Shown here: positions 1 to 52,064 of the stretch, one piece after another
How positions within the stretch are numbered: the stretch's first letter is position 1
Layout of the letters: each line of letters starts with the position of its first letter
Virus record (IMG/VR): IMGVR_UViG_3300047409_000754
Coordinates: 1 to 52,064 of that record
Strand: one strand, 5' to 3'
Length of the DNA stretch: 52,064 nucleotides
DNA from: a virus
Taxonomy: Duplodnaviria; Caudoviricetes
Notes under the pieces: generated by a model
The model's database searches: none
Told to the model about the DNA's origin: nothing
The model's input: only the letters and a program-made list of their open reading frames with translations
Made by a program: the position numbers and the translations under genes

Positions 1-20
1 GGCCTGCTTCGGATCGCGGC
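1..20. repeat. Terminal direct repeat (identical to 52045-52064); circular assembly overlap
   Basis: ggcctgcttcggatcgcggc at both ends; an ORF reads in frame across the join. Confidence 0.9.
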
Positions 21-87
21 CCGAACGAATCAACTCAGCGATATTGCTACTGATTGTCTTCTGCGATGACCCGGGGGCGAGCGGCAT
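1..87 (-). CDS. 5' part of a small basic phage protein spanning the origin (continues 52044-51967; 54 aa)
   Basis: ATG at 87 overlaps the portal stop (TGATG); [38 protein letters not shown]... resembles a common small head-region protein. Confidence 0.75.
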   Translation of the reverse strand, partial: [29 protein letters not shown]

Positions 88-1997
88 CACGCGGCCTGCG
101 GCATGGGGAGCGCGCTCGGGAGCGGCCCCGCCGGCGCGCCGCCGGCCGCGCCCTGGCCGATCACCGGGGGGACTGGCGGCGGCAGGCCGGCGGCGCCAGC
201 CTGCGCGATGGACATCGGAACGGGGCCGCCGGCGGGGGCGCCTTGAATTTGTCCCTGTAGATCCTTCGCCGAATCCATGAACCGGCGCAGGAGCTCCAAC
301 CGGTCTTCGGGGCAGCCCTGCGTGCGCTCGCGGAGGTAGCGGTTCTGCGCCACCGTGATCGCCAGGGCGAGGTCCATGTACGGCTCGGGCGACTCGAAGA
401 CCCCGTCCTCGACGATCTTGTCGAGCATCCAGTCGATCGCGTCGCGGCTCGCGGTCTGCAGTTCGATGACGCTGGCCGTGTCGGGGTAATCGATGATCCG
501 GAGGTAGTCCTCCTTCGAGATCTGCCCGGTCTGGAACATCTCGGCGGCGCGCTGGAGGCGCCCGGCCGGCGACGTCGGCAGCGAGGAGATCGGGAACGCC
601 TTCATGACGGCGTCCGTCTTCAGCGTCGGCAGCTCGCGCCAGTCGATCACGTCGATGCCGCCGCCGCGGGGCGCGCGCACCTTCGGACGGATCTCCTCGG
701 CGAGCTCCAGGTCAAGCTTCGCGATGTCGACGACGAGATCCTCGAGCGACATCCCCAGCGTCACGTAACGCTCGCTCTCGGCGCTCTCGAACGCGCGCAG
801 CGCCTCGCCGCTGTTGAGCCCGGCGGGCTTCATGGCCTGCGCGGCAAGCTCGCTGATGCCGACGCGCTTGTAGGCGCGCTCGATCGTCTTGTCCAGGTGC
901 GCGTAGAGCTCGGGGGGGACCGCCCCGGGCGTGATGAACTGTGGCGCTTGCCCCGGCGCGTGGCGGATGATGCCCGCCGCCTTGCTGCCGAGCTGGTCGT
1001 CGGTGACGCCGCTCGTCTTCGGCACCAGCCAGCGGCCCGTCGCCATGCGGCGCTGGCACTCGTCGATGACGACCTGCGTCCGGTTGATGTTCGACTGAAA
1101 CGGCCCGAGGATCTCGGGGATGCCGATGTTCCAGAAGCCGCGCCCGGCGCTGACGCAGGTCATGCGCGCGAACGGGAAGCGCGTGCGCTTGTACTTCTCG
1201 TCGACCAGGGCGATCTTGTCGCTGATGCAGAGCACGTGGCGCCCCGGCGTGCCGTCGGCGTCGGGCAGCTTCCAGCCTTCCAGGACCGCGACCATCGCCG
1301 TGTTGCCGTTCGACGTCGGCCCCTGCCACATCGGCCCCTGGTACGAACCAGGCGCCGTTTCGATCGCGAAGCGCGCGCCCTCATCGTCGCCGTAGATCGA
1401 GAGCAGTTCGGTGCGGCTGACGAAGGTCCGATGGATCAGGGACCGCGGCCACTTCCCGAAATAGAGCGCGTCCCACGGGTCGATCAGCAGCTCGTCGGGC
1501 AGGACGACGTCGTGAACGATGGTCTGGCCGTCGAGCGACGCCGTCGCCTTGATGAACCCGTCGCCGTAGGTGAGCGCGTCCTGGCATGCCTGGCGCGTCA
1601 GGCGATAGGTGTCGGTCTCATGAAAGACGCCGTCGACGAACCGGCTGCGCTTCTTCCCGGCGATGCGCGCGCGGAAGTCGCCGCCGTCGGTGAGGAACAA
1701 GATCCACGGCTTGTTGCGGCCGACCTTGTTGACCAGGGTCTCGACGGCGCTGCCGCAGACGTTGAAGACCGGCGCGCGCCAGTCGGTGAAGTCGAGCGCG
1801 CGGACGTTGGTACGGGTGAGGCTCAGCCCGTAGATGTTCGGCAGGTCGCGGTTGGTGGCGAGGCGCGCGAAGACGAGGTTCCGGGCGCGCCGCTCGAAGT
1901 CGTAGCTTTCGAGGTTCGACGCGACCCCGGCCAGCTTCGTGGGGAGGGATGCCTCGTCGGCGTCCCACCAGCGGCCCGTGTTGAGCTCGAAGGCCAT
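87..1997 (-). CDS. Portal (head-tail connector) protein
   Basis: 636 aa, downstream of terminase and upstream of scaffold/capsid on the circle; helical character and Pro/Gly-rich tail. Confidence 0.8.
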   Translation of the reverse strand: MAFELNTGRWWDADEASLPTKLAGVASNLESYDFERRARNLVFARLATNRDLPNIYGLSLTRTNVRALDFTDWRAPVFNVCGSAVETLVNKVGRNKPWILFLTDGGDFRARIAGKKRSRFVDGVFHETDTYRLTRQACQDALTYGDGFIKATASLDGQTIVHDVVLPDELLIDPWDALYFGKWPRSLIHRTFVSRTELLSIYGDDEGARFAIETAPGSYQGPMWQGPTSNGNTAMVAVLEGWKLPDADGTPGRHVLCISDKIALVDEKYKRTRFPFARMTCVSAGRGFWNIGIPEILGPFQSNINRTQVVIDECQRRMATGRWLVPKTSGVTDDQLGSKAAGIIRHAPGQAPQFITPGAVPPELYAHLDKTIERAYKRVGISELAAQAMKPAGLNSGEALRAFESAESERYVTLGMSLEDLVVDIAKLDLELAEEIRPKVRAPRGGGIDVIDWRELPTLKTDAVMKAFPISSLPTSPAGRLQRAAEMFQTGQISKEDYLRIIDYPDTASVIELQTASRDAIDWMLDKIVEDGVFESPEPYMDLALAITVAQNRYLRERTQGCPEDRLELLRRFMDSAKDLQGQIQGAPAGGPVPMSIAQAGAAGLPPPVPPVIGQGAAGGAPAGPLPSALPMPQAA

Positions 1998-2000
1998 CGG

Positions 2001-2303
2001 TTACTCCGGCCGGGTCGGGTCGCCCCCGCCGGTTGGCACGAACCGGCCCCCGCTGGCGAGCACCTCCAGCATGTCGCGCGCCGGCATCTTGTTGCCGGCG
2101 GCGGCCTCGCGGCGGATGATGTCCAGCGGGTCTTCGCCCGCGGGATCGCCGCGGTCAATCTGCTCGATCAGCACCTCGCCGAGGGTCGCCTGGGCAAGCT
2201 CGGCCTCGACTCCGCCGTCCGGCGTGATCTTGAGCCTCGTGACGCCACACGCACGCGCCGCCTCCAGCAGCGCGCGCAGGTCCTCGGCCTTCGGCAGGTC
2301 CAT
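2001..2303 (-). CDS. Hypothetical protein (100 aa)
   Basis: MDLPKAEDL... start preceded by the repeated late motif; fills the gap between TerL and portal. Confidence 0.7.
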   Translation of the reverse strand: MDLPKAEDLRALLEAARACGVTRLKITPDGGVEAELAQATLGEVLIEQIDRGDPAGEDPLDIIRREAAAGNKMPARDMLEVLASGGRFVPTGGGDPTRPE

Positions 2304-2309
2304 CTCACC

Positions 2310-2327
2310 AAAGCGCCCTCGTACCCA
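2310..2327 (-). promoter_or_regulatory. Putative late-promoter motif, copy 1
   Basis: TGGGTACGAGGGCGCTTT, 6 nt before ATG 2303. Confidence 0.65.
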
Positions 2328-2332
2328 GGCGG

Positions 2333-3976
2333 CTACCAGTTCTGGGGGTCGCCGTCGTCCTCCCGGGCGCGCGCTTCTTGGCGGGCGACCTCGGCCAGCT
2401 CGGCGCGGATCGCCTCCCGGTGGCGCTCGCCGTCGTTCGCGGGCGGCGGCGGCGGTGCCTCGTAGACGTCGAAGTAGTCCTGGAGCGCGTAGCGCGCAGC
2501 CTCGGACGGGTCCGGGTGCCAGGATGCGGCCCAAGAGCGCTGGCCGGTCGCCAGGGCGCTTTTGTCCCACCGGGCGCGCTGGTAGTCCTGCTCGAGCGCC
2601 GAACCCGCCATGACGCGCGCGCGGCCTTGCTCGAGCAGGTCGTTGTTGCGGTCGACCTGGCCTTTCAAGTCGGCTTTCTTCGCCGCCAGCACCACGGGGA
2701 TGCCGTAGTCGCCGAGCAGGTTGTCGATCGTGTTCTGACTCGAGCCGGCATCGTACCGGCACCGCACCACGCCGCCGCGCTGGGCGCCGAGCTGGGTGAA
2801 CGTCCGATACGCGAGCCCCAGGACCGCGAACATCTGGCCCGTGGTCAGGCGCGCACCGCGGGGAGAGCTCCAGTCGAAGACGTGCTGGACCTCGCGCGAC
2901 CGCTCGCCCCATCCCCAGCCCTGGATGCTGGCCCGGTCGCTGTTGGCGCCGGGGTCGAGCGCGAGCGAGAACATCGTCACACCCGGCAGCGGTTCGGCGG
3001 CCATCATCCCGTAGCGGGCGCCGTCCTTGTCGAGCCGCATCGGGTGCGCGTAGCGGTACTGGGTCGTCGGATCGGTCTCGATGTGGGCGGCGTAGACTTC
3101 GCGCAGCCAATCGGGCAGGACGGGCAGGTAGCTGTTTGTCTCGACGCGGTACCGGTAGGCCGTCGCCGTCGGGTCGAACGCCGGCCGGCCGAACCAATCG
3201 CGTTGGATCTGCGGGTGATCCTCGGTCAGGCCCGTGTCGGTGAGATAGCGATCGAGAACGGCGCGCGCGTCGGGCGTGTGAACGTTGGCGAGGCGCCCCC
3301 AGTTGTGCGGCGACCACGCGCCGATCCGTTCCTGGACGTAGATCCCGCCGCGCTCGACCCAGCCCGACTCACGCCAGAAGCGCCCCGCCGGCACCTCGGG
3401 GAAGACGCCAGACAGGATGAGCCGCGCGTTCATCCCCATCATCGGGGGCAAGATCGAATCGAGAAGCTCGTCGAGTACGTGCCCCTGGTCCTGGCACTCG
3501 TCGATGATGACGACGCCGTCCTCGATTCGACCGCCTAGCAAGTTCTTGATGTGGCGCGCGTCGTCGCTCCCGCCCATGAACACGCGCGCCCCGTTCGGGA
3601 ACGTCGTCAGCATGCGCGTCTCGTTGCGCCACTTCGGATCGAGCCCGCTGAAACGGTCGAAGAGCCGTTTCCAGATCGGTTCCCAGTTGTTGTTCCGGAT
3701 CGCCGGACCGTTGAGCCCGAGGATCAGGTTCGTGCTGTTGGGCCGCAGCAGGCCCGTATCCATCAGGATGCCGTCGTCGCCCTGGGACTTGCCCGACTGC
3801 CGGGCGCACATCACGTGTACGCGGTGAGACTGGTCTGTGACGAACGCGAGCTGCTTCGCATGATCGCCGCAGAAGGCCGCCAGCGAGAACGGCGGCGGCG
3901 GCTCGAACCGACCGGCTAATTCACGCCGAAGAAGTTCTCTCGCCGCGCGACCGGGACTGATACTGCGCGCCGCCAT
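2333..3976 (-). CDS. terL: Terminase large subunit
   Basis: Walker A CARQSGKS, Walker B VIIDECQD, C-terminal RNase H-like nuclease (LALDPG...HPDPSEAARYA). Confidence 0.9.
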   Translation of the reverse strand: MAARSISPGRAARELLRRELAGRFEPPPPFSLAAFCGDHAKQLAFVTDQSHRVHVMCARQSGKSQGDDGILMDTGLLRPNSTNLILGLNGPAIRNNNWEPIWKRLFDRFSGLDPKWRNETRMLTTFPNGARVFMGGSDDARHIKNLLGGRIEDGVVIIDECQDQGHVLDELLDSILPPMMGMNARLILSGVFPEVPAGRFWRESGWVERGGIYVQERIGAWSPHNWGRLANVHTPDARAVLDRYLTDTGLTEDHPQIQRDWFGRPAFDPTATAYRYRVETNSYLPVLPDWLREVYAAHIETDPTTQYRYAHPMRLDKDGARYGMMAAEPLPGVTMFSLALDPGANSDRASIQGWGWGERSREVQHVFDWSSPRGARLTTGQMFAVLGLAYRTFTQLGAQRGGVVRCRYDAGSSQNTIDNLLGDYGIPVVLAAKKADLKGQVDRNNDLLEQGRARVMAGSALEQDYQRARWDKSALATGQRSWAASWHPDPSEAARYALQDYFDVYEAPPPPPANDGERHREAIRAELAEVARQEARAREDDGDPQNW

Positions 3977-3979
3977 CCA

Positions 3980-4174
3980 CTACGCGACTCCCAGCGCATG
4001 AAGCTGCTCGACCAAGTGCAGCGCCGTCGGGTCGATGTACGCGATCAGCGCGCCCGAGCCGTCTCGCACCGTTCCGTTGTGCTCGTCGATCCACCACGGG
4101 CGATGATCCATCGGAATGGTCTCGGCGACATCGCGGGCCAAGGCGAGCAGGGCAAGCCGGACGGGTTCGCTCAT
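3980..4174 (-). CDS. Hypothetical protein
   Basis: MSEPVRL..., ATGA overlap with the upstream gene. Confidence 0.55.
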   Translation of the reverse strand: MSEPVRLALLALARDVAETIPMDHRPWWIDEHNGTVRDGSGALIAYIDPTALHLVEQLHALGVA

Positions 4175-4779
4175 ACGTTCGGCAGCGCCGGGTCCTCGAT
4201 GCCGAAGTCGCGCACGAGTCGTCGATCGATGAGCGCCGCGCCGCCAGGGCGCTTCTCCCCGGATTGCGCTCGCAGCCACGCGCGCGCAGCCATTTCGCAT
4301 GGGCCGCACCATACGTGCGTGCGGCCGTCGAAGTGGACGGCCATCGGCGAGCTGCCGTTGTCCTCGTGGCCACGGTCGCACTTGACGGGCGCCACCGGGC
4401 CGAGCGGAAGCCAAGGCGTCGTGATCGAAACTGGCCCGCGCGATACCTCGACGGTCATTTTGCCCGGCGCCTGATTCGTGACGATGCACCGCACGTGCGC
4501 GTATGCCTCGACGTTTTCCAACTCGCCGGTGTAGTTCGTCCAGGTCGCCCCGTCGGTCGAGACCTGCAGGCGCGCGCCGGCGGCCTGGCATGCGGCGCAC
4601 TGGGTGATGTGCGCGGCGAGCCGGTCGCCGTCCATCAGCGTGTCGCACGCCGCACGGATGGGCGGCAGCGGCTTGACGCGCGCTTTCAGACGCGGCGTTG
4701 TTTTCGCAAGCGGCGGCGTGTTCGGAAACATCCGATCGAGGTGCTGCAACATGTCCTGCTTCGCTTGTTCGGGTGTCAT
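4171..4779 (-). CDS. Hypothetical Cys-containing protein
   Basis: 202 aa, GGAGG RBS, CxxC motifs. Confidence 0.65.
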   Translation of the reverse strand: MTPEQAKQDMLQHLDRMFPNTPPLAKTTPRLKARVKPLPPIRAACDTLMDGDRLAAHITQCAACQAAGARLQVSTDGATWTNYTGELENVEAYAHVRCIVTNQAPGKMTVEVSRGPVSITTPWLPLGPVAPVKCDRGHEDNGSSPMAVHFDGRTHVWCGPCEMAARAWLRAQSGEKRPGGAALIDRRLVRDFGIEDPALPNV

Positions 4780-4852
4780 TTCGGTAGCCTCCTGTCAGCC
4801 GCCAGCCACCAGCCGGCGCGCAGCCACTTCCAGAACGCGCGGAGAGCGCGGG

Positions 4853-5377
4853 TCATTCGCCGTCCCTGCCGTTCAGGCGGCGGATCGCCGGAACGATGTC
4901 GTGCCGATGCGCTTGAAGCCAAGCGATAGTGACGCGCGCGCCGCCGAACTCGTCTCGCAGGATGTAGTCCAGGACGTTGTATCCGTGCAGCGGGGCAGCG
5001 ACGCAGGGCCAGTACCAGGGCCGTCCCACCGGCCGCTCCAAGCCGTTGGCGTACGACCCGAGCGCCGTGCTGAGCGCAGCCAATTGAGCTGCGGCCATCG
5101 ATGGCGCCACCGTCCGAATGTCGTGGTCGCGCGCGTTGGGGTCGTGCAGTTGTGCGTGCGGGTCATGCAACGGCGGCGGCGCGCGCCAGACGCTGTTTCC
5201 GCCCATCAACGTCGGCACGGACCCCGGCGGGCAACAGAAGCACGGGGCTGGCTCTCCGGGTTCCGGCACCGCCACCGGTGGCGCGTGATACCCGATCTGG
5301 TCCACCTCGCGCAGCGCCGCGCGGACGTCGGCGTCCGGGTTGCGCAGCTCCTGCTCGACGCGCTCGGCGAAGGTCAT
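4853..5377 (-). CDS. Hypothetical protein
   Basis: MTFAERVEQ... start coupled (TGATG) to the upstream stop. Confidence 0.55.
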   Translation of the reverse strand: MTFAERVEQELRNPDADVRAALREVDQIGYHAPPVAVPEPGEPAPCFCCPPGSVPTLMGGNSVWRAPPPLHDPHAQLHDPNARDHDIRTVAPSMAAAQLAALSTALGSYANGLERPVGRPWYWPCVAAPLHGYNVLDYILRDEFGGARVTIAWLQAHRHDIVPAIRRLNGRDGE

Positions 5378-5787
5378 CAGGGGATTTCCGGCAGCACCGG
5401 ACGCTTGCCCGACAAGTTCCCGCCCGCGCGCTGCCAGTGCCGCACGCCGCGCTGATATTCTGCGAGCCATGCCCTACGCACCCGCCGCGGCAGCGAGTTG
5501 ACCCGCGCCGTCTGTTGCCGCGTGAGCAGGAACAGCGGCTGCACCATCAGAATCTCGTTCCAGCCCTGCGCGAAACCGATCGCGTACTCCGCCGACTTCT
5601 CGCGCAGGTCGTCGGGCTGCGTCTCGTCGAGCGCGCAGCCCAATGCGTACTCGATCACGCCGAGCAGAACGCCCTCATCGCCGCCGTGGTTGCGGCCGGC
5701 CACGACGCCCGCGGTGCGCTGCGGGTGGATGTAGCCCGCGGCCTCGGCGGTCTCGAAGGTGTCGTACTCGACGCGAAGCTCAGTCAT
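5377..5787 (-). CDS. Hypothetical protein
   Basis: 136 aa in an overlapping gene run. Confidence 0.6.
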   Translation of the reverse strand: MTELRVEYDTFETAEAAGYIHPQRTAGVVAGRNHGGDEGVLLGVIEYALGCALDETQPDDLREKSAEYAIGFAQGWNEILMVQPLFLLTRQQTARVNSLPRRVRRAWLAEYQRGVRHWQRAGGNLSGKRPVLPEIP

Positions 5788-6058
5788 TTCGCCCGGTCGC
5801 CTTGACGTCCTTCGGTTCGGCCGGCCTCATGTGCTTCGCGCCGTCCTTGTCGACGATCCCCGTGCAGAGGTGCCAGTGCTGTTCGCAGATCAACGCCGTG
5901 GCGCCGTCGGCGAACGTGCGCACCTCTCCTGGGCGGTCGCACTGGACGGTCTCGGTCAGCGCCGGACCGCCATAGCCTTGCTGCGCAGCAAGGCCGAACG
6001 ATTGAGTCGCCCGCTTCGTCTCGGCCTCGCACTGATTCCAGAGGATCTTGATCATCAT
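5780..6058 (-). CDS. Hypothetical protein
   Basis: MMIKILW..., GGGAG RBS. Confidence 0.55.
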   Translation of the reverse strand: MMIKILWNQCEAETKRATQSFGLAAQQGYGGPALTETVQCDRPGEVRTFADGATALICEQHWHLCTGIVDKDGAKHMRPAEPKDVKATGRND

Positions 6059-6071
6059 GGCTCCCCGCGCT

Positions 6072-6287
6072 TCACAGCGCCCCAATCGCTTCGGACAACC
6101 GCGCCTTGGCGCGCAGAATCTTGCCGACCAGCTTGATGTCAGGCGCCCGGCCGGCGTAGGCCGCGGCGGCAGCGAGCTTCTCGGCGGCGTTCATCACCTC
6201 GTCGAGCGTGGCGTTCTCCCGATCCATCAGCCGGCGGGCCTCGTCAACGAACATCTCCGCCAGCAGCGGGCTCTCGGGAAGGATCAC
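6072..6287 (-). CDS. Hypothetical protein
   Basis: 71 aa, GTGA coupling to the upstream gene. Confidence 0.55.
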   Translation of the reverse strand: MILPESPLLAEMFVDEARRLMDRENATLDEVMNAAEKLAAAAAYAGRAPDIKLVGKILRAKARLSEAIGAL

Positions 6288-6748
6288 GGCACACCCAGCA
6301 GAAGCCGCGTCGCCTCGCCGTGCGAGACCATCGTCACCGGGTAGCCCGCATGCCGCGCGCGCCGAAGCGCCCAGCTCGACGCGAACAGCGCCGACAGCGG
6401 CCGGCCCGGCAGGAACCCGGCGGCATCCATCAGCAGCCGCGCGACGCCAACCCCGCGCCAGGGCACCTTCTTCGTGTAGATCCAGGCGACCGTCCGGTTC
6501 TTGAACGCGATCCAGCCGGCGATCTCGTCGTCATCGGTCTCGGGATGCGCAACCAGCACCGTGAACAGCGCCAGCACCGCCGCCCATTCCTGCTTGTGCA
6601 CCTCGAAGAATGCCGTATTCGGGATGCCGTCGGTGTGATCGCTCTCCCGGTACGAGCGCAGGAAGTCAGAATACAGACACGGGTGATCCGACTCGCGCAG
6701 CGGGCGCGTCAGGAAGCGAACCGGCTCGGGCGCGCCGGCTGCGGTCAT
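6284..6748 (-). CDS. GNAT-family acetyltransferase-like protein
   Basis: Motif-A-like WIYTKKVPWRGVGVARLLM. Confidence 0.6.
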   Translation of the reverse strand: MTAAGAPEPVRFLTRPLRESDHPCLYSDFLRSYRESDHTDGIPNTAFFEVHKQEWAAVLALFTVLVAHPETDDDEIAGWIAFKNRTVAWIYTKKVPWRGVGVARLLMDAAGFLPGRPLSALFASSWALRRARHAGYPVTMVSHGEATRLLLGVP

Positions 6749-7044
6749 CCCGTCGCCTGCGGCAGCAGCGCGCCCATCGTCGCGCGCGCGTTCTCGTCCT
6801 CCTTGTCGACCAGCGCCTTGACGACGTCGGCCAGGGGGATGCGCGCGATCTGCGCCAGCTCGACCTGCACCGGTGTCAGCCCGACGATCTCCGACATGCG
6901 CCCGCCGACGCAGACGACCGACACGACGAGGTCGCCGGTGACCGGGTCCGGGTTGACCGCCAGCCCGGCGCCGACGAGCGCGAACCCGCTGTCACCCAGC
7001 GGGAACGCCTTCACCATCGGGCCGGGCGCAGCGCCGCGGTTCAT
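6745..7044 (-). CDS. Hypothetical protein
   Basis: 99 aa, ATGA coupling. Confidence 0.55.
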   Translation of the reverse strand: MNRGAAPGPMVKAFPLGDSGFALVGAGLAVNPDPVTGDLVVSVVCVGGRMSEIVGLTPVQVELAQIARIPLADVVKALVDKEDENARATMGALLPQATG

Positions 7045-7316
7045 GCGCCCTTCGACTTCTTCGGCGCGGGGGCGCGCACCTGCGCGTCGGGCGGCAAATC
7101 ATCCGGACCAATCGGAGGCGGCGGACCGGGGATGCTCTCCACGATCGCACCCGGGGTCGCATCGACGCTGAACGTCGCCGTCGCCGGCACCACGGGTGCG
7201 CCCTCGACGTCCAGCGCGTCTGCCAAGTACGCCGCCTCCGCCGCATCGTCGGCGTTGCGCGCGTTCGTCACGGCCTTGCGGAGCGCGTTGATCAGTCGCT
7301 GGGTCAGGTCTTCCAT
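7041..7316 (-). CDS. Hypothetical protein
   Basis: 91 aa, AAGGA RBS. Confidence 0.55.
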   Translation of the reverse strand: MEDLTQRLINALRKAVTNARNADDAAEAAYLADALDVEGAPVVPATATFSVDATPGAIVESIPGPPPPIGPDDLPPDAQVRAPAPKKSKGA

Positions 7317-7329
7317 GTCGCTTGTCCTT

Positions 7330-7710
7330 TCAGTCGGCCTTCGTCTTCAGCTCGGCGGCGATCGCCGCCTTCAGGTCGTGATCCGTCTTCATCGCCCGCA
7401 CGACGACGCGCGCGAGCTGCTCCGTCGGGATGCCCGACAGGTCGCCGTCGCCCTTCGTCGCCTCGAGCAGGTGCCGCTTGGCCTGCGCGCAGGTCTCGAG
7501 CGTGCGCGCCAGCCGGCCGACCTGCATCACCTCCTTGTCGGTGAGCGTGGTCTGCTTCGACTTGATGCGCAGCGCCTCGACGTTCCCCCCCAGCGCCTCG
7601 ATGAGGCGGTCGACGTGCTCGTCGCACGTGACGCCCTCGACGACGGCGCGCTCTACCGCGATCTTGCGCGGGCGGCCGACCGGGCGGCGCGGGATGGGCA
7701 GGTCATCCAT
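7330..7710 (-). CDS. Possible terminase small subunit
   Basis: N-terminal RRPVGRPRK and helical body, upstream of TerL in the same operon but not adjacent. Confidence 0.35.
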   Translation of the reverse strand: MDDLPIPRRPVGRPRKIAVERAVVEGVTCDEHVDRLIEALGGNVEALRIKSKQTTLTDKEVMQVGRLARTLETCAQAKRHLLEATKGDGDLSGIPTEQLARVVVRAMKTDHDLKAAIAAELKTKAD

Positions 7711-7930
7711 TGTGCATCTCCTCCATGAGATGGAGCGCCTGCTCCGGGGTGATGACCGCCGGCGCTCGCCGCTTCGTAGGCTGTCCGCATTCTTCGCATG
7801 GGCCGGTCTTCGTCGGCCAGAGCAGGGCCGACAGTAGCGCCAGCCGTGATTCCGATGGCTCCCGGCGCAGCATCTTGCGCACCTCCTCCAGCGGAACGGG
7901 CGGCGGTGGGTAGTTGCTCGGCCTGCCCAT
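7703..7930 (-). CDS. Hypothetical protein (CxxC)
   Basis: MGRPSNY..., coupled to neighbours. Confidence 0.5.
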   Translation of the reverse strand: MGRPSNYPPPPVPLEEVRKMLRREPSESRLALLSALLWPTKTGPCEECGQPTKRRAPAVITPEQALHLMEEMHNG

Positions 7931-8259
7931 CACGCTTCCAGGTGCGCCAGGGCGATGCGCAGCAGCCGGCGCGCGTTCGCGCGGGCCTGCGGGTTGTTGT
8001 CGGCGGTCCGGCACAGCTCGGCGGCGGAGAACGCATACTCCCGCGCCATGCCGGCGCCGCCGGTGATGGCGCGCGCGGCGAGCTCGGTGATCGCGGGGGA
8101 GACGGCGCCGGCCAGGGGGCGCGGCGCTGGATAGAATTGCGGCGGAATCTGCTCGGGCGCGAGCACCGCCGGCACCGCATCCCCGACCGCCAGCGGCGCG
8201 CCGTCGTGCGGCGGCGTCACGACCGGCCGCGGAATCTGCGAGCGCGCTTCATTCTTCAT
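7930..8259 (-). CDS. Hypothetical protein
   Basis: 109 aa, AAGGAG RBS. Confidence 0.55.
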   Translation of the reverse strand: MKNEARSQIPRPVVTPPHDGAPLAVGDAVPAVLAPEQIPPQFYPAPRPLAGAVSPAITELAARAITGGAGMAREYAFSAAELCRTADNNPQARANARRLLRIALAHLEA

Positions 8260-8812
8260 CGATCGGCTCCTTCTCGGCCATCCAGATCCTGACCTGCTTC
8301 AACACGCGTTCGACCCGGTGCTGGCCGACACTCAATTCCGCCTTGATGCGTCGGATGCCGATGCCGTCCGACAGCGCCACCGCGATCGCCCGGTCCCCGT
8401 CGTCGTCGAAGCGCCAGGACAGGTGCTCGATCCGCCGGTAGTACTCGGCCGTCGCTTCGACGCCCCAGGCGACTGCCGAGACGGCGGACCGGTAGCCATC
8501 GTTCGCCAGGTGCTCGTTCGGCGCGCCCGACTCTAGGCACTCGCGCCAGTGCGCCGGCGTCAAGCCATCGAACAGGTGGCTCGGCATCCCGGCGTTCGAC
8601 AGCGGCGCGTCCGGGTTCTCGGGGTTCTCGAGGTCGCGGAAGTCGGCGCGCGCGAGCCGAATCGTCCACACCTTCCGCAGAATCCGTTCCGCCACGCGCC
8701 CCACGGGCCGGCGCGCATTTACGCGGCCTTTTCCTGCGGCGGGCGACAATTCCCGTTGAACCTCCATTGCGTCGCAGTTTCGGACCCTTGGGAGACTCTC
8801 GGAGGATGTCAA
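8249..8812 (-). CDS. C-terminal HTH protein (sigma region 4/LuxR-like); candidate late activator; start uncertain (ATG 8767 possible)
   Basis: DRAIAVALSDGIGIRRIKAELSVGQHRVERVLKQVR helix-turn-helix pattern; sits at the early/late boundary. Confidence 0.55.
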   Translation of the reverse strand: MTSSESLPRVRNCDAMEVQRELSPAAGKGRVNARRPVGRVAERILRKVWTIRLARADFRDLENPENPDAPLSNAGMPSHLFDGLTPAHWRECLESGAPNEHLANDGYRSAVSAVAWGVEATAEYYRRIEHLSWRFDDDGDRAIAVALSDGIGIRRIKAELSVGQHRVERVLKQVRIWMAEKEPIDEE

Positions 8813-9074
8813 TCGGATTCACGTGATTAATCCGAGAATACTTCCCGAGTTTCGATCTGTCGTGGGCACAGCGCGGCATCCTGAGGAAAAAACGCAACTG
8901 TGGCCGTCCGGGATTCCCAGACCCACATTCCCGTCAGTTTTCCCGGCCGTCAGCTATCGGAGCGATTGCAGCACCGGGGGACAGGTCGCACTCGGCCACC
9001 TAGCGCTCGCCGCGCCCCGTGTCACAGGTCGTCGCCTGGGTACGCTCCTCAGCCCGTCGGTGCATCTCCATCGG

Positions 9075-9281
9075 TCACTTGCGCCTCCCCTTCCGCGGCG
9101 CGCGCGTGGCGGCGTCGAGCTGGTCATGCGCTGCCAGCAGCAGGTCATGAAGCATCCGGTTCTGCGTCTGGTCGAAGATGCGACAAAGCACGCGCAACGC
9201 CTCCCGTTGCGCCCGCCTGATTCGCCGCCGCTCGCGCTCTGCGCCGACCTTGATCAACGACCTGAGCACTGGTTTGCTCAC
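9075..9281 (-). CDS. Small basic hypothetical protein
   Basis: GTG start overlapping the upstream stop, GGAGG RBS. Confidence 0.5.
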   Translation of the reverse strand: MSKPVLRSLIKVGAERERRRIRRAQREALRVLCRIFDQTQNRMLHDLLLAAHDQLDAATRAPRKGRRK

Positions 9282-9955
9282 CGTGCGCCTCCCCCAGGGA
9301 TGGGCGGGACGGCGTGGATGGGGTCGGCGCGCCCCTTGGCGCAGCACCATATGTGCCACTGATGCGGCCCAGGCCCGGCGGCCTCGGGCGGGGGCGGCGC
9401 TGGGCTGTGACTCGCCCTGGTATTCAGGGCCTTCAGCGAGGCCATGCGGCGTTCCAGCGCATCCACCCGCTTGGCGAGCGCGGCGACCTGGGCGAGCGCG
9501 TACGACTTGGCTTCGGCAATACGGTTGATCAGCGACTCTTCGACGCGAGCCTCATCGTCAGTCGCCTCCCCCTGCGCCTGCTGTTCTTCGGCAACTGCCA
9601 CGGCGTGTTCGTATGCTCGTTTCCAGTGCTCGACCTCCCGCCGCAAGTTCGTCACTGCCTCGCTTTCCTGCACCCCCTGCGCCTGCTCGGCTGGCGCGGC
9701 TGCGAGACTGCTCGCGATTGGGCACCATGGCCGGCACTCCTCGGCGCGGTACGTCCCACACCCGGGGCAATACGGATGCGCATTCGTGCCGCTCTGACAT
9801 TGCTCCAGCAACCGTCGCGCCTCGGCCAGCTTGCCCTTGAGCCGGTCGCGTTCGGCGCGCAGGGCGGCCTTGTCGCGCTCGGCTGACGCCAGTTTCGAGC
9901 ACGCCTCGCGGTACAGGTCAGTATAGGCGCCGCCGCCCTGATGCTGGCCGCTCAT
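9278..9955 (-). CDS. Coiled-coil hypothetical protein with Cys cluster
   Basis: MSGQHQ... ATGA-coupled to the NAMPT-like stop. Confidence 0.55.
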   Translation of the reverse strand: MSGQHQGGGAYTDLYREACSKLASAERDKAALRAERDRLKGKLAEARRLLEQCQSGTNAHPYCPGCGTYRAEECRPWCPIASSLAAAPAEQAQGVQESEAVTNLRREVEHWKRAYEHAVAVAEEQQAQGEATDDEARVEESLINRIAEAKSYALAQVAALAKRVDALERRMASLKALNTRASHSPAPPPPEAAGPGPHQWHIWCCAKGRADPIHAVPPIPGGGAR

Positions 9956-11424
9956 CGCGCGCCACGGGCGCGCGCGCGGATGACCTCGAAGGGTTCCCAG
10001 GCGATGAACGCCCCATCGCGCCAGACCGGCCGCAGCAGCGATTCGGCTTCTTCCCCCGCGGTGGCCTGGTCGTAGAGGCACAGCACGCCGCCTCCGCCTT
10101 CGCCGCTTTCGTCCACGACGCACAGGCGCCCCTTCGCCGAGTTCTTCGCGCCGTCGTCGGTGATCGGCTTCTTGAAGATGTCCCGGCCGACGCCGTCGAT
10201 CGTCACGTGGGTAGCCTTCATCGCGAAGCCGAAGGTGTCTCGCGTCACGTACTGGTACGAGTAGGACCCGATCCCCAGCACGACGTTGGCCGAGGCGAAC
10301 TCCTTGTCGTCCAGGCCGTTGAGGATGGCGCGGGCGCGCGCGTGGTTGATCGAGTCGCCGTAGATCGTCCCAATGTGGGGGTCGAGCAGCCGATGCTCCG
10401 TCTCGGTCTCGGAGCCGCCGAAGACGTCCCACAGGAGCTCGACGACGCCTTTCCGCTGAGGCGATCCTTCGGGCGCGAACGGGTCGCCGCAGATGATCTT
10501 GACCGGATCGCCCGAGTCCGGCCGGATGACCAACTTGCCGTCGCGCGCCAGGATGCGGTCCTTGAGCTTCGGCAGGATGTTGGTCAGCACGTTCCACAGA
10601 TCCCAGGTGTCCGAGACCACAGAGACGATCCCCGTCGGGTAGAGGTCGAGCAGCCGCTCGAAGGTCTCCAGCTCGCTCTCGGCACCGCCGGCGCACATCA
10701 CGGAATGCTCCGTCGCAGCGACCGATCCGCCGATCAGGTAGTTCGCCTCCGTCGGCGTGTAGAACTCCTCGACCAGCTCGATGGCCGGGATGGTGTCGGT
10801 CCCGGTGAAGAACAGCAGGTGACCGGCGCCCGAGATCGCGGCGGCGTCAGGCCCCTCCATCCCGCGAAAGCTGAAGTCGTGGCCCTGCCAGTCGACGAAC
10901 GCTATCGGGCTGCCCGTCCAGTCGGCGCCCTCTTCGAGGATCTCGCGCATCTGTAGCGCCGTGGTTGCCGACGTGCACGGCAGCCACATCACGCACGACA
11001 TCAGCGTCTCGAAGTAGTTCACGAGCCAAAAGAAGTCATCGTGCGTGTTCTCGACAGTGAGCATCGGAACGCGCAGGGGAACGCGCGTCCCCTCGGGCAG
11101 CGCGCGAAACTCCAGCGGCAAGTAGCCGAGGCGGTGCAGCGCGCGGATGTGGTCGGTCCCGATGCTGTTGGGGCCCAGGTAGGAGTTCACGCGGCGCGCG
11201 TACTTCTCGACCACTTCATCGATGGGACGACCAAAGAACTTCTCGTTGAACTCGTTCATCAGATACTTCTGCAGGAAGTACTGCAGACCGAAGAACACGA
11301 CGTCTTCCTGGCCGTCAACGCGCGAGCTGCGCGGCGTCCAGTTCGAATAGACGCGGGTTGTCTTCTTTGGGTACTGTCTGCGGTGGTCGAGTTTGTAGCC
11401 GTCGATCATGGTCATTGGGTTCAT
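9952..11424 (-). CDS. NAMPT-family protein (likely NARP1 Namat)
   Basis: DGYKLDH, HDFSFRG, GTDT, AATEHSVM, SVVSDTWD, VIRPDSGDP, IYGDSI motifs. Confidence 0.9.
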   Translation of the reverse strand: MNPMTMIDGYKLDHRRQYPKKTTRVYSNWTPRSSRVDGQEDVVFFGLQYFLQKYLMNEFNEKFFGRPIDEVVEKYARRVNSYLGPNSIGTDHIRALHRLGYLPLEFRALPEGTRVPLRVPMLTVENTHDDFFWLVNYFETLMSCVMWLPCTSATTALQMREILEEGADWTGSPIAFVDWQGHDFSFRGMEGPDAAAISGAGHLLFFTGTDTIPAIELVEEFYTPTEANYLIGGSVAATEHSVMCAGGAESELETFERLLDLYPTGIVSVVSDTWDLWNVLTNILPKLKDRILARDGKLVIRPDSGDPVKIICGDPFAPEGSPQRKGVVELLWDVFGGSETETEHRLLDPHIGTIYGDSINHARARAILNGLDDKEFASANVVLGIGSYSYQYVTRDTFGFAMKATHVTIDGVGRDIFKKPITDDGAKNSAKGRLCVVDESGEGGGGVLCLYDQATAGEEAESLLRPVWRDGAFIAWEPFEVIRARARGAR

Positions 11425-12239
11425 CGTGGTTCTCCTTTGAGCAGGCTTTCGCAAACGGGGATGACGGTGACGCCGTCGCGCGGGTCACCAATGATTGAGT
11501 CGGTGGTCAGGATGTAGCCGTAACGAGACCGCAGGGCCGCGGTGCCAGCCGAGAAGATTCCGTGCGTCACGAACAGGTCGGCTTGTACAAGCCCAAGCTG
11601 GTCCTTGAGACCGAGGAAGGTCCCGCCGCCGTCGCAGATGTCGTCGACGACGAGAACGCGACCGATGCCGGGGGGAAGGGGTTCGACGCCGAAGCCGGAG
11701 ATCTTCCCGGTTGCGACGTCGCGTTTCTTCCACGCGTGGAACAGCGGCACTTCGAGTTTCTTCGCGACGGCGCCCGCCCGCTTCTCCGCGCCTGCGTCGG
11801 GCGAGATGACAGCCGAATAGGACGCCTTCGGGAAGCAGTCGGCCGCGGAGACCGTCTCGCAGCGCTCGATCAGCGCCGGAGTCACCTCCGAGTGCGGGTC
11901 GACGACCGTCACGCGCGGGAAGCGCCGCGCGTTGATCATCTTCGCGACCGACTTCGCGGTGAACAGGTAGTCGCCGCTGTCGTTCAGGTGGTCCTGGCGC
12001 GCGCCGGGAACGAACGGCAGCACCAACTCTGGCGCCTTGTAACCGCGGTCGACGAGCGCATCCACCCAGAACATCGCCGTCACGAAGGCCGAGAACGACG
12101 ACGGCCGCAGCAGGACCCGCTCGACGCTCCGAAACGAGAGCATGCGATCCACGATCGGCATCCCGTCCGGGTACTGCGACACGCGGACGGACTTCACCTC
12201 GTTGGTGTCGGACGTCAGATACAGGATCTCGTCGCTCAT
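11421..12239 (-). CDS. Ribose-phosphate pyrophosphokinase-like protein (likely NARP1 Adps)
   Basis: PGARQDH, DPHS, ISPDAGAEKR, LVVDDICDGGGTF, LFVTHGIFS; coupled to the NAMPT-like gene. Confidence 0.88.
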   Translation of the reverse strand: MSDEILYLTSDTNEVKSVRVSQYPDGMPIVDRMLSFRSVERVLLRPSSFSAFVTAMFWVDALVDRGYKAPELVLPFVPGARQDHLNDSGDYLFTAKSVAKMINARRFPRVTVVDPHSEVTPALIERCETVSAADCFPKASYSAVISPDAGAEKRAGAVAKKLEVPLFHAWKKRDVATGKISGFGVEPLPPGIGRVLVVDDICDGGGTFLGLKDQLGLVQADLFVTHGIFSAGTAALRSRYGYILTTDSIIGDPRDGVTVIPVCESLLKGEPR

Positions 12240-13416
12240 TTCGCTCTCCTTGGCTCAAGCTTCACCAGCGGCCCCAACGTCGGATGGTCGGCGCCGCAGT
12301 CCTCGCAGATCGCCGTGCGGGCCGTCGAGACGAAACGCCGGCAGCGCGGCTTGCAGCGCTTCACGGGCGGCGTCACCTCGGCGGACCCGTAGCAGCCGTG
12401 GCCGGGGTGCGGCGTTCCGTGCGCGACCACGCGGCCGACGGCGCCGTGCGCTGCTGCCCTGTCGCGGATGGCCCCGGCATGGGGCGCGCCGGTCAGCACG
12501 AAGAAGCGGGGAGCCCTCATCGCGTTCGCCCGTCGTCCAGCAACCAGATGCCGGACACCAGCAGCAGCGCCGCCATGAGACTGAGCTTCGGTTCGATCGC
12601 GCCGAGGAACGCGCAGATGCCGCCGGTCGCAAACGCGAAGCCGGCCGTGATCGCGGCGAACGACCGCGCGACGCTCACGCTTCCCATCCGACGACGCGCT
12701 TGCAGGCCCGGCAGATCACGGCGTAGATGCGCTTCCGCAGGCCGAACCAGCGCCGGCGCACGACAAACCTCGGCAGGAACTGCCAGGACTCGGCGTTGCA
12801 GTTCGGGCAATACGCGAACATCTCTGGTTCTTCGTCCTTCTGAACGAGACGCAGGTTCACTTGACAGCCTCCGCGCGCGCCGCCGGCACCGGCCCGATCG
12901 GATGCCCCAGCACCGCCTCGCGCGCCGTCGCCTCGCGCGCGACCAGGTCTTTGCTCACCTGGATCGGCATCGCGCAGTACCGCCGGTTGCCGACGGCCGT
13001 CCGAATCGTGAGCACGCCGTCATCGGTCTCGCTGATCACTAGCCCGACCTTCGGGCCGCCGCCGTTGTACTTGTAATGGCGCGACGCCGGGTTGCGGAAG
13101 ACGACGATCCGGCCTTCCCTGACCCACATGCTCCCAACCTTCATCAGAACGGCGCCCCTTCCTGGGCATCGTCATCGTCGCGCTCGGGAGGCAGGCGCGA
13201 ATCCTGCGGGATCGGCTGCTTGTCCCAACTGGTCAAGCTGCACTTGTGCCCCGCGCGCCGAGCGGCCGATCCCGCCCAATCGAAGACCGGCGAGATGCCG
13301 GCGCGCTTCTCCACGCGCGCGATCGCCACGCCGATGCCGCACGGGTAGCACTGCATCTCGCGCACCATCGCGGGAACTTCCTGCGAAATCTCTCGGCCCA
13401 ATTGGAGCTCAGTCAT
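12236..13416 (-). other. Run of small coupled hypothetical ORFs (12236-12520, 12517-~12687, 12675-12860, 12857-13144, 13144-13416), several with CxxC
   Basis: Overlapping start/stop codons, same strand. Confidence 0.5.
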
Positions 13417-13419
13417 CGG

Positions 13420-14274
13420 TCACCGTCCTTTCTCGAGAAGCACAGCCCCGGCCGGCGTCGGGTCGCCGACCCGGTCGTCCGCTGTCCATTCGCGCAGGTA
13501 AACGCTCTTGCATTCGGGGCAGGTCGCCTGCTGGCCGCGCGGGTTGCGGCGGCCGGTGTTCTTGCCGCCGGCGTGCCAGCCCTTGCAGTTCGGATCGGCG
13601 CGCGGCGGCGCGACGTCAGCGGGCGCGCTTCGAGCGTCTTCCCAGCGCCGTTCGCCGATGACCTTCTCGAGCTTCGGCCGAAAGCGCGGCTCGGTCCCGC
13701 CGCCGTAGGGATGGCGGTTCAGCACGCCGGTCTCGAACCAGGCAAGGATCACGTCGCGCAGCGCGTTCTCGCCGCCGGGATAGCTCTCAGCGACCGCCTG
13801 GAAGGCGTCTGCCGCTGCGTTCTTACCGTCTTTGTTCGGGTAGCGGTCATAGACCGCAGCGAACGCCGCCGTCTTCGTCCCGACGCGCATCATGCGGTTC
13901 TGTTCGTGGATTGGAGGCAGCGCGGCGGGCTCACGCGCGCGGATCGGAGAAGCTGATACGACCGGACCTGGATCCGGAATCAGGATCGGATCGGAAGACA
14001 GACCCCCCCCTACCCCCCCAGATGAAATCCAGGGGGTTGGCTGGCTACCTGGCGCGGTAGGCAGACTACCTGCGGTTGCCGGCTGACTATTACCAGTTGC
14101 CGGCATGTGCCTAATGTCCCTGCGGCGCGTTACAACAGCGGTCAGGCGGCGAACGATTTTGGTCTCTGTCTCGAACCGAGAGCCGCACGGGCAGAGCTCG
14201 ACCCTGAGGGTCGCCTTCGAAAAGTGGGCGGTCTTCTCGATGGTCATCTTGCTACTGCAGTCGGGGCAGACCAT
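13420..14274 (-). CDS. Putative replication initiator with N-terminal Zn ribbon
   Basis: CPDC...CPCGSRFET ribbon; FAAVYDRYPNKDGKNAAADAF is typical of phage replication proteins. Confidence 0.5.
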   Translation of the reverse strand: MVCPDCSSKMTIEKTAHFSKATLRVELCPCGSRFETETKIVRRLTAVVTRRRDIRHMPATGNSQPATAGSLPTAPGSQPTPWISSGGVGGGLSSDPILIPDPGPVVSASPIRAREPAALPPIHEQNRMMRVGTKTAAFAAVYDRYPNKDGKNAAADAFQAVAESYPGGENALRDVILAWFETGVLNRHPYGGGTEPRFRPKLEKVIGERRWEDARSAPADVAPPRADPNCKGWHAGGKNTGRRNPRGQQATCPECKSVYLREWTADDRVGDPTPAGAVLLEKGR

Positions 14275-15257
14275 CAGACCGCCCTCCGTTTTTCCGGCCG
14301 CGCGAGCTCCCGCATTTCAACCTCTTCGCGCTTCTTGCCGGCCTTGCTCTGCCGCTGCTCGAATCCCCATCCGCCCTCGAATCCGAAGGCGCGGTGCACC
14401 GGCTTCGTCTTCTCGGGCCCACCGGCGACCAGCGCCTGGGTCATCCCGTCAGGCCGTTCGAGGTGGCCGCACTTTCCGCAACGGCCGTCACTCTCCTTGG
14501 GCGCGAGGCAGTCGCAGAACTTTGGCTTCCACCTGGTGCCGTACTCTGGCGGTTCGCCGATGGTCCGCGCGAGCCGCTCAATTCTGAGCATCGTGCGCGC
14601 CAGGATGTGCGTGCGCTTGCGCCAGGGCATCTGGGGTGGCGTTCCGGCCAGGCCCATCGCTCGAGCAAGATCATACTGCCGCCAGCCGCGCGCCATGAGC
14701 TGGTCGACCAGCGCCCAGAAAGGGGCAGCGGGAACCAGAGACGCGTCCGCGCGCGCGCTGACGTCAACGGCCAGGATCCTATTCAGCGTCGACCGCCGGA
14801 TCTTCTTCTTCCTTCCGGCGCGGATGTCCATCAGCAGCGACGTGCAGCATCCAGTCGCATCGTGAACCGCGCGCCGGCCGACATTGGCCTCGCTGAGCTG
14901 CTCCAGGTGCGCGCGCGCCGGCGCGGCGTCAACCAGGCCATCCCAGCCCAACTTAAGCCTGCAGTAGGAGCAGACGCCGCCGGTTGAATCTTTGCGGAGA
15001 TGCGACAGTTTCGCGCACGGATCACCGAGCACGCCCGGGCATGATCGCGTGAAGGTCCGCGTGCGCTGCGCCTGGCCGGGAGGCGTCCAGGCCACCGTCA
15101 CCGGTCCGCCGCTGGCGGTAACCGCGGAGGCGAGTGCTTTGCAGACAGCCTGCCGCTCGTGATAGTAGGCCGCGTTCGAGGCGCGACAGGCGTCGCAGCG
15201 GCACCCGCAGACATATCGAGAACGCGTGCCGTGCTTGAACCGATCCGCGACCGGCAT
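14274..15257 (-). CDS. Zn-finger/HTH DNA-binding protein
   Basis: HGTRSRYVCGCRCDACR motif followed by HTH-like segments. Confidence 0.6.
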   Translation of the reverse strand: MPVADRFKHGTRSRYVCGCRCDACRASNAAYYHERQAVCKALASAVTASGGPVTVAWTPPGQAQRTRTFTRSCPGVLGDPCAKLSHLRKDSTGGVCSYCRLKLGWDGLVDAAPARAHLEQLSEANVGRRAVHDATGCCTSLLMDIRAGRKKKIRRSTLNRILAVDVSARADASLVPAAPFWALVDQLMARGWRQYDLARAMGLAGTPPQMPWRKRTHILARTMLRIERLARTIGEPPEYGTRWKPKFCDCLAPKESDGRCGKCGHLERPDGMTQALVAGGPEKTKPVHRAFGFEGGWGFEQRQSKAGKKREEVEMRELARPEKRRAV

Positions 15258-15384
15258 GGTGGCCGGCCTCAAGCGCTCACCGCACAGCGGTCTCCGCCGC
15301 CGGCCTGCCCGATCGTCGACGTCGGCTCGTCGATGACAGGCAGGTCCGACCCGGCGGCGGAGACCTTTCTTTGGTTGAACTTGT

Positions 15385-16263
15385 TCATGCCGACGTTCCG
15401 TTGTCGGGCGGCGCAATGGTTGGCGCCGGAACGGTGACGCCGGGGATGCTGGCCTTGCGGACTTCCTCAGCAGCGCGGGTCAATGCCCGCGCTCCCTCGT
15501 CAAGTTGATTTGCGAGATGATCGGTATGCGGATTGCGTTGGAGAGCCCTGACGGCATCACCAATCCTGCCTGCCTCCCACGTGCGCGAGATGCTGATGCC
15601 GGACGCCTTCTCGAAGTCGGCGATCATCTGCCGCAGGTCGCGCGCGTCGCGCTGGTGGTTCGTCTCGTCCCTCTTCGCGCGCAGAGCCGCGCCTTCGCGC
15701 TCTTGCGCGCGCGCTTCATCAACAGCGATCTGCACGGCTGCATTGATCGCGGCCTCCGTCGGGCTGTCCTCCATCGCCCGGCGCAGGATGGCCGCCAGGA
15801 ACGTGCGGGAGATTCTCGCGTCGCGTTCGCCGAGCAGCTTCGGCTCGACGAACATCTTCAGCCCTTTGCCGGCGGGCGCGAGCAAGCCCCAGTTCGGCGG
15901 CAGCTCACCGGGCTGTACGATGTCGCGGTCGCCGACGGCCAGAACCCAGAAGTCCGTATGCTGCGCGATTTCCTCTGCCTTGCTGGGATCGTCGAGCTCG
16001 CGCCGCCAGTCCCCCCGCGACGACTTGATTTCGACGCCGGTGATGTGAAGGCCACGCGACGGGAACAGGCTCATCGCGACGGCGTCGGCCGTGCGCACCG
16101 TGCGCGCGTACCCGGTCTGGTTGCGGACGTGCGGGAAGAACGCGAAGGCCGGCGCCGCGAAGCGTTCTCGGAGCGCGGCGAGGATGCGCCCCTCGCCCCA
16201 CGACGGCTCCTTAGCCTTCGGCTTCTTCTCTCCCTTGGGGGCCAGTTCCTGCTGCTCGCTCAC
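15385..16263 (-). CDS. PD-(D/E)xK nuclease-like protein (MmcB-like)
   Basis: ADAVAM...GVEIKSSRGDWRREL. Confidence 0.65.
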   Translation of the reverse strand: MSEQQELAPKGEKKPKAKEPSWGEGRILAALRERFAAPAFAFFPHVRNQTGYARTVRTADAVAMSLFPSRGLHITGVEIKSSRGDWRRELDDPSKAEEIAQHTDFWVLAVGDRDIVQPGELPPNWGLLAPAGKGLKMFVEPKLLGERDARISRTFLAAILRRAMEDSPTEAAINAAVQIAVDEARAQEREGAALRAKRDETNHQRDARDLRQMIADFEKASGISISRTWEAGRIGDAVRALQRNPHTDHLANQLDEGARALTRAAEEVRKASIPGVTVPAPTIAPPDNGTSA

Positions 16264-16781
16264 GATGCAGCCTCAACCAGCGCCGCAGTCCCCCGCACGC
16301 TAGCCGCCAGCATCGGATCGGCGGCCAACATCGCTTCAAACCGCCGCAAGCCGTGGATCACGCACTGGTGATTGCGGCGGCCCAGGGCGCGCGCGATCTC
16401 GGGCAATGACCGCCCGGCGGTGCGCAGGCCCCAATACGCTTCGAATCGCGCCGTCGAGAGCGGCCGATTCTTTCTGGAGCTGCGCAGTTCCGAGATCGTC
16501 AGCCCGTGCCGGATCGCGACGGCGCGCAAGATCGGGAAGTCGCGGTTTTCGCGCCGGCGGTCGGCGATCTGGTCGGCCGGCTGGGTCTTCCGCCGTTCCG
16601 AGCACCAAGCGCAGCGCGCCCGCGGCGCGCGGCGGCCGACCTCCGCCGCCAACTCGGCATCGACCACGCCGGCCTGGGCGGCGGCGAAGGTCTCGCGCAG
16701 GGCGGCGCCGACCTCAGCCAGCCGCTCGAACTTGAGCTCGAACAGGTCGGCCAGGGCGCCATCGAAGTCGGGGGCGCGCAT
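16260..16781 (-). CDS. DnaA C-terminal HTH-domain protein
   Basis: SELRSSRKNRPLSTARF...SLPEIARALGRRNHQCVIHG matches the DnaA domain IV pattern. Confidence 0.7.
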   Translation of the reverse strand: MRAPDFDGALADLFELKFERLAEVGAALRETFAAAQAGVVDAELAAEVGRRAPRARCAWCSERRKTQPADQIADRRRENRDFPILRAVAIRHGLTISELRSSRKNRPLSTARFEAYWGLRTAGRSLPEIARALGRRNHQCVIHGLRRFEAMLAADPMLAASVRGTAALVEAAS

Positions 16782-16783
16782 GA

Positions 16784-17530
16784 TCAGCTCGCCTTCTCGA
16801 TGAGCTTGCCGGCCTCGTCGACGACGTAGAACGTGTTCGGCTTGATGACGTCCTCGCCGACGTAACCGATCGCGACCCGGAAACGGCCGGCGCCGTCAGC
16901 GGCCTTTCGGTCCCACCAGCGGATCGCGACAACGCCGAGATCGCCAGTCTTCGCCGTGCCTCTGTCCCCCGCGGTCGCCGTGCCGCTGTCCCCCGCGGTC
17001 GCCGTGCCTCTGTCCCCCGCGGTCGCCGTGCCTCTGTCCCCCGCGGTCGCCGTGCCTCTGTCCCCCGCGGTCGCCGTGCCTCTGTCCCCCGCGGTCGCCG
17101 TGCCCTTCGTAATGGCCTTCCCGGCCGGCGCGCGCGCCTGCAGATAGGCGACGGCGTCGTCGGGCTTGCCGAAGAAAACGACATCCCCGCGCGGGAACTT
17201 GACCTTGCCCCCGCCGTCCTCGGTGATCTGGACGATCTCAGAGGCGAGTACTTCGACGACCAGCCAGACCGCGTCGGGCCTCCAATCGAGCAGTTGGCCG
17301 TTGCCCTCACCCCAAAGAAGTCCATGCAGACCGCGTCCGCACGTCGGCGACGGCTTGAAGTCGTCGCATGAGACGGGGCCCGCCTTCGGCCAAACGAAAT
17401 CGCCGCCAGCATGGCCCTGCATGCAGCACCGACCGTCGGGCCGGCACGAGCGCAGGACGAGCACCTTATCGGGCGCGCCGCCGATAGTCTTCGTCGGCTT
17501 ACGGCGGGGCTTCTTCGCGGCGGGGCTCAA
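16784..17530 (-). CDS. Hypothetical protein with GTATAGDR tandem repeats
   Basis: CGRGLHG N-terminal domain plus 8-aa repeats. Confidence 0.7.
16951..17104. repeat. 24-bp tandem repeat, about 6.4 copies, coding
   Basis: Unit tcgccgtgcctctgtcccccgcgg with one mismatch. Confidence 0.95.
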
Positions 17531-17952
17531 GAGGCGACCCCCGCCGACTTCGCGATGGCGACCGCCAGGGCCAGCCGGTCGACCCGGCGGGCGCCCCCGG
17601 CGGGCGTGAGGCGGCGCGCCCGGATCTCCCGCCCGGTCTTCGTGATCTGGCGCCAGAGCGCCCAGGCGCCATCGGCGTCGAAGCCGATCTGGACCGCCCG
17701 GCGGACGAAATCCGGAACCTCGTCGGCGAGGGCCAGTTGGCCGTTTTCGGAAGGTGCGCTAGTTCCGCACGCTTCATCACCCATGGCACAGATCGGCTTG
17801 ATATGGGACGTCCGCACGCGTCGCATAGAGGCTCCTACATTCCGCAAACCACCAAGGACACGCCGATCTGCAACTCGCCCAGAGCGCCAGCCATGAACGC
17901 GGGGAGAACGGCGTGTGCTTCGTGGTTCGTGGATTTCATGGCTGGCACGGTG

Positions 17953-17980
17953 AGCATAGCCAAAGTCATTTTTCTGTCAA
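17953..17980 (-). promoter_or_regulatory. Sigma70-type promoter
   Basis: TTGACA-N16-TATGCT in an AT-rich intergenic region. Confidence 0.65.
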
Positions 17981-18069
17981 CGAAATGGATCGCGCCTTAC
18001 ACAACGCCGACATGTAACCGTTGACGTAAGGTGCCGTGACAACGCGCCAATTCGCGATTTCAGAAATCG

Positions 18070-19113
18070 TCATTTGCTCTTGCTTTTCTCGTTTCCGTGG
18101 CTAGCCGGCGGCGCTGGCTCGATCCTTCTGGGCCCCCGGCGTTGCTGGTCGCGCAGGATCCCGGCCTCGAAAACCTCGCGCGCGGCGGTGAGATCGTCGG
18201 ACGCCGTCTGGACGTAATCGCGGGTCTGATCGAGGCTCGCGTGCCGCAGCACCTCGCTCACGATCTCGATGCGTACGCCGCGCCTGGTGGCGTTGCTGGC
18301 GTAGGCATGTCGGCAGTCGTGAAGGTGCACGCGCCCGTCGGCGGGCGCAGCCTGGATGCCGGCGGCGTCGGCCGCCTCGCGGAACCAGCGCGAGATCGCG
18401 CGCAGCGAGTAGGGGCCGCCGGTGACGACGTTCGTCAACACGTAGGGGCTCCGCAGGTGCCGCGGGATCGCATCGATCGCCTCGAGCAGGCGCTGCGTCG
18501 CCGGCACGGGCCCGCCTCGGCCCCCCTTGCACGCCCAGCCGGGCAGAACGATGACGCCAGCGTCCCGGTCGATCCAGTCCCAGGACAGGTATCGGATCTC
18601 GCCGCGTCTCATCCCGGCATCGGTGGCGCACAGAACAATCACGCGCTGGCGCGCGCCGGTCTCGTCCAGCAGCGCGGCAATGTCGTGCTCGCGCGGCGCG
18701 GTCTCCCGATGCGACTTGGCCTTGACCCTCTTGGCGGCGGCGAGGGGATTGTGCGGGATCCTGCCCTGCGCGGCGCCCCAGTTCAGCATGACCTTCAGGT
18801 ACGTCAGCTCGCAGTTGATGGTCGCCGCGCAGCGGACGCGACCCGGCTTGCCGGTCGGGATCTCCTGGAGCTCGCGCTCGGCCCTGTAGTCGGTCCAATC
18901 AAGTACGCGGAGCGACATCACCTCGCGATCGGCGAGCGCCTTGACGACGTCGCGCAGCCGTACCTCGATCGCAGGCCACGACTTGCGCGAACGGTTCCCG
19001 GCTTCGTACTTGGCAAAGAGCTGCGCGACCGTGATCGACGGCGCACCCGCGCCGGCGGAGGCTCTCCGCTGGAGGATCTCCAGCGCGCGCGCAAGCAGCT
19101 CGTCGTCTGTCAT
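18070..19113 (-). CDS. int: Tyrosine recombinase/integrase
   Basis: GMRRGEI, K, HLHDCRH and LRHASLDQTRDY catalytic residues. Confidence 0.9.
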   Translation of the reverse strand: MTDDELLARALEILQRRASAGAGAPSITVAQLFAKYEAGNRSRKSWPAIEVRLRDVVKALADREVMSLRVLDWTDYRAERELQEIPTGKPGRVRCAATINCELTYLKVMLNWGAAQGRIPHNPLAAAKRVKAKSHRETAPREHDIAALLDETGARQRVIVLCATDAGMRRGEIRYLSWDWIDRDAGVIVLPGWACKGGRGGPVPATQRLLEAIDAIPRHLRSPYVLTNVVTGGPYSLRAISRWFREAADAAGIQAAPADGRVHLHDCRHAYASNATRRGVRIEIVSEVLRHASLDQTRDYVQTASDDLTAAREVFEAGILRDQQRRGPRRIEPAPPASHGNEKSKSK

Positions 19114-19376
19114 TGAAGCAGCGCCCCCTGCGCCTGCTGCTGAAACCACCTCCAAAGCAAGGCGGGCATCGTCGCGCCAGATTTCTGACGCGTCGATGTG
19201 GACTAAGTGAGGAACTGTAATGAAATCAATATATTAATTGCGGTCTGCCTCATCGGTTGTTTCGAACCCCACGACGAAATCGCGGCGACCGTCGATCGTT
19301 GACACCGTTTCACCACTGAAACTTTATGGCTTCGCTGCGGCGCGTCCGAATCGACGCGGACGATTGCCTGGAAAGA

Positions 19377-19601
19377 TCAGCCCTCGTCGTCGTTCACCGT
19401 TGGAGGTGTTCCGATCATCACGGGACTGTCCGTGTGAATGTCCCGCCAGAGCACGCCGTCGCTGTCCACGCCGAGGGTGAGCAGCATGATCCTCTTGCCG
19501 TACTCGGCGTTCGCGACGTTCACGCGGTCGTCGGGCGCGCTCGCGGCGGCAACGGACTGCCAGACCGGCTTCGTCTTGCGGGATCGTTTCGGCGTCTTCA
19601 T
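19377..19601 (-). CDS. Hypothetical protein
   Basis: MKTPKRS..., ATGA-coupled. Confidence 0.45.
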   Translation of the reverse strand: MKTPKRSRKTKPVWQSVAAASAPDDRVNVANAEYGKRIMLLTLGVDSDGVLWRDIHTDSPVMIGTPPTVNDDEG

Positions 19602-20371
19602 CGCGCCCCCGCAAATGGGAATTGCTTGAGAGACCACATCCAATCGGAGAGCCGCCCGCGCTTCCCCGGCATGCGCCCGCTGTCCTGCTTCACGAAGATC
19701 GGGATCCCTTGGTCGTGCAGGCGGTCCGCAAAGTCGACCGCGGAGTCGATGTCGAGCTCCCGGCGTTGGTCGTCGGGCCCGCTCTCTCCGCCGATGATCG
19801 CCCAATGAAGCAAGCGATCGCGTTCGACCGGCGGGCGCATCGGGCCCGGCATCATCGGTTCGACCGAGATGAACCGGACCATCGCGGGAACTTCACGCAG
19901 GAAACTCCATCGTTTGTCGAGGAGTTCCTGATTCTCGGTCGTGGTTCCCGCCCAGACGTTCGTGGGAAAGCCCCAGAGCCAGCTCTTCGGGACCGCGCCC
20001 ATGATGTTCTGGGGACGCTTCGTCAGCAGCAGCCAGTCAAGGTTCGGCGTCGCCTTGATCAGCGGCCAGAGACGATCCCGCTGCTCGGCGATCGTCGGAT
20101 GATCCTCGAACACATCAGCCATCGACGAGCAGAACACCCGGTGACGCTTTCCGATATCGCGGGCCATGCGATCCCACAGGATCGGCTCCTTCCAGTACTT
20201 GTCCGACAGGATCCGGCGCGCCGTCGTCTTAGGAGGCCCCCACACCGTGAGACCGACGCGCTTGGAAAAGGTCTCGGCATAGCAGTGGTCGCACGCCGCC
20301 GAGACCTTTTGGCAGCCCCACGCGACGTTGAACGTGTGGTGCGTCCAACCGATTTTGCTGTTCTCGCCCAT
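19598..20371 (-). CDS. Phage Gp37/Gp68 (DUF5131) family protein
   Basis: MGENSKIGWTHHTFN..GCQKVSAACDHCYAE, VFCSSMADVF, LLTKRP, FISVEP, IGGESG. Confidence 0.9.
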   Translation of the reverse strand: MGENSKIGWTHHTFNVAWGCQKVSAACDHCYAETFSKRVGLTVWGPPKTTARRILSDKYWKEPILWDRMARDIGKRHRVFCSSMADVFEDHPTIAEQRDRLWPLIKATPNLDWLLLTKRPQNIMGAVPKSWLWGFPTNVWAGTTTENQELLDKRWSFLREVPAMVRFISVEPMMPGPMRPPVERDRLLHWAIIGGESGPDDQRRELDIDSAVDFADRLHDQGIPIFVKQDSGRMPGKRGRLSDWMWSLKQFPFAGAR

Positions 20372-20461
20372 GGAATAGTCCTCGGATCAATCTTCAGGTC
20401 TCGCCCCAGGGCACCCGCGCCACCATTGACGGGGCGCCCCGGGAACGACTCTCAGCAGCGG

Positions 20462-20866
20462 TCACCAGTTCGCGGGGTCGTTCTGATCGCCCTCGGGATT
20501 CGCCGGCGGCGTGGACGAGGCGGGCGCGCGCGCGCCGCCGTTCGACGCGCGGCTCGATCCTTCGGTCTTGATCGCGCGGACCGTCAGGCACGGCACCCAC
20601 TTCTCGCGCCCGTCGACCATGACCGGACTTCGATCCTTCGCGGTCACCTTCTCCATCTCGACGGCGCCCGTCACCTCGATGAGGGCACCGGGCTGCAGCG
20701 TCCCGATCTCCTCCACCATCTCCTTGAAGCCGCGGAGGTCGATCTTCTTTCCGTGGCCGTCGGCGAACACGTCGAGCGTCAGGAACGCGACCTTGCCCGA
20801 CTGGACCACGAAGCGGCGGACGACCGAGCCGCAGATCCGGAAGCCGGCACCCTGCGTGAAGCTCAC
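20462..20866 (-). CDS. Single-stranded DNA-binding protein-like (OB fold)
   Basis: Beta-rich body, flexible acidic tail ending in W, next to the recombinase gene. Confidence 0.55.
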   Translation of the reverse strand: MSFTQGAGFRICGSVVRRFVVQSGKVAFLTLDVFADGHGKKIDLRGFKEMVEEIGTLQPGALIEVTGAVEMEKVTAKDRSPVMVDGREKWVPCLTVRAIKTEGSSRASNGGARAPASSTPPANPEGDQNDPANW

Positions 20867-22398
20867 GAGAGACCTTCCATTTCCTCGAACGAGATGAGGC
20901 CGAGGGTCGCGCCCGGATACACGCGCCGCGCCAGCTTCGCCCCGGAGGACTTGACCAGCATGTCCTCTGGGTTCTTCCTCCAGCCAGTTCCGTCCTTCTT
21001 CAGAAGGCCGGCGAGCTCAGCCTGTTCGATGGTGAACGTGACCCTGGTCGAGCCTGGATTCCGGCGGTTCTTCGTTTCCCAGGTGGCCTTGGTTGCGCTC
21101 GCCTCGACGGGGTAAAAGTACTGGCAGTTGGGGTCGCGCTCGGCGAGGTGGATGATCAGATAGGCGTAGGGATACGGCTTCCCGTCGATGATGTGGAAGA
21201 CGTCAAGCGCCGCGGCCGACGGAATGCCCATCGACCGGCCGCGGATGATCGTCGCCAGGACCGACTCCCACGTCGGGAACTTCGAATAGATGCGCGAGTT
21301 GAACAGGTGTTTTGCTAGCGTCACGGCGCCGCTCGGGTCGCGCGGCTCCAGCGCGCGCTCGAACTCGACGGGCTGCGCTGGGATGACCGTAAGCTGGGTC
21401 GGGGCGGGCGCCGGGGTCGGTTCGTCCTTCACCTCGACGCGCTCGGCTGTCACCTCGGGGATGGGCGTTGCCGCGGGAGCCGGCGCGGCGGGCGACGGGA
21501 TCGACCCAGGCCCCTTGCTGATCGGGATGTCGTCGCTTTCCATGTCGTCGTTCTCCTCTGCTTTGACGAGCGGTTTCTTCGTGCGGGTCGCGTAGATCTC
21601 GCGGAAGTCGAACGGAACGTTCGTCCGCAGCTCGACGAGCTTGCGCGCGAGGCGCACGTCGGCCTCGGCCAGGTCGATGTTGGTCACGAACTTCGCGACC
21701 TCCTTGCCGCCGCTCTTGGATCCGACGTTCAGCGGGTCGGCGCTGATCTGGACGTAGAGCGCGTTCAGGTTTCCGAATCTCGTCAGCACGTCCGTTGCCG
21801 TCTTCGGGCCAACGTCGGGCGCCCCCTTGATCTCGTCGCTGGTGTCGCCGACGAGCGCAAGCCAGTCGCCGAGTTGCGCCGGCCGCACCCCGAACTTAGC
21901 CACCATCGCGGCTTCGTCCCACGTCGACCAGTCGTGCGTCCGAAGCTGCGTCACGCCGGGCCGAAGGAGCTGCATCAGGTCCTTGTCCGCCGAGCAAATC
22001 AGAACCTCGTGGCCAAGCGAGAGCGCCGTCTCGCATGCCGTGGCGATGACGTCGTCGGCTTCGTATCCATCGGCGCCCCAGATCAGGAACCCGTCGTAGC
22101 GCAGGCGCTCCTTGACCCGGTCAAGCGTCGCGTAGAAGTCGTTCCCGAGCTTCTCGCGCTTCGCCTTGTACGTCGGCGCCATCTCCTTGCGCCACGATTT
22201 GCGCGAGTCCATGCAGACCGCCACGAGCGATCCCTGGCTCGTGTTCGCGCAGCGCCACACAGCTTCGACGGTGGCCTGGTAAGCGACGCTGAGCGGTCCG
22301 TTCTCGTTCGCGCGCCATGCCGGGTGGAACAGCGACGAAAGGTCAATCAGGACGACCCGACGCACCTCGGACGGCACGGCCTGAGGCGCGGCAGTCAT
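20863..22398 (-). CDS. 5'-3' exonuclease fused to a RecT-like annealing domain
   Basis: N-term LID, YEADDVI, SADKDL, GDTSD..GAPDVGPKTA (H3TH); C-term GRSMGI..IIDGKP..AGL..WRKNPEDML. Confidence 0.75.
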   Translation of the reverse strand: MTAAPQAVPSEVRRVVLIDLSSLFHPAWRANENGPLSVAYQATVEAVWRCANTSQGSLVAVCMDSRKSWRKEMAPTYKAKREKLGNDFYATLDRVKERLRYDGFLIWGADGYEADDVIATACETALSLGHEVLICSADKDLMQLLRPGVTQLRTHDWSTWDEAAMVAKFGVRPAQLGDWLALVGDTSDEIKGAPDVGPKTATDVLTRFGNLNALYVQISADPLNVGSKSGGKEVAKFVTNIDLAEADVRLARKLVELRTNVPFDFREIYATRTKKPLVKAEENDDMESDDIPISKGPGSIPSPAAPAPAATPIPEVTAERVEVKDEPTPAPAPTQLTVIPAQPVEFERALEPRDPSGAVTLAKHLFNSRIYSKFPTWESVLATIIRGRSMGIPSAAALDVFHIIDGKPYPYAYLIIHLAERDPNCQYFYPVEASATKATWETKNRRNPGSTRVTFTIEQAELAGLLKKDGTGWRKNPEDMLVKSSGAKLARRVYPGATLGLISFEEMEGLS

Positions 22399-23396
22399 CT
22401 ACCCGCTCCAGCCGGGCAGCTAGGATCCGAGCCGTGGCAGATCGCGCATTCTTTGCGCGGCGGCCGAGTAGGCTCACGGCGCTGATACCGAAGCGGGTCC
22501 TGATAGTAGAACCTCTCCCAAGTCCTATCGAACGGATCAAATACGGGCGATGACGTCCTCGGCGGCACGCACGGCATCTCCATCAATCGAGCGATATCCG
22601 GAGACGGAACGACAGGCGCGGGCCTGAACGGTTTGCTGAGCAATGACCGCAACAGATCGGCGCCGTCGATGGACGGAGCATCGCTCACGTTCCCCTCTCG
22701 TTTAGGAGATTCCGCAGCCATGATCCTAAGACTCCTTTCCCGTGCGCGTCGCGGCCGAACCCGCGCCGAAGATCAGGTCCAGAAGAGAATCGAGCGAGGC
22801 GCGCGGCGCCGTCTTCGAAGCCGAGCTGTGCTCCAGTCGGCGGCGCACGATGCAGGCCGTGCAATCGCAGTCGTCGACCGCGATCTTGGCGGCCGGCGCC
22901 GCTGCTTCCTTCGGCACGGGCAAGCCGAACTTCTCCGCCTCGGAGCGGACCTTGGCGGTCGTCGTCTCGACGAACTTGTCGATCGCGTCGTACTCGGGCA
23001 CAAGCCCTGCCGGGACATCCGTCCCGGCCGCGCGCATCTCGTTCCGAAACGCGACCACCATCTGGCCCTTGCGGTACATGTCCGCGATCATCGGCGTGAT
23101 CTCCAGCAGCGCACGGATCGCAAACTTCGTGTCGTTCCCAAGTTTCATGTCGTCTCCCTTTCGTCCTCATCCCTCGGTTCCAACGCCGCCTGGACCGCCC
23201 AGGCCTGCGCAGTGAGTCGGCTCCTCGGCGTCGAGACGACCGCCTGGATCTCGTAGTTGCCCATCAGGCCCGCGACGATGTTCCGCGCGCGCTCCATCGC
23301 CTGGCCGGTGGTCATGGCGACGCCGTCGCGCTCGCGCAGGACCAGAATCCCGTCGGTGATGTCGGCGACCAGGTCTTCGAGCAGGGCGGCGGTCAT
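22395..23396 (-). other. Small hypothetical ORFs (22395-22721, 22726-23148, 23145-23396)
   Basis: Coupled ORFs with RBS. Confidence 0.5.
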
Positions 23397-23599
23397 GCTT
23401 CCCTCGGCTGCATCGCGGCGCGCATCGACGCCCGGTTCACGAACACGAAGTAACCGACGCGCACGCCGCGGACGCGCTTCGTCTTGATCCAGCCGGCGAT
23501 CGTCGTGCGCGGCTGGCCGAACGCTTTGGCGGCGACGCCGATCGGGATGAACCCGGTCCGACGGAGGCGAGCCACGATCTGCGGGTTCGGGCGGCCCAT
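23393..23599 (-). CDS. Excisionase/MerR-like HTH protein
   Basis: IPIGVAAKAFGQPRTTIAGWIKTKRVRGVRVG winged-helix pattern. Confidence 0.6.
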   Translation of the reverse strand: MGRPNPQIVARLRRTGFIPIGVAAKAFGQPRTTIAGWIKTKRVRGVRVGYFVFVNRASMRAAMQPREA

Positions 23600-23927
23600 C
23601 AGCCCACCCACCCCAAGCAGCGGACGATCGTCATCGCGACGCCGTAGCCCGCGAGCGCCCCCAGCGTGGCCCAGAGGAAGAGCGCGCCCGTGAACCTCAC
23701 AGCCCGCACCATCCGTAGGCCACGATCGCGGCGAGGGCCAGCCACCAGAGCAGCGTCTCGCAGAACGCCTGCCGGATCAGCGCCGGCACGTCGCGCCATC
23801 CGAATCTCACGGTAAAACCGCCAGTGTCGTCAGTTGCGTCATGTCCGTTATCCAATACGCCGAAGCGTGAAAACGTGCGTTTTTGGGCTGTTGATGATTG
23901 TTGATGAACGGCTGTTGTCCGACGGGG

Positions 23928-24419
23928 TTATTCCCCGCGCTCGGCCGCTTCGATCTCTTCTTCTTCGCAGCCGGGGCACTTCTCGTTCCTCGGGTGCCGC
24001 ACGGCGTGCGCCTGGCAGATGGCGGTGAGCAGGTCCATCCGGATGCGCGTCCCGACCTCGTACCCTTCGAGGTAGCGGCGGAAGGCGTTGCCGAACCGCT
24101 CCGGGCGGCTGGCGGTCTTCGCGATGCCGTCCTGCACCCCCTCGGAGAGCGGCATCGAGCCGCCCAGTACCTCGGCGCACGCGGCCCAGATGTGCGGCGT
24201 CCGCGGCTGGCAGAGCAGCACGAGCGCGCCGACGGGGCTCACTTCGTCGACGCTCGGATCCTTGCGCCACGGCACGCGCGACTCGCGGCTGACGCAGATG
24301 ACGCCGGGCGCGTCGACGGCGCCGACGGGGATGCCTTCGACGCGCGCCCAGGAGAGCGCGCCGCGCAGCAGGGTAATCGGCGAGGGGCTGGCGAACTGGG
24401 ACGTGACGATGCCGGCCAT
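23928..24419 (-). CDS. Hypothetical protein
   Basis: MAGIVTSQF..., GGAGG RBS. Confidence 0.55.
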   Translation of the reverse strand: MAGIVTSQFASPSPITLLRGALSWARVEGIPVGAVDAPGVICVSRESRVPWRKDPSVDEVSPVGALVLLCQPRTPHIWAACAEVLGGSMPLSEGVQDGIAKTASRPERFGNAFRRYLEGYEVGTRIRMDLLTAICQAHAVRHPRNEKCPGCEEEEIEAAERGE

Positions 24420-24688
24420 CACGACACCTCCAGCAGGGCGAGCATCTGCGCGTCCGTGAGCGTCGTCTCCTGGACGGTCTCGTCCTCGGGCGCGCCGCAG
24501 GTCGGGCAGAGCGGGATCTTCTGGCCGCCGTCCTCGATCACCACCGCGTCGGCGTGCTTGATCACCTCGCCGCAGCCGTGGCAGGCGACCGTCCCGCAGT
24601 AGAAGCACGACCCATCCTCGTCGAGGGGGTCGCGGCAGTCCGGGCAGGCGGGCGCCCAGCCGTCGCACTCGTCACCGGAGAGCGACAT
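24419..24688 (-). CDS. Small Cys-rich (Zn-finger) protein
   Basis: Four CxxC motifs. Confidence 0.55.
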   Translation of the reverse strand: MSLSGDECDGWAPACPDCRDPLDEDGSCFYCGTVACHGCGEVIKHADAVVIEDGGQKIPLCPTCGAPEDETVQETTLTDAQMLALLEVS

Positions 24689-24858
24689 CAGTGCACCACC
24701 GGCGTGTTGAGCTTGAGGAACAGCTTCGCGGCCGTCGTGACCGCGCAGCAGCGGATGCAGATGTAGTTCCGCGTCGCGCCGTGGAGCCCGAGCCGGCCGC
24801 CGCAGTCGCAGAGGATGCCGGCGACGAATCCCTGTCGGTCTGTTTTCACCTTGGACAT
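24688..24858 (-). CDS. Small Zn-finger protein (56 aa; not in the ORF track)
   Basis: MSKVKTDRQ...CDCGG...CIRCC; ATG 6 nt after the -10; stop overlaps the next ATG. Confidence 0.55.
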   Translation of the reverse strand: MSKVKTDRQGFVAGILCDCGGRLGLHGATRNYICIRCCAVTTAAKLFLKLNTPVVH

Positions 24859-24864
24859 GGTTCT

Positions 24865-24937
24865 AATCTAATCTATTTGAACCTGGCGTCAACAGATTCT
24901 TTTCGGTGCTAGTAGATTTTCCCTTTGGCCCTATACT
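24865..24937. promoter_or_regulatory. Divergent promoter region (genetic-switch-like)
   Basis: Minus: TTGACG-N16-TAGATT (24892-24865); plus: TATACT at 24932-24937, 7 nt before ATG 24945. Confidence 0.6.
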
Positions 24938-24944
24938 GGGCCGC

Positions 24945-25130
24945 ATGGCCAAGCCCCTAAAGAAGCGACGCAAGCCCGAATCCGAGCGGAAGGAGAACGG
25001 CATCACGGTCTGGTTCACTGGCGCCGACGAGGCGCTGGTCAAGCGCGCTGCGGCAAAGGCCGGCGACCCGGTCACTCACTGGATGCGCAAGGTGATCGTG
25101 AAGGCGGCGAAGGCGGAGGCCGAGGAATGA
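24945..25130 (+). CDS. Ribbon-helix-helix DNA-binding protein (candidate repressor)
   Basis: GITVWFT strand followed by two helices (EALVKRAAAKAG, VTHWMRKVI). Confidence 0.65.
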   Translation: MAKPLKKRRKPESERKENGITVWFTGADEALVKRAAAKAGDPVTHWMRKVIVKAAKAEAEE

Positions 25131-25429
25131 GCGCGCACAGCGCCGGGCCGTGGCAGTCAAACGGTCGCAGCGTGTGTGATGTGGACGGGCGCAGCATCGC
25201 TGCCGCGCACGAATGGGATACGCGCCCTCACGACCGATTCGTTCGGGCCAGGCAGAACGCTATCGTGCTCGCGAATGCCCGCCTCATTGCCGCCGCGCCC
25301 GAGATGTTTGAACTGCTGCGCAGGATGGCCTGCGATTGCGTGTGCGAAGAGGCCAACGGCAACGCGCGAATTGACCTGCGCGGTATGGCGGATGCCTTGC
25401 TCGCCCGCATCGACGGGGAGACGCCGTGA
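25127..25429 (+). CDS. Phage hypothetical protein (HTPGPW/ANARLIAAAP family)
   Basis: HSAGPW...ANARLIAAAPEMFELL. Confidence 0.7.
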   Translation: MSAHSAGPWQSNGRSVCDVDGRSIAAAHEWDTRPHDRFVRARQNAIVLANARLIAAAPEMFELLRRMACDCVCEEANGNARIDLRGMADALLARIDGETP

Positions 25430-25904
25430 CGCTTGCCGATTTCATCGACAGACACCTCGTCGCCCTGTGCGTCCAGGGCTGGGTTCTGTTCATCTGCATC
25501 TGGCCTGTCTGGGCGATCAAGAAGATCGGAAAGATGCTGTGAGCCCGACCAGCCCTGACTACCCGCGCGGGACGCACGCAGGACCGGACGAAGGGTCCGA
25601 GCGGTGCCGAGCCTGCCCGCGCACGAAAGCAGAGCATCCGGTGCCGTGCGAGTGCCTAGAGCATCAGAAGCGCGGCGGCGGCGTCTCGATGTGCTTCACG
25701 TGCACGGAGTGCCGGGAGTTCGATGGCGAGTTGACCGGACGCTCGACCAGGTCGTTCATCGCGCTTTCGTGGGCGCCGTGCCCGTGCGGAGACACGGGCC
25801 TCATCGGACACGGCGACGGGAAATATACGTGCCCTGGCTGCGGCGCGAAGCTCGCGCCGGTAATGTATAGAACGGGCCCGTGACCTGTGCGAAGCTCCGA
25901 CCCC

Positions 25905-26315
25905 ATGCCCGTCCGCGCTCTTGCCGTCCTGGTCGCCGTGCTCGCCCTCTCGGGCTGCATCGGTTCGCTGAATGACTCGGTCGCGCCACCGGTGCCGCCA
26001 GAGCAGCCAGCGCCGCCGGTGGTCGGGCACTGGCTCCTCGATGCGCCCGCCGGCGACGAGCCGCAAACGCTTTGGATCGAGGCCGACGGGACCTATACCG
26101 CGATGAGCTCGGCCGCGCTTTCGATCGATTCGATCTCGTTTCTGTCGAGCGGGACCTGGGACTTTTCGCGCCCGACGCTGACCACGCACGACGCGAAGAA
26201 CGGCGACCGTTCCTACTTCGTCACGTTCGGGACCGATGGCGGGTTGCTGCTGCGCAGGACATCGACTGGCCAGTCGTGGTCATTCCATCCCGAGCAGCTC
26301 GACGCCGGGCCATAG
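25905..26315 (+). CDS. Lipoprotein
   Basis: Signal peptide with lipobox LSGC. Confidence 0.65.
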   Translation: MPVRALAVLVAVLALSGCIGSLNDSVAPPVPPEQPAPPVVGHWLLDAPAGDEPQTLWIEADGTYTAMSSAALSIDSISFLSSGTWDFSRPTLTTHDAKNGDRSYFVTFGTDGGLLLRRTSTGQSWSFHPEQLDAGP

Positions 26316-26325
26316 CCCGACGCGC

Positions 26326-27162
26326 TTACTGACCGCCGTAGAATGAGATCTGCGACCCGGTCGCCTGCGGGGTCACGGTGAGGTTGCAGCCCGGGATGGA
26401 CACGCCCGCGTAATTGACGAAGGCGGGGTTCTGGTAGCTCGACGGCACAAACTGCACGTAGTGCGTGACCCCATCGACGGTCACGTAATAGTCGGTGTAC
26501 GACTGCACGCTCAAGTTGTTGGCCTGGGTCGCCCTCGGCAAGTCGCCCCAGCAATTGTGCCGGTTGGCTGGAATCAGAGGCTGCCACGTCGAGTCGGCGA
26601 GCATCTCGATGTAGGGCTTCTCGAAGGCGTCCACGTACGGACCGCTGTAGTCCACCCTGAGGTCGCGCGTGCCGTAGGGATACACGCCGCTGCCGTTGTC
26701 GTCGTAGATCTCGATGTACTCCGCCCCGTGCGCAATCGCATTGGCTGTGCCGGGGCCGAACCACGCCCAAGTGATCCGATCGCCGGGGTACGCTTTGAGC
26801 GAAGTGATCGGATCCCAGTTGACCCCCATGTTCTGCCCGACGGCTTCGACGTTGTAACCCCAGACCCATCGAGGCGGGAACGAGCCCGGGATGAGGACGC
26901 TCTCGGAGTTGAACGAGAAGTACATGGCCTCCCCAACGTTCGCGTTCTGATGAACCTGGAATTGCTGGATGACCTTCGAGATCGTGCCCGGGTTCTTCGG
27001 CGGAGGAGGCAAAACGTTCGCTTGCACGAAGCTGATGATCTGCTGTCCGGCGGGCAAATAGACAGCGTGATCCGAAGATGCATAGAGAGTCGTGCCTGTC
27101 GCCGACGAGGTGACTGGCAGGAGCAGAAGCGCGAGCGCGAGAAGGATTCGTTTGATGGTCAT
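26326..27162 (-). CDS. Secreted/periplasmic protein (278 aa)
   Basis: MTIKRILLALALLLLPVTSSA signal peptide; beta-rich; directly downstream of the tRNA array. Confidence 0.65.
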   Translation of the reverse strand: MTIKRILLALALLLLPVTSSATGTTLYASSDHAVYLPAGQQIISFVQANVLPPPPKNPGTISKVIQQFQVHQNANVGEAMYFSFNSESVLIPGSFPPRWVWGYNVEAVGQNMGVNWDPITSLKAYPGDRITWAWFGPGTANAIAHGAEYIEIYDDNGSGVYPYGTRDLRVDYSGPYVDAFEKPYIEMLADSTWQPLIPANRHNCWGDLPRATQANNLSVQSYTDYYVTVDGVTHYVQFVPSSYQNPAFVNYAGVSIPGCNLTVTPQATGSQISFYGGQ

Positions 27163-27200
27163 CGTGATCGTTGCCTTTCGTTGGTTTGGCCCGGGGACAG

Positions 27201-27276
27201 TGGAGCTGACGGCCGGCATCGAACCGGCAGCCTCCGCTTTACCGAAGCGGCGTTCTTCCTCTTGAACTTCGTCAGC
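27201..27276 (-). tRNA. tRNA-Thr(GGT)
   Basis: Cloverleaf, CCA encoded. Confidence 0.85.
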
Positions 27277-27277
27277 G

Positions 27278-27349
27278 TGGTGCCCCGGGCGGGATTCGAA
27301 CCCGCGCGCCGCTTTTAGGAGAAGCGGTCCGATCCATCCGGACCGGGGC
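27278..27349 (-). tRNA. tRNA-Arg(CCT), reduced D arm
   Basis: Acceptor, anticodon and T arms intact; CCA encoded. Confidence 0.75.
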
Positions 27350-27350
27350 G

Positions 27351-27875
27351 TCATGTCTCCAGCGCCGTCGACCAGTACGGCAGCCACTCCGCCGGCATCG
27401 GTCCCGACCCCATGCGCACGGTCACCGTCGGCAGGTAGTGCGGCTTCTTTGGGCGCGCGCGCAGCTCGAGCCCGGCTTCGGCCGGCGTGCGGTCGGCCTT
27501 GTCGCTGTTGCAGTCGACGCAGCACGTGACGATGTTCTCCCAGCACGTACGACCCCCGCGGCTGCGCGGGATCACATGATCGAAGGTCAGGTCTTCGGTC
27601 GGCTTGCGCGCGCCGCAGTACTGGCAGGCGAAGCCGTCGCGCGCGTAGATGTTAAGCCGCGAGAACTTGATCCGAATCCGGTCGCGGCGGAAGCGCCGCA
27701 CGACGCGCACAACCGACGGCATCGGCACCGCGCGCGACACCGTTTGGATCGTCCGGTCGCGGCTGTGCTCGACCACCTCGACCTTCCCGAGGAAGAGGTC
27801 CGAGATCGCGCGCTGCCAGCTTTCGACGCGAAGGGGGCGGTAGTCGACATCCAGGAACAGCACGGCGGCGGACAT
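27351..27875 (-). CDS. HNH endonuclease (McrA-like)
   Basis: RDGFACQYCG, LTFDHVIPRSRGG, NIVTCCVDCNSDK; AAGGAG RBS. Confidence 0.9.
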   Translation of the reverse strand: MSAAVLFLDVDYRPLRVESWQRAISDLFLGKVEVVEHSRDRTIQTVSRAVPMPSVVRVVRRFRRDRIRIKFSRLNIYARDGFACQYCGARKPTEDLTFDHVIPRSRGGRTCWENIVTCCVDCNSDKADRTPAEAGLELRARPKKPHYLPTVTVRMGSGPMPAEWLPYWSTALET

Positions 27876-27890
27876 CGGATCTCCTTTGGT

Positions 27891-27966
27891 TGGTGGGCCC
27901 GCCCCGATTCGAACGGGGAACACGGCCGGTTTGAGCGGCCTGCCTCTGCCGTTGAGCTACGGGCCC
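27891..27966 (-). tRNA. tRNA with CAA anticodon (Leu?) lacking the long variable arm
   Basis: GGCCG-CTCAAAC-CGGCC, 5-nt variable loop, CCA encoded. Confidence 0.75.
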
Positions 27967-27968
27967 GA

Positions 27969-28055
27969 TGGTACGCGTGACTGGATTCGAACCAGCATTG
28001 GGCTTTCGCCACACGGTTTCTAAGACCGTTGAGTAGACCGTTCCTCCACACGCGC
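27969..28055 (-). tRNA. tRNA-Leu(TAG)
   Basis: Long variable arm, CCA encoded. Confidence 0.85.
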
Positions 28056-28060
28056 GTGCG

Positions 28061-28132
28061 TCTCGGCGCCTGGAATCGAACCAGGTTCGTCCGCTTATAA
28101 AGCAGCCGCACGCACCAGCGTGCTACGCCGAG
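28061..28132 (-). tRNA. tRNA-Ile(TAT)
   Basis: Anticodon loop TT-TAT-AA, cloverleaf. Confidence 0.7.
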
Positions 28133-28133
28133 A

Positions 28134-28207
28134 TGGCGCTGCGTACGGGGATCGAACCCGTCTCACTCGGGAGACAACCGAGCCGCGCCCCAGGCGCGTC
28201 ACGCAGC
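28134..28207 (-). tRNA. tRNA-Asp(GTC)
   Basis: Cloverleaf, G73, CCA encoded. Confidence 0.8.
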
Positions 28208-28212
28208 AGAAG

Positions 28213-28281
28213 TACCGCCGGCGGGAGTCGAACCCGCAGGTCCTCGGTTCGGAGCCGGGGATCCGATCCATCGGCGACGGC
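28213..28281 (-). tRNA. tRNA-Arg(CCG), reduced D arm
   Basis: CT-CCG-AA loop, T arm intact. Confidence 0.7.
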
Positions 28282-28282
28282 G

Positions 28283-28353
28283 TACGCCCGGAGAGATTCG
28301 AACTCTCAAAGGCCGCCTTAGAAGTGCGGCTGCCGTCCGATCGGCGCGGGCGC
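28283..28353 (-). tRNA. tRNA-Arg(TCT), atypical
   Basis: CT-TCT-AA loop with a 31-39 mismatch. Confidence 0.65.
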
Positions 28354-28358
28354 GGAAA

Positions 28359-28808
28359 TCAAGCTCCGGGAGAAGGACTCGCACCTTCACTTCTCGGCGT
28401 AACAGGCCGGCGTGCTGCTTTGACACTATCCCGAAAAAACTGATGTTGGGCGGAACAGGATACCGAGCAAAAAAGAAACCCTCGCTTTGAGTGCTTGAGC
28501 CTCCAGCGCGCCCTGTTCGGCCGAAGCTTGAATTCTGTTTCGCACGTTGGGCAAATCGTCACGACCGATGGCGGAGCGCGCTCCAGTGAGTGATCGCGGG
28601 TATGTTCCGCCACCGTCTTCAATTCGAAATTGTCGAACCGATTGTCGCGTTTGTTCTCGTTCTTGTGGTGGATCAACTCGCCGGGCCTCGGCACCGTTCC
28701 GGTGTGCTGCCACCACACGAGATGATGTTCATAGCAGTACCGCCCGCGGTATTTCTTGCCCGGGTACTCGGCCGGCGCGATCACCAATTCGTAGGGGCCG
28801 TTCCGCAT
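28359..28808 (-). CDS. HNH homing-endonuclease-like protein with Zn finger
   Basis: YEHHLVW...IHHKNENKRDNRFDNFEL; CPTC...FCSVSC. Confidence 0.85.
   Translation of the reverse strand: MRNGPYELVIAPAEYPGKKYRGRYCYEHHLVWWQHTGTVPRPGELIHHKNENKRDNRFDNFELKTVAEHTRDHSLERAPPSVVTICPTCETEFKLRPNRARWRLKHSKRGFLFCSVSCSAQHQFFRDSVKAARRPVTPRSEGASPSPGA
28364..28435 (-). tRNA. tRNA-Asn(GTT)
   Basis: CT-GTT-AC loop, TGCGAGT T-loop; lies inside the 3' end of the HNH ORF. Confidence 0.75.
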
Positions 28809-28860
28809 AATTCGACCCGTTAGGGAACGCGATGCCGGTTGTCCAGAGCCAAGTTAACGG

Positions 28861-28930
28861 AGCCGATCCGCAGAATCGAACTGCGCCGAGTGAGGTACAA
28901 ATCCCCTCGAGCTGCCCAGAGACGATCGGC
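28861..28930 (-). tRNA. tRNA-Thr(TGT), degenerate
   Basis: Acceptor and T arm good; anticodon stem poorly paired. Confidence 0.5.
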
Positions 28931-28931
28931 G

Positions 28932-29024
28932 TAACGGGGGCCGGAGTCGCACCGGCTTTCTCCAGGTTATGAGCCTGGCGAGATTTGGACGGCTCGAGGC
29001 CGCCCTCTGTTTCTCCACCCCGCA
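28932..29024 (-). tRNA. Initiator-like tRNA-Met(CAT) with an extra hairpin in the D loop
   Basis: 1:72 mismatch, CCAGG-CTCATAA-CCTGG, D-loop insert GGGCGGC-CTCGA-GCCGTCC. Confidence 0.65.
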
Positions 29025-29025
29025 G

Positions 29026-29097
29026 AGCTTCCGCCGAGAATCGAACTCGGTTCTTCCGGGTACGGGCCGGATGCGTCGCCAGCAACGCTTCAGAAGC
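29026..29097 (-). tRNA. tRNA-Thr(CGT)
   Basis: Cloverleaf; C at position 33. Confidence 0.75.
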
Positions 29098-29105
29098 ACG
29101 AACTC

Positions 29106-29174
29106 GGCCGGCGCGCGCGCCAGAACGTCGAGGGGGAGTACCTCGACGGAGGAACCAGCACTACGCGACCGGCC
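29106..29174 (-). ncRNA. Non-tRNA hairpin RNA, possibly Y-RNA-like
   Basis: GGCCGG/CCGGCC outer stem; GTGCTGG/CTGGCGC helix followed by TTCCTCC; apical 8-bp stem. Confidence 0.35.
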
Positions 29175-29185
29175 TTCTTTTTCAG

Positions 29186-29256
29186 AGCACGGTGCGGGAA
29201 TCGAACCCGCGTTGCCTGCTTGGAAGACAGGATCTCAGCCACTAAGACAACCGTGC
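29186..29256 (-). tRNA. tRNA-Gly(TCC)
   Basis: Cloverleaf, U73. Confidence 0.85.
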
Positions 29257-29260
29257 ATTG

Positions 29261-29332
29261 AGCGACCAGCGGGAGTTGAACCCGCTCTCTCGGACTGGCA
29301 GACCGATGTGCAGCCACAAACACCTTGGTCGC
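29261..29332 (-). tRNA. tRNA-Gly(GCC)
   Basis: Cloverleaf, U73. Confidence 0.8.
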
Positions 29333-29333
29333 G

Positions 29334-29408
29334 TGGAGGACGATCGCGGAATCGAACCGCGGATTGCGGAGGTTGCAGCTCCGTGCCTTGCCACTTGGCG
29401 AATCGTCC
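29334..29408 (-). tRNA. tRNA-Cys(GCA)
   Basis: Cloverleaf, U73, CCA encoded. Confidence 0.9.
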
Positions 29409-29413
29409 GTGAG

Positions 29414-29497
29414 AGGAGAGGGCGGGGATCGAACCCGCGCGACTGTCGTCGGCCTCGGTTTAGCAAACCGGCATCGTTACCACTCGATCACCTCTCC
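29414..29497 (-). tRNA. tRNA-Ser(GCT)
   Basis: Long variable arm. Confidence 0.85.
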
Positions 29498-29498
29498 G

Positions 29499-29567
29499 TA
29501 CCAGCGGGCGGTGTTGATCCGCCCAAGCAGCCCGTATGAAAGGCCGCCGCGCGCCGGCGCCGCTGGC
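29499..29567 (-). tRNA. tRNA-Met/Ile2(CAT), atypical
   Basis: TT-CAT-AC loop, ATCAACA T-loop, reduced D arm. Confidence 0.55.
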
Positions 29568-29571
29568 GTCG

Positions 29572-29641
29572 TACCCCCGAGAGGATTCGAACCTCCAGAG
29601 CCTGCGTTCGTAGCGCGGGCCGCCTTCCAATCGCCGGGGGC
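29572..29641 (-). tRNA. tRNA-Arg(ACG), reduced D arm
   Basis: CT-ACG-AA loop. Confidence 0.7.
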
Positions 29642-29642
29642 A

Positions 29643-29720
29643 TGGTCACCTGTGCGGGATTTGAACCCGCGTCTCCTGGATGAGAACCAGAGATCCTAAG
29701 CCGGACTAGACGAACAGGTG
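29643..29720 (-). tRNA. tRNA-Glu(CTC)
   Basis: Cloverleaf, CCA encoded. Confidence 0.85.
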
Positions 29721-29721
29721 A

Positions 29722-29795
29722 TGGTCACGCGTGCGGGTGTTGATCCCGCCTCGCCGGATTGAAAGCCCGGCTGCCTCACCGGAAGCGAACGCGTG
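29722..29795 (-). tRNA. tRNA-Glu(TTC)
   Basis: CT-TTC-AA loop, ATCAACA T-loop, CCA encoded. Confidence 0.7.
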
Positions 29796-29798
29796 TTG

Positions 29799-29882
29799 AG
29801 GAGAGCTGAGGAGTCGAACCCCCAACCCGAAGGTTGCCCCCGGTGTTCGAAACCGGTTGGCGCCCGCGCGCCGGAACTCTCC
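29799..29882 (-). tRNA. tRNA-Ser(CGA)
   Basis: Long variable arm with UUCG loop. Confidence 0.75.
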
Positions 29883-29886
29883 GTTG

Positions 29887-29954
29887 CGCACCGTCGAGGT
29901 GTCGATCCCCGTTGACAGGTTTTGGAGGCCCGTCTGCTTGCCGAAGCACAGTGC
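29887..29954 (-). tRNA. tRNA-Trp(CCA), atypical
   Basis: CT-CCA-AA loop, G73, ATCGACA T-loop, short D arm. Confidence 0.6.
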
Positions 29955-29959
29955 AATCG

Positions 29960-30028
29960 TGGACCGCCCGAGAGTTGAACTCGGCACTCAGATCTTGCAA
30001 GGATCCGATGCGCCCCGGCGCGCAGCCC
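29960..30028 (-). tRNA. tRNA-Ala(TGC), reduced D arm
   Basis: G3:U70 identity pair, CT-TGC-AA loop. Confidence 0.7.
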
Positions 30029-30162
30029 GTGGACCCCGTTACGGGGGTCAGTCGTTCCGGACGCGGATTTCCCCGACCGGACGTCAGGGTGAGTGCCGCA
30101 ACCCGAAGGTTGCACCGAGAGGCAGGTGCGCCGCGCTTCCGTGTTCCTCTCGGCATGGCGAG

Positions 30163-30234
30163 TCTGCGCGGGGTGAATCGAACACCCGATCTCCTCGTCC
30201 CAAGCGAGGCGCCTTTCCACTAGGCTACGCGCAG
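30163..30234 (-). tRNA. tRNA-Pro(TGG)
   Basis: Cloverleaf, C1:G72, A73. Confidence 0.85.
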
Positions 30235-30244
30235 ATGCTTCCAG

Positions 30245-30317
30245 GGTGACCGCCCGGTTTCGATCCGGGACCTCGACGTTCACAGCGTCGAATGCAGAGC
30301 CACTACACCACGGCCAC
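30245..30317 (-). tRNA. tRNA-His(GTG)
   Basis: C73; no genomic G-1; ATCGAAA T-loop. Confidence 0.75.
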
Positions 30318-30319
30318 AG

Positions 30320-30390
30320 TTCCCGCAGATGGATTCGAACCACCGTTGCCTGGGTCAGAACCAGGGAGCCTGCCGCTAGCTGATGCGGGA
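30320..30390 (-). tRNA. tRNA-Gln(CTG)
   Basis: U1:A72, TT-CTG-AC loop. Confidence 0.8.
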
Positions 30391-30391
30391 G

Positions 30392-30463
30392 TAGAGGCGG
30401 GAGGATTCGAACCTCTCGTCGGGCGGTAATCGGCCGCCTGCACTGCCATTGTGCTACGCCTCC
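30392..30463 (-). tRNA. tRNA-Ile(GAT)
   Basis: Cloverleaf; CC-GAT-TA loop. Confidence 0.75.
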
Positions 30464-30469
30464 GTGCTG

Positions 30470-30540
30470 TCCGAGCTGGGGGAATCGAACCCGCGTCTCC
30501 GGTTTGTAGGACCGGGGCCCTCCCATTGGACGAAGCTCGG
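30470..30540 (-). tRNA. tRNA-Val(TAC)
   Basis: CC-TAC-AA loop, A73. Confidence 0.75.
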
Positions 30541-30612
30541 GGAAACTGCGGCGCGGACTTGGGTTGCGTCCGCCTTGCGTCGATGCGCTCTTGAGACCAG
30601 CATCAAACCAGG

Positions 30613-30686
30613 TGCCCCGCCGCGGAATCGAACCGCGCCCTCCGCGTTTTCAGCGCAGCGCTCGTCACCTCGAGAGCTTGCGGGGC
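30613..30686 (-). tRNA. tRNA-Phe(GAA)
   Basis: Cloverleaf. Confidence 0.85.
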
Positions 30687-30726
30687 ATTGTCGGCGGGGT
30701 TGGTCGCCCCGCCACCTTCACGTCAA

Positions 30727-30763
30727 CTATTTAGTTGTCAGAGAATCGCCGGTGCTACCGGCG
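30727..30763 (-). promoter_or_regulatory. rrn-type boxB/boxA-like antitermination site
   Basis: Hairpin CGCCGGT-AGC-ACCGGCG followed by TTCTCTGACAACTAAATAG. Confidence 0.5.
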
Positions 30764-30767
30764 TTTG

Positions 30768-30837
30768 TTCGAGGGGAAGGGGTCGAACCTTCACCAACCG
30801 CTTCAAAGGCGGTCTGCCTGCCGTTAGCTACCCTCGA
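30768..30837 (-). tRNA. tRNA-Gln(TTG)
   Basis: U1:A72, CT-TTG-AA loop. Confidence 0.8.
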
Positions 30838-30850
30838 TCGTTTCCATTTG

Positions 30851-30922
30851 TGAGCCGCCGGCGACTTGAACGCCGCTGTCCTGATTAAGAGTCAGGTCCC
30901 TCGCCATCTAGGGGTGCAGCCC
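30851..30922 (-). tRNA. tRNA-Lys(CTT)
   Basis: CCTGA-CTCTTAA-TCAGG. Confidence 0.85.
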
Positions 30923-30968
30923 GTTGTCTCTGCCGTTAGGGAAGGTTCTCCTTTCTGTCAACCTGCTG

Positions 30969-31041
30969 TGCCTCGAGTCGGATTCGAACCGACGATTCAG
31001 CGCTTAAAAGGCGCGGGTGATTGCCGCTTCACTACCGAGGC
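30969..31041 (-). tRNA. tRNA-Lys(TTT)
   Basis: CT-TTT-AA loop, cloverleaf. Confidence 0.85.
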
Positions 31042-31046
31042 TGAAG

Positions 31047-31129
31047 TGGGCGGCCCAGGAATCGAACCTGGTAGGGGATCTCCCCGGCTGCTTTACAGGC
31101 AGTTGCCCCGACCATGAGGCGCGTCGCCC
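31047..31129 (-). tRNA. tRNA-Tyr(GTA)
   Basis: Long variable arm; first gene of the array. Confidence 0.85.
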
Positions 31130-31160
31130 AAACGAAAAAAGGCCGCCCCGGTGGGCAGCC
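31130..31160 (-). terminator. Intrinsic terminator (attenuator) directly upstream of the first tRNA
   Basis: GGCTGCCC-ACCG-GGGCGGCC-TTTTTTCGTTT. Confidence 0.8.
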
Positions 31161-31191
31161 CTGATCGCGTTCTCGAGATTGTTGCCTCGAC

Positions 31192-31350
31192 TTACACGAC
31201 CGGCCGCCCTTCCCCTTTGGCCCTGAACTCTTGGGAATACGAGATCAGGGCTGACGGGAGCGTGGCGTTCTGATCCTTGCGGACGCGCGGCAACGCCGCG
31301 GAGGCGGTATGCCCCTGCTGCGCCATCGACCATGTCCGCGAGCTCGTCAT
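31192..31350 (-). CDS. Putative 52-aa leader (attenuator) peptide
   Basis: MTSSRTWSMAQQGHTASAALPRVRKDQNATLPSALISYSQEFRAKGEGRPVV*; last five codons complementary to the terminator 5' arm. Confidence 0.6.
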   Translation of the reverse strand: MTSSRTWSMAQQGHTASAALPRVRKDQNATLPSALISYSQEFRAKGEGRPVV

Positions 31351-31359
31351 TGCCAACCC

Positions 31360-31388
31360 AAGGTGAACGGACGAAACGCGGGCGTCAA
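31360..31388 (-). promoter_or_regulatory. Putative sigma70 promoter of the tRNA operon
   Basis: TTGACG-N17-CACCTT, 9 nt before the leader ATG. Confidence 0.5.
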
Positions 31389-31397
31389 GCGGAAAGT

Positions 31398-31907
31398 TCA
31401 GGCGACGCGCAGATAGCCCGCGAGTTTGCGGGCCTGCGGGAACGGGAACCCGCGCTCAACGACCGCGTTGCCCTCGCGCGCGCCCTCAAGATTCGTGTTG
31501 CCCGCAATGACCTCGATCGAAGCCAACTCGGCGCCGACGCGCGTCACACCGGTGATGATTCCGACGTGCCCCTTGCCGCCGCCATGGTCCCAAACGACCA
31601 GCCCGCCCATCTCTGGCTCGGCAATGACCAGGTCGTGATTCAGCTCGAGCAACCGCAGTGCGCCGGCGCTGTAGCGCAGATGCGTGACGATCCCCATCGC
31701 GCGCGCGGCGTCGTGAATCTGCGCGCTCGCGAACGCCGCGCACCACAGGGCCGGCTGCATGATCCCGCGCTCGGCAAGCCACTCGCGGATCATCGGCCCA
31801 TCGTTGGGGCCGTCGGTCTCCAGCGACTTGCCGATCGCGTACCGGCGCGCGTTGGCGATCGTGAGCTCGGCGAGGCCTGGAACGGGGCCGATCACGGGTG
31901 CCACCAA
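31398..31907 (-). CDS. CHAP-domain endolysin
   Basis: WCAAFAS, GHVGII, IAGNT. Confidence 0.8.
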   Translation of the reverse strand: MVAPVIGPVPGLAELTIANARRYAIGKSLETDGPNDGPMIREWLAERGIMQPALWCAAFASAQIHDAARAMGIVTHLRYSAGALRLLELNHDLVIAEPEMGGLVVWDHGGGKGHVGIITGVTRVGAELASIEVIAGNTNLEGAREGNAVVERGFPFPQARKLAGYLRVA

Positions 31908-31992
31908 GGCATCCGCATCGGGTAGGACCGTGAGCCCTGGACGTCACCGATCAGGAACCAGTATCGAGGCCCATGCGAGCGACAAGAACGCG

Positions 31993-32460
31993 TCACGGGT
32001 GCGCCACCGACCACGCCTGAAGATGGTTCATCATCAGCGCCTCGGCGGGCGGCGGGGATGGGGGCCGACGCAGCGCCAGCAGCTCGCTGGCGGACGCCTT
32101 GATCACGCAGAACTCCTTGTTGATCGCCCCCGGCGATAGCGCCGCCTCATAGTCTTCGCCGACGGCGGCCAAGCCAACGTCGAAGAGATCCTGCGTCGTC
32201 ACGTTGCACTTCGCCTCGACGGCGGCCAGGTGCGCGCAGCCGATCGCATGGGCCCCGACGACGCTCACGAAGACGGCGAACAGCAGATTGACGGCGCCGT
32301 TGGTGTCGAGCTTGGCGAAGGCTTTGCGGGCGTCAGCGATCAGCAGCGCCAACGCGCCGCCGATCGCCGCGTACCTTGGGATCGCGGACAGCACGGACGC
32401 GACGACCGTTGCGCCGCCGAGAACGACGAGAGCGAGATGGGCGAGTCGAGATTTCATCAT
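31993..32460 (-). CDS. Membrane protein (holin/spanin-like)
   Basis: Two to three hydrophobic segments, next to the lysin. Confidence 0.5.
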   Translation of the reverse strand: MMKSRLAHLALVVLGGATVVASVLSAIPRYAAIGGALALLIADARKAFAKLDTNGAVNLLFAVFVSVVGAHAIGCAHLAAVEAKCNVTTQDLFDVGLAAVGEDYEAALSPGAINKEFCVIKASASELLALRRPPSPPPAEALMMNHLQAWSVAHP

Positions 32461-32726
32461 GGTCCTTTCGTCGGAGTTACTTCTGTCCCAGCGAACCGAA
32501 CGGCGTTGGCTAGATCGCGCGCGCCGGCGGCGAATTCCTCGATATCTTCCGCAAGACGGCCGCAGAAATACTCACGTTCAGACTCCTCAAGGAGGTCAAG
32601 CAGCCCGATAGCGTGCGCGATGCTTTGCGCGCAGCTGACAAGCTGTTCTCCCGATCGAGCGCGTAGAGCTGTGGGCGTATCAGGGCGAGTGGGGTCATCG
32701 TCTTTTTCTCCAAGGTTGGAGGGCAT
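32457..32726 (-). CDS. Hypothetical protein
   Basis: 89 aa, RBS, ATGA coupling. Confidence 0.5.
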   Translation of the reverse strand: MPSNLGEKDDDPTRPDTPTALRARSGEQLVSCAQSIAHAIGLLDLLEESEREYFCGRLAEDIEEFAAGARDLANAVRFAGTEVTPTKGP

Positions 32727-32736
32727 GGGTTCTCCC

Positions 32737-33048
32737 TCATTTGCGTTTGCTGAGTAGCTGGTCGAGCTTGTAGTCGACGAGCTTGTTGTGTTCTTCGACC
32801 GCCTTCGATTCGGCGGATTTCGCGTCGGCCTCGGCCGCTTTGATCGCCGCCTGGGCCGCGAGCTTCTCTTTGACGCTCGCCATGTCGTCGCGCATCTGGT
32901 TCCACGCCGGGCCGTCTGGCATGCGGGCGATGGTGACGATCACCGGGATGCCGGCGGCGATGATGCCGCCCAACATCCCGACGACGGCTAGGATCCATCC
33001 AGGGATCCCGCCGCGAAGATTTGGAACGTCATCCATCATCGCGCTCAA
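32737..33048 (-). CDS. Single-TM coiled-coil protein (lysis-associated)
   Basis: N-terminal TM segment followed by coiled coil. Confidence 0.55.
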   Translation of the reverse strand: MSAMMDDVPNLRGGIPGWILAVVGMLGGIIAAGIPVIVTIARMPDGPAWNQMRDDMASVKEKLAAQAAIKAAEADAKSAESKAVEEHNKLVDYKLDQLLSKRK

Positions 33049-33782
33049 CTCAGCGTCAAAGCGCCCAGCACAACGCTCGACAGGAACTGCTGCCCCACCG
33101 TCGCGTTCGGGTGGAGCCCGTGGATGTCGCCCACGCGGCTCAGGATGCCGCCGTCAGCGCCGCCAGCGCCGGCGGGCGGGTTGTGCGTCGACTCGTAGAT
33201 CAGCGACGGGCCCGACAGCTCGACGTACGTGCAGAACGACGAGCGAGCCGCGACGATGGGCGCGGTGAGCGAGTTGTACCCGAAATTGGGGCCGGTCGTT
33301 GACGTCAGGAACCAGGTCAACGGGTTCGTGTTGTTCCACTGCTCGCCGTAGAACGGGTCGCTCATGCAGATGATCTGGCAGCCGGGGACGGCGGCATGCA
33401 TCCCGTCGAGCAGCGACGCATATTGCGTCGAGAACGTCGCTGGATTGGTTGCCAGGATCACATCGTTGATCCCGACCCACAGGAAGCAATATTCTGGCGC
33501 GAACGTCGTGAAGCGGCCCGGGATGTCGGCCAGGATGTCGGCCACGACGTTGCCAGAGACGCCCGATTGCGTGACGCGGATGCCCTGCGCGCCGGGTGCC
33601 CGGCCCCGACCAATCAGATCGAGGCGCGGCGGCGCCGGTGCCGTCGCGGGCGTGCTGTCCAGCGCGATCCAGGCGGCGTGAAGTTGATCGAGCAGCGCGC
33701 CATTGGCGTACCACCAGCCGTCCACAGTTCGCGAATCGCCGAGGAAGTGAGACTTGTTGCCCCTCGGGTACGGCAGCCCCAC
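33045..33782 (-). CDS. SGNH/GDSL hydrolase (probably virion-associated esterase)
   Basis: FLGDS, GVSG, GIND and GLHPN blocks. Confidence 0.8.
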   Translation of the reverse strand: MGLPYPRGNKSHFLGDSRTVDGWWYANGALLDQLHAAWIALDSTPATAPAPPRLDLIGRGRAPGAQGIRVTQSGVSGNVVADILADIPGRFTTFAPEYCFLWVGINDVILATNPATFSTQYASLLDGMHAAVPGCQIICMSDPFYGEQWNNTNPLTWFLTSTTGPNFGYNSLTAPIVAARSSFCTYVELSGPSLIYESTHNPPAGAGGADGGILSRVGDIHGLHPNATVGQQFLSSVVLGALTLS

Positions 33783-33785
33783 GGA

Positions 33786-34580
33786 TCAGCTCGCCGCCGC
33801 GGTGACCGCCAAGACTCTGTCGACGAAGAAACTGCAGTTGCTTGTTCCGCAGAGCAGGTTGATGTGCCCGCTGTGCGCGAACGACCCGCTGAGGCTGCTG
33901 AGCAGAAGCGTGTTCAGCAGCGTGTAATCGACGTAGCTGAACAGGTTCGTCCCGTCGCTGATGATGAGCAGGTCGTGCCACGCCGCCGTCGCGGCCACGC
34001 CGAGGTCAGTGTTGCCGGCGCCGACGCGCAGCTGCCAGTTGGGCGAGCCGCCGATCATGCCGATGCCGAGGTTGTAATTGCTTTCGTCGGCGAGGTTGCA
34101 CATGCGAACGTCGCTGCTGCCAGGATTGGTGCCTGGCTTGATCCGCGTGTAGAGCGCGTAGACGTCCGTCTTGGCGTTGCCGATGAAGTCGCCGCCGTTG
34201 GCGCCCGCCACAGCGCCGGTGTTGCGGGCGGTGGCGAGCGTCGGCGTTGCGCCCGAGCCGATCTGGCAGACGCCACCGGGGAGGTTCTGGCCGACGAAGA
34301 AGTTGCTGCCCGACTGCGCGAACGTCCAGTTCGGCGTGATCGCGTTCATCTCGTCGACGAAGACCGGCACGACCAGCGATGGGACTTTGGCGGTGATGAA
34401 CGCCTGCGGCGTCGAGAACGGAGACGATCCGCCGCCGAGGGCGGCGTACGGTCCGCCAAGGACCGAGACCTGCGGCTGACCGTCCGGACCAACCGAAACG
34501 CGGGTCTCCCACGATTGGCCGACCATGAGCGGCAGAGGCTGCTTGCGGAGGCTGAGCCACCGCCCGGTGTAATCGGACAT
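33786..34580 (-). CDS. Putative tail/virion protein (beta-sandwich-like)
   Basis: G/S/T/N-rich beta composition, structural-module context. Confidence 0.55.
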   Translation of the reverse strand: MSDYTGRWLSLRKQPLPLMVGQSWETRVSVGPDGQPQVSVLGGPYAALGGGSSPFSTPQAFITAKVPSLVVPVFVDEMNAITPNWTFAQSGSNFFVGQNLPGGVCQIGSGATPTLATARNTGAVAGANGGDFIGNAKTDVYALYTRIKPGTNPGSSDVRMCNLADESNYNLGIGMIGGSPNWQLRVGAGNTDLGVAATAAWHDLLIISDGTNLFSYVDYTLLNTLLLSSLSGSFAHSGHINLLCGTSNCSFFVDRVLAVTAAAS

Positions 34581-35006
34581 CTACGTTCCGCCCTTTCCGG
34601 TCGCCCAGACCGAGAGCTGGTTGGCGGCGCCGCCGCCGCTCGGCGTGTAGCGCAGCCGGATCGCGCGCCAGCCAGAGACGATCGGGACGTCCGTGAGATA
34701 CCTACCGACCGCGCCCGCCGGGTTCGTCGGCGCCGGCCGCATCAAGGCCGTGACGTCGATCCAGTTGGTCGTCGCGAACCGGTCGGGGTTCCACGACCCG
34801 CCGCACGCCTCGATGACAAACGTGCCGGTCGGCGCGCCGCCGCCGATGCCCCAAACGACTTCGAGGCTCGCTGCGGGGGACTGCCGGAGCTCGAACGGGT
34901 CGGACGTGATCGCGACCGACATGTCCCCATTGGCCGCGCTGGCGGTCGCCCCGAATAGGGTCCGAAACGTGCCGCTCCCAACGATCTGCCGGTCGGGGAT
35001 GAACAT
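34581..35006 (-). CDS. Putative virion structural protein
   Basis: 141 aa beta-rich; preceded by the late motif. Confidence 0.6.
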   Translation of the reverse strand: MFIPDRQIVGSGTFRTLFGATASAANGDMSVAITSDPFELRQSPAASLEVVWGIGGGAPTGTFVIEACGGSWNPDRFATTNWIDVTALMRPAPTNPAGAVGRYLTDVPIVSGWRAIRLRYTPSGGGAANQLSVWATGKGGT

Positions 35007-35011
35007 TCACT

Positions 35012-35049
35012 AAAGCGCCCCTGTACCCACCCGGGTGCGCGGGCGCTTT
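35012..35049. promoter_or_regulatory. Back-to-back pair of late-promoter motifs (copies 2 and 3)
   Basis: Minus TGGGTACAGGGGCGCTTT (35029-35012); plus CGGGTGCGCGGGCGCTTT (35032-35049). Confidence 0.65.
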
Positions 35050-35053
35050 GGTG

Positions 35054-35905
35054 ATGGACCCAGAGGCCGCGCCGGACACCGAGACGGGCGGCCCGGACTA
35101 CGTCCCCCCGCCGATCACCGGCGAGAACTTGATGGCCGTGACGGGCGTGCGGGGCGTCCTGGAGCGCGATCCCAAGCGGATCACCGTGCGCGACAAAGAC
35201 GCCGCCGAGATGCTGCCCCGGGACATCCGCCGGGCGGTGCGGCGCTGGCTCGAGGAAGACGGGCCGTTTCAGCGGTCGAGCAAGGTCGATCCGTTCGACT
35301 ACAACTGGGCGCTCGACGCCCTCTCAGAATCCCAGGATCCCCAGCACCTGGTCGACATCGCCGCAACGTTCCGGCCTGAGGACGGCGACATCGCCGCCGA
35401 CTACCTGATCGTCGCGAAACGGGTCTTCTCCTACCTCCAGGGGCTGCTGCCGATCCGCACCGAAGAGACGATGGCCACCACGACGAACTTCGACCCGAGC
35501 GACACGGAGATCGCCCGGTTTCGACGGGCCTTCGACGTCGCGGACGATCCGATGGTCATCATCCGGGACATGGGCCGCGGCTGCCTCGTGGCCGACCAGA
35601 TCCGCCATCTGCAGGCGCTCTACCCGACGATCTACGCGCAGTACAAGTTCCAAATGGCCACCGGGATGGCCGACGAGCTGACGCGGAAGCGCAGCTGGCG
35701 CCTCCCCTACGCGCGCGATCGCCAGGTGCAGGTCCTCTACGGCACGACGACCTGGAACAAGGCGCTGGCCGCCGACATCCAGAAGAACTTCGCCACCAGC
35801 GCCAAGGCGCCGCAGCAGGGCCCGAACCCGGCACAGAGCACCAGCAAGGCCGCGTCGACCCTGCAGACCCCGACGCAGGCGATCGCCGACGGCTCGAAGG
35901 CTTAG
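35054..35905 (+). CDS. Hypothetical protein inverted within the structural module
   Basis: 283 aa, normal codon style, has its own motif copy. Confidence 0.75.
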   Translation: MDPEAAPDTETGGPDYVPPPITGENLMAVTGVRGVLERDPKRITVRDKDAAEMLPRDIRRAVRRWLEEDGPFQRSSKVDPFDYNWALDALSESQDPQHLVDIAATFRPEDGDIAADYLIVAKRVFSYLQGLLPIRTEETMATTTNFDPSDTEIARFRRAFDVADDPMVIIRDMGRGCLVADQIRHLQALYPTIYAQYKFQMATGMADELTRKRSWRLPYARDRQVQVLYGTTTWNKALAADIQKNFATSAKAPQQGPNPAQSTSKAASTLQTPTQAIADGSKA

Positions 35906-37566
35906 AACGCCGCCGCCGGCTCGGCGACCTGAACCCGGCGCGTCAGATTCTCGATCGTCGACGCACTGACCCCCGCCGCGATGGCCTGCTGCACCAGCGC
36001 CGGGGGCGGCAGCTGGCCAGCGCGCACGACCTGGGCGATCTGCGCCAGCGCGCGGTTTGCGGCCGCTGGAATCTGGCTGGCGATCGTCCCGACCTTGCCG
36101 CCGATGAGTCCGCCGACCGCCGCGCCGGGGAATCCCGCCACGTGATGGCCGATCATCGACCCGACCAGGGCGCCCGTCCCCTTCGCCTTTCCATGGTGCA
36201 GGAGCTCGCCCAGCAAACCATGATCGCGCGGCGGCGGCGCCACCGCCGCCTGCTCGGCGGCATCGTGCAGCTTCGTCAACGCCGAATACCTCTTGTTGAG
36301 CTCGGGCAGAGACTCCAGCGCCTTCGTGCTGTGGGCGTAGTCCTGAAACGGGGTCGAGTTCTGCACGGCCTTCGTATTGCGCACGCCCTCGGCCAGCGAT
36401 CCGATCTCGTCGATCCGCTTGTCGATCACGCGCTGCACCGCCGTCGCCGCGTCCCGCTGCGCTTGCTTGGTCAGCGACGGGTTAATAACGCTGCCGGAGA
36501 ACCCGCGATCCTGCAGCGCCTTGCGCGTCTCCCAGAGCTTGGTCAGCGGTACCCGCCCCTTTTCCCCGAACTGCTCGACGAAGCCATCGGCCTGGTCGTT
36601 GATCAGCTTCTTGAGAGCCTTGTCGGCCGGGTTATTGAACCGGGCGGCGGCGATCCGCAGCGACCGCCTGACGTCGGAGACGGGCGCGCCAAGGGCTACC
36701 GAATCGGCGCTTCGGTAGGCGTCGCCGATCTTCGACCCGGTCGAATCGAGGTCCGTCGCCAGATGAGCCTGGAGCGCCTTGGGGTTTTTGATGGACGCGT
36801 CGAGCGTGGCCGCCAGCTGCGGATCGTTGTGCAGGACGTCGCGCAACGCCTCCTTGCCGATTTCGATCTTCGTGCCGACCGTCTTGTTGCCCAGTTCCTG
36901 GGCGCCTTCGATGATGCGGTCAGCCCGCGCGCGCGTGGCCGAGTCAATGACCGACGTCGCGGCGCGCCTGACGAGCGGCGCCGCCGCTTCGATCCCCTTG
37001 GCCGCGATGCCGCCGACCATGTTCCCGACGGGCAGACCCGCTACCGATCCGGCCGCCTGCGCGCCGGGCGCGAGCTTCGCATCTTCCTCCGACTCCGCCG
37101 CCGGTCCGCCCAGCGCCTCGACGCCGGCGTTCGCGAACGGGATGTTCGCGTTGACCCCGCGCATGAATTCGCGCCCAACCGCCGGGGCCTTGCCGCCGCC
37201 GAACGTGTTGACGGGGTGAACCAGCGCGCGCGCGGCGAAGTCGTTCGCGCCCACGGCCTGCCGGCCCAGGTCGACGAAGCTTTGCCCGAGCTGCTGCGTC
37301 GGCGTCTGTAGTGCCGCGCGCGCGCGCGCCATGGTCGCGGCGTCGGGGCCCTGGTTCAGGGGCGCCGTCGATGCGGTCCCGAGGTCGTCATCGGCCGGCT
37401 CGATGAACCGTTTCCCGGTCTGGCGCGGGAGCGTCGGCACCGGCGGCTCGTCAGCAAAAAGGGCCAGATCTTCGGCGGATGCACCACCGGTTGGGGTCGC
37501 GGCGTGCTTCTTCGGCACCGGCGGCTCCTCGCCGAAGAGCGCGATATCTTCTGCGCTCGCGCCCAT
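35902..37566 (-). CDS. Putative internal virion/ejection protein
   Basis: 554 aa Ala-rich helical with Gly-zipper segments. Confidence 0.6.
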   Translation of the reverse strand: MGASAEDIALFGEEPPVPKKHAATPTGGASAEDLALFADEPPVPTLPRQTGKRFIEPADDDLGTASTAPLNQGPDAATMARARAALQTPTQQLGQSFVDLGRQAVGANDFAARALVHPVNTFGGGKAPAVGREFMRGVNANIPFANAGVEALGGPAAESEEDAKLAPGAQAAGSVAGLPVGNMVGGIAAKGIEAAAPLVRRAATSVIDSATRARADRIIEGAQELGNKTVGTKIEIGKEALRDVLHNDPQLAATLDASIKNPKALQAHLATDLDSTGSKIGDAYRSADSVALGAPVSDVRRSLRIAAARFNNPADKALKKLINDQADGFVEQFGEKGRVPLTKLWETRKALQDRGFSGSVINPSLTKQAQRDAATAVQRVIDKRIDEIGSLAEGVRNTKAVQNSTPFQDYAHSTKALESLPELNKRYSALTKLHDAAEQAAVAPPPRDHGLLGELLHHGKAKGTGALVGSMIGHHVAGFPGAAVGGLIGGKVGTIASQIPAAANRALAQIAQVVRAGQLPPPALVQQAIAAGVSASTIENLTRRVQVAEPAAAF

Positions 37567-39380
37567 CAGTGCCCGATGTCGTCGACGGCCGAGCCGCCGT
37601 TGTTCGCGATGCTGTCGAGGTACTGCTTCGCGCGCGCGCGCGCCAGCGTCGGCGCCTTCGGATCGTTCAGGACGCGCTGAGCCGCGGCAGCCTTGCCGCC
37701 GGGCACCGCCGTTGCGCCGCCGCCCCCCTCGAGACCGGCCGTACGCTGTTTGCCGATGCCCTTGGGATCCTGGATCGCGCGCTGCTCGGCGACAAGACCT
37801 GGTAGCGCCTTCTCGCGGCGCCGCACTTCGGCCTCGGACAGGCCAGGGATGTAGGGGCTGTACCGATCGCGGTACTGCTCGAGCGTCTCGATGTTCTTGC
37901 CCTGCTGCATCTCGGTCAGGTGTGTGATCACCTGCTCGGCGGCCGTCACCTTCTTTTGCTGATCTTCGGGGATCCCGTCGTAGCGCCCGCGCGCCGTCAA
38001 GCCGATGCCGCGCGAGAAGCGCGCACCCAGGTTGCCGAGTACGCCACTGGTCGCCGAGTGCTCCGCGCCCTTGGCCTGCTCCTCGTTGCTCTGGAGCTTA
38101 TTGATCGTGTCCATCGAGACGACGCCTGGCGTGATGTCCTTGGCGGCCTTCTCGGCCTCGGCGAGGTTCCCGAGCACTGCGTTCTGCCGAACGCTGCCCA
38201 TGCTCCCGCCCGCGCCGCCGTTCGCGGCCTTCTCGGATGCGCGCACGTTCGCAAGCGACGGGAGATAATCCTTCGGCTTCATGCCGAGTTGGGCAGCCCG
38301 CGCGGCGATCTCACTGTCGGGCGCGCCGTCCTCCTTCATCTTCACGAGCTCAGGAACGCCTTTCGCGGCTGCGCCGCCGGTCCCCACACGCCCCATCTTG
38401 CGCGCGTACGCCTCGGCCTTCAGCCGCTCGTCGGCCTCCTTCTGCTTTTCGATCTCCAGCTTCGCATCCTCGAGATTCATCGAGTGGACGTCCTTGAGCG
38501 TCCCGAGGCGAAGCTGGTTCGCCTTCTGCTTGAGCGCGACCACGTCGGCATCGTTCTGCGCCTGCTCGACGGGAACGCCCTGGCGCACCCGAAGCGCCGC
38601 AAGCTTGGCGGCAGCAGCATCGGTCGCGGCGGCTTCCTTCAGCTTGGCGTCGCTGAGCGCCTGTTCCTTCTCGGTGAGGCCCGCCTTGTACTGCTCATTT
38701 GCGGCGCCAACGTTCGCCTTCTGCTTTTCGATCCGCGCCTGCTGCATGCGGAAATCGCGCTCGATCGCCTGATTGATCATGTTCAGGCCGGCGTTGCCGC
38801 TGTTGTCGGTGCGCCCGACCGCGCCGAGGATCATCGCCAACCCGCCGAGCACCTTGGACCCAGTCGACTTGTCGGCCCAATAGTCATGAAGATCCATCTT
38901 CATGAACTTTTCGTTTTCGCCCTGCGCGCGATCCGCCCACTGCTGCGTCTTCTGGTTCGCGGCCTGCGTGATCTGCGCCTGCTCGTCAGCGGCGTCCTGC
39001 CGGCGCTGGGCGTCGGCGTCCATGGCGTCGGCAGTCGCGTTGCCCGCCGCCGCCTTCACGTCGCCCAACTTATGCTGGGCGGCTACGTCGTCGGCGCCGA
39101 GTTGCTGCTGGTCAGCGTATCCCTGTGCGGTCTGTTGAGACACGTTGACGGGCGGGGCCGCCGCGGGCGCTTGCGGCTGTTGCGGCGCGCTTGGCGTTGC
39201 ACGTGGAACCATGCCGGGCGCTTCGGACGGAACTTCTGGCGGCCACACGTCTGGCATCCGGCCGTTGCTGGCGCCGGCCGGCAGAGGCTGCGCGTTCACG
39301 CGGTCGACGATCGTCTCGGGCTCGGGCCCCTCGTAAACGGGCGGCTTCTTGTCCTCGTCCTCTTCTTCGTCACCGATCAT
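37566..39380 (-). CDS. Putative internal virion/ejection protein
   Basis: 604 aa A/Q-rich coiled coil with a hydrophobic GGLAMILGAVG segment. Confidence 0.6.
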   Translation of the reverse strand: MIGDEEEDEDKKPPVYEGPEPETIVDRVNAQPLPAGASNGRMPDVWPPEVPSEAPGMVPRATPSAPQQPQAPAAAPPVNVSQQTAQGYADQQQLGADDVAAQHKLGDVKAAAGNATADAMDADAQRRQDAADEQAQITQAANQKTQQWADRAQGENEKFMKMDLHDYWADKSTGSKVLGGLAMILGAVGRTDNSGNAGLNMINQAIERDFRMQQARIEKQKANVGAANEQYKAGLTEKEQALSDAKLKEAAATDAAAAKLAALRVRQGVPVEQAQNDADVVALKQKANQLRLGTLKDVHSMNLEDAKLEIEKQKEADERLKAEAYARKMGRVGTGGAAAKGVPELVKMKEDGAPDSEIAARAAQLGMKPKDYLPSLANVRASEKAANGGAGGSMGSVRQNAVLGNLAEAEKAAKDITPGVVSMDTINKLQSNEEQAKGAEHSATSGVLGNLGARFSRGIGLTARGRYDGIPEDQQKKVTAAEQVITHLTEMQQGKNIETLEQYRDRYSPYIPGLSEAEVRRREKALPGLVAEQRAIQDPKGIGKQRTAGLEGGGGATAVPGGKAAAAQRVLNDPKAPTLARARAKQYLDSIANNGGSAVDDIGH

Positions 39381-42238
39381 CGGCGTTGCTCCATCTTGTC
39401 GACGCGCTTGCCGAGGTCAGCGATCGCGGCGAGCAACGCCGACGTCGCGCTGGGGATGTCGATCGCCTTGCCGGCGGGCGTCTCGCGGACCATCGTCCTG
39501 CCCACGCGCGACTTCTCGACGTCCTGAGCCATCGGACCGACGCGCGGCTGGCTGGTGCCCTTGTACTTCCAGGACTGCGGCTGGATCGCCTGGTAAAAGG
39601 CGTTCATATCGTCGTCCGAGACGGTGGACACGTCCTTCTTCGCGCGCCGATCGCTGAGCATCGAGGCGACGCCCAGGCCGGTGGACAGCAGGTTCATGGT
39701 CTGCTGCGTCTTCTGGTTCTGCGCCTGGATCGCCCCGACCTGCGCGCTGACGTCGTTCTGATTCGCCTGCAACGTCTGGTTGCCGACCACCTGCTGCTTG
39801 TTGATGTCCTGGCCGGTGGTCGTGAGCGCGCTGGTCTGATTGTTGGCGTTCGCGGCCTGCTGGTTGGCTGCATTTGCGAGCGCGGTCTGCTGCTGCAACG
39901 TCGCGTTCTGGGCGTTCGCGGCCTGCTGGTTCTGCGCGGTGAGCGCGGCGGCGGCTTGCTGCTGCGCCGAGTTCTGAGCCGCGGCGGCTTGCGCCTGCGC
40001 CGAAGTCTGGCTGAGCGCCTGCTGCTGGTTGGCCGCGTTCGCGAGGTTGACCCCTTGCGCGTTGTTGACGTTCGTCAGGCCGGCCTGCTGCTGGTTCGCT
40101 GCGTTCGCAAGCGCGGTCTGCTGCGCCTGCTGGGAGGTCTGGGACAGCGCGGCCTGTTGATTGGCGGCGTTCGCGAGGTTGACGGCCTGCGCGTTGGCGG
40201 CATTGGCGGCGCTTGCGGCCTGCGCCTGCTGGGCGTTCTGCGAGTTGGCGGCCTGGCCGAAGCCGGCGGCCTGCTGCGCCGATGCGTTTTGCGCCGCCGC
40301 GTTCTGGGCGCTGGCGTTGTTCTGCGCCGCCGCGCCGAACTGGTTCGCGGCCTGTTCGTTCGCGGCGTTCGCGAGCGAGGCGGCCTGCTGCTGGGCGGAG
40401 GTCTGCGAAAGGGCCGATTGCTGGTTGGCGACGTTCGTCGCGGCCGTCTGCTGCTGGATCTGCTGGTTCTGGACCGCCGCCGCCTGCGCCTGCGCGGCGT
40501 TCTGGGCATTTGCGGCCTGAATCTGCTGCGAGAGTAGAACGTCGGCCGACTGCTGATTCCCGGCATTGAAGGCCGACGCGGCCTGCGCCTGCTGCGCGTT
40601 CTGCGATGCGGCGGCCTGCTGAACCTGCTGGTTCTGGATCGCGGCCTGCTGCCCGAGCTGCGCGTTCGTGGCGCTCGCGCCTTGCTGGTTGGCGGCGTTG
40701 AACTGGTTGGTCGCGTTCTGCGCCGCAACGTTGGTCTGCGACGCCCCCTGCTGGTTGGCGGCGTTCTGCCCAGCCAGGGTGACGTCGGTCCCGCGCGCCG
40801 CCTCGAGCACGCTCCCAAGCTGGCCGCGCGCGGCGGTCTGTTCCTGCGCCCGAAGCAGTGCCGACGCGGCTGCCTGCTGGGCGCCGAGCTGGCCGATGTT
40901 GTTCATCGCGGTCCGCATCGCCAGCGCCTGGTTCCCGCCGCGACCCATGGCCGCCGCGAGCCCCTGCTGCTGGGCCATCTGCTGGCCGAACGCCTGGCGC
41001 TGCTGGAGCTCGGCCACCGATGGCGTGTTGCCGGCGATGACCCCGCTGATGTTCGTCGCGAGATCGGCCTGCTGCTGGCGGAACTGCGCCTGCCGCGCGT
41101 CGTCGAGCTGCGCGGCGGTCATCTGCGCGGCGGCGATCGGCCCGGCGGCGGTCATCTGCGACGCCGCGATGGGCGCCGCGGCCTGCATCTGGGAGGCCGC
41201 CATCTGGGACGCGTTGATCGGTCCCGCCGCCTCCATCCGGGACGCGGCGATGTTCTGCGCGGCCTGCATCTGCGCCGAGTCGGCGCGCGCGGCTTGCATC
41301 TGCGACGCCGGCATTCCGACGGCGCTCATCATCGCGACCTGGGCGGCTTCCGCCGGCGACATGGACGCCGCCTGAACCTGGGGCGCGTTGCCGGCCTGCG
41401 CGGCCTGCGCGGCCTGCGCGAACGCCTGCGCGGCGGTCATCTGCGGGGCCTGCGCCGCCTGCGCCGCCGTCGCCGCCTGCGCGTCCATGAACGATGGGTT
41501 CACCCCGACGCCGGCCGGCATCGCGGCGGCGGCGGACTGCGCCGCGGTCATCTGCGGGGGCACGCCGGGCTTGAGACCCTGCAACTGGGCGAGGAACTGC
41601 TGCTCGAGCGCCTGCGCGTCGGCGCTGGCCTTGCTGAGGCCGCCCAGGTTTGGGCCGGCGAGCGAGCCGCCCAGGCCCGTGATCAGCTTGCCCAGATCGC
41701 CCAGGCCGCCGGTGAGATCGGGCGCGCCGGGACCGGTGACCGGCGCCGTGACGCCCGGAACGCCCGCCGGCACGCCCGCGCCGGTGGCGACGGCATCGGT
41801 CGTTGCGCCTTGAACGATATTCCCGTTGGCGTCGACCGTCGGCAGCGTCCCGAAGGTGGCGCCGGCGCCGAAGTCCGCGCCCGCCTTGGCGAGGTCGCCG
41901 TGCGCGATGTCGACGCCCGCGTTGACCGTGCCGGCGATCGGGTTGTTGGCGGCGACGGCGTCGACGATCTTGTTGGCGGTGCTCGCCGTCGACGCCTGGG
42001 AGGCGGCGGCGGTCGCGTCCGCCGATGCGATTTCCGCCGCGATCGTCGCCGGATCGTTCGCCTTGGCCTGCGCCGCCAGCTGGGCGGCCGTCATGATGAT
42101 CTTGCCGAGGGCGTCTACGAGGTTGCCGTTGGCGTCGATGTGCGTCGCGGGCGCGGTCGACCCTGCCGGCAACGGCGTCGGGGTCGAACTGGTCGGCGGG
42201 GGCGAGGTTCCTGGGTTCGCGCCGGGCTGAAATCCCAT
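39377..42238 (-). CDS. A/Q/N-repeat ejection (pilot-like) protein with C-terminal intramolecular chaperone (peptidase S74-like)
   Basis: SDRRAKKDV...WKYK...VGPMAQDVE; LANAANQQ-type repeats. Confidence 0.7.
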   Translation of the reverse strand: MGFQPGANPGTSPPPTSSTPTPLPAGSTAPATHIDANGNLVDALGKIIMTAAQLAAQAKANDPATIAAEIASADATAAASQASTASTANKIVDAVAANNPIAGTVNAGVDIAHGDLAKAGADFGAGATFGTLPTVDANGNIVQGATTDAVATGAGVPAGVPGVTAPVTGPGAPDLTGGLGDLGKLITGLGGSLAGPNLGGLSKASADAQALEQQFLAQLQGLKPGVPPQMTAAQSAAAAMPAGVGVNPSFMDAQAATAAQAAQAPQMTAAQAFAQAAQAAQAGNAPQVQAASMSPAEAAQVAMMSAVGMPASQMQAARADSAQMQAAQNIAASRMEAAGPINASQMAASQMQAAAPIAASQMTAAGPIAAAQMTAAQLDDARQAQFRQQQADLATNISGVIAGNTPSVAELQQRQAFGQQMAQQQGLAAAMGRGGNQALAMRTAMNNIGQLGAQQAAASALLRAQEQTAARGQLGSVLEAARGTDVTLAGQNAANQQGASQTNVAAQNATNQFNAANQQGASATNAQLGQQAAIQNQQVQQAAASQNAQQAQAASAFNAGNQQSADVLLSQQIQAANAQNAAQAQAAAVQNQQIQQQTAATNVANQQSALSQTSAQQQAASLANAANEQAANQFGAAAQNNASAQNAAAQNASAQQAAGFGQAANSQNAQQAQAASAANAANAQAVNLANAANQQAALSQTSQQAQQTALANAANQQQAGLTNVNNAQGVNLANAANQQQALSQTSAQAQAAAAQNSAQQQAAAALTAQNQQAANAQNATLQQQTALANAANQQAANANNQTSALTTTGQDINKQQVVGNQTLQANQNDVSAQVGAIQAQNQKTQQTMNLLSTGLGVASMLSDRRAKKDVSTVSDDDMNAFYQAIQPQSWKYKGTSQPRVGPMAQDVEKSRVGRTMVRETPAGKAIDIPSATSALLAAIADLGKRVDKMEQRR

Positions 42239-42244
42239 CTCACC

Positions 42245-42262
42245 AAAGCGCCCTCGTACCCA
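42245..42262 (-). promoter_or_regulatory. Putative late-promoter motif, copy 4
   Basis: Identical to copy 1, including GGTGAGATGG. Confidence 0.65.
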
Positions 42263-42278
42263 AGGCTGTAATTTTTTA

Positions 42279-42307
42279 TTGCATTCCTAATCCTGTTCCC
42301 CTACAGA
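42279..42307 (+). promoter_or_regulatory. Possible sigma70 promoter for the Y RNA-Ro60 unit
   Basis: TTGCAT-N17-TACAGA with an upstream AT tract. Confidence 0.4.
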
Positions 42308-42314
42308 CGTTCTC

Positions 42315-42383
42315 GCTGGTCGGACCGTTGACTTTGGGTTCTCTCGATAAGAACCCCCAGGGTCGCAACCTTGCCCGATTGGC
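42315..42383 (+). ncRNA. Minimal Y-RNA-like hairpin
   Basis: GCTGGTCGG/CCGATTGGC outer stem; GACTTTGGG/CCCAGGGTC inner helix followed by TTCTCTCG; next to Ro60. Confidence 0.55.
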
Positions 42384-42391
42384 ACCAACAC

Positions 42392-42518
42392 GGGTGGCGT
42401 AGCTCAGTGGTAGAGCGCGCATCCGGTCCCTAAATTTTGTTCGTGAAAACGAGCCGCTTGGAGCCGGTTATCTTCAACAGATCGAGGTCGTTGGTTCGAG
42501 TCCAACCGCCGCCCACCA
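42392..42518 (+). ncRNA. tRNA-like Y RNA (YrlA-like, circularly permuted, CCA end)
   Basis: 8-bp acceptor plus ACCA, canonical D and T arms, anticodon arm replaced by a ~65-nt domain with a CCGG/CCGGTTATCTTC helix. Confidence 0.7.
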
Positions 42519-42531
42519 ATCGAGGAACGCA

Positions 42532-44142
42532 ATGAACTACGCGAAGCACATGACGTCGACGCAGCGCGAGCCCCTGCCCGGACAGGTCCCGAACAGCGCC
42601 GGCGGGTTCACCTTCCCCGTCGATGACTGGACCCAGCTCGATCGCTTCCTGATCCTGGGCGCCGAGGGCGGCAGCTACTACGCGTCCGAGCGGGAGCTGA
42701 CGAAGGCGAACGCCGCCGCCGTCCAGCGCTGCATCGACGCCGACGGGGGCCGCGCCGTCGCGCGCATCGTTGAGATCTCAGACGCCGGGCGCGCGCCGAA
42801 GAACGACCCGGCGCTGTTCGCGCTGGCGCTGGCGGCCAAGTGCGGCAACTTCGAGACCCGGCGCGCCGCCTTCGCGGCGGTCACGCGCGTGGCGCGCATC
42901 GGAACGCACCTGTTCCACTTCGCCGAGTACGTCAACGCGCTCGGCGGCTGGGGCCGGGGCACGATGGGGGCGTTCGCGCGTTGGTACGGCGAGATGCCGA
43001 CGTTCCGGCTCGCCGAGCAGGCGATCAAGTACCAGCAGCGGGACGGCTGGGCCCACCGCGATCTCCTGCGCAAGGCGCATCCGAAGACGACCGACGAGAC
43101 GCGGAACGCGATCTTCAACTGGATGGTCAAGGGTTGGCCGTCGGTCGGGCCCGAGCCGCACCCGGATGCGGCGCTGTCGAAGATCTGGGCCTTCGAGAAG
43201 GCGAAGACGGCGCGCGGCGCCGAGCTCGTGCGCCTCATCGAGGAGTACCGGCTGCCGCACGAGTGCGTGCCGAACGAGGCGAAGGGCGATCCGAACGTGT
43301 GGGCCGCGATGCTGCCGTCGATGGGGCTGACGGCGCTGATCCGCAACCTCGGCAAGATGACGGCCGTCGACCTCATCGCTCCGCTCAGCGCCGCCGGGCG
43401 CGCGGTGGCGGACCGGCTCGCGGACGCGGACGCGATCAAGGCGGCACGGGTCCATCCGCTCCAGATCCTCGTCGCGCTCAGCATCTACGCGCGCGGCGCC
43501 GGCGAGAAGGGGTCCTTGACCTGGACGCCGGCCCAGGCGGTCGTCACCGCGCTCGACGACGCCTTCTATCTCGCATTCAAGGCGGTCGAGCCGACGGGGA
43601 AGCGCACCTTGCTCGCGCTGGACATCTCAGGTTCGATGGACAACTCCGCCATCGCCGGCATGCCGGGGATCTCCCCGCGGGTCGGGTCGGCGGCGATGGC
43701 GTTGATCACGGCGAACGTCGAGACCGATCACGCCTTCGTCGGGTTCACCAGCTCGACGGGCCAGCACAACATCAGCGAGAGGGGTATCTCCCAGCTCAGC
43801 ATCTCGCCGCGCCAGCGCCTCGACGATGTCGTGCGCTACACGGCCCAGCTGCCCATGGGCGGCACCGACTGCTCGCTGCCGATGATGTGGGCGACGCTCA
43901 CGAAGACGCCGGTGGACACATTCGTCATCTACACCGATAGCGAGACCTGGGCCGGCAACGTGCAGCCCGTCGACGCGCTCCGCGAGTACCGCCAGAAGAC
44001 TGGGATCCCCGCGAAGATGATCGTGGTCGGCATGGTCTCGAATGGCTTCACGCTCGCAGATCCGCGGGACGGCGGGATGCTGGACGTCGTCGGTTTCGAT
44101 ACCGCGGCGCCGGCGGTCATGGCAGATTTCGCGCGTGCCTGA
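42532..44142 (+). CDS. rsr: Ro60/TROVE-domain RNA-binding protein
   Basis: NSAGGF, RFLILGAEGGSYY, KYQQRDGWAHRDLLR, IRNLGKMT, vWA MIDAS DISGSM, GGTDC, YTDSETW, DVVGFD. Confidence 0.95.
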   Translation: MNYAKHMTSTQREPLPGQVPNSAGGFTFPVDDWTQLDRFLILGAEGGSYYASERELTKANAAAVQRCIDADGGRAVARIVEISDAGRAPKNDPALFALALAAKCGNFETRRAAFAAVTRVARIGTHLFHFAEYVNALGGWGRGTMGAFARWYGEMPTFRLAEQAIKYQQRDGWAHRDLLRKAHPKTTDETRNAIFNWMVKGWPSVGPEPHPDAALSKIWAFEKAKTARGAELVRLIEEYRLPHECVPNEAKGDPNVWAAMLPSMGLTALIRNLGKMTAVDLIAPLSAAGRAVADRLADADAIKAARVHPLQILVALSIYARGAGEKGSLTWTPAQAVVTALDDAFYLAFKAVEPTGKRTLLALDISGSMDNSAIAGMPGISPRVGSAAMALITANVETDHAFVGFTSSTGQHNISERGISQLSISPRQRLDDVVRYTAQLPMGGTDCSLPMMWATLTKTPVDTFVIYTDSETWAGNVQPVDALREYRQKTGIPAKMIVVGMVSNGFTLADPRDGGMLDVVGFDTAAPAVMADFARA

Positions 44143-44335
44143 CAGCGCCGCCGAACGCATCGAGGCGGTCCTGCGCGCCGCCGAGGCGCCGCTTTCGATC
44201 GACGAGATCTGCGACGCGGCGTTCGAGCGGCGCGGCGCGCGCGAGCGGAACATCGTCCGGGTCACCATGCATCGCCTTGACGCGCGGGGACTACTCCAGA
44301 AGCACCCGCGGACCTACTCGCTCAAGCCCGCTTGA
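44135..44335 (+). CDS. Small winged-HTH protein
   Basis: GTG start overlapping the Ro60 end; LSIDEICDAAF...IVRVTMHRLDARGLL. Confidence 0.55.
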   Translation: MPDSAAERIEAVLRAAEAPLSIDEICDAAFERRGARERNIVRVTMHRLDARGLLQKHPRTYSLKPA

Positions 44336-44361
44336 CGGGGCTGACGGGCGTAACGTAGTAT
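44332..44361 (+). promoter_or_regulatory. Sigma70 promoter for a leaderless lipoprotein gene
   Basis: TTGACG-N18-TAGTAT, 6 nt before ATG 44368. Confidence 0.55.
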
Positions 44362-44367
44362 TACGGA

Positions 44368-44718
44368 ATGAACCGAGCGCTGGTCATTCTGGTCCTGGCG
44401 TTGGCGTCCTGCGGCGGTCGCCCCCTCGAGCCTGGGCGCCGCGGCTGCGAGGGGCTGCAGGGGAACTACCTGGCGCACGCCGAGCAGATGAGCGGGACCT
44501 GTGGCAATGTCGGCGACGGCGTCGGCCCGCTGACATCGTTCGCCGACGCGTGCACCGGTCAGATCGTGGGCCCCAGCACCACCGGGACCGTCACCTGGAC
44601 GACCGAGGCTAGCTATGACGCCGATGGGGAAACCGGGGAGGCCGTGGCCACGCTGGTGCGAACCGGGCTCAACCCGTGCGCCAGCGAGTACCAGGTCACG
44701 CTCACTCGGCAGCCCTAG
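44368..44718 (+). CDS. Cys-rich lipoprotein (moron)
   Basis: Lipobox LASC. Confidence 0.7.
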   Translation: MNRALVILVLALASCGGRPLEPGRRGCEGLQGNYLAHAEQMSGTCGNVGDGVGPLTSFADACTGQIVGPSTTGTVTWTTEASYDADGETGEAVATLVRTGLNPCASEYQVTLTRQP

Positions 44719-47700
44719 ACCGCGCGCTGCCCCGGCGGCAGGCGGTTGACGTTCGGCTTGATCCCGACTTCCATCGTCACGGCGGCCAGCGTCCAGGCGC
44801 ACCGCGAGTCGTTCGGACCGGCGGCGACGTTCGAGATCGTGACCTGGTAGGCGCTGCACTTCCCGTTCGGCCCCGGGTCGAACTCGACCCCGTCGAACAG
44901 GGCGTTCGCGTCGGGCGTCAAAGTGCGATTCTTCGCCGCCATGTCGGTGCCGTCGATGTTCTGGACGATCGAGAGCTGGAGCGATTCCCCGAGCCCGGCG
45001 GTGCCGAGGATGCGCCCGGTGAGCTGCCCGACGTAGATCCGCTGATAGCCGGCCACGCCCGCGAAGTTGAAGGGGGAGAACACGATCGAGTGCGCGATCG
45101 CGTTCGCCGTATCGCTGTAGAGGGACGTATTCTCCAGCAGCACGTGACCATCGGAGCCGAGATAGACCACGCTCGAGCCCCAGACGATGGCGTCCACGAT
45201 CGTCGGCGCGCCCGACGGGCTGACCAGATACGTCCAGGTCGCCCAGGTGTTGAAGGTCGTCTCCCGCACCAGCACGTTGCCGTTCACGCCGCCGGCGGAG
45301 CCGACGATCCGCATCTGGTTGAGGCCCGGCACAGCGAAGATCGTCCTGGGAGACGCGATCGCCGCGGCATCGAGCTGGATCGCCTGTCCGATCCACTCCC
45401 ACGCGCTCCCGCGAGAGAACCGCCACGGGCCGGGGCCGGGACCGCCGACGAAGCTGGTCTTCGCCTGCCAAGCCGTGAGCCCATCGTCGGCGCGCGCGAG
45501 GAGCCGAGCGCCGGCGCAACCGTTCGTGGAACTCGCCTGCGCGAACTTCAGCACGCCGCCGGCGCCGGTGTCGTCGGGGTAATCATCCGAGCTCGACCAG
45601 GCCGACGTGTTCGTGAAGGCGGCGGCGAAGCTGTCCATGCTGCCGAGAGCGGTGACCGGCTCGTTGGCGCTGTTCAACCGCGACACCAGGGCGTCGTTGA
45701 AGGCGATTCCGAACCCCTGAGCGACGTCCTTCGAGAACCAGACCGCCGTCGGGTCGCCGTCGACCCCGCCAACCAGGATGCGACCGCGATGGATCGCGAA
45801 CGTCATGCAGGGCGGAGGCGCCAGGTTCTCAAGGATGTTGCCGTCGGTGTAGAGCGGAACGCCAGCGACAAGCGTCGCGTCAGGGACCGTGTCAACGAAC
45901 GCGAAGCGGTTCGGGTTGCCGGCGCCCGGAAGGATTTGCACCGATCCCGCCTTGTAATAGGTAGAACCATCTCCGTTGGCTACCGTTCTATAAACGCCGA
46001 CCGAAACGATGCCTTTCCGGCTCACGATCACGTTCGGAATTGAATGCGTCACCTTGGTTTGACCGACGCCCAGAACCGCCTGTTGCGGAATCAGGTTCGG
46101 CCCAGACCTGTGAATCGCGCCGGTCAGATCGGTCCACTCGAAGACGTAGCGATAGGTGTACGTCGAGGATGCGGTAAGCCCGCCACCGCCGGCGAGGACG
46201 TACGCATCGGACTGTTCCGGAAAGATCGGAAACCCCTCTTCGACCACGTTGGCGCCATCGTAAATGGAAGGATACGCGCCAGGGACGTGCAGGACGCCGT
46301 TTAGCTCGACGCTGCTGCCGACCGCCACATCGTTGACAATGACCGTTACGGACGCGGCGCCAGTGTTTGACGTGATTCCTCCGGCGCCGCTTTCCAGAGA
46401 AACCGACCTGAGCCCAGCCGTGATATATGTCGACGAGGTAGGTCCGAGCATTAGGTTCGGCAGCGAGAGCAACCCCACCAAAGCATTGCTAGGATCGGCT
46501 GCCGCGACGTCGGTCATCGCTCGCGCGATGTCGATTCCGTTCCCATCCACGAGAAAATAGGTCGCCTGCCCTACTCCGCGATATTTGCGGAGGAACAGCG
46601 GCGGCGTCGGCTGAGCGTTAGTTATCAGGAAAGCGCGCGATGCGATCGCGCCTCTGGTGAATGCAGCCGATCCGAATCCGACGTTGATTGACTGAAACAC
46701 CTTGTCATCGAACGGCAACGCCCCTTTGACCGTGTAATAGACGATCGCGCTAGCCGCACCCGAACGATATCCCGTGATGCTTGCGCCGGCGACCGCCCCA
46801 GCGTCGTAAACGCCTCCCCCTGCGGAGGTGGCCAAGGTAGCGCTGTCGAACCAATCCACGTGAAGGCCGGTCGCTGAGCTGATGTATGCGACAACGAGAT
46901 TTGCCGTCGCGAAGTTGTTTGTTACGTACCCCTTCGTAACGAAGTTGGTCCCTTTTGGAGCATACGCAGTCGTACCGGCAACCGTCATTGTCGACGGCGT
47001 GAGCAGCGTTTGCGTGAGATTGCTCGTCGCGCTGTCGTTCCAAAGAACCGCAATCTTTGACGTGGCGGGGATGGCCTGGATGTCGAAGATCGGATTGAAA
47101 GCCCCAGCGGTCGACGCCGTCGTCGTGATCGCTGCGGTCGCGCTGAAAGTCGCGGTTGCAGTGTTGAACTTTACGCAGGTGATGGTGCTGGTCGTCGATT
47201 CCGCCCAGAAGATGACGGCCAACGTTCCAACTACAGCGATCCGAACCTGCACGGGGCTGCCGGTCGATGCGCGAAACGCCGTGTCGAGCTTGGCGCCGTT
47301 GGCATCCGTCACGCTGATGGACACGACCGGAAACGTGCTCGAGAGCGCGGACGGACCGGCGGACGCCCGGATGTAATATCCGTTGACGTAGGCGAAGTCG
47401 CAGGAATCGGCTGCCGTGCCCTCAACATAGATTGGACTGGAGTTGACGCTGTTGAAGTTTGGCCACGTGAGAGCATTCCCGTTGTAATCGGTCACGGGAT
47501 GCCAGCCGTCCGTCGTGCGCCGCCAAATTCCAGAGTCAGAGAAGAGAAGCAGCTGCCCGCCGAGGGTAGCCAGACGATACCCAGCCAGGACGCTGCCAGG
47601 TCGGCTGATCGCCGTCGTCCCCGGCCGCGGCACGAACTCATAGCCGCCCTGGATGCCCTCCTGGGCGTACATGTTGAGCAGGGCGTCGATGCTGCCCGTG

Positions 47701-47777
47701 ATCCCGCTCTGCTTGGGCGCGAGCTGGTCGAGCTCCTTCAGGAGAACCGGAACTACCTGTCTCGACAGCCCCCCCAT
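44715..47777 (-). CDS. Tail nozzle/tubular-B-like protein
   Basis: 1020 aa beta-rich; PRPG N-terminal motif; podovirus gene order after the adaptor. Confidence 0.65.
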   Translation of the reverse strand: MGGLSRQVVPVLLKELDQLAPKQSGITGSIDALLNMYAQEGIQGGYEFVPRPGTTAISRPGSVLAGYRLATLGGQLLLFSDSGIWRRTTDGWHPVTDYNGNALTWPNFNSVNSSPIYVEGTAADSCDFAYVNGYYIRASAGPSALSSTFPVVSISVTDANGAKLDTAFRASTGSPVQVRIAVVGTLAVIFWAESTTSTITCVKFNTATATFSATAAITTTASTAGAFNPIFDIQAIPATSKIAVLWNDSATSNLTQTLLTPSTMTVAGTTAYAPKGTNFVTKGYVTNNFATANLVVAYISSATGLHVDWFDSATLATSAGGGVYDAGAVAGASITGYRSGAASAIVYYTVKGALPFDDKVFQSINVGFGSAAFTRGAIASRAFLITNAQPTPPLFLRKYRGVGQATYFLVDGNGIDIARAMTDVAAADPSNALVGLLSLPNLMLGPTSSTYITAGLRSVSLESGAGGITSNTGAASVTVIVNDVAVGSSVELNGVLHVPGAYPSIYDGANVVEEGFPIFPEQSDAYVLAGGGGLTASSTYTYRYVFEWTDLTGAIHRSGPNLIPQQAVLGVGQTKVTHSIPNVIVSRKGIVSVGVYRTVANGDGSTYYKAGSVQILPGAGNPNRFAFVDTVPDATLVAGVPLYTDGNILENLAPPPCMTFAIHRGRILVGGVDGDPTAVWFSKDVAQGFGIAFNDALVSRLNSANEPVTALGSMDSFAAAFTNTSAWSSSDDYPDDTGAGGVLKFAQASSTNGCAGARLLARADDGLTAWQAKTSFVGGPGPGPWRFSRGSAWEWIGQAIQLDAAAIASPRTIFAVPGLNQMRIVGSAGGVNGNVLVRETTFNTWATWTYLVSPSGAPTIVDAIVWGSSVVYLGSDGHVLLENTSLYSDTANAIAHSIVFSPFNFAGVAGYQRIYVGQLTGRILGTAGLGESLQLSIVQNIDGTDMAAKNRTLTPDANALFDGVEFDPGPNGKCSAYQVTISNVAAGPNDSRCAWTLAAVTMEVGIKPNVNRLPPGQRAV

Positions 47778-48094
47778 CAGAACGCCTCGAATGTGATCGT
47801 CACGCCGGCGACGCTCGACTTGACGTTGAAGAACTTCGACGGGTCGGAGCTCGGCGAGCCGTCATAGATCACGGCCGCCGCGCTGGCGCGTACCTGGCGG
47901 TAGCCGATCAGCGGCCGGCCGAGGTTGTGGGGCAGGCGCGTGTCGACGTTGGCGACGGCGCCGAACTTCACCGTGAACAACGGATCGGCCTTTGCGATGG
48001 TGCCCAGGGCGCGTTCGACATTGCTCTGCAGCCGGTTCAGGTTCTCGGCCGTCAGCGAAGCGTCCGTGAGCTGGACGCGGTCGAGGAGGGCCAT
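47777..48094 (-). CDS. Small virion protein
   Basis: MALLDRVQ..., HNLGRP motif; coupled on both sides. Confidence 0.6.
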   Translation of the reverse strand: MALLDRVQLTDASLTAENLNRLQSNVERALGTIAKADPLFTVKFGAVANVDTRLPHNLGRPLIGYRQVRASAAAVIYDGSPSSDPSKFFNVKSSVAGVTITFEAF

Positions 48095-48756
48095 TACGCC
48101 CTGATCACCAGGTTGGCGCCCTCGAGCGAGTAGGCGCGCGCGGCCGGCGCGCCGGTGTAATCCCAGTCGTAGTCCCAGGGCGTCGTCAGGTCGGCTGCCT
48201 GGCCGGGCTCGCTGTCGCGCGTGGGGGCGGAGGTCGTGATCCGGTCGGCGATCGCCTGTTTCGTGGCCGCCAGCGCCGTGATGTCCGATTCCTCCTTGAC
48301 CGCGGCGACGATCGCGGCCGTTACCGGGATGAACTCGGCCCAGTTGTCGAGGATGAAGTCGAGGACGTCGCCGTCGGCCACCAGCACCGGGGGGGCCGGC
48401 GTGTACCAGATGGTGTAGTTGCCGGCGAAGCCTTGGTTCCGGTAGCGGTTCCGCTCCAGGAAGTTGAACGGGTGCACCGTAATCGGCTGGCCCGTGGCGC
48501 TCGGCAGGTAGTCGACGCCGCGCAGCTTGTAGAACGTCGGCGTGAGCGTCGTCAGCGTGAACGTGTTCAGCGTCGTCAGCGTGAACGCCGCGCTGGCGAC
48601 GTAGTAGTGCGGGTTCACCGACAGCACGAGGTCGTAGAGCTCGGCAACCGCCTCGTTGATGTACCGGTTCCAGTCGGCGGTGGCGACCAGGGTCTTGTTT
48701 TCCTGGTTGCTCCGCTGCTGAGCCTCGGCCCTGAGCTGTGCCAGCGTCTGTGCCAT
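48094..48756 (-). CDS. Head-tail adaptor protein
   Basis: TLAQLRAEAQQRS...WNRYINEAVAELYD pattern; follows the capsid genes. Confidence 0.7.
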   Translation of the reverse strand: MAQTLAQLRAEAQQRSNQENKTLVATADWNRYINEAVAELYDLVLSVNPHYYVASAAFTLTTLNTFTLTTLTPTFYKLRGVDYLPSATGQPITVHPFNFLERNRYRNQGFAGNYTIWYTPAPPVLVADGDVLDFILDNWAEFIPVTAAIVAAVKEESDITALAATKQAIADRITTSAPTRDSEPGQAADLTTPWDYDWDYTGAPAARAYSLEGANLVIRA

Positions 48757-48805
48757 GCGGGGTCACGCCCGCCCGACGCGCCGAAACGTATCGGGCGGGA
48801 CTTGG

Positions 48806-49090
48806 CTAGCGGCCGTTGTCCTCGTCGCTGTCGCCCAGCGATTCGCGGATCTCGAGGTAGTGACCCCATGCGGACGAGAGCGCCTTGGCGTCCCGGTTCT
48901 TCATGGCGTCGATCGCGTCCTCGCAGGCGGAGATCAGCCCGGGATCGTCGTACTTCCCGTCGCTGCCTTCGTCGGCGTCATCGTCGGGCTCGGCGTCGTT
49001 CGGCGCGTCGCCCGGCTTTTCCCCACCCCGCATCTTCTTGGATTGCAGGGCGATCATCACCGAGAGGGGCTGTCGCTTGTCCATCGCCAT
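48806..49090 (-). CDS. Small acidic hypothetical protein
   Basis: 94 aa, RBS. Confidence 0.55.
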   Translation of the reverse strand: MAMDKRQPLSVMIALQSKKMRGGEKPGDAPNDAEPDDDADEGSDGKYDDPGLISACEDAIDAMKNRDAKALSSAWGHYLEIRESLGDSDEDNGR

Positions 49091-49100
49091 CGTTGCCCCC

Positions 49101-49514
49101 TTACGGCAGGTTGGCGTTGTTCTTCAGGCCGAGCAGGACCTGGAGGATGGCGCCGTTGCGCGGGTCGGCCGCCGCGCTCGCGTTGTTGAGCATCGTGAAC
49201 GTGAGCGTTCCGGCCGATGCCAGGTTGGCCGTCGAGGTCACGATGCCGGTCAGACCGTCGCCAGCCGCGACCGTCGCCTGGATGGTGAGGATCGAGTACC
49301 AGATGAGCAGCGCCCACGGCTCGTTGAGCGAGAGCGTGTACAGGCCGGCGCCCGTCCGGTTCAGCGGGATGGTGGCCGATAGCGGCGTCTTGAACCCGGC
49401 GTACAGCGTCGGCGTGCCGGGCGCGCCGGCCGCGCCGATGGGCACGATGAGCGCCATCGTCGCCCCGCTGCTGTAGTTGAGCCCCATTTCGTAGAACAGC
49501 TTCTGATTGGCCAT
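49101..49514 (-). CDS. Putative capsid decoration protein
   Basis: RTGAGLYTLSL motif, follows the major capsid gene. Confidence 0.55.
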   Translation of the reverse strand: MANQKLFYEMGLNYSSGATMALIVPIGAAGAPGTPTLYAGFKTPLSATIPLNRTGAGLYTLSLNEPWALLIWYSILTIQATVAAGDGLTGIVTSTANLASAGTLTFTMLNNASAAADPRNGAILQVLLGLKNNANLP

Positions 49515-49529
49515 GATGTGCCTTTCGTA

Positions 49530-49547
49530 AAAGCGCCCGCGCACCCA
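49530..49547 (-). promoter_or_regulatory. Putative late-promoter motif, copy 5
   Basis: TGGGTGCGCGGGCGCTTT followed by a GAAAGG RBS. Confidence 0.6.
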
Positions 49548-49581
49548 CCGCGCCGAAGCGCGGCGGGGCGCAGGCAGGCCG

Positions 49582-50814
49582 TTACAGGAGCTGCGAGACC
49601 CCGGAGTGACCGGGAGCGGCGCACATGAGCTGCGCCAGCGTCTTGTGACGGACTTCGGTGCTGTCGGCGTTGGAGACGTCGAGCAGCGAGACGCCCTTGA
49701 GCGACGGGTACATCGGGTTCGCCCCGCCGCCGCAGTAGATGGTCCAGTCGCGCTTCGTGATCACGAAGGCGCGGTCCATCGGGCAGTAGGTCGACGGGAA
49801 GACCCGGATCCGGCCCTTCGGCCCGGCGACGGTGATCGCCTCGTAGGAGATCGTGATCCCCGCGCCCTGCATGTTCTCGTAGATGGCGCGGTTGTCGAGC
49901 TCGACGGCGAGCTTTCCGAATGCGTCGAACGAGATGAACGCCGTATCGGGTGACCCGCCGTTCTCACCGATTCGCACCGACAGGTCGTAGAGCGCCTGAC
50001 TGACGGGCTTCCCGCGGCCGTCCACGCGCACGCCGGCCAGCGAGACCGGGTCGAGCGAGCGGTCGACGCCGAAGAAGCTGTCGCCGCCGACGGGAGCCGT
50101 CAGCGGGAGCCATCCGGCGAAGCCGACGACCTTCAGCGGCGACGGGGTCGCTGCCGAGGTGCGATCGCCCTGCTGGAACAGGACGTTCGTCGGCACGAGG
50201 GCCGCGATCTGGGCCGTCCAGTTGGACGCGCTCGAGACCGTGCCGGCGTCGCGGTCGACGGCCGACACCAGCGCCGTGGTGCCACCCGAGATGAGAACGC
50301 CGGTGTTCACGGCGGGCGCCGCCACCAGGACCTGACCCGGGAAGAAGTTCTGCGCGTCGGCGCGCAGGGTGAGGGTCACGAGCGTGGTCGCGACGGTGAG
50401 GACCACGCCGCAGTCGCCATATCCGCTGCGGAACATGTCGTGCTCGAAGCGCTGCGCCAGCGCGTCGACCGCGGTCTCCGTTTCGTCGGCGAGCGCCTTG
50501 ACGATCGCGCCCTTGTTGTCCTGCGACAGCTCGATCAGCGTGTTCGCGACGCGGGCGATGGAGTAGTCGAGACCCCAGTCACCCAGGAACGGACGACGGA
50601 CCGTGAGGCCGACGTTGCCCTGCGCGTTGGTGAAGGTCGCCGACTGCCCGGGACCCTGGCTGATCTTGATGGGCTGCTTGACCTGCTCGCCGCCCGCGCG
50701 TTCCTTGGCGATCATCCCCATCGCGGGGCGATCGCGGTAGAACATGTTCTCGTAGCTGGACGCGTACCACTGCTTGTAGATCGGCTCTACGTTTGCGACG
50801 ATATCAGCGATCAT
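49582..50814 (-). CDS. Major capsid protein
   Basis: 410 aa after the scaffold, strong AAGGAG RBS; C-terminal QLMCAAPGHSG is typical of HK97-fold capsids. Confidence 0.8.
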   Translation of the reverse strand: MIADIVANVEPIYKQWYASSYENMFYRDRPAMGMIAKERAGGEQVKQPIKISQGPGQSATFTNAQGNVGLTVRRPFLGDWGLDYSIARVANTLIELSQDNKGAIVKALADETETAVDALAQRFEHDMFRSGYGDCGVVLTVATTLVTLTLRADAQNFFPGQVLVAAPAVNTGVLISGGTTALVSAVDRDAGTVSSASNWTAQIAALVPTNVLFQQGDRTSAATPSPLKVVGFAGWLPLTAPVGGDSFFGVDRSLDPVSLAGVRVDGRGKPVSQALYDLSVRIGENGGSPDTAFISFDAFGKLAVELDNRAIYENMQGAGITISYEAITVAGPKGRIRVFPSTYCPMDRAFVITKRDWTIYCGGGANPMYPSLKGVSLLDVSNADSTEVRHKTLAQLMCAAPGHSGVSQLL

Positions 50815-50855
50815 TGGATCGCTCCTTCAAGGGAAAGACGACGGTGGTTGCGGGG

Positions 50856-51929
50856 TTACTGACGCTGGAACGGCATGAGCACTTCCCTGAGTGCGTCACG
50901 CGGATCCATCGAGCCCCGTGCTGGCGCGCGCGGCGGTGCCGAGCCCCCCAGCGATGAATTGATCGTCCGCGGCTTGGCCCGTTGGCTGTCGTACGCGGGG
51001 GCCGTCTTGTCGGTGAGCCCTTTCAGGATGTCGGCGTCTTTGTCGCTCAACGCAGCCCCGATGAGACCCTCGGGGAGCGATTCGCCTTTCGGCGCAAGTC
51101 CAGTCTTCGCGGCGGCTGCCGGCGCGGGGGCGGCGCCGCGCGCCGATCCCTTCGCCAGCTTCTTGCCGCGGTCCTCATAAACCAGCTCCTGGTGCTCGAT
51201 GGCGGCAGCGACCGCCTCCTCGAATTCACCGGGCATCAACTCGGGGCGGCCGGCCTTGTTCCAGGCGGACACGACCTCGGCGAACACGTCGTTCGCAGCC
51301 TCCGCGCCGAGCCGCGCGCAGATCTCGTACTTGTCGGCCTGCTTGGCGATCGTCTGCGCGATGCTGCCCAGCGTCTCGGCGCGCGCCGACTCGGCCTGGC
51401 GCGTGGCGGCGGCCTGGCGCGCGGCGGTCGTCTCGTCGTCGCGAAGCTTCTTCTGGGCCGCGACCTCGGCGCGCAGCTCCTCGATCGCCTTGGCCTGCGC
51501 CTGCTCGGCGGTCAGCTGGGGCGTCGCGTCCGCGTAGCGGTTGACGATCGTCTCGAAGTTGAGCCCCAGCTTCGCGAACGCCGCGTCCATCGTCGCGGGG
51601 TCAGACGCCGCCTTGGCCGCGATCGCGTCCCATTCGGCGGCCTTGGCCTCCGCTGCCGCCGCGCGCTGCTCGGCGACGCGCGCGGCGCGGGTCGCCTCTC
51701 GGCTCTGCTTGCTGAGCGAGGCGAGACGGCCGGTCAGGTCTGGGCGCTTGGCCGCCGGCTCCGGGGCGGCGGCAGCTGGCGGCGCTGCCGCCGCTGGAGC
51801 GCCGCCGTCGGTCGCGTCTACCTGGGCGGCGCCGGCGGCCCCGGCCGCTACGTCCACCGCCGGCGCCGCGTCGCCCGATGGCGAGCCTTCTGCGCCCGCG
51901 CTCGTGCCGCTGCCTGCGTTGTCAGCCAT
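50856..51929 (-). CDS. Capsid scaffolding protein
   Basis: Ala/Glu coiled coil between portal and capsid on the circle. Confidence 0.7.
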   Translation of the reverse strand: MADNAGSGTSAGAEGSPSGDAAPAVDVAAGAAGAAQVDATDGGAPAAAAPPAAAAPEPAAKRPDLTGRLASLSKQSREATRAARVAEQRAAAAEAKAAEWDAIAAKAASDPATMDAAFAKLGLNFETIVNRYADATPQLTAEQAQAKAIEELRAEVAAQKKLRDDETTAARQAAATRQAESARAETLGSIAQTIAKQADKYEICARLGAEAANDVFAEVVSAWNKAGRPELMPGEFEEAVAAAIEHQELVYEDRGKKLAKGSARGAAPAPAAAAKTGLAPKGESLPEGLIGAALSDKDADILKGLTDKTAPAYDSQRAKPRTINSSLGGSAPPRAPARGSMDPRDALREVLMPFQRQ

Positions 51930-51934
51930 TCGCT

Positions 51935-51952
51935 AAAGCGCGCCTGTACCCA
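51935..51952 (-). promoter_or_regulatory. Putative late-promoter motif, copy 6
   Basis: TGGGTACAGGCGCGCTTT, 5 nt before the scaffold ATG. Confidence 0.6.
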
Positions 51953-51966
51953 TTGCCGACGCGGTG

Positions 51967-52064
51967 TTACGTCCCGACGTAGTCCTTGAGCCGGTGCCGC
52001 GGTCCCGCGCGCCGGTTGCCAGCCTTCCGGTAGGCGATCGCGGCGGCCTGCTTCGGATCGCGGC
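51967..52064 (-). CDS. 3' part of the small origin-spanning protein
   Basis: ...RDPKQAAAIAYRKAGNRRAGPRHRLKDYVGT*. Confidence 0.7.
   Translation of the reverse strand, partial: RDPKQAAAIAYRKAGNRRAGPRHRLKDYVGT

Follow-up and report, generated by a model that had tools for sequence, protein, structure and literature searches.

A tRNA array of 33 genes with conserved non-standard structures and embedded HNH endonucleases in a soil virus genome

The tRNA array and its embedded genes

The window analysed here is the whole stretch of 52,064 nucleotides, a record that comprises a whole 52-kb soil virus with a tyrosine integrase at 18070-19155. With default settings, ARAGORN detected 28 tRNA genes, which all lie on the minus strand at 27201-31129; the rest of the 52,064 bases scanned yielded no further tRNA gene. 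Relaxing the threshold (-ps90) gave 32 genes by adding tRNA-Arg(TCT) (28282..28353, score 96.6; 39 bits with the array-family model), tRNA-Met(CAT) (29498..29567, 94.1), tRNA-Trp(CCA) (29886..29954, 91.3) and a Thr-like gene (28859..28930, 93.2) that was called Gln-TTG. The 33rd gene, an initiator-like tRNA-Met(CAT) with an enlarged D arm (28932..29024), scored 23.4 bits with the Rfam tRNA model and 40.1 bits (E 3.5e-8) with the array-family model. The first-pass annotation of 33 tRNAs for all 20 amino acids was therefore upheld as 28 confident genes, four low-scoring genes and one initiator-like gene, with a decoding capacity of 49-57 of the 61 sense codons. The Rfam tRNA gathering score was reached by 19/33 genes, leaving 14/33 below it, while the array-family model at E <= 0.01 matched 28/33, the exceptions being Met (29498..29567), Trp, Ala, Ser-CGA and the Thr-like gene.

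All features of the array lie on the minus strand. It begins with tRNA-Tyr(GTA) (31046..31129; long variable arm; family model 26.6 bits), tRNA-Lys(TTT) (30968..31041; 56.2 bits) and tRNA-Lys(CTT) (30850..30922; family model 48.9 bits, without an Rfam tRNA match). These are followed by tRNA-Gln(TTG) (30767..30837), tRNA-Phe(GAA) (30611..30686; Rfam tRNA 44.8 bits), tRNA-Val(TAC) (30469..30540), tRNA-Ile(GAT) (30391..30463), tRNA-Gln(CTG) (30319..30390), tRNA-His(GTG) (30244..30317) and the most canonical member, tRNA-Pro(TGG) (30162..30234; 65.9 bits). tRNA-Ala(TGC) (29959..30028), which matches neither the Rfam tRNA model nor model R1, and tRNA-Trp precede tRNA-Ser(CGA) (29798..29882), tRNA-Glu(TTC) (29722..29795), tRNA-Glu(CTC) (29643..29720) and tRNA-Arg(ACG) (29571..29641). 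Beyond tRNA-Met lie tRNA-Ser(GCT) (29413..29497; like tRNA-Ser(CGA), with a long variable arm and T73), tRNA-Cys(GCA) (29334..29408), tRNA-Gly(GCC) (29260..29332), tRNA-Gly(TCC) (29185..29256), tRNA-Thr(CGT) (29025..29097) and the initiator-like and Thr-like genes. An HNH_3 ORF of 149 aa (28359..28808; PF13392, E 3.5e-12) then overlaps tRNA-Asn(GTT) (28363..28435) with its 3′ end. tRNA-Arg(TCT) is succeeded by tRNA-Arg(CCG) (28212..28278; 67 nt), tRNA-Asp(GTC) (28134..28207), tRNA-Ile(TAT) (28060..28132), tRNA-Leu(TAG) (27969..28055; long variable arm) and tRNA-Leu(CAA) (27891..27966), which has A73 and a 5-nt variable loop instead of the long arm. Directly 3′ of the latter is the other of the two HNH endonuclease ORFs interspersed within the array (27351..27923; 190 aa; HNH_5, E 7.6e-18), and tRNA-Arg(CCT) (27278..27349) and tRNA-Thr(GGT) (27201..27276) close the series. 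Structured, non-tRNA-like spacers of 70-133 nt occur between array genes. As first annotated, CCA is mostly not encoded, being present in 8/32 genes (both Glu, Cys, Asp, both Leu, Arg-CCT and Thr-GGT).

A terminator-like hairpin with a T run (31139..31162, minus strand; 10-pair stem, tail TTTTTTCGTTT) is located 10 nt upstream of tRNA-Tyr. It is a consensus match only, and the four terminator-like sites in the region are no excess over shuffled sequences (mean 4.8). A search of 26500-32000 gave no promoter-like site.

Non-standard features and their conservation

The stretch from the acceptor stem to the anticodon stem, normally 18-21 nt, is 12 nt in tRNA-Arg(CCG) (3-nt loop), 16 nt in Arg-ACG and Arg-CCT, 17 nt in Arg-TCT and 15 nt in each of Ala, Trp and Met, where Met has a 5-nt loop without GG; the reduced D arms initially described for these tRNAs are thus genuine. 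The same applies to T-loops beginning with ATC (Met and Glu-TTC, ATCAACA; Trp, ATCGACA; His, ATCGAAA, with A54 and A60 in His and Glu-TTC) or with TGCG (Asn, TGCGAGT; initiator-like Met, TGCGACT; both G55). tRNA-Asn combines G55 with A18 and G19 in the D-loop (CAAAGCA). C33, noted at the outset in Thr-CGT (where it follows C32), Ile-GAT and Val-TAC, was found there and additionally in Thr-GGT, which the earlier list lacked, and tRNA-Asp carries T at position 37. The identity elements Ala G3:U70, His C73 and Gln(TTG) U1:A72 are all retained as claimed, with the correction that position -1 of tRNA-His is T rather than G.

The first-pass annotation had regarded unconserved deviations as evidence against its reading. 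Many recur in orthologues, including the short D arms (Met, Trp, Arg, Ala), C33 (Val, Ile, Thr), U37 in Asp and the short tRNA-Leu, but A54/A60 of Glu-TTC and Met are confined to this window (Glu-TTC has T54 in 15/15 other arrays read). Across 19 arrays, counting the window genes, C33 is present in 4/9 Val-TAC, 5/11 Ile-GAT and 7/12 Thr-CGT genes, compared with 0/35 array tRNAs for Arg. A short-D-arm Met was found in 12 other arrays, the Ala short D arm recurs in arrays L011 and L016, and some Trp genes of other arrays also have an odd or short D arm. The His T-loop ATCGAAA is shared with L044 (ATCGTTA in L069), and the A18 and G55 changes of Asn occur together in L045. The commonest Asp anticodon loops in other arrays are ctgtcta (T37; 13), ttgtcga (3) and ttgtctc (T37; 2), whereas housekeeping Asp tRNA has A37. 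In 37 housekeeping tRNAs from two Myxococcota genomes, used as a control, U33 and GG were each found in 37/37, with no G55 and no short D regions, and array tRNAs score lower with the Rfam tRNA model than housekeeping tRNAs of the same genome. Arrays on chromosomes show these oddities no less often, and the oddities are therefore a property of the arrays rather than of phage life.

Covariation was assessed in 301 tRNAs from 19 homologous arrays (orthologue identity 57-90%). Pairing of each tRNA with its own strand was 98.4% (acceptor), 97.3% (anticodon) and 98.2% (T stem), against 60.9%, 56.2% and 69.0% when the 5′ strand was crossed with the 3′ strand of another member of the same anticodon group; as ARAGORN-reported stems are paired partly by construction, the weight lies in this contrast only. 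Compensatory double changes were seen at 194/231 acceptor, 154/165 anticodon-stem and 122/165 T-stem positions. G55 is accompanied by AG rather than GG in the D-loop: GG is missing in 22/23 G55 tRNAs vs 8/310 others (Fisher p 1e-26), a result repeated in nine genome-borne arrays (25/32 vs 1/168, p 2e-24), where the remaining seven G55 tRNAs have AGGAG-type loops. An independent covariance-model alignment gave, for positions 18 x 55, G/U 79, A/G 12, G/C 3, and no A/U or G/G; no other position shares as much mutual information with position 55 as position 18 does (0.53 bits vs 0.19 for the next). The A18/G55 coupling is tertiary-pair covariation. The original assertion that the array does not represent decay was borne out by the 97-98% stem pairing, the compensatory changes and this tertiary covariation across homologous arrays.

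Individual members may nevertheless be decaying. Although the acceptor stem of the gene at 28859-28930 (G1:C72, T73, short D arm) resembles that of tRNA-Thr, its anticodon loop is 8 nt long (AUUUGUAC), which leaves the isotype uncertain; the gene occupies the position held by Thr-TGT in L014 and L049. The initiator-like gene at 28932-29024 has a U1xU72 mismatch, A73 and a 28-nt D region including an extra 7-bp hairpin, while its L011 orthologue is canonical with C1xA72, and its function is doubtful. Decay is possible for these two, which, like tRNA-His with T at -1, look impaired.

Homologous arrays and mobility

The HNH ORF at 27351..27923 served as an anchor for finding homologous arrays, which were recovered from viral contigs, soil metagenomes, a Mycolicibacterium plasmid and Myxococcota genomes. 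tRNAs were present in 6/8 HNH-anchored IMG/VR loci scanned (13 further loci lay outside the scan), arrays in 13/80 metagenome loci, and at least three tRNAs in 10/80 genome loci, most of them in Myxococcota MAGs and with HNH identity reaching 65%. A Mycolicibacterium alvei plasmid bears a 28-tRNA array with an HNH of the same family (40% identity). Of the 31 loci having an upstream tRNA, 23 have the HNH 3′ of a tRNA-Leu gene, and the Tyr-Lys-Lys block is repeated in L011, L044, L069, L107 and L126. Gene content and order otherwise differ and blocks come and go, such that L043, L044 and L069 lack the initiator-like gene, the Thr-like gene and the HNH_3 ORF (no ORF at the position of 28359..28808).

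Portal and capsid relatives of the virus are without a tRNA array. None of five portal-related virus records (76-84% portal identity; three 98-100% complete) had a tRNA above the Rfam cut-off, and synteny with the relatives fetched whole (G001, G002 and G004) is limited to structural and replication genes. Since these relatives, comparable in genome size and codon usage, thrive with no tRNA gene at all, the cassette is dispensable for this type of virus.

Function of the array and alternative explanations

On balance, we think it probable, if not strongly so, that the region represents a working tRNA cassette that moves horizontally and belongs to the HNH-associated long arrays; this phage lineage would have acquired it, and its close structural relatives lack it. 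It may constitute an almost self-sufficient decoding set, whose most likely use would be to sustain phage translation when host tRNAs become limiting through depletion, cleavage or any other cause, and not to supply rare-codon tRNAs. The first suggestion of a backup set stays plausible with respect to the breadth of codons read, although the set is untuned to phage codon usage; we infer expression and charging of the tRNAs and their use in this role. Spread of the cassette is probably driven by homing of the embedded HNH, which is located 3′ of tRNA-Leu in most arrays. The short D arms, A18/G55 and A54 elbows, C33, U37 and short tRNA-Leu would be maintained, structurally compensated variants typical of the whole array family. 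Weighing against this reading are the terminator-like hairpin upstream of the first gene together with the lack of a promoter-like site, the impaired-looking members, the success of tRNA-less relatives and the equal or higher frequency of the oddities in chromosome-borne arrays. It might be speculated that host enzymes which cleave tRNAs act poorly on molecules of these shapes.

It is possible, although rather unlikely, that the cassette is selfish, persisting through HNH homing with tRNAs weakly selected for folding and of little or no benefit to the phage, and that the oddities began as mildly harmful changes that reached fixation while constraint was relaxed and were compensated later. The two HNH ORFs, the usual placement of the anchor HNH 3′ of tRNA-Leu, the absence of the array from all five portal relatives, its mismatch to phage codon usage, its variable content and order, the impaired-looking members and the low Rfam scores are all consistent with this. 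However, the array occupies 7.5% of a capsid-limited 52-kb genome and would be expected to be lost rapidly if useless. Moreover, pairing has been retained despite 10-43% sequence divergence, the double changes are tightly coupled without A18/U55 or G18/G55 intermediates, and the oddities are isoacceptor-specific across arrays, as with C33 in Thr-CGT vs Arg and the short-D Met.

Supplementation of codons used more by the phage than by its host, the classical view of phage tRNAs (PMC10264068), appears improbable. The array does include tRNAs for A/U-ending codons that high-GC genomes seldom use (Ile-TAT, Leu-TAG, Arg-TCT, Lys-TTT, Val-TAC), but such codons are very rare in the phage too: ATA, CTA and AGA number 3, 15 and 20 in 11,798 codons (0.3, 1.3 and 1.7 per 1000), with GTA and ACA at 2.6 and 1.5 per 1000. 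Supplementation is unlikely because the phage and the tRNA-less relative G004 (67% GC) have equal codon usage, rare codons being used to the same extent or less in the phage, and the array covers 20/20 amino acids, commonest codons included.

A role in tRNA-dependent lysogeny, in which integration interrupts a host tRNA gene that is essential, the gene is not restored and a phage-encoded tRNA takes over, is documented in actinobacteriophages (PMC10865867) and would fit the tyrosine integrase, yet is very improbable here, as one tRNA would suffice rather than 33, a search around the integrase gave no tRNA-like attP fragment (best 11 bits, E 0.05) and relatives with an integrase are tRNA-free. 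Degradation of a formerly functional array into pseudogenes, to which the 14 sub-threshold genes, the structured spacers and the two doubtful members might point, is rejected for the array as a whole because stems stay paired (195/196 acceptor, 132/140 anticodon and 137/140 T-stem positions in the window), oddities recur in orthologues, and both the stems and the tertiary pair of A18 and G55 covary over 19 plus nine arrays.

HNH-associated long tRNA arrays are an already known type, termed "tRNA array units" or "L-arrays". Long arrays with a homing endonuclease in Anabaena are functional (PMC8421152), and mycobacterial tRNA array units are described in PMC12803027 as having a conserved embedded HNH and as putative antidefence. 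Nuclease resistance has been proposed in print, for anticodon loops in PMC10264068 and for the mycobacterial tRNA array units in PMC12803027.

The tRNA array and its viral carrier

The tRNA genes are confined to 27201-31129 on the minus strand, where ARAGORN predicted 28 at its default threshold and none in the remainder of the window. Lowering the threshold added an Arg-TCT, a Met-CAT, a Trp-CCA and a Thr-like gene, and the 33rd gene is an initiator-like Met-CAT at 28932-29024, which scored 23.4 bits against the Rfam tRNA model and 40.1 bits against an array-family model. The Rfam gathering score was reached by 19 of the 33 genes, while the array-family model matched 28. With 28-33 genes in 3,929 bases of a single strand, the locus has the density of a long array (at least 20 genes). 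It takes up 7.5% of the 52 kb genome and contains isoacceptors for all 20 amino acids, those for Met and Trp being detected only at the relaxed threshold. Two HNH endonuclease ORFs are embedded in it, at 27351-27923 (HNH_5, E 7.6e-18) and 28359-28808. Motif-based analysis placed a terminator-like hairpin just upstream of the array and recognised no promoter.

The unusual features listed in the first-pass annotation were all found in the genes concerned. The D region measures 12-17 nt in Ala, Trp, Met and all four Arg tRNAs; T-loops of the ATC type occur in Met, Glu-TTC, Trp and His, and of the TGCG type in Asn and the initiator-like Met; and C33 in Thr-CGT, Ile-GAT and Val-TAC, to which Thr-GGT can be added. 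The statements that most genes lack an encoded CCA (it is encoded in only 8 of 32) and that the array begins with Tyr, Lys and Lys were likewise correct. Two members look impaired and are doubtful: the Thr-like gene at 28859-28930, which has an 8-nt anticodon loop, and the initiator-like gene, whose 28-nt D region carries an extra hairpin.

The Thr-like gene resembles genes with 8-nt anticodon loops in three loci retrieved by our searches, which ARAGORN read as four-base anticodons (aatg twice in L016, at 9013-9166; ttat in L107; cgta in L045). Such tRNA-like genes could be frameshift-suppressor-like tRNAs or damaged genes. Three spacers of the array (29098-29184, 30687-30766 and 30029-30161, minus strand) form stable hairpins that are not tRNA-like, with z-scores of -3.6, -3.8 and -2.4 against shuffled sequences; they may represent relics, small RNAs or signals for processing. 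The structure of the 70-nt spacer at 30541-30610 is ordinary (z -0.8).

The 52,064 bases of the window constitute a complete virus record with a G+C content of approximately 67%, and most of its genes are on the minus strand. It encodes an SU10-type portal (87-1997), a tyrosine integrase (18070-19155) with a neighbouring DUF5131 protein (19598-20371, minus strand; E 2.5e-53), a RecE/RecT-like protein (20863-22398), a CHAP-domain lysin (31398-31907), a GDSL lipase (33045-33782) and a tail fibre with an S74 chaperone domain (39377-42238). The portal, capsid and lipase had no match in 50,697 deposited phage genomes, and a portal search of 185,579 species genomes returned no prophage relative; the virus represents an uncultured lineage, without a cultured relative. 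The idea that it is an actinobacteriophage has no support. A sequencing-run look-up identified two soil-metagenome DNA runs, containing all and 13% of the query words, of which one may be the source, and no RNA run was listed among the runs containing them.

Beside the integrase, a 440-base gap contains an A+T-rich stretch (19205-19250, plus strand) in a genome that is otherwise 67% G+C. This is a candidate attP core; no tRNA-like attP fragment was found around the integrase, including within this stretch. A tRNA-like element of 122 nt (42393-42514, plus strand) lies 18 nt upstream of a gene for a Ro60/TROVE protein (42532-44142, plus strand). It scored 44.5 bits against the Rfam tRNA model and only 20.1 bits against YrlA, and it keeps the acceptor stem, D arm and T arm, with a 63-nt insertion replacing the anticodon arm. 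Judged by sequence, the two look like a phage-borne pair of Ro and Y RNA, the latter a tRNA mimic. Streptomyces phage Bmoc likewise has a Ro-like gene among or near its tRNAs.

Structural constraint on the array tRNAs

Tests of decay against structural constraint used 333 tRNAs from 19 arrays (ARAGORN default, 7-nt T-loops), leaving out locus L015, a duplicate of the viral locus L011, and loci L051 and L122, which have at most two tRNAs. The window tRNAs are 57-90% identical to their orthologues. Stem pairing was assessed in 301 tRNAs, which make up the 33 anticodon groups of five or more members. The two strands of a tRNA's own acceptor stem were 98.4% paired, falling to 60.9% when the 3' strand was taken from another member of the same group, and a compensatory double change was found at 194 of 231 positions. 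The corresponding values were 97.3%, 56.2% and 154 of 165 for the anticodon stem, and 98.2%, 69.0% and 122 of 165 for the T stem. The own-pairing figure alone means little, because ARAGORN selects paired stems; the evidence is the contrast with cross-pairing. The cloverleaf is maintained by compensatory changes between orthologues, as in functional tRNAs.

The tertiary pairs provide evidence that is independent of the gene finder. Across the 19 arrays, AG replaces the D-loop GG in 22 of 23 tRNAs with G55, while GG is absent in only 8 of the 310 others (Fisher p 1e-26). When 104 tRNAs were aligned with a covariance model, no other position came close to position 18 as a partner of position 55, the 18 × 55 combinations being G/U (79), A/G (12) and G/C (3), with no A/U or G/G. 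The same association was seen in nine genome-borne arrays (200 previously unused tRNAs, after dropping locus L137 with its 3 tRNAs), where GG was absent in 25 of 32 G55 tRNAs versus 1 of 168 others; the seven exceptions have D-loops of the AGGAG type. As the G55 tRNAs span approximately 20 isoacceptor types, the double change has arisen many times. Its representatives in the window are Asn and the initiator-like Met. Other elbow positions are also matched: all three T-loops with U56 occur with a D-loop GA, i.e., A19, and A54 is accompanied either by U58 (atcgtta, atcatac; atcgtaa in phage Bxz1) or by A58 together with A60. A count of U8 was discarded, as the ARAGORN parse shifts in genes with short D arms. 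Selection thus maintains the L-shaped fold of these tRNAs, and decay can be rejected for the array taken as a unit. Stem compensation and the 18-55 covariation both support the first-pass view that the deviations do not reflect decay, and with it a functional reading of the array.

Whether the individual deviations are conserved has a mixed answer: many recur by isoacceptor, but others are private to the window, notably A54/A60 in Glu-TTC and Met. In 12 other arrays, Met-CAT has a D stem of 3 bp and a loop of 4-6 nt, and short or odd D arms recur in Trp, Ala and Arg (D region of 16 nt or less in 11 of 35 Arg). C33 was present in Thr-CGT (7/12), Val-GAC (4/6), Val-TAC (4/9) and Ile-GAT (5/11) and in none of the Arg (0/35), Asp (0/12) or Gln (0/15) tRNAs. 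Asp-GTC mostly has T37, the commonest loops in other arrays being ctgtcta (T37; 13), ttgtcga (3) and ttgtctc (T37; 2). A54 in tRNA-His is found in the window and in loci L044 and L069. Bacterial tRNA-Leu normally has a long variable arm; 39 of the 59 tRNA-Leu genes in the 19 arrays lack it, as do 16 of 21 in the genome-borne arrays. The short form (window copy, 27891-27966) has class I length, at 73-77 nt with a 4-5-nt variable loop, and keeps A73. Annotated examples exist in Streptomyces phage Bmoc (one) and Virus Rctr197k (several).

As a stand-in for the host, which they may not represent, 37 housekeeping tRNAs were taken from two 10-Mb Myxococcota genomes that hold arrays. All 37 are canonical in having U33 and GG, and none has G55 or a short D region. 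The array tRNAs differ from them in sequence, including in the C33 of Val, Ile and Thr and the T37 of Asp. The oddities are equally frequent in chromosome-borne arrays; they are a trait of mobile tRNA sets that is stronger in the HNH-array family, rather than unique to the window. Their isoacceptor-specific recurrence over dozens of arrays and their structural compensation, with G55-A18 coupling in 55 tRNAs of many isoacceptor types, mean that the odd shapes are not noise.

Origin and purpose of the cassette

In IMG/VR, nine contigs carry a portal gene whose product is 76-84% identical to the window's. Five portal-related records, three of them 98-100% complete at 52-54 kb, were searched for tRNAs and none had one above the Rfam cut-off, nor did whole-array BLAST match any of the five. 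In a gene-by-gene comparison, the relatives share the structural and replication genes (capsid identity 85-93%), while the 22-35 kb region with the array is unshared. Since the relatives searched have no tRNA above that cut-off and this region is unshared, the array is an accessory acquisition. Three of the relatives (G001, G002 and G004; loci L032-L040) range from 58.6% to 67.0% G+C despite 85-93% identical capsids, and such a wide span among close relatives may reflect hosts that differ in base composition.

A nucleotide search of cultured phages and plasmids with the array gave nothing close; in distant mode it returned single-tRNA matches at 1-3% coverage. IMG/VR contained no exact match to a 20-mer from the unusual T arm of Met. 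Homologous arrays were too diverged for whole-array BLAST, but the 190-aa HNH protein served successfully as an anchor. It had 21 relatives in IMG/VR, and six of the first eight scanned were accompanied by tRNAs, including L011, whose 33 tRNAs follow nearly the same order as the window's, from Tyr-Lys-Lys through Arg-CCT-Thr-GGT. Among the best 80 of 586 HNH relatives in metagenomes, 13 lay in arrays of 4-32 tRNAs, and the best 80 of 593 in species genomes yielded 10 loci with at least three tRNAs: seven labelled Myxococcota, one Deltaproteobacteria, one Gemmatimonadaceae and one (L137) Kofleriaceae (Myxococcota). HNH identity was up to 65% in a Polyangia MAG contig with 30 tRNAs, and 51-72% to the HNHs in arrays of viral and metagenome contigs; locus L014 was omitted from the protein alignment owing to a stop within its frame. 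More distant members of the family are an HNH within a 28-tRNA array on a Mycolicibacterium alvei plasmid (40% identity) and one that follows a tRNA-Leu cluster in Virus Rctr197k (41.6%).

The arrays are carried by viral contigs, one plasmid and MAG contigs from three or more phyla, a patchy distribution of the kind left by horizontal transfer, and several homologous arrays share the Tyr-Lys-Lys start. The window array is likely linked to Myxococcota. Long tRNA arrays were also observed in two 10-Mb Myxococcota MAGs (Labilithrix, Kofleriaceae) at G007:C22:84625-93388 and G006:C2:96149-98807; the array tRNAs of these MAGs scored 30-64 bits against Rfam, versus up to 73.5 bits for their dispersed tRNAs. 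In 23 of the 31 loci with any upstream tRNA (L011-L143), a tRNA-Leu gene lies directly upstream of the HNH, as it does in the window (27351-27966), which suggests that the endonuclease homes beside tRNA-Leu genes. This neighbour is found even in loci with one or two tRNAs (L133, L142).

Under standard wobble, the set reads 49 of the 61 sense codons, equating to 82% of phage codons. If U34 reads whole four-codon boxes, this rises to 57 of 61 (99%), leaving only TTA, TCA, TCC and TCT unread. The best reading of the array is a general-purpose auxiliary tRNA pool, which would sustain phage translation when host tRNAs are depleted or cleaved, within a cassette that may have been spread by its HNH. 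The backup set proposed in the first-pass annotation is plausible to this extent, as the set is near-complete for decoding and unrelated to codon usage, but several points against a strong benefit remain.

Relatives of the virus thrive without the array, there is a terminator-like hairpin just upstream of it and no recognisable promoter, two of its members look impaired, and the oddities are no rarer in arrays borne on chromosomes; each of these counts against a strong benefit. A serious rival to the auxiliary pool is a largely selfish cassette under weak selection.

A more far-reaching reading would have the HNH-array family re-engineered in those tRNA parts that are read by proteins other than the ribosome and synthetases. 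We consider this improbable, at roughly one chance in five. The result would be a 'stealth' pool, still active in translation but a poor target for host defence nucleases that cut tRNA, and for host modification or surveillance enzymes. At the elbow, G18/U55 would have become A18/G55, G19/C56 become A19/U56, and U54/A58 become A54/U58 or A54/A58 with A60; elsewhere, the D arm would have been trimmed (Met, Trp, Arg, Ala), the long variable arm of tRNA-Leu deleted, and the anticodon flanked by C33 and U37. If this were true, a small integrase-bearing phage would gain immunity to tRNA-directed defence in one step, via the cassette. That the short tRNA-Leu might evade nucleases specific for tRNAs with long variable arms, by analogy with human SLFN11, is pure speculation; a bacterial Schlafen is described as cleaving the anticodon arms of Lys, Ala and Met tRNAs, and not class II tRNAs (PMC13056530).

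Codon supplementation is unlikely, because codon usage is ordinary for a high-GC phage and nearly identical to that of the tRNA-less relative G004, and because ATA is almost unused (3 times in 11,798 codons), yet Ile-TAT is retained.

Outside the array, the gene for a nicotinamide phosphoribosyltransferase-like protein (9952-11454, minus strand; phrog_448, E 8.6e-187) adjoins one for a protein with a phosphoribosyltransferase (PRPS-like) domain (11421-12239, minus strand). NARP1 is described as a phage NAD+ reconstitution pathway encoded by the gene pair Namat plus Adps. By analogy, the genes here are possibly a Namat-like plus PRPS-like pair and a second counter-defence module, which would fit an accessory anti-defence load and is no proof of anything about the tRNAs.

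Comparison with known systems

Long tRNA arrays on mobile elements are known and their purpose is unsettled. A near-complete set on a small virus with tRNA-less relatives, unexplained by codon usage, argues against codon supplementation and for pool replacement. An anti-defence reading has already been published as a hypothesis for array units (PMC12803027) and for anticodon loops, variants of which are argued to escape VapC, PrrC and colicins (PMC10264068). What seems new here is the carrier, a 52-kb integrase-bearing virus with 7.5% of its genome given to tRNAs and relatives with none; the likely link to Myxococcota; and the pattern, shared across the family, of short tRNA-Leu, shortened D arms and elbow changes that are compensated. 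A literature search, with subscription journals and supplementary files outside its scope, found no paper that names A18 and G55 together with the tRNA T-loop; a term search of a review of T-loop nucleotides gave no mention of G55 or A18 (PMC7912444), and a search on the variable arms of actinobacteriophage tRNA-Leu brought up nothing of relevance. Natural tRNAs of diverse form are available from this family, among them short tRNA-Leu and tRNAs whose D arm is minimal or whose elbow is altered; with these, the real requirements of synthetases, RNase P, the CCA enzyme, modification enzymes and defence nucleases could be probed. Its members may also be useful as orthogonal tRNA scaffolds.

Metazoan mitochondrial tRNAs have short D arms and a tRNA-Leu of class I length, and the eukaryotic initiator tRNA has A54 with A60. 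An A54-A58 combination is stated for tRNAiMet (PMC7912444). These tRNAs are of unrelated origin, and in the window most members with a short D arm retain GG and an ordinary T-loop.

Mycobacterium phage Bxz1 (cluster C1), Streptomyces phage Bmoc, T4 and T5 resemble the window in having many tRNA genes interspersed with HNH or Seg-type endonucleases. Bxz1 also shares C33 (Val-CAC, Val-GAC) and A54 T-loops (atcgtaa; Gly, Asp), and Bmoc a short tRNA-Leu of 76 nt. However, these large lytic phages have genomes of 133-156 kb with more dispersed tRNAs, whereas the window has 33 genes in 3.9 kb and an integrase. The regions examined in Bxz1 and Bmoc contained no G55 and 0-1 short D regions, compared with 1 and 4, respectively, in the window at the default threshold. 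T5 tRNA-Tyr and tRNA-Lys are reported to counter retron Eco7 (PtuAB) and PARIS (PMC12673091, PMC11464382). The Tyr-Lys-Lys start of the window array recalls these, a likeness that is positional only.

L-arrays, such as the Anabaena trn operon, are described as long, non-periodic and horizontally spread with a neighbouring homing endonuclease, and their tRNAs as supernumerary and redundant with the host set (PMC8421152). The Anabaena array is an operon of the host and is induced under translational stress (PMC8421152), while that of the window is virus-borne. Nostoc was the top genus among plasmid matches of the HNH (12 of 97 records, counting HNH matches alone), and the one Acaryochloris match examined had no array there.

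Mycobacterial tRNA array units are described on plasmids, phages and chromosomes; like the window array, they have at least 26-28 same-strand tRNAs for 19-20 amino acids, mobile replicons and an embedded HNH, of which these units have one (PMC12803027). The HNH of M. alvei plasmid pJCM12272 (locus L123) belongs to the window's family (40% identity across 75% of the query), but its array has another gene order, lacks the Tyr-Lys-Lys start and has Met preceding the HNH. The window further differs from the mycobacterial units in its replicon, a 52-kb integrase-bearing virus, and in that the HNHs and arrays closest to its own come from Myxococcota MAGs rather than from mycobacteria. In every membership feature examined here (count, isoacceptors, HNH and patchy distribution) it agrees with the HNH-associated long tRNA arrays, and the window array belongs to this class, known as the tRNA array unit or L-array.

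Follow-up and report, generated by a model that had tools for sequence, protein, structure and literature searches.

A 52-codon reading frame that encodes almost every amino acid ends inside a predicted terminator/antiterminator switch directly in front of the tRNA gene cluster of a phage (Duplodnaviria; Caudoviricetes), and related clusters share this design. We suggest that the element is a ribosome-dependent transcription attenuator that senses general aminoacyl-tRNA supply and gates phage tRNA genes. The anatomy of the element, its conservation, the covariation of the antiterminator, the retention of the frame and the amino acid completeness are seen in the sequences, whereas translation of the ORF, activity of the terminator in the unknown host, and the direction and trigger of the switch are inferred without expression data. 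We hold this reading with moderate confidence.

Results

Anatomy of the leader

The element lies on the minus strand of the IMG/VR record IMGVR_UViG_3300047409_000754, of which the whole stretch of 52,064 nt, here called the window, was analyzed. The original prediction described a promoter-like site, a leader ORF, a terminator and a pairing between the last codons of the ORF and the terminator 5′ arm, and all of its coordinates and counts were confirmed (Table 1).

Table 1. Features of the leader and the tRNA array in the window.
Feature	Coordinates	Strand	Description
Promoter-like site	31360..31388	-	TTGACG (-35) at 31388-31383, 17-nt spacer, CACCTT (-10-like) at 31365-31360, then 9 nt to the ATG
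Leader ORF	31192..31350	-	ATG at 31350, TAA at 31194-31192; 52 codons plus stop
Hairpin inside the ORF	31220..31251	-	Just upstream of the antiterminator 5′ strand; possible RNA polymerase pause hairpin (inferred)
Antiterminator 5′ strand (A)	31194..31209	-	Last five codons plus first base of the stop codon; 31209-31202 have the same letters as the terminator 3′ arm
Inner hairpin (P2)	31173..31190	-	6 pairs and a 6-nt loop, directly after the stop codon
Antiterminator 3′ strand (B)	31153..31170	-	31170-31163 pairs with 31201-31194; 2-nt bulge; 31160-31153 pairs with 31209-31202 and is also the terminator 5′ arm
Intrinsic terminator	31131..31162	-	5′ arm 31162-31153, loop 31152-31149, 3′ arm (C) 31148-31139, T-run 31140-31135, further T-rich tail to 31131
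First tRNA genes	30968..31129	-	tRNA-Tyr(GTA) at 31129-31046 and tRNA-Lys(TTT) at 31041-30968
Second promoter-like site	30933..30961	-	In a 45-nt spacer between the two tRNA-Lys genes
Rest of the tRNA array	27201..30922	-	26 tRNA genes with two embedded HNH endonuclease genes

The terminator was the top hit of a terminator scan (10 pairs, 7 of them G-C; -18.3 kcal/mol). The promoter-like site is a consensus match only and was not listed by a strict sigma-70 scan, but it is placed so that transcripts would start at or within a few nucleotides of the ATG, giving a leaderless mRNA. The alternative pairing of A with B, two blocks of 8 pairs around the bulge that enclose the inner hairpin, is the minimum-energy fold of the nascent RNA and excludes the terminator, and 13 nucleotides are paired in both predicted states. 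Strand A is the best partner of the terminator 5′ arm among 350 upstream segments. For the 66-nt segment containing the hairpin inside the ORF, z = -3.2 and 0 of 300 shuffles were as stable.

Considered in the window alone, however, the antiterminator is no better than chance. Sequestration of the terminator 5′ arm was matched or beaten in 172 of 1000 shuffles. With 138 nt or more of upstream context the equilibrium probability of the terminator is 0.97–0.98, and 209 of 600 shuffles were as low or lower, hence any switch must be kinetic. By contrast, an ORF of this length ending at this place arises in only 0.6–0.9% of shuffles, and GC3 of the ORF is 0.85 compared with 0.58 and 0.58 at codon positions 1 and 2.

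The design is conserved at the start of tRNA arrays

The main support comes from comparison. The same module was found in 13 other loci (12 further distinct sequences), giving 14 loci, 13 distinct sequences and about six clades with 49–63% GC in the element, each at the start of a tRNA array; individual loci are designated by L numbers below. In 14 of 14 loci there is an ATG ORF of 46–64 codons, its stop ends 62–71 nt before the end of the U-rich tail, the 3′ end of A lies -1 to +4 nt from the first base of the stop codon, and 7–14 nucleotides of B are paired in both states. A ribosome at the end of the ORF would thus be positioned to mask one strand of the antiterminator. An ORF of 45 or more codons ending at this place arises in 0.8–1.4% of shuffled leaders. 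GC3 is the highest of the three positions in 13 of 14 ORFs, the exception being L074, and in 11 of 14 loci a TTGAC motif starts 34–39 nt before the ATG (38 nt in the window).

In five of five loci folded, at 75, 110 and 200 nt of upstream context, the nascent RNA adopts the antiterminator, and an inner hairpin appears at the same place. The best partner of the terminator 5′ arm among about 340–350 upstream segments is the one ending at the stop codon in 4 of 5 loci. As a MAFFT alignment of the elements was not consistent with the structure, they were realigned with a covariance model, and in this alignment 8 of 10 antiterminator pairs change on both sides and 83.5% of cells are paired. The covariation score is 0.268 compared with 0.100 (sd 0.025) in shuffles, none of 500 shuffles reached it, and slid controls scored 0.083 or less, although it should be noted that the alignment was fitted to the structure of the model and that two of its rows are partial. 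The terminator helix is paired in 84.7% of cells and a U-rich tail is present in all rows; columns 100–110 serve the antiterminator and columns 101–110 the terminator. Covariation of the inner hairpin is weak. A hairpin comparable to the one inside the ORF is seen in L043 and in L123, L037 and L102, but not in L022, L029, L047, L141, L074 or L104.

Amino acid content of the ORF

The ORF of the window contains 19 of 20 amino acids (no Cys; P = 0.035), and all 20 occur in each of the 13 other ORFs. Against open shuffles of each ORF, P is 0.026–0.11 for the clade representatives, and the Fisher combined p is 3e-4 for six clades and 1e-3 for five clades without the window. The test is modest for each sequence, and sequences within a clade are related. 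Against windows taken from long ORFs, P for all 20 amino acids is 0.3–2%, and three unrelated ORFs in front of tRNAs have 15, 17 and 17 amino acids. There is no run of one codon and many amino acids are present only once. The complete set lies upstream of the last five codons in all five loci checked. Trp, Tyr, Cys and Pro sit at different alignment columns in relatives.

The original prediction also stressed the variety of codons and the number of rare ones, and here it needs trimming. The ORF has 33 distinct codons, which equals the random expectation of 32.7, and codon variety is not above random in the relatives except in L047. The codons singled out as rare (ACA, TTG, TCA, TAT, CAA, AGG and AAA) are indeed rare in the genes of this phage, at 1.3–5.6 per 1000, but the rare-codon count and the codon adaptation index of the ORF lie only at about the 9th percentile of windows taken from these genes. 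What stands out, in addition to amino acid completeness, is the use of both codons of the Lys, Gln and Glu boxes and of both codon families of Arg and Leu, a measure that was defined after seeing the data. The codons of the ORF are no more readable by the tRNAs of the array than expected (40 of 52 codons, compared with 46 of 61 codon types).

Substitutions are even over codon positions in 10 of 10 pairs, for example 21/19/23. This absence of a third-position excess suggests that being translated matters rather than the peptide itself. The peptides nevertheless share a weak core motif, which could mean a function of the peptide or a constraint on the RNA.

Searches for further relatives

A BLAST search with positions 30900–32000 gave no match in phage records, and the array, as well as the leaders of L029 and L021, matched only tRNA genes. 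The lysin of the phage had no match in phage records, and its two relatives in viral contigs (L002 and L003) have no tRNA and no leader. The ORF peptide had no relative in viral contigs in a search by peptide patterns, and matched only itself among 5.8 billion clustered proteins in the length band searched (28–91 residues). Scans with a 26-nt stretch of tRNA-Tyr and with a variant T-arm pattern found no new leader, and a scan of named genomes mostly hit ordinary chromosomal tRNA-Tyr genes. A model search of 151 genomes of one phylum gave 10 weak matches, of which nine are ordinary gene-end terminators and one (L168) is a shorter variant. A 5,324-letter contig matches 31126–31369 of the window with 25 other letters and 2 gaps, followed by 268 different letters in place of 30848–31126.

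No Rfam family reached its gathering threshold for the leader in scans of its neighborhood, which found only tRNA matches at E up to 1 in the window and up to 5 in L029 and L021, and no T-box match. A weak sub-threshold match to one small-RNA family in L029 (25.1 bits against a gathering score of 39) covers the hairpin and terminator.

Discussion

We suggest that transcription starts at or next to the ATG, and that the last five codons of the leader ORF (A) pair with B as the RNA emerges. This antiterminator would form first and let RNA polymerase run into tRNA-Tyr and tRNA-Lys(UUU). If a ribosome follows the polymerase closely and reaches the stop codon at the junction of the two hairpins, it would cover A and the inner hairpin, leaving B free to pair with C, so that the terminator forms and transcription ends at the T-run, 6 nt before tRNA-Tyr. 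As the ORF holds (almost) every amino acid and both members of codon pairs that are read by different tRNAs, a shortage of any charged tRNA would slow the ribosome and raise read-through. In this way the module would work as a homeostat, with the phage tRNA genes off when translation is fluent and on when it falters. The core of this reading, a leader ORF whose last codons form an antiterminator that competes with a terminator in front of the tRNA genes and which samples the amino acids, was set up by the original prediction from the window alone and passed an independent test on the relatives found here, whereas translation, termination and a response to tRNA damage are inferred.

Some observations speak against this model. 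None of the ORFs has a clear Shine-Dalgarno sequence, and the model needs leaderless or Shine-Dalgarno-independent initiation, while in L022, L029 and L047 a tRNA-Met lies between promoter and ORF, 7–45 nt before the ATG. Without a ribosome the default is read-through, so repression would need a tight coupling of transcription and translation that is unproven. Furthermore, the second promoter-like site in the window could, if active, drive the other 26 tRNA genes independently of the attenuator, and the attenuator may therefore gate only tRNA-Tyr and tRNA-Lys(UUU) exclusively. The corresponding spacer is only 4–9 nt in the 9 related arrays examined.

Alternatively, the two helices could alternate under the control of a trans-acting factor, such as a protein, a small RNA or a tRNA that binds the inner hairpin or its loop, in which case the open frame would be irrelevant. 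The nucleotide-level conservation without a codon-position pattern, the conserved blocks within the leader, the similar loop motif in the inner hairpin of the window, L029 and L043, and the lack of a Shine-Dalgarno sequence would fit this option. We consider it unlikely, since the frame is kept open in 14 of 14 loci although the sequences are nearly unalignable between clades, the stop codon sits at the same structural place in every locus, the distance from promoter to ATG is conserved in 11 of 14 loci, no T-box or other Rfam family matches, and amino acid completeness only has meaning if the frame is translated.

Somewhat less likely still, the ORF could be an ordinary small gene with its own terminator, the tRNAs being made by leaky read-through or from other promoters and the alternative pairing being incidental. 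A gene followed about 30 nt later by a terminator is the commonest arrangement, GC3 is coding-like, a gene caller at the source called a 44-aa product, the peptides share the weak core, and the shuffle tests on the window alone are not significant. On the other hand, there is no third-position excess in 10 of 10 pairs, no homolog was found outside this context in the searches described above, and the three-way complementarity is conserved with covariation. The module also travels with tRNA arrays rather than with the upstream genes, as the closest relative phage, with a lysin about 80% identical, lacks both the array and the leader. A role as a processing or stability element is the least likely. 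The long irregular hairpin (about 22 stacked pairs), the need to process tRNA precursors and a second group of arrays in which a strong hairpin without a U-tract precedes tRNA-Tyr would fit it, but it does not explain why strand A matches the terminator 3′ arm in every clade, the U-rich tail in 14 of 14 loci, or the conserved ORF and its content.

Leader-peptide attenuators of amino acid operons, such as trpL, hisL and the ilv leaders that respond to several amino acids, appear to share with the element a short leader ORF, a terminator whose 5′ arm can instead pair with an upstream strand, a choice of helix set by the position of the ribosome, and a distance of about 55–70 nt from stop codon to U-tract. 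The main departure from this classical family is the absence of a cluster of regulatory codons, with all 20 amino acids (19 in the window) present about once or a few times each. In addition, the ORF is probably three to four times longer, there is no evident anti-antiterminator, the mRNA appears to be leaderless, and the genes controlled are phage tRNA genes rather than biosynthetic genes. The pyrBI leader of E. coli, with 44 codons, likewise seems to couple its outcome to how closely the ribosome follows the polymerase, but there a close ribosome would prevent the terminator and the signal would be UTP-dependent pausing. In the leaders of erm, vmlR and msr/mef resistance genes and of the Pseudomonas MexXY regulator (PMC9226507, PMC4335068, PMC13041342), a stalled ribosome on a short ORF switches on downstream genes that relieve the translational stress. 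Those leaders respond to drugs through particular arrest contexts and control resistance proteins, whereas here the composition of the ORF points to a shortage of any aminoacyl-tRNA and the remedy encoded downstream is the tRNAs themselves. T-box riboswitches also appear to report on tRNA charging through an antiterminator/terminator choice, but probably bind one uncharged tRNA directly, without an ORF, and control synthetase or biosynthesis genes.

Why phages carry tRNA sets has been debated for decades, and how these sets are regulated is essentially undescribed; we found no published description in full-text searches, nor any mention of terminators, attenuation, leaders or promoters in the two papers on the subject that we searched for them. 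If our reading holds, it shows that the arrays are inducible rather than constitutive, extends classical attenuation from sensing one amino acid to sensing all of them, provides a simple, portable genetic part that reports global aminoacyl-tRNA supply, and links tRNA arrays to translational stress such as tRNA-cleaving defenses, starvation or host shut-off. More tentatively, and with somewhat less than even likelihood, phage and other mobile tRNA arrays could carry a dedicated sensor of translation health, a leaderless ORF built to contain every amino acid and both members of codon pairs read by separate tRNAs. When any host tRNA is depleted, uncharged or cut, for example by a defense nuclease acting on tRNA-Tyr or tRNA-Lys, the ribosome would lag and the replacement tRNAs of the phage would be transcribed, and when supply is restored the array would shut itself off. 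This would be the first attenuator known to control tRNA genes and the first to sense all amino acids at once. Phage tRNA sets have been studied as a counter-measure to tRNA-cleaving defenses and as tRNA array units carrying an embedded HNH gene (PMC10264068, PMC11555353, PMC13096335, PMC12409363, PMC12803027), work that concerns what the tRNAs do. The array described here is likewise large, with embedded HNH endonuclease genes, and its first genes are tRNA-Tyr and tRNA-Lys, species named in those studies as targets of defense nucleases.

Organization of the leader and the tRNA array

The virus record is a complete 52,064-bp record of about 67% GC, with nearly all genes on the minus strand, and a tRNA array with two embedded HNH endonuclease genes lies downstream of a lysin-like gene. 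Every element of the original prediction, namely a promoter-like site, a short ORF, an intrinsic terminator in front of tRNA-Tyr and an alternative pairing of the last five codons with the 5′ arm of the terminator, was found to be present, and the counts of 19 amino acids and 33 different codons in the ORF were also correct.

Positions of the predicted attenuator and of neighboring features in the window
Feature	Position	Strand	Remarks
Lysin-like gene	31907-31398		169 aa; directly upstream of the array
Promoter-like site of the leader	31388-31360		
Leader ORF	ATG at 31350, TAA at 31194-31192		52 codons
Stable hairpin inside the ORF	31251-31220		z = -3.2
Predicted antiterminator, 5′ strand (A)	31209-31194		Last five codons; 8+8-pair helix with B, enclosing a 6-pair inner hairpin
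Predicted antiterminator, 3′ strand (B)	31170-31153		Uses the 5′ arm of the terminator
Predicted intrinsic terminator	31162-31135		10 pairs, 7 of them G-C; best hit of the terminator scan
tRNA array	31129-27201		28 genes; tRNA-Tyr starts at 31129
Second promoter-like site	30961-30933	-	In a 45-nt spacer between tRNA-Lys(TTT) and tRNA-Lys(CTT); perfect -35 hexamer, 17-nt spacer, -10-like hexamer
Sub-threshold tRNA match	28932-29004	-	23.4 bits against a gathering score of 29; not called by ARAGORN
HNH endonuclease gene	28359-28808	-	
HNH endonuclease gene	27351-27875	-	
Stretch without counterpart in the closest relative	22400-31398		Includes the array and leader

The window alone does not prove a switch. 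Upstream sequestration of the terminator arm was matched in 172 of 1000 shuffles, and at equilibrium the full leader forms the terminator with a probability of 0.97–0.98, with 209 of 600 shuffles being as low or lower. Furthermore, 33 codons is the random expectation, the rare-codon content is only at about the 9th percentile of gene windows, and no homologue of the ORF was found. In favor of a real ORF are a GC3 of 0.85 against 0.58 and 0.58 at the other two codon positions, and the low chance (0.6–0.9%) of an ORF this long ending at this place.

The closest relatives were not informative with regard to the leader. Two viral contigs encoding a lysin about 80% identical carry no tRNA genes and no leader, and homology to the window resumes only at 22398. 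The closest relative, a complete 52,967-bp phage (L004), has a different 5.5-kb segment in place of the whole stretch 22400-31398, which includes the array and leader, and no tRNA genes at all. The array with its leader is therefore a module that this phage has and its nearest known kin lack.

A family of related leaders

The HNH gene at 27351-27875 has a 51% identical relative inside another tRNA array on a 137-kb viral contig, located at the same relative place, after the tRNA-Leu genes (locus L005). At the head of that array (loci L021/L022) a 210-nt spacer precedes tRNA-Tyr and tRNA-Lys(UUU), and contains a 46-codon ORF, a long hairpin with an inner hairpin just after the stop, and a terminator-like hairpin with a U-rich tail, followed by the tRNA. 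A pattern for this kind of tRNA-Tyr found 12 stretches in viral contigs, 90 in metagenome contigs and 29 in named genomes, and among these the leader recurs in front of tRNA-Tyr in the loci L029 (also L033, L050, L107), L047 and L043. A covariance model built on the five elements was then searched over 22 and subsequently 100 loci, and found the same module at the very start of a second, high-GC group of arrays (L141, L074, L104/L109, L123, L037, L071, L063 and L102). In this group the tRNA-Tyr lies further down, behind an HNH gene, a close homologue that sits directly upstream of tRNA-Tyr.

The 14 loci (13 distinct sequences) share an ATG ORF of 46–64 codons, a stop that ends 62–71 nt before the end of the U-rich tail, an antiterminator 5′ strand that ends -1 to +4 nt from the stop, and 7–14 nucleotides that are paired in both the predicted antiterminator and the predicted terminator. 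In 11 of 14 loci a TTGAC motif starts 34–39 nt before the ATG (38 nt in the window), which predicts a transcript that starts at or next to the ATG. In the other three loci a tRNA-Met lies between promoter and ORF. In L037, L123, L141 and L071 an A-rich run of 6–8 A lies directly upstream of the -35 element.

The two competing helices are supported by several analyses. The nascent RNA, cut before the 3′ arm of the terminator, folds into the antiterminator in 5 of 5 loci at three context lengths, and in 4 of 5 loci the best partner of the terminator 5′ arm anywhere in about 350 nt upstream is the window that ends at the stop codon, the exception being L022, whose shared segment is short. On the model-fitted alignment the outer helix of the antiterminator has 8 of 10 pairs with changes on both sides, and its score of 0.268, against 0.100 (sd 0.025) in shuffles, was reached by 0 of 500, whereas slid controls scored 0.083 or less. 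It should be noted that this alignment leans towards the model, that two rows are partial, and that one is misaligned. The terminator helix is paired in 84.7% of cells but varies less, with 2 of 10 pairs changed on both sides. The 3′ strand of the antiterminator (columns 100–110) and the 5′ arm of the terminator (columns 101–110) occupy the same alignment columns.

Possible translation and content of the leader ORF

Four indirect lines of evidence suggest that the ORF is translated. The frame stays open in every locus although the clades are barely alignable, and shuffled leaders give such an ORF in only about 1% of cases; the distance from promoter to ATG is conserved; GC3 is the highest of the three positions in 13 of 14 ORFs; and the content of the ORF is unusual, as described below. 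On the other hand, no ORF has a clear Shine-Dalgarno sequence, and substitutions are spread evenly over codon positions in 10 of 10 pairs. The peptide sequence is therefore not under ordinary protein-level selection, which is what one would expect of a leader peptide, but also of an untranslated RNA.

The original prediction pointed to the presence of 19 of 20 amino acids in the ORF of the window, and the relatives provide an independent test of this idea: all 13 contain all 20. Against open dinucleotide shuffles of each ORF the probability is 0.026–0.11 per clade representative, with a combined p of 3e-4 for six clades, or 1e-3 without the window, and against windows of long ORFs from these contigs P(all 20) is 0.3–2%. 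Three unrelated ORFs that happen to end in front of other tRNAs, which came from 293 tRNA-upstream gaps among the 986 tRNAs examined, have 15, 17 and 17 amino acids. The full set lies upstream of the last five codons, which is where a stalled ribosome would leave strand A free. Within clades, Trp, Tyr, Cys and Pro occupy different alignment columns in different members, which looks like loss at one place made good at another. The A-ending codons AAA, CAA and GAA occur in 12, 13 and 12 of 13 distinct ORFs, usually once each, and both Arg families occur in 12 of 13 and both Leu families in 13 of 13. A five-point score for these features is 5 of 5 in the window (P = 0.0005) and 3–5 elsewhere, with a combined p of 2e-4, or 0.017 without the window; as we defined this score after seeing the data, it is only suggestive.

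A possible ribosome-dependent attenuator of tRNA genes

As the most likely mechanism, we suggest that transcription starts at the ATG and that a ribosome loads on the leaderless RNA. If the ribosome keeps pace and reaches the stop, it would cover strand A and the inner hairpin, so that B pairs with the 3′ arm of the terminator (C) and the polymerase terminates 6 nt before tRNA-Tyr. If the ribosome instead lags at any codon for want of a charged tRNA, A would pair with B first and the polymerase would read into the tRNA genes. We speculate that the stable hairpin inside the ORF, which has counterparts in three of six clades, could be a pause site that synchronizes the two machines. The anatomy, its conservation and the content of the ORF are supported by the comparisons described here, whereas translation, termination, and the direction and trigger of the switch are inferred. 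The interpretation in the original prediction gains strong comparative support, although it has not been tested by experiment. We consider it more likely than not that the element is a ribosome-dependent attenuator, while the full picture of a sensor of all amino acids that induces replacement tRNAs remains a tentative one.

In its proposed mode of action the element resembles the leader-peptide attenuators of amino-acid operons and has their structural elements, but it lacks one defining feature, a cluster of codons for a single amino acid. It also differs from them in its target (tRNA genes), its ORF length, its apparently leaderless start, and its predicted default state of read-through. 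It is not a T-box and matches no Rfam family. In concept it is also close to attenuators that sense general ribosome stalling by antibiotics. In the literature accessible to us, including two papers on phage and plasmid tRNA arrays, we found no description of a leader, terminator or attenuator for a tRNA array.

In the window, the scope of the attenuator may be limited by the second promoter-like site, the -10-like hexamer of which resembles those in front of chromosomal tRNA-Tyr genes of some named alphaproteobacteria. The nine related arrays examined have only 4–9 nt at this place. If the site is active, the attenuator alone governs only tRNA-Tyr and tRNA-Lys(UUU), species that have been named as targets of defence nucleases (PMC13096335; PMC11555353; PMC12409363).

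A 5,324-letter contig of another run (X4) holds the leader (31126-31369 of the window) with 25 other letters and 2 gaps, followed by 268 different letters where the window has tRNA-Tyr and the two tRNA-Lys genes, and the same leader therefore heads a differently composed array. The sub-threshold tRNA match in the window may be a degenerate 29th tRNA gene. A small Cys- and His-rich ORF with a strong Shine-Dalgarno sequence is conserved inside the high-GC arrays, in the spacer after tRNA-Lys(CTT) (L035, L063, L102, L058, L071, L055, L123), but is not present at that place in the window. In L035, L037, L063, L071, L080, L102, L074, L100, L104, L108 and L109 a strong G+C-rich hairpin without a U-tract immediately precedes tRNA-Tyr, within about 20 nt upstream and behind the HNH gene, and it is kept even where the HNH gene is absent (L080). 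A conserved structured RNA lies between tRNA-Met and the HNH gene in L037, L102 and L063, about 60–250 nt after tRNA-Met; one hairpin shows compensatory changes between loci, and there is a T-arm-like stem-loop. It may be an unusual tRNA-like gene that ARAGORN does not call. Finally, a shorter variant of the leader was found in one genome of a sampled phylum (L168), with a 29-codon ORF with a Shine-Dalgarno-like sequence, the same antiterminator/terminator arrangement, and a U-tract 9 nt before a tRNA-Ile, Pro, Gln, Cys cluster.
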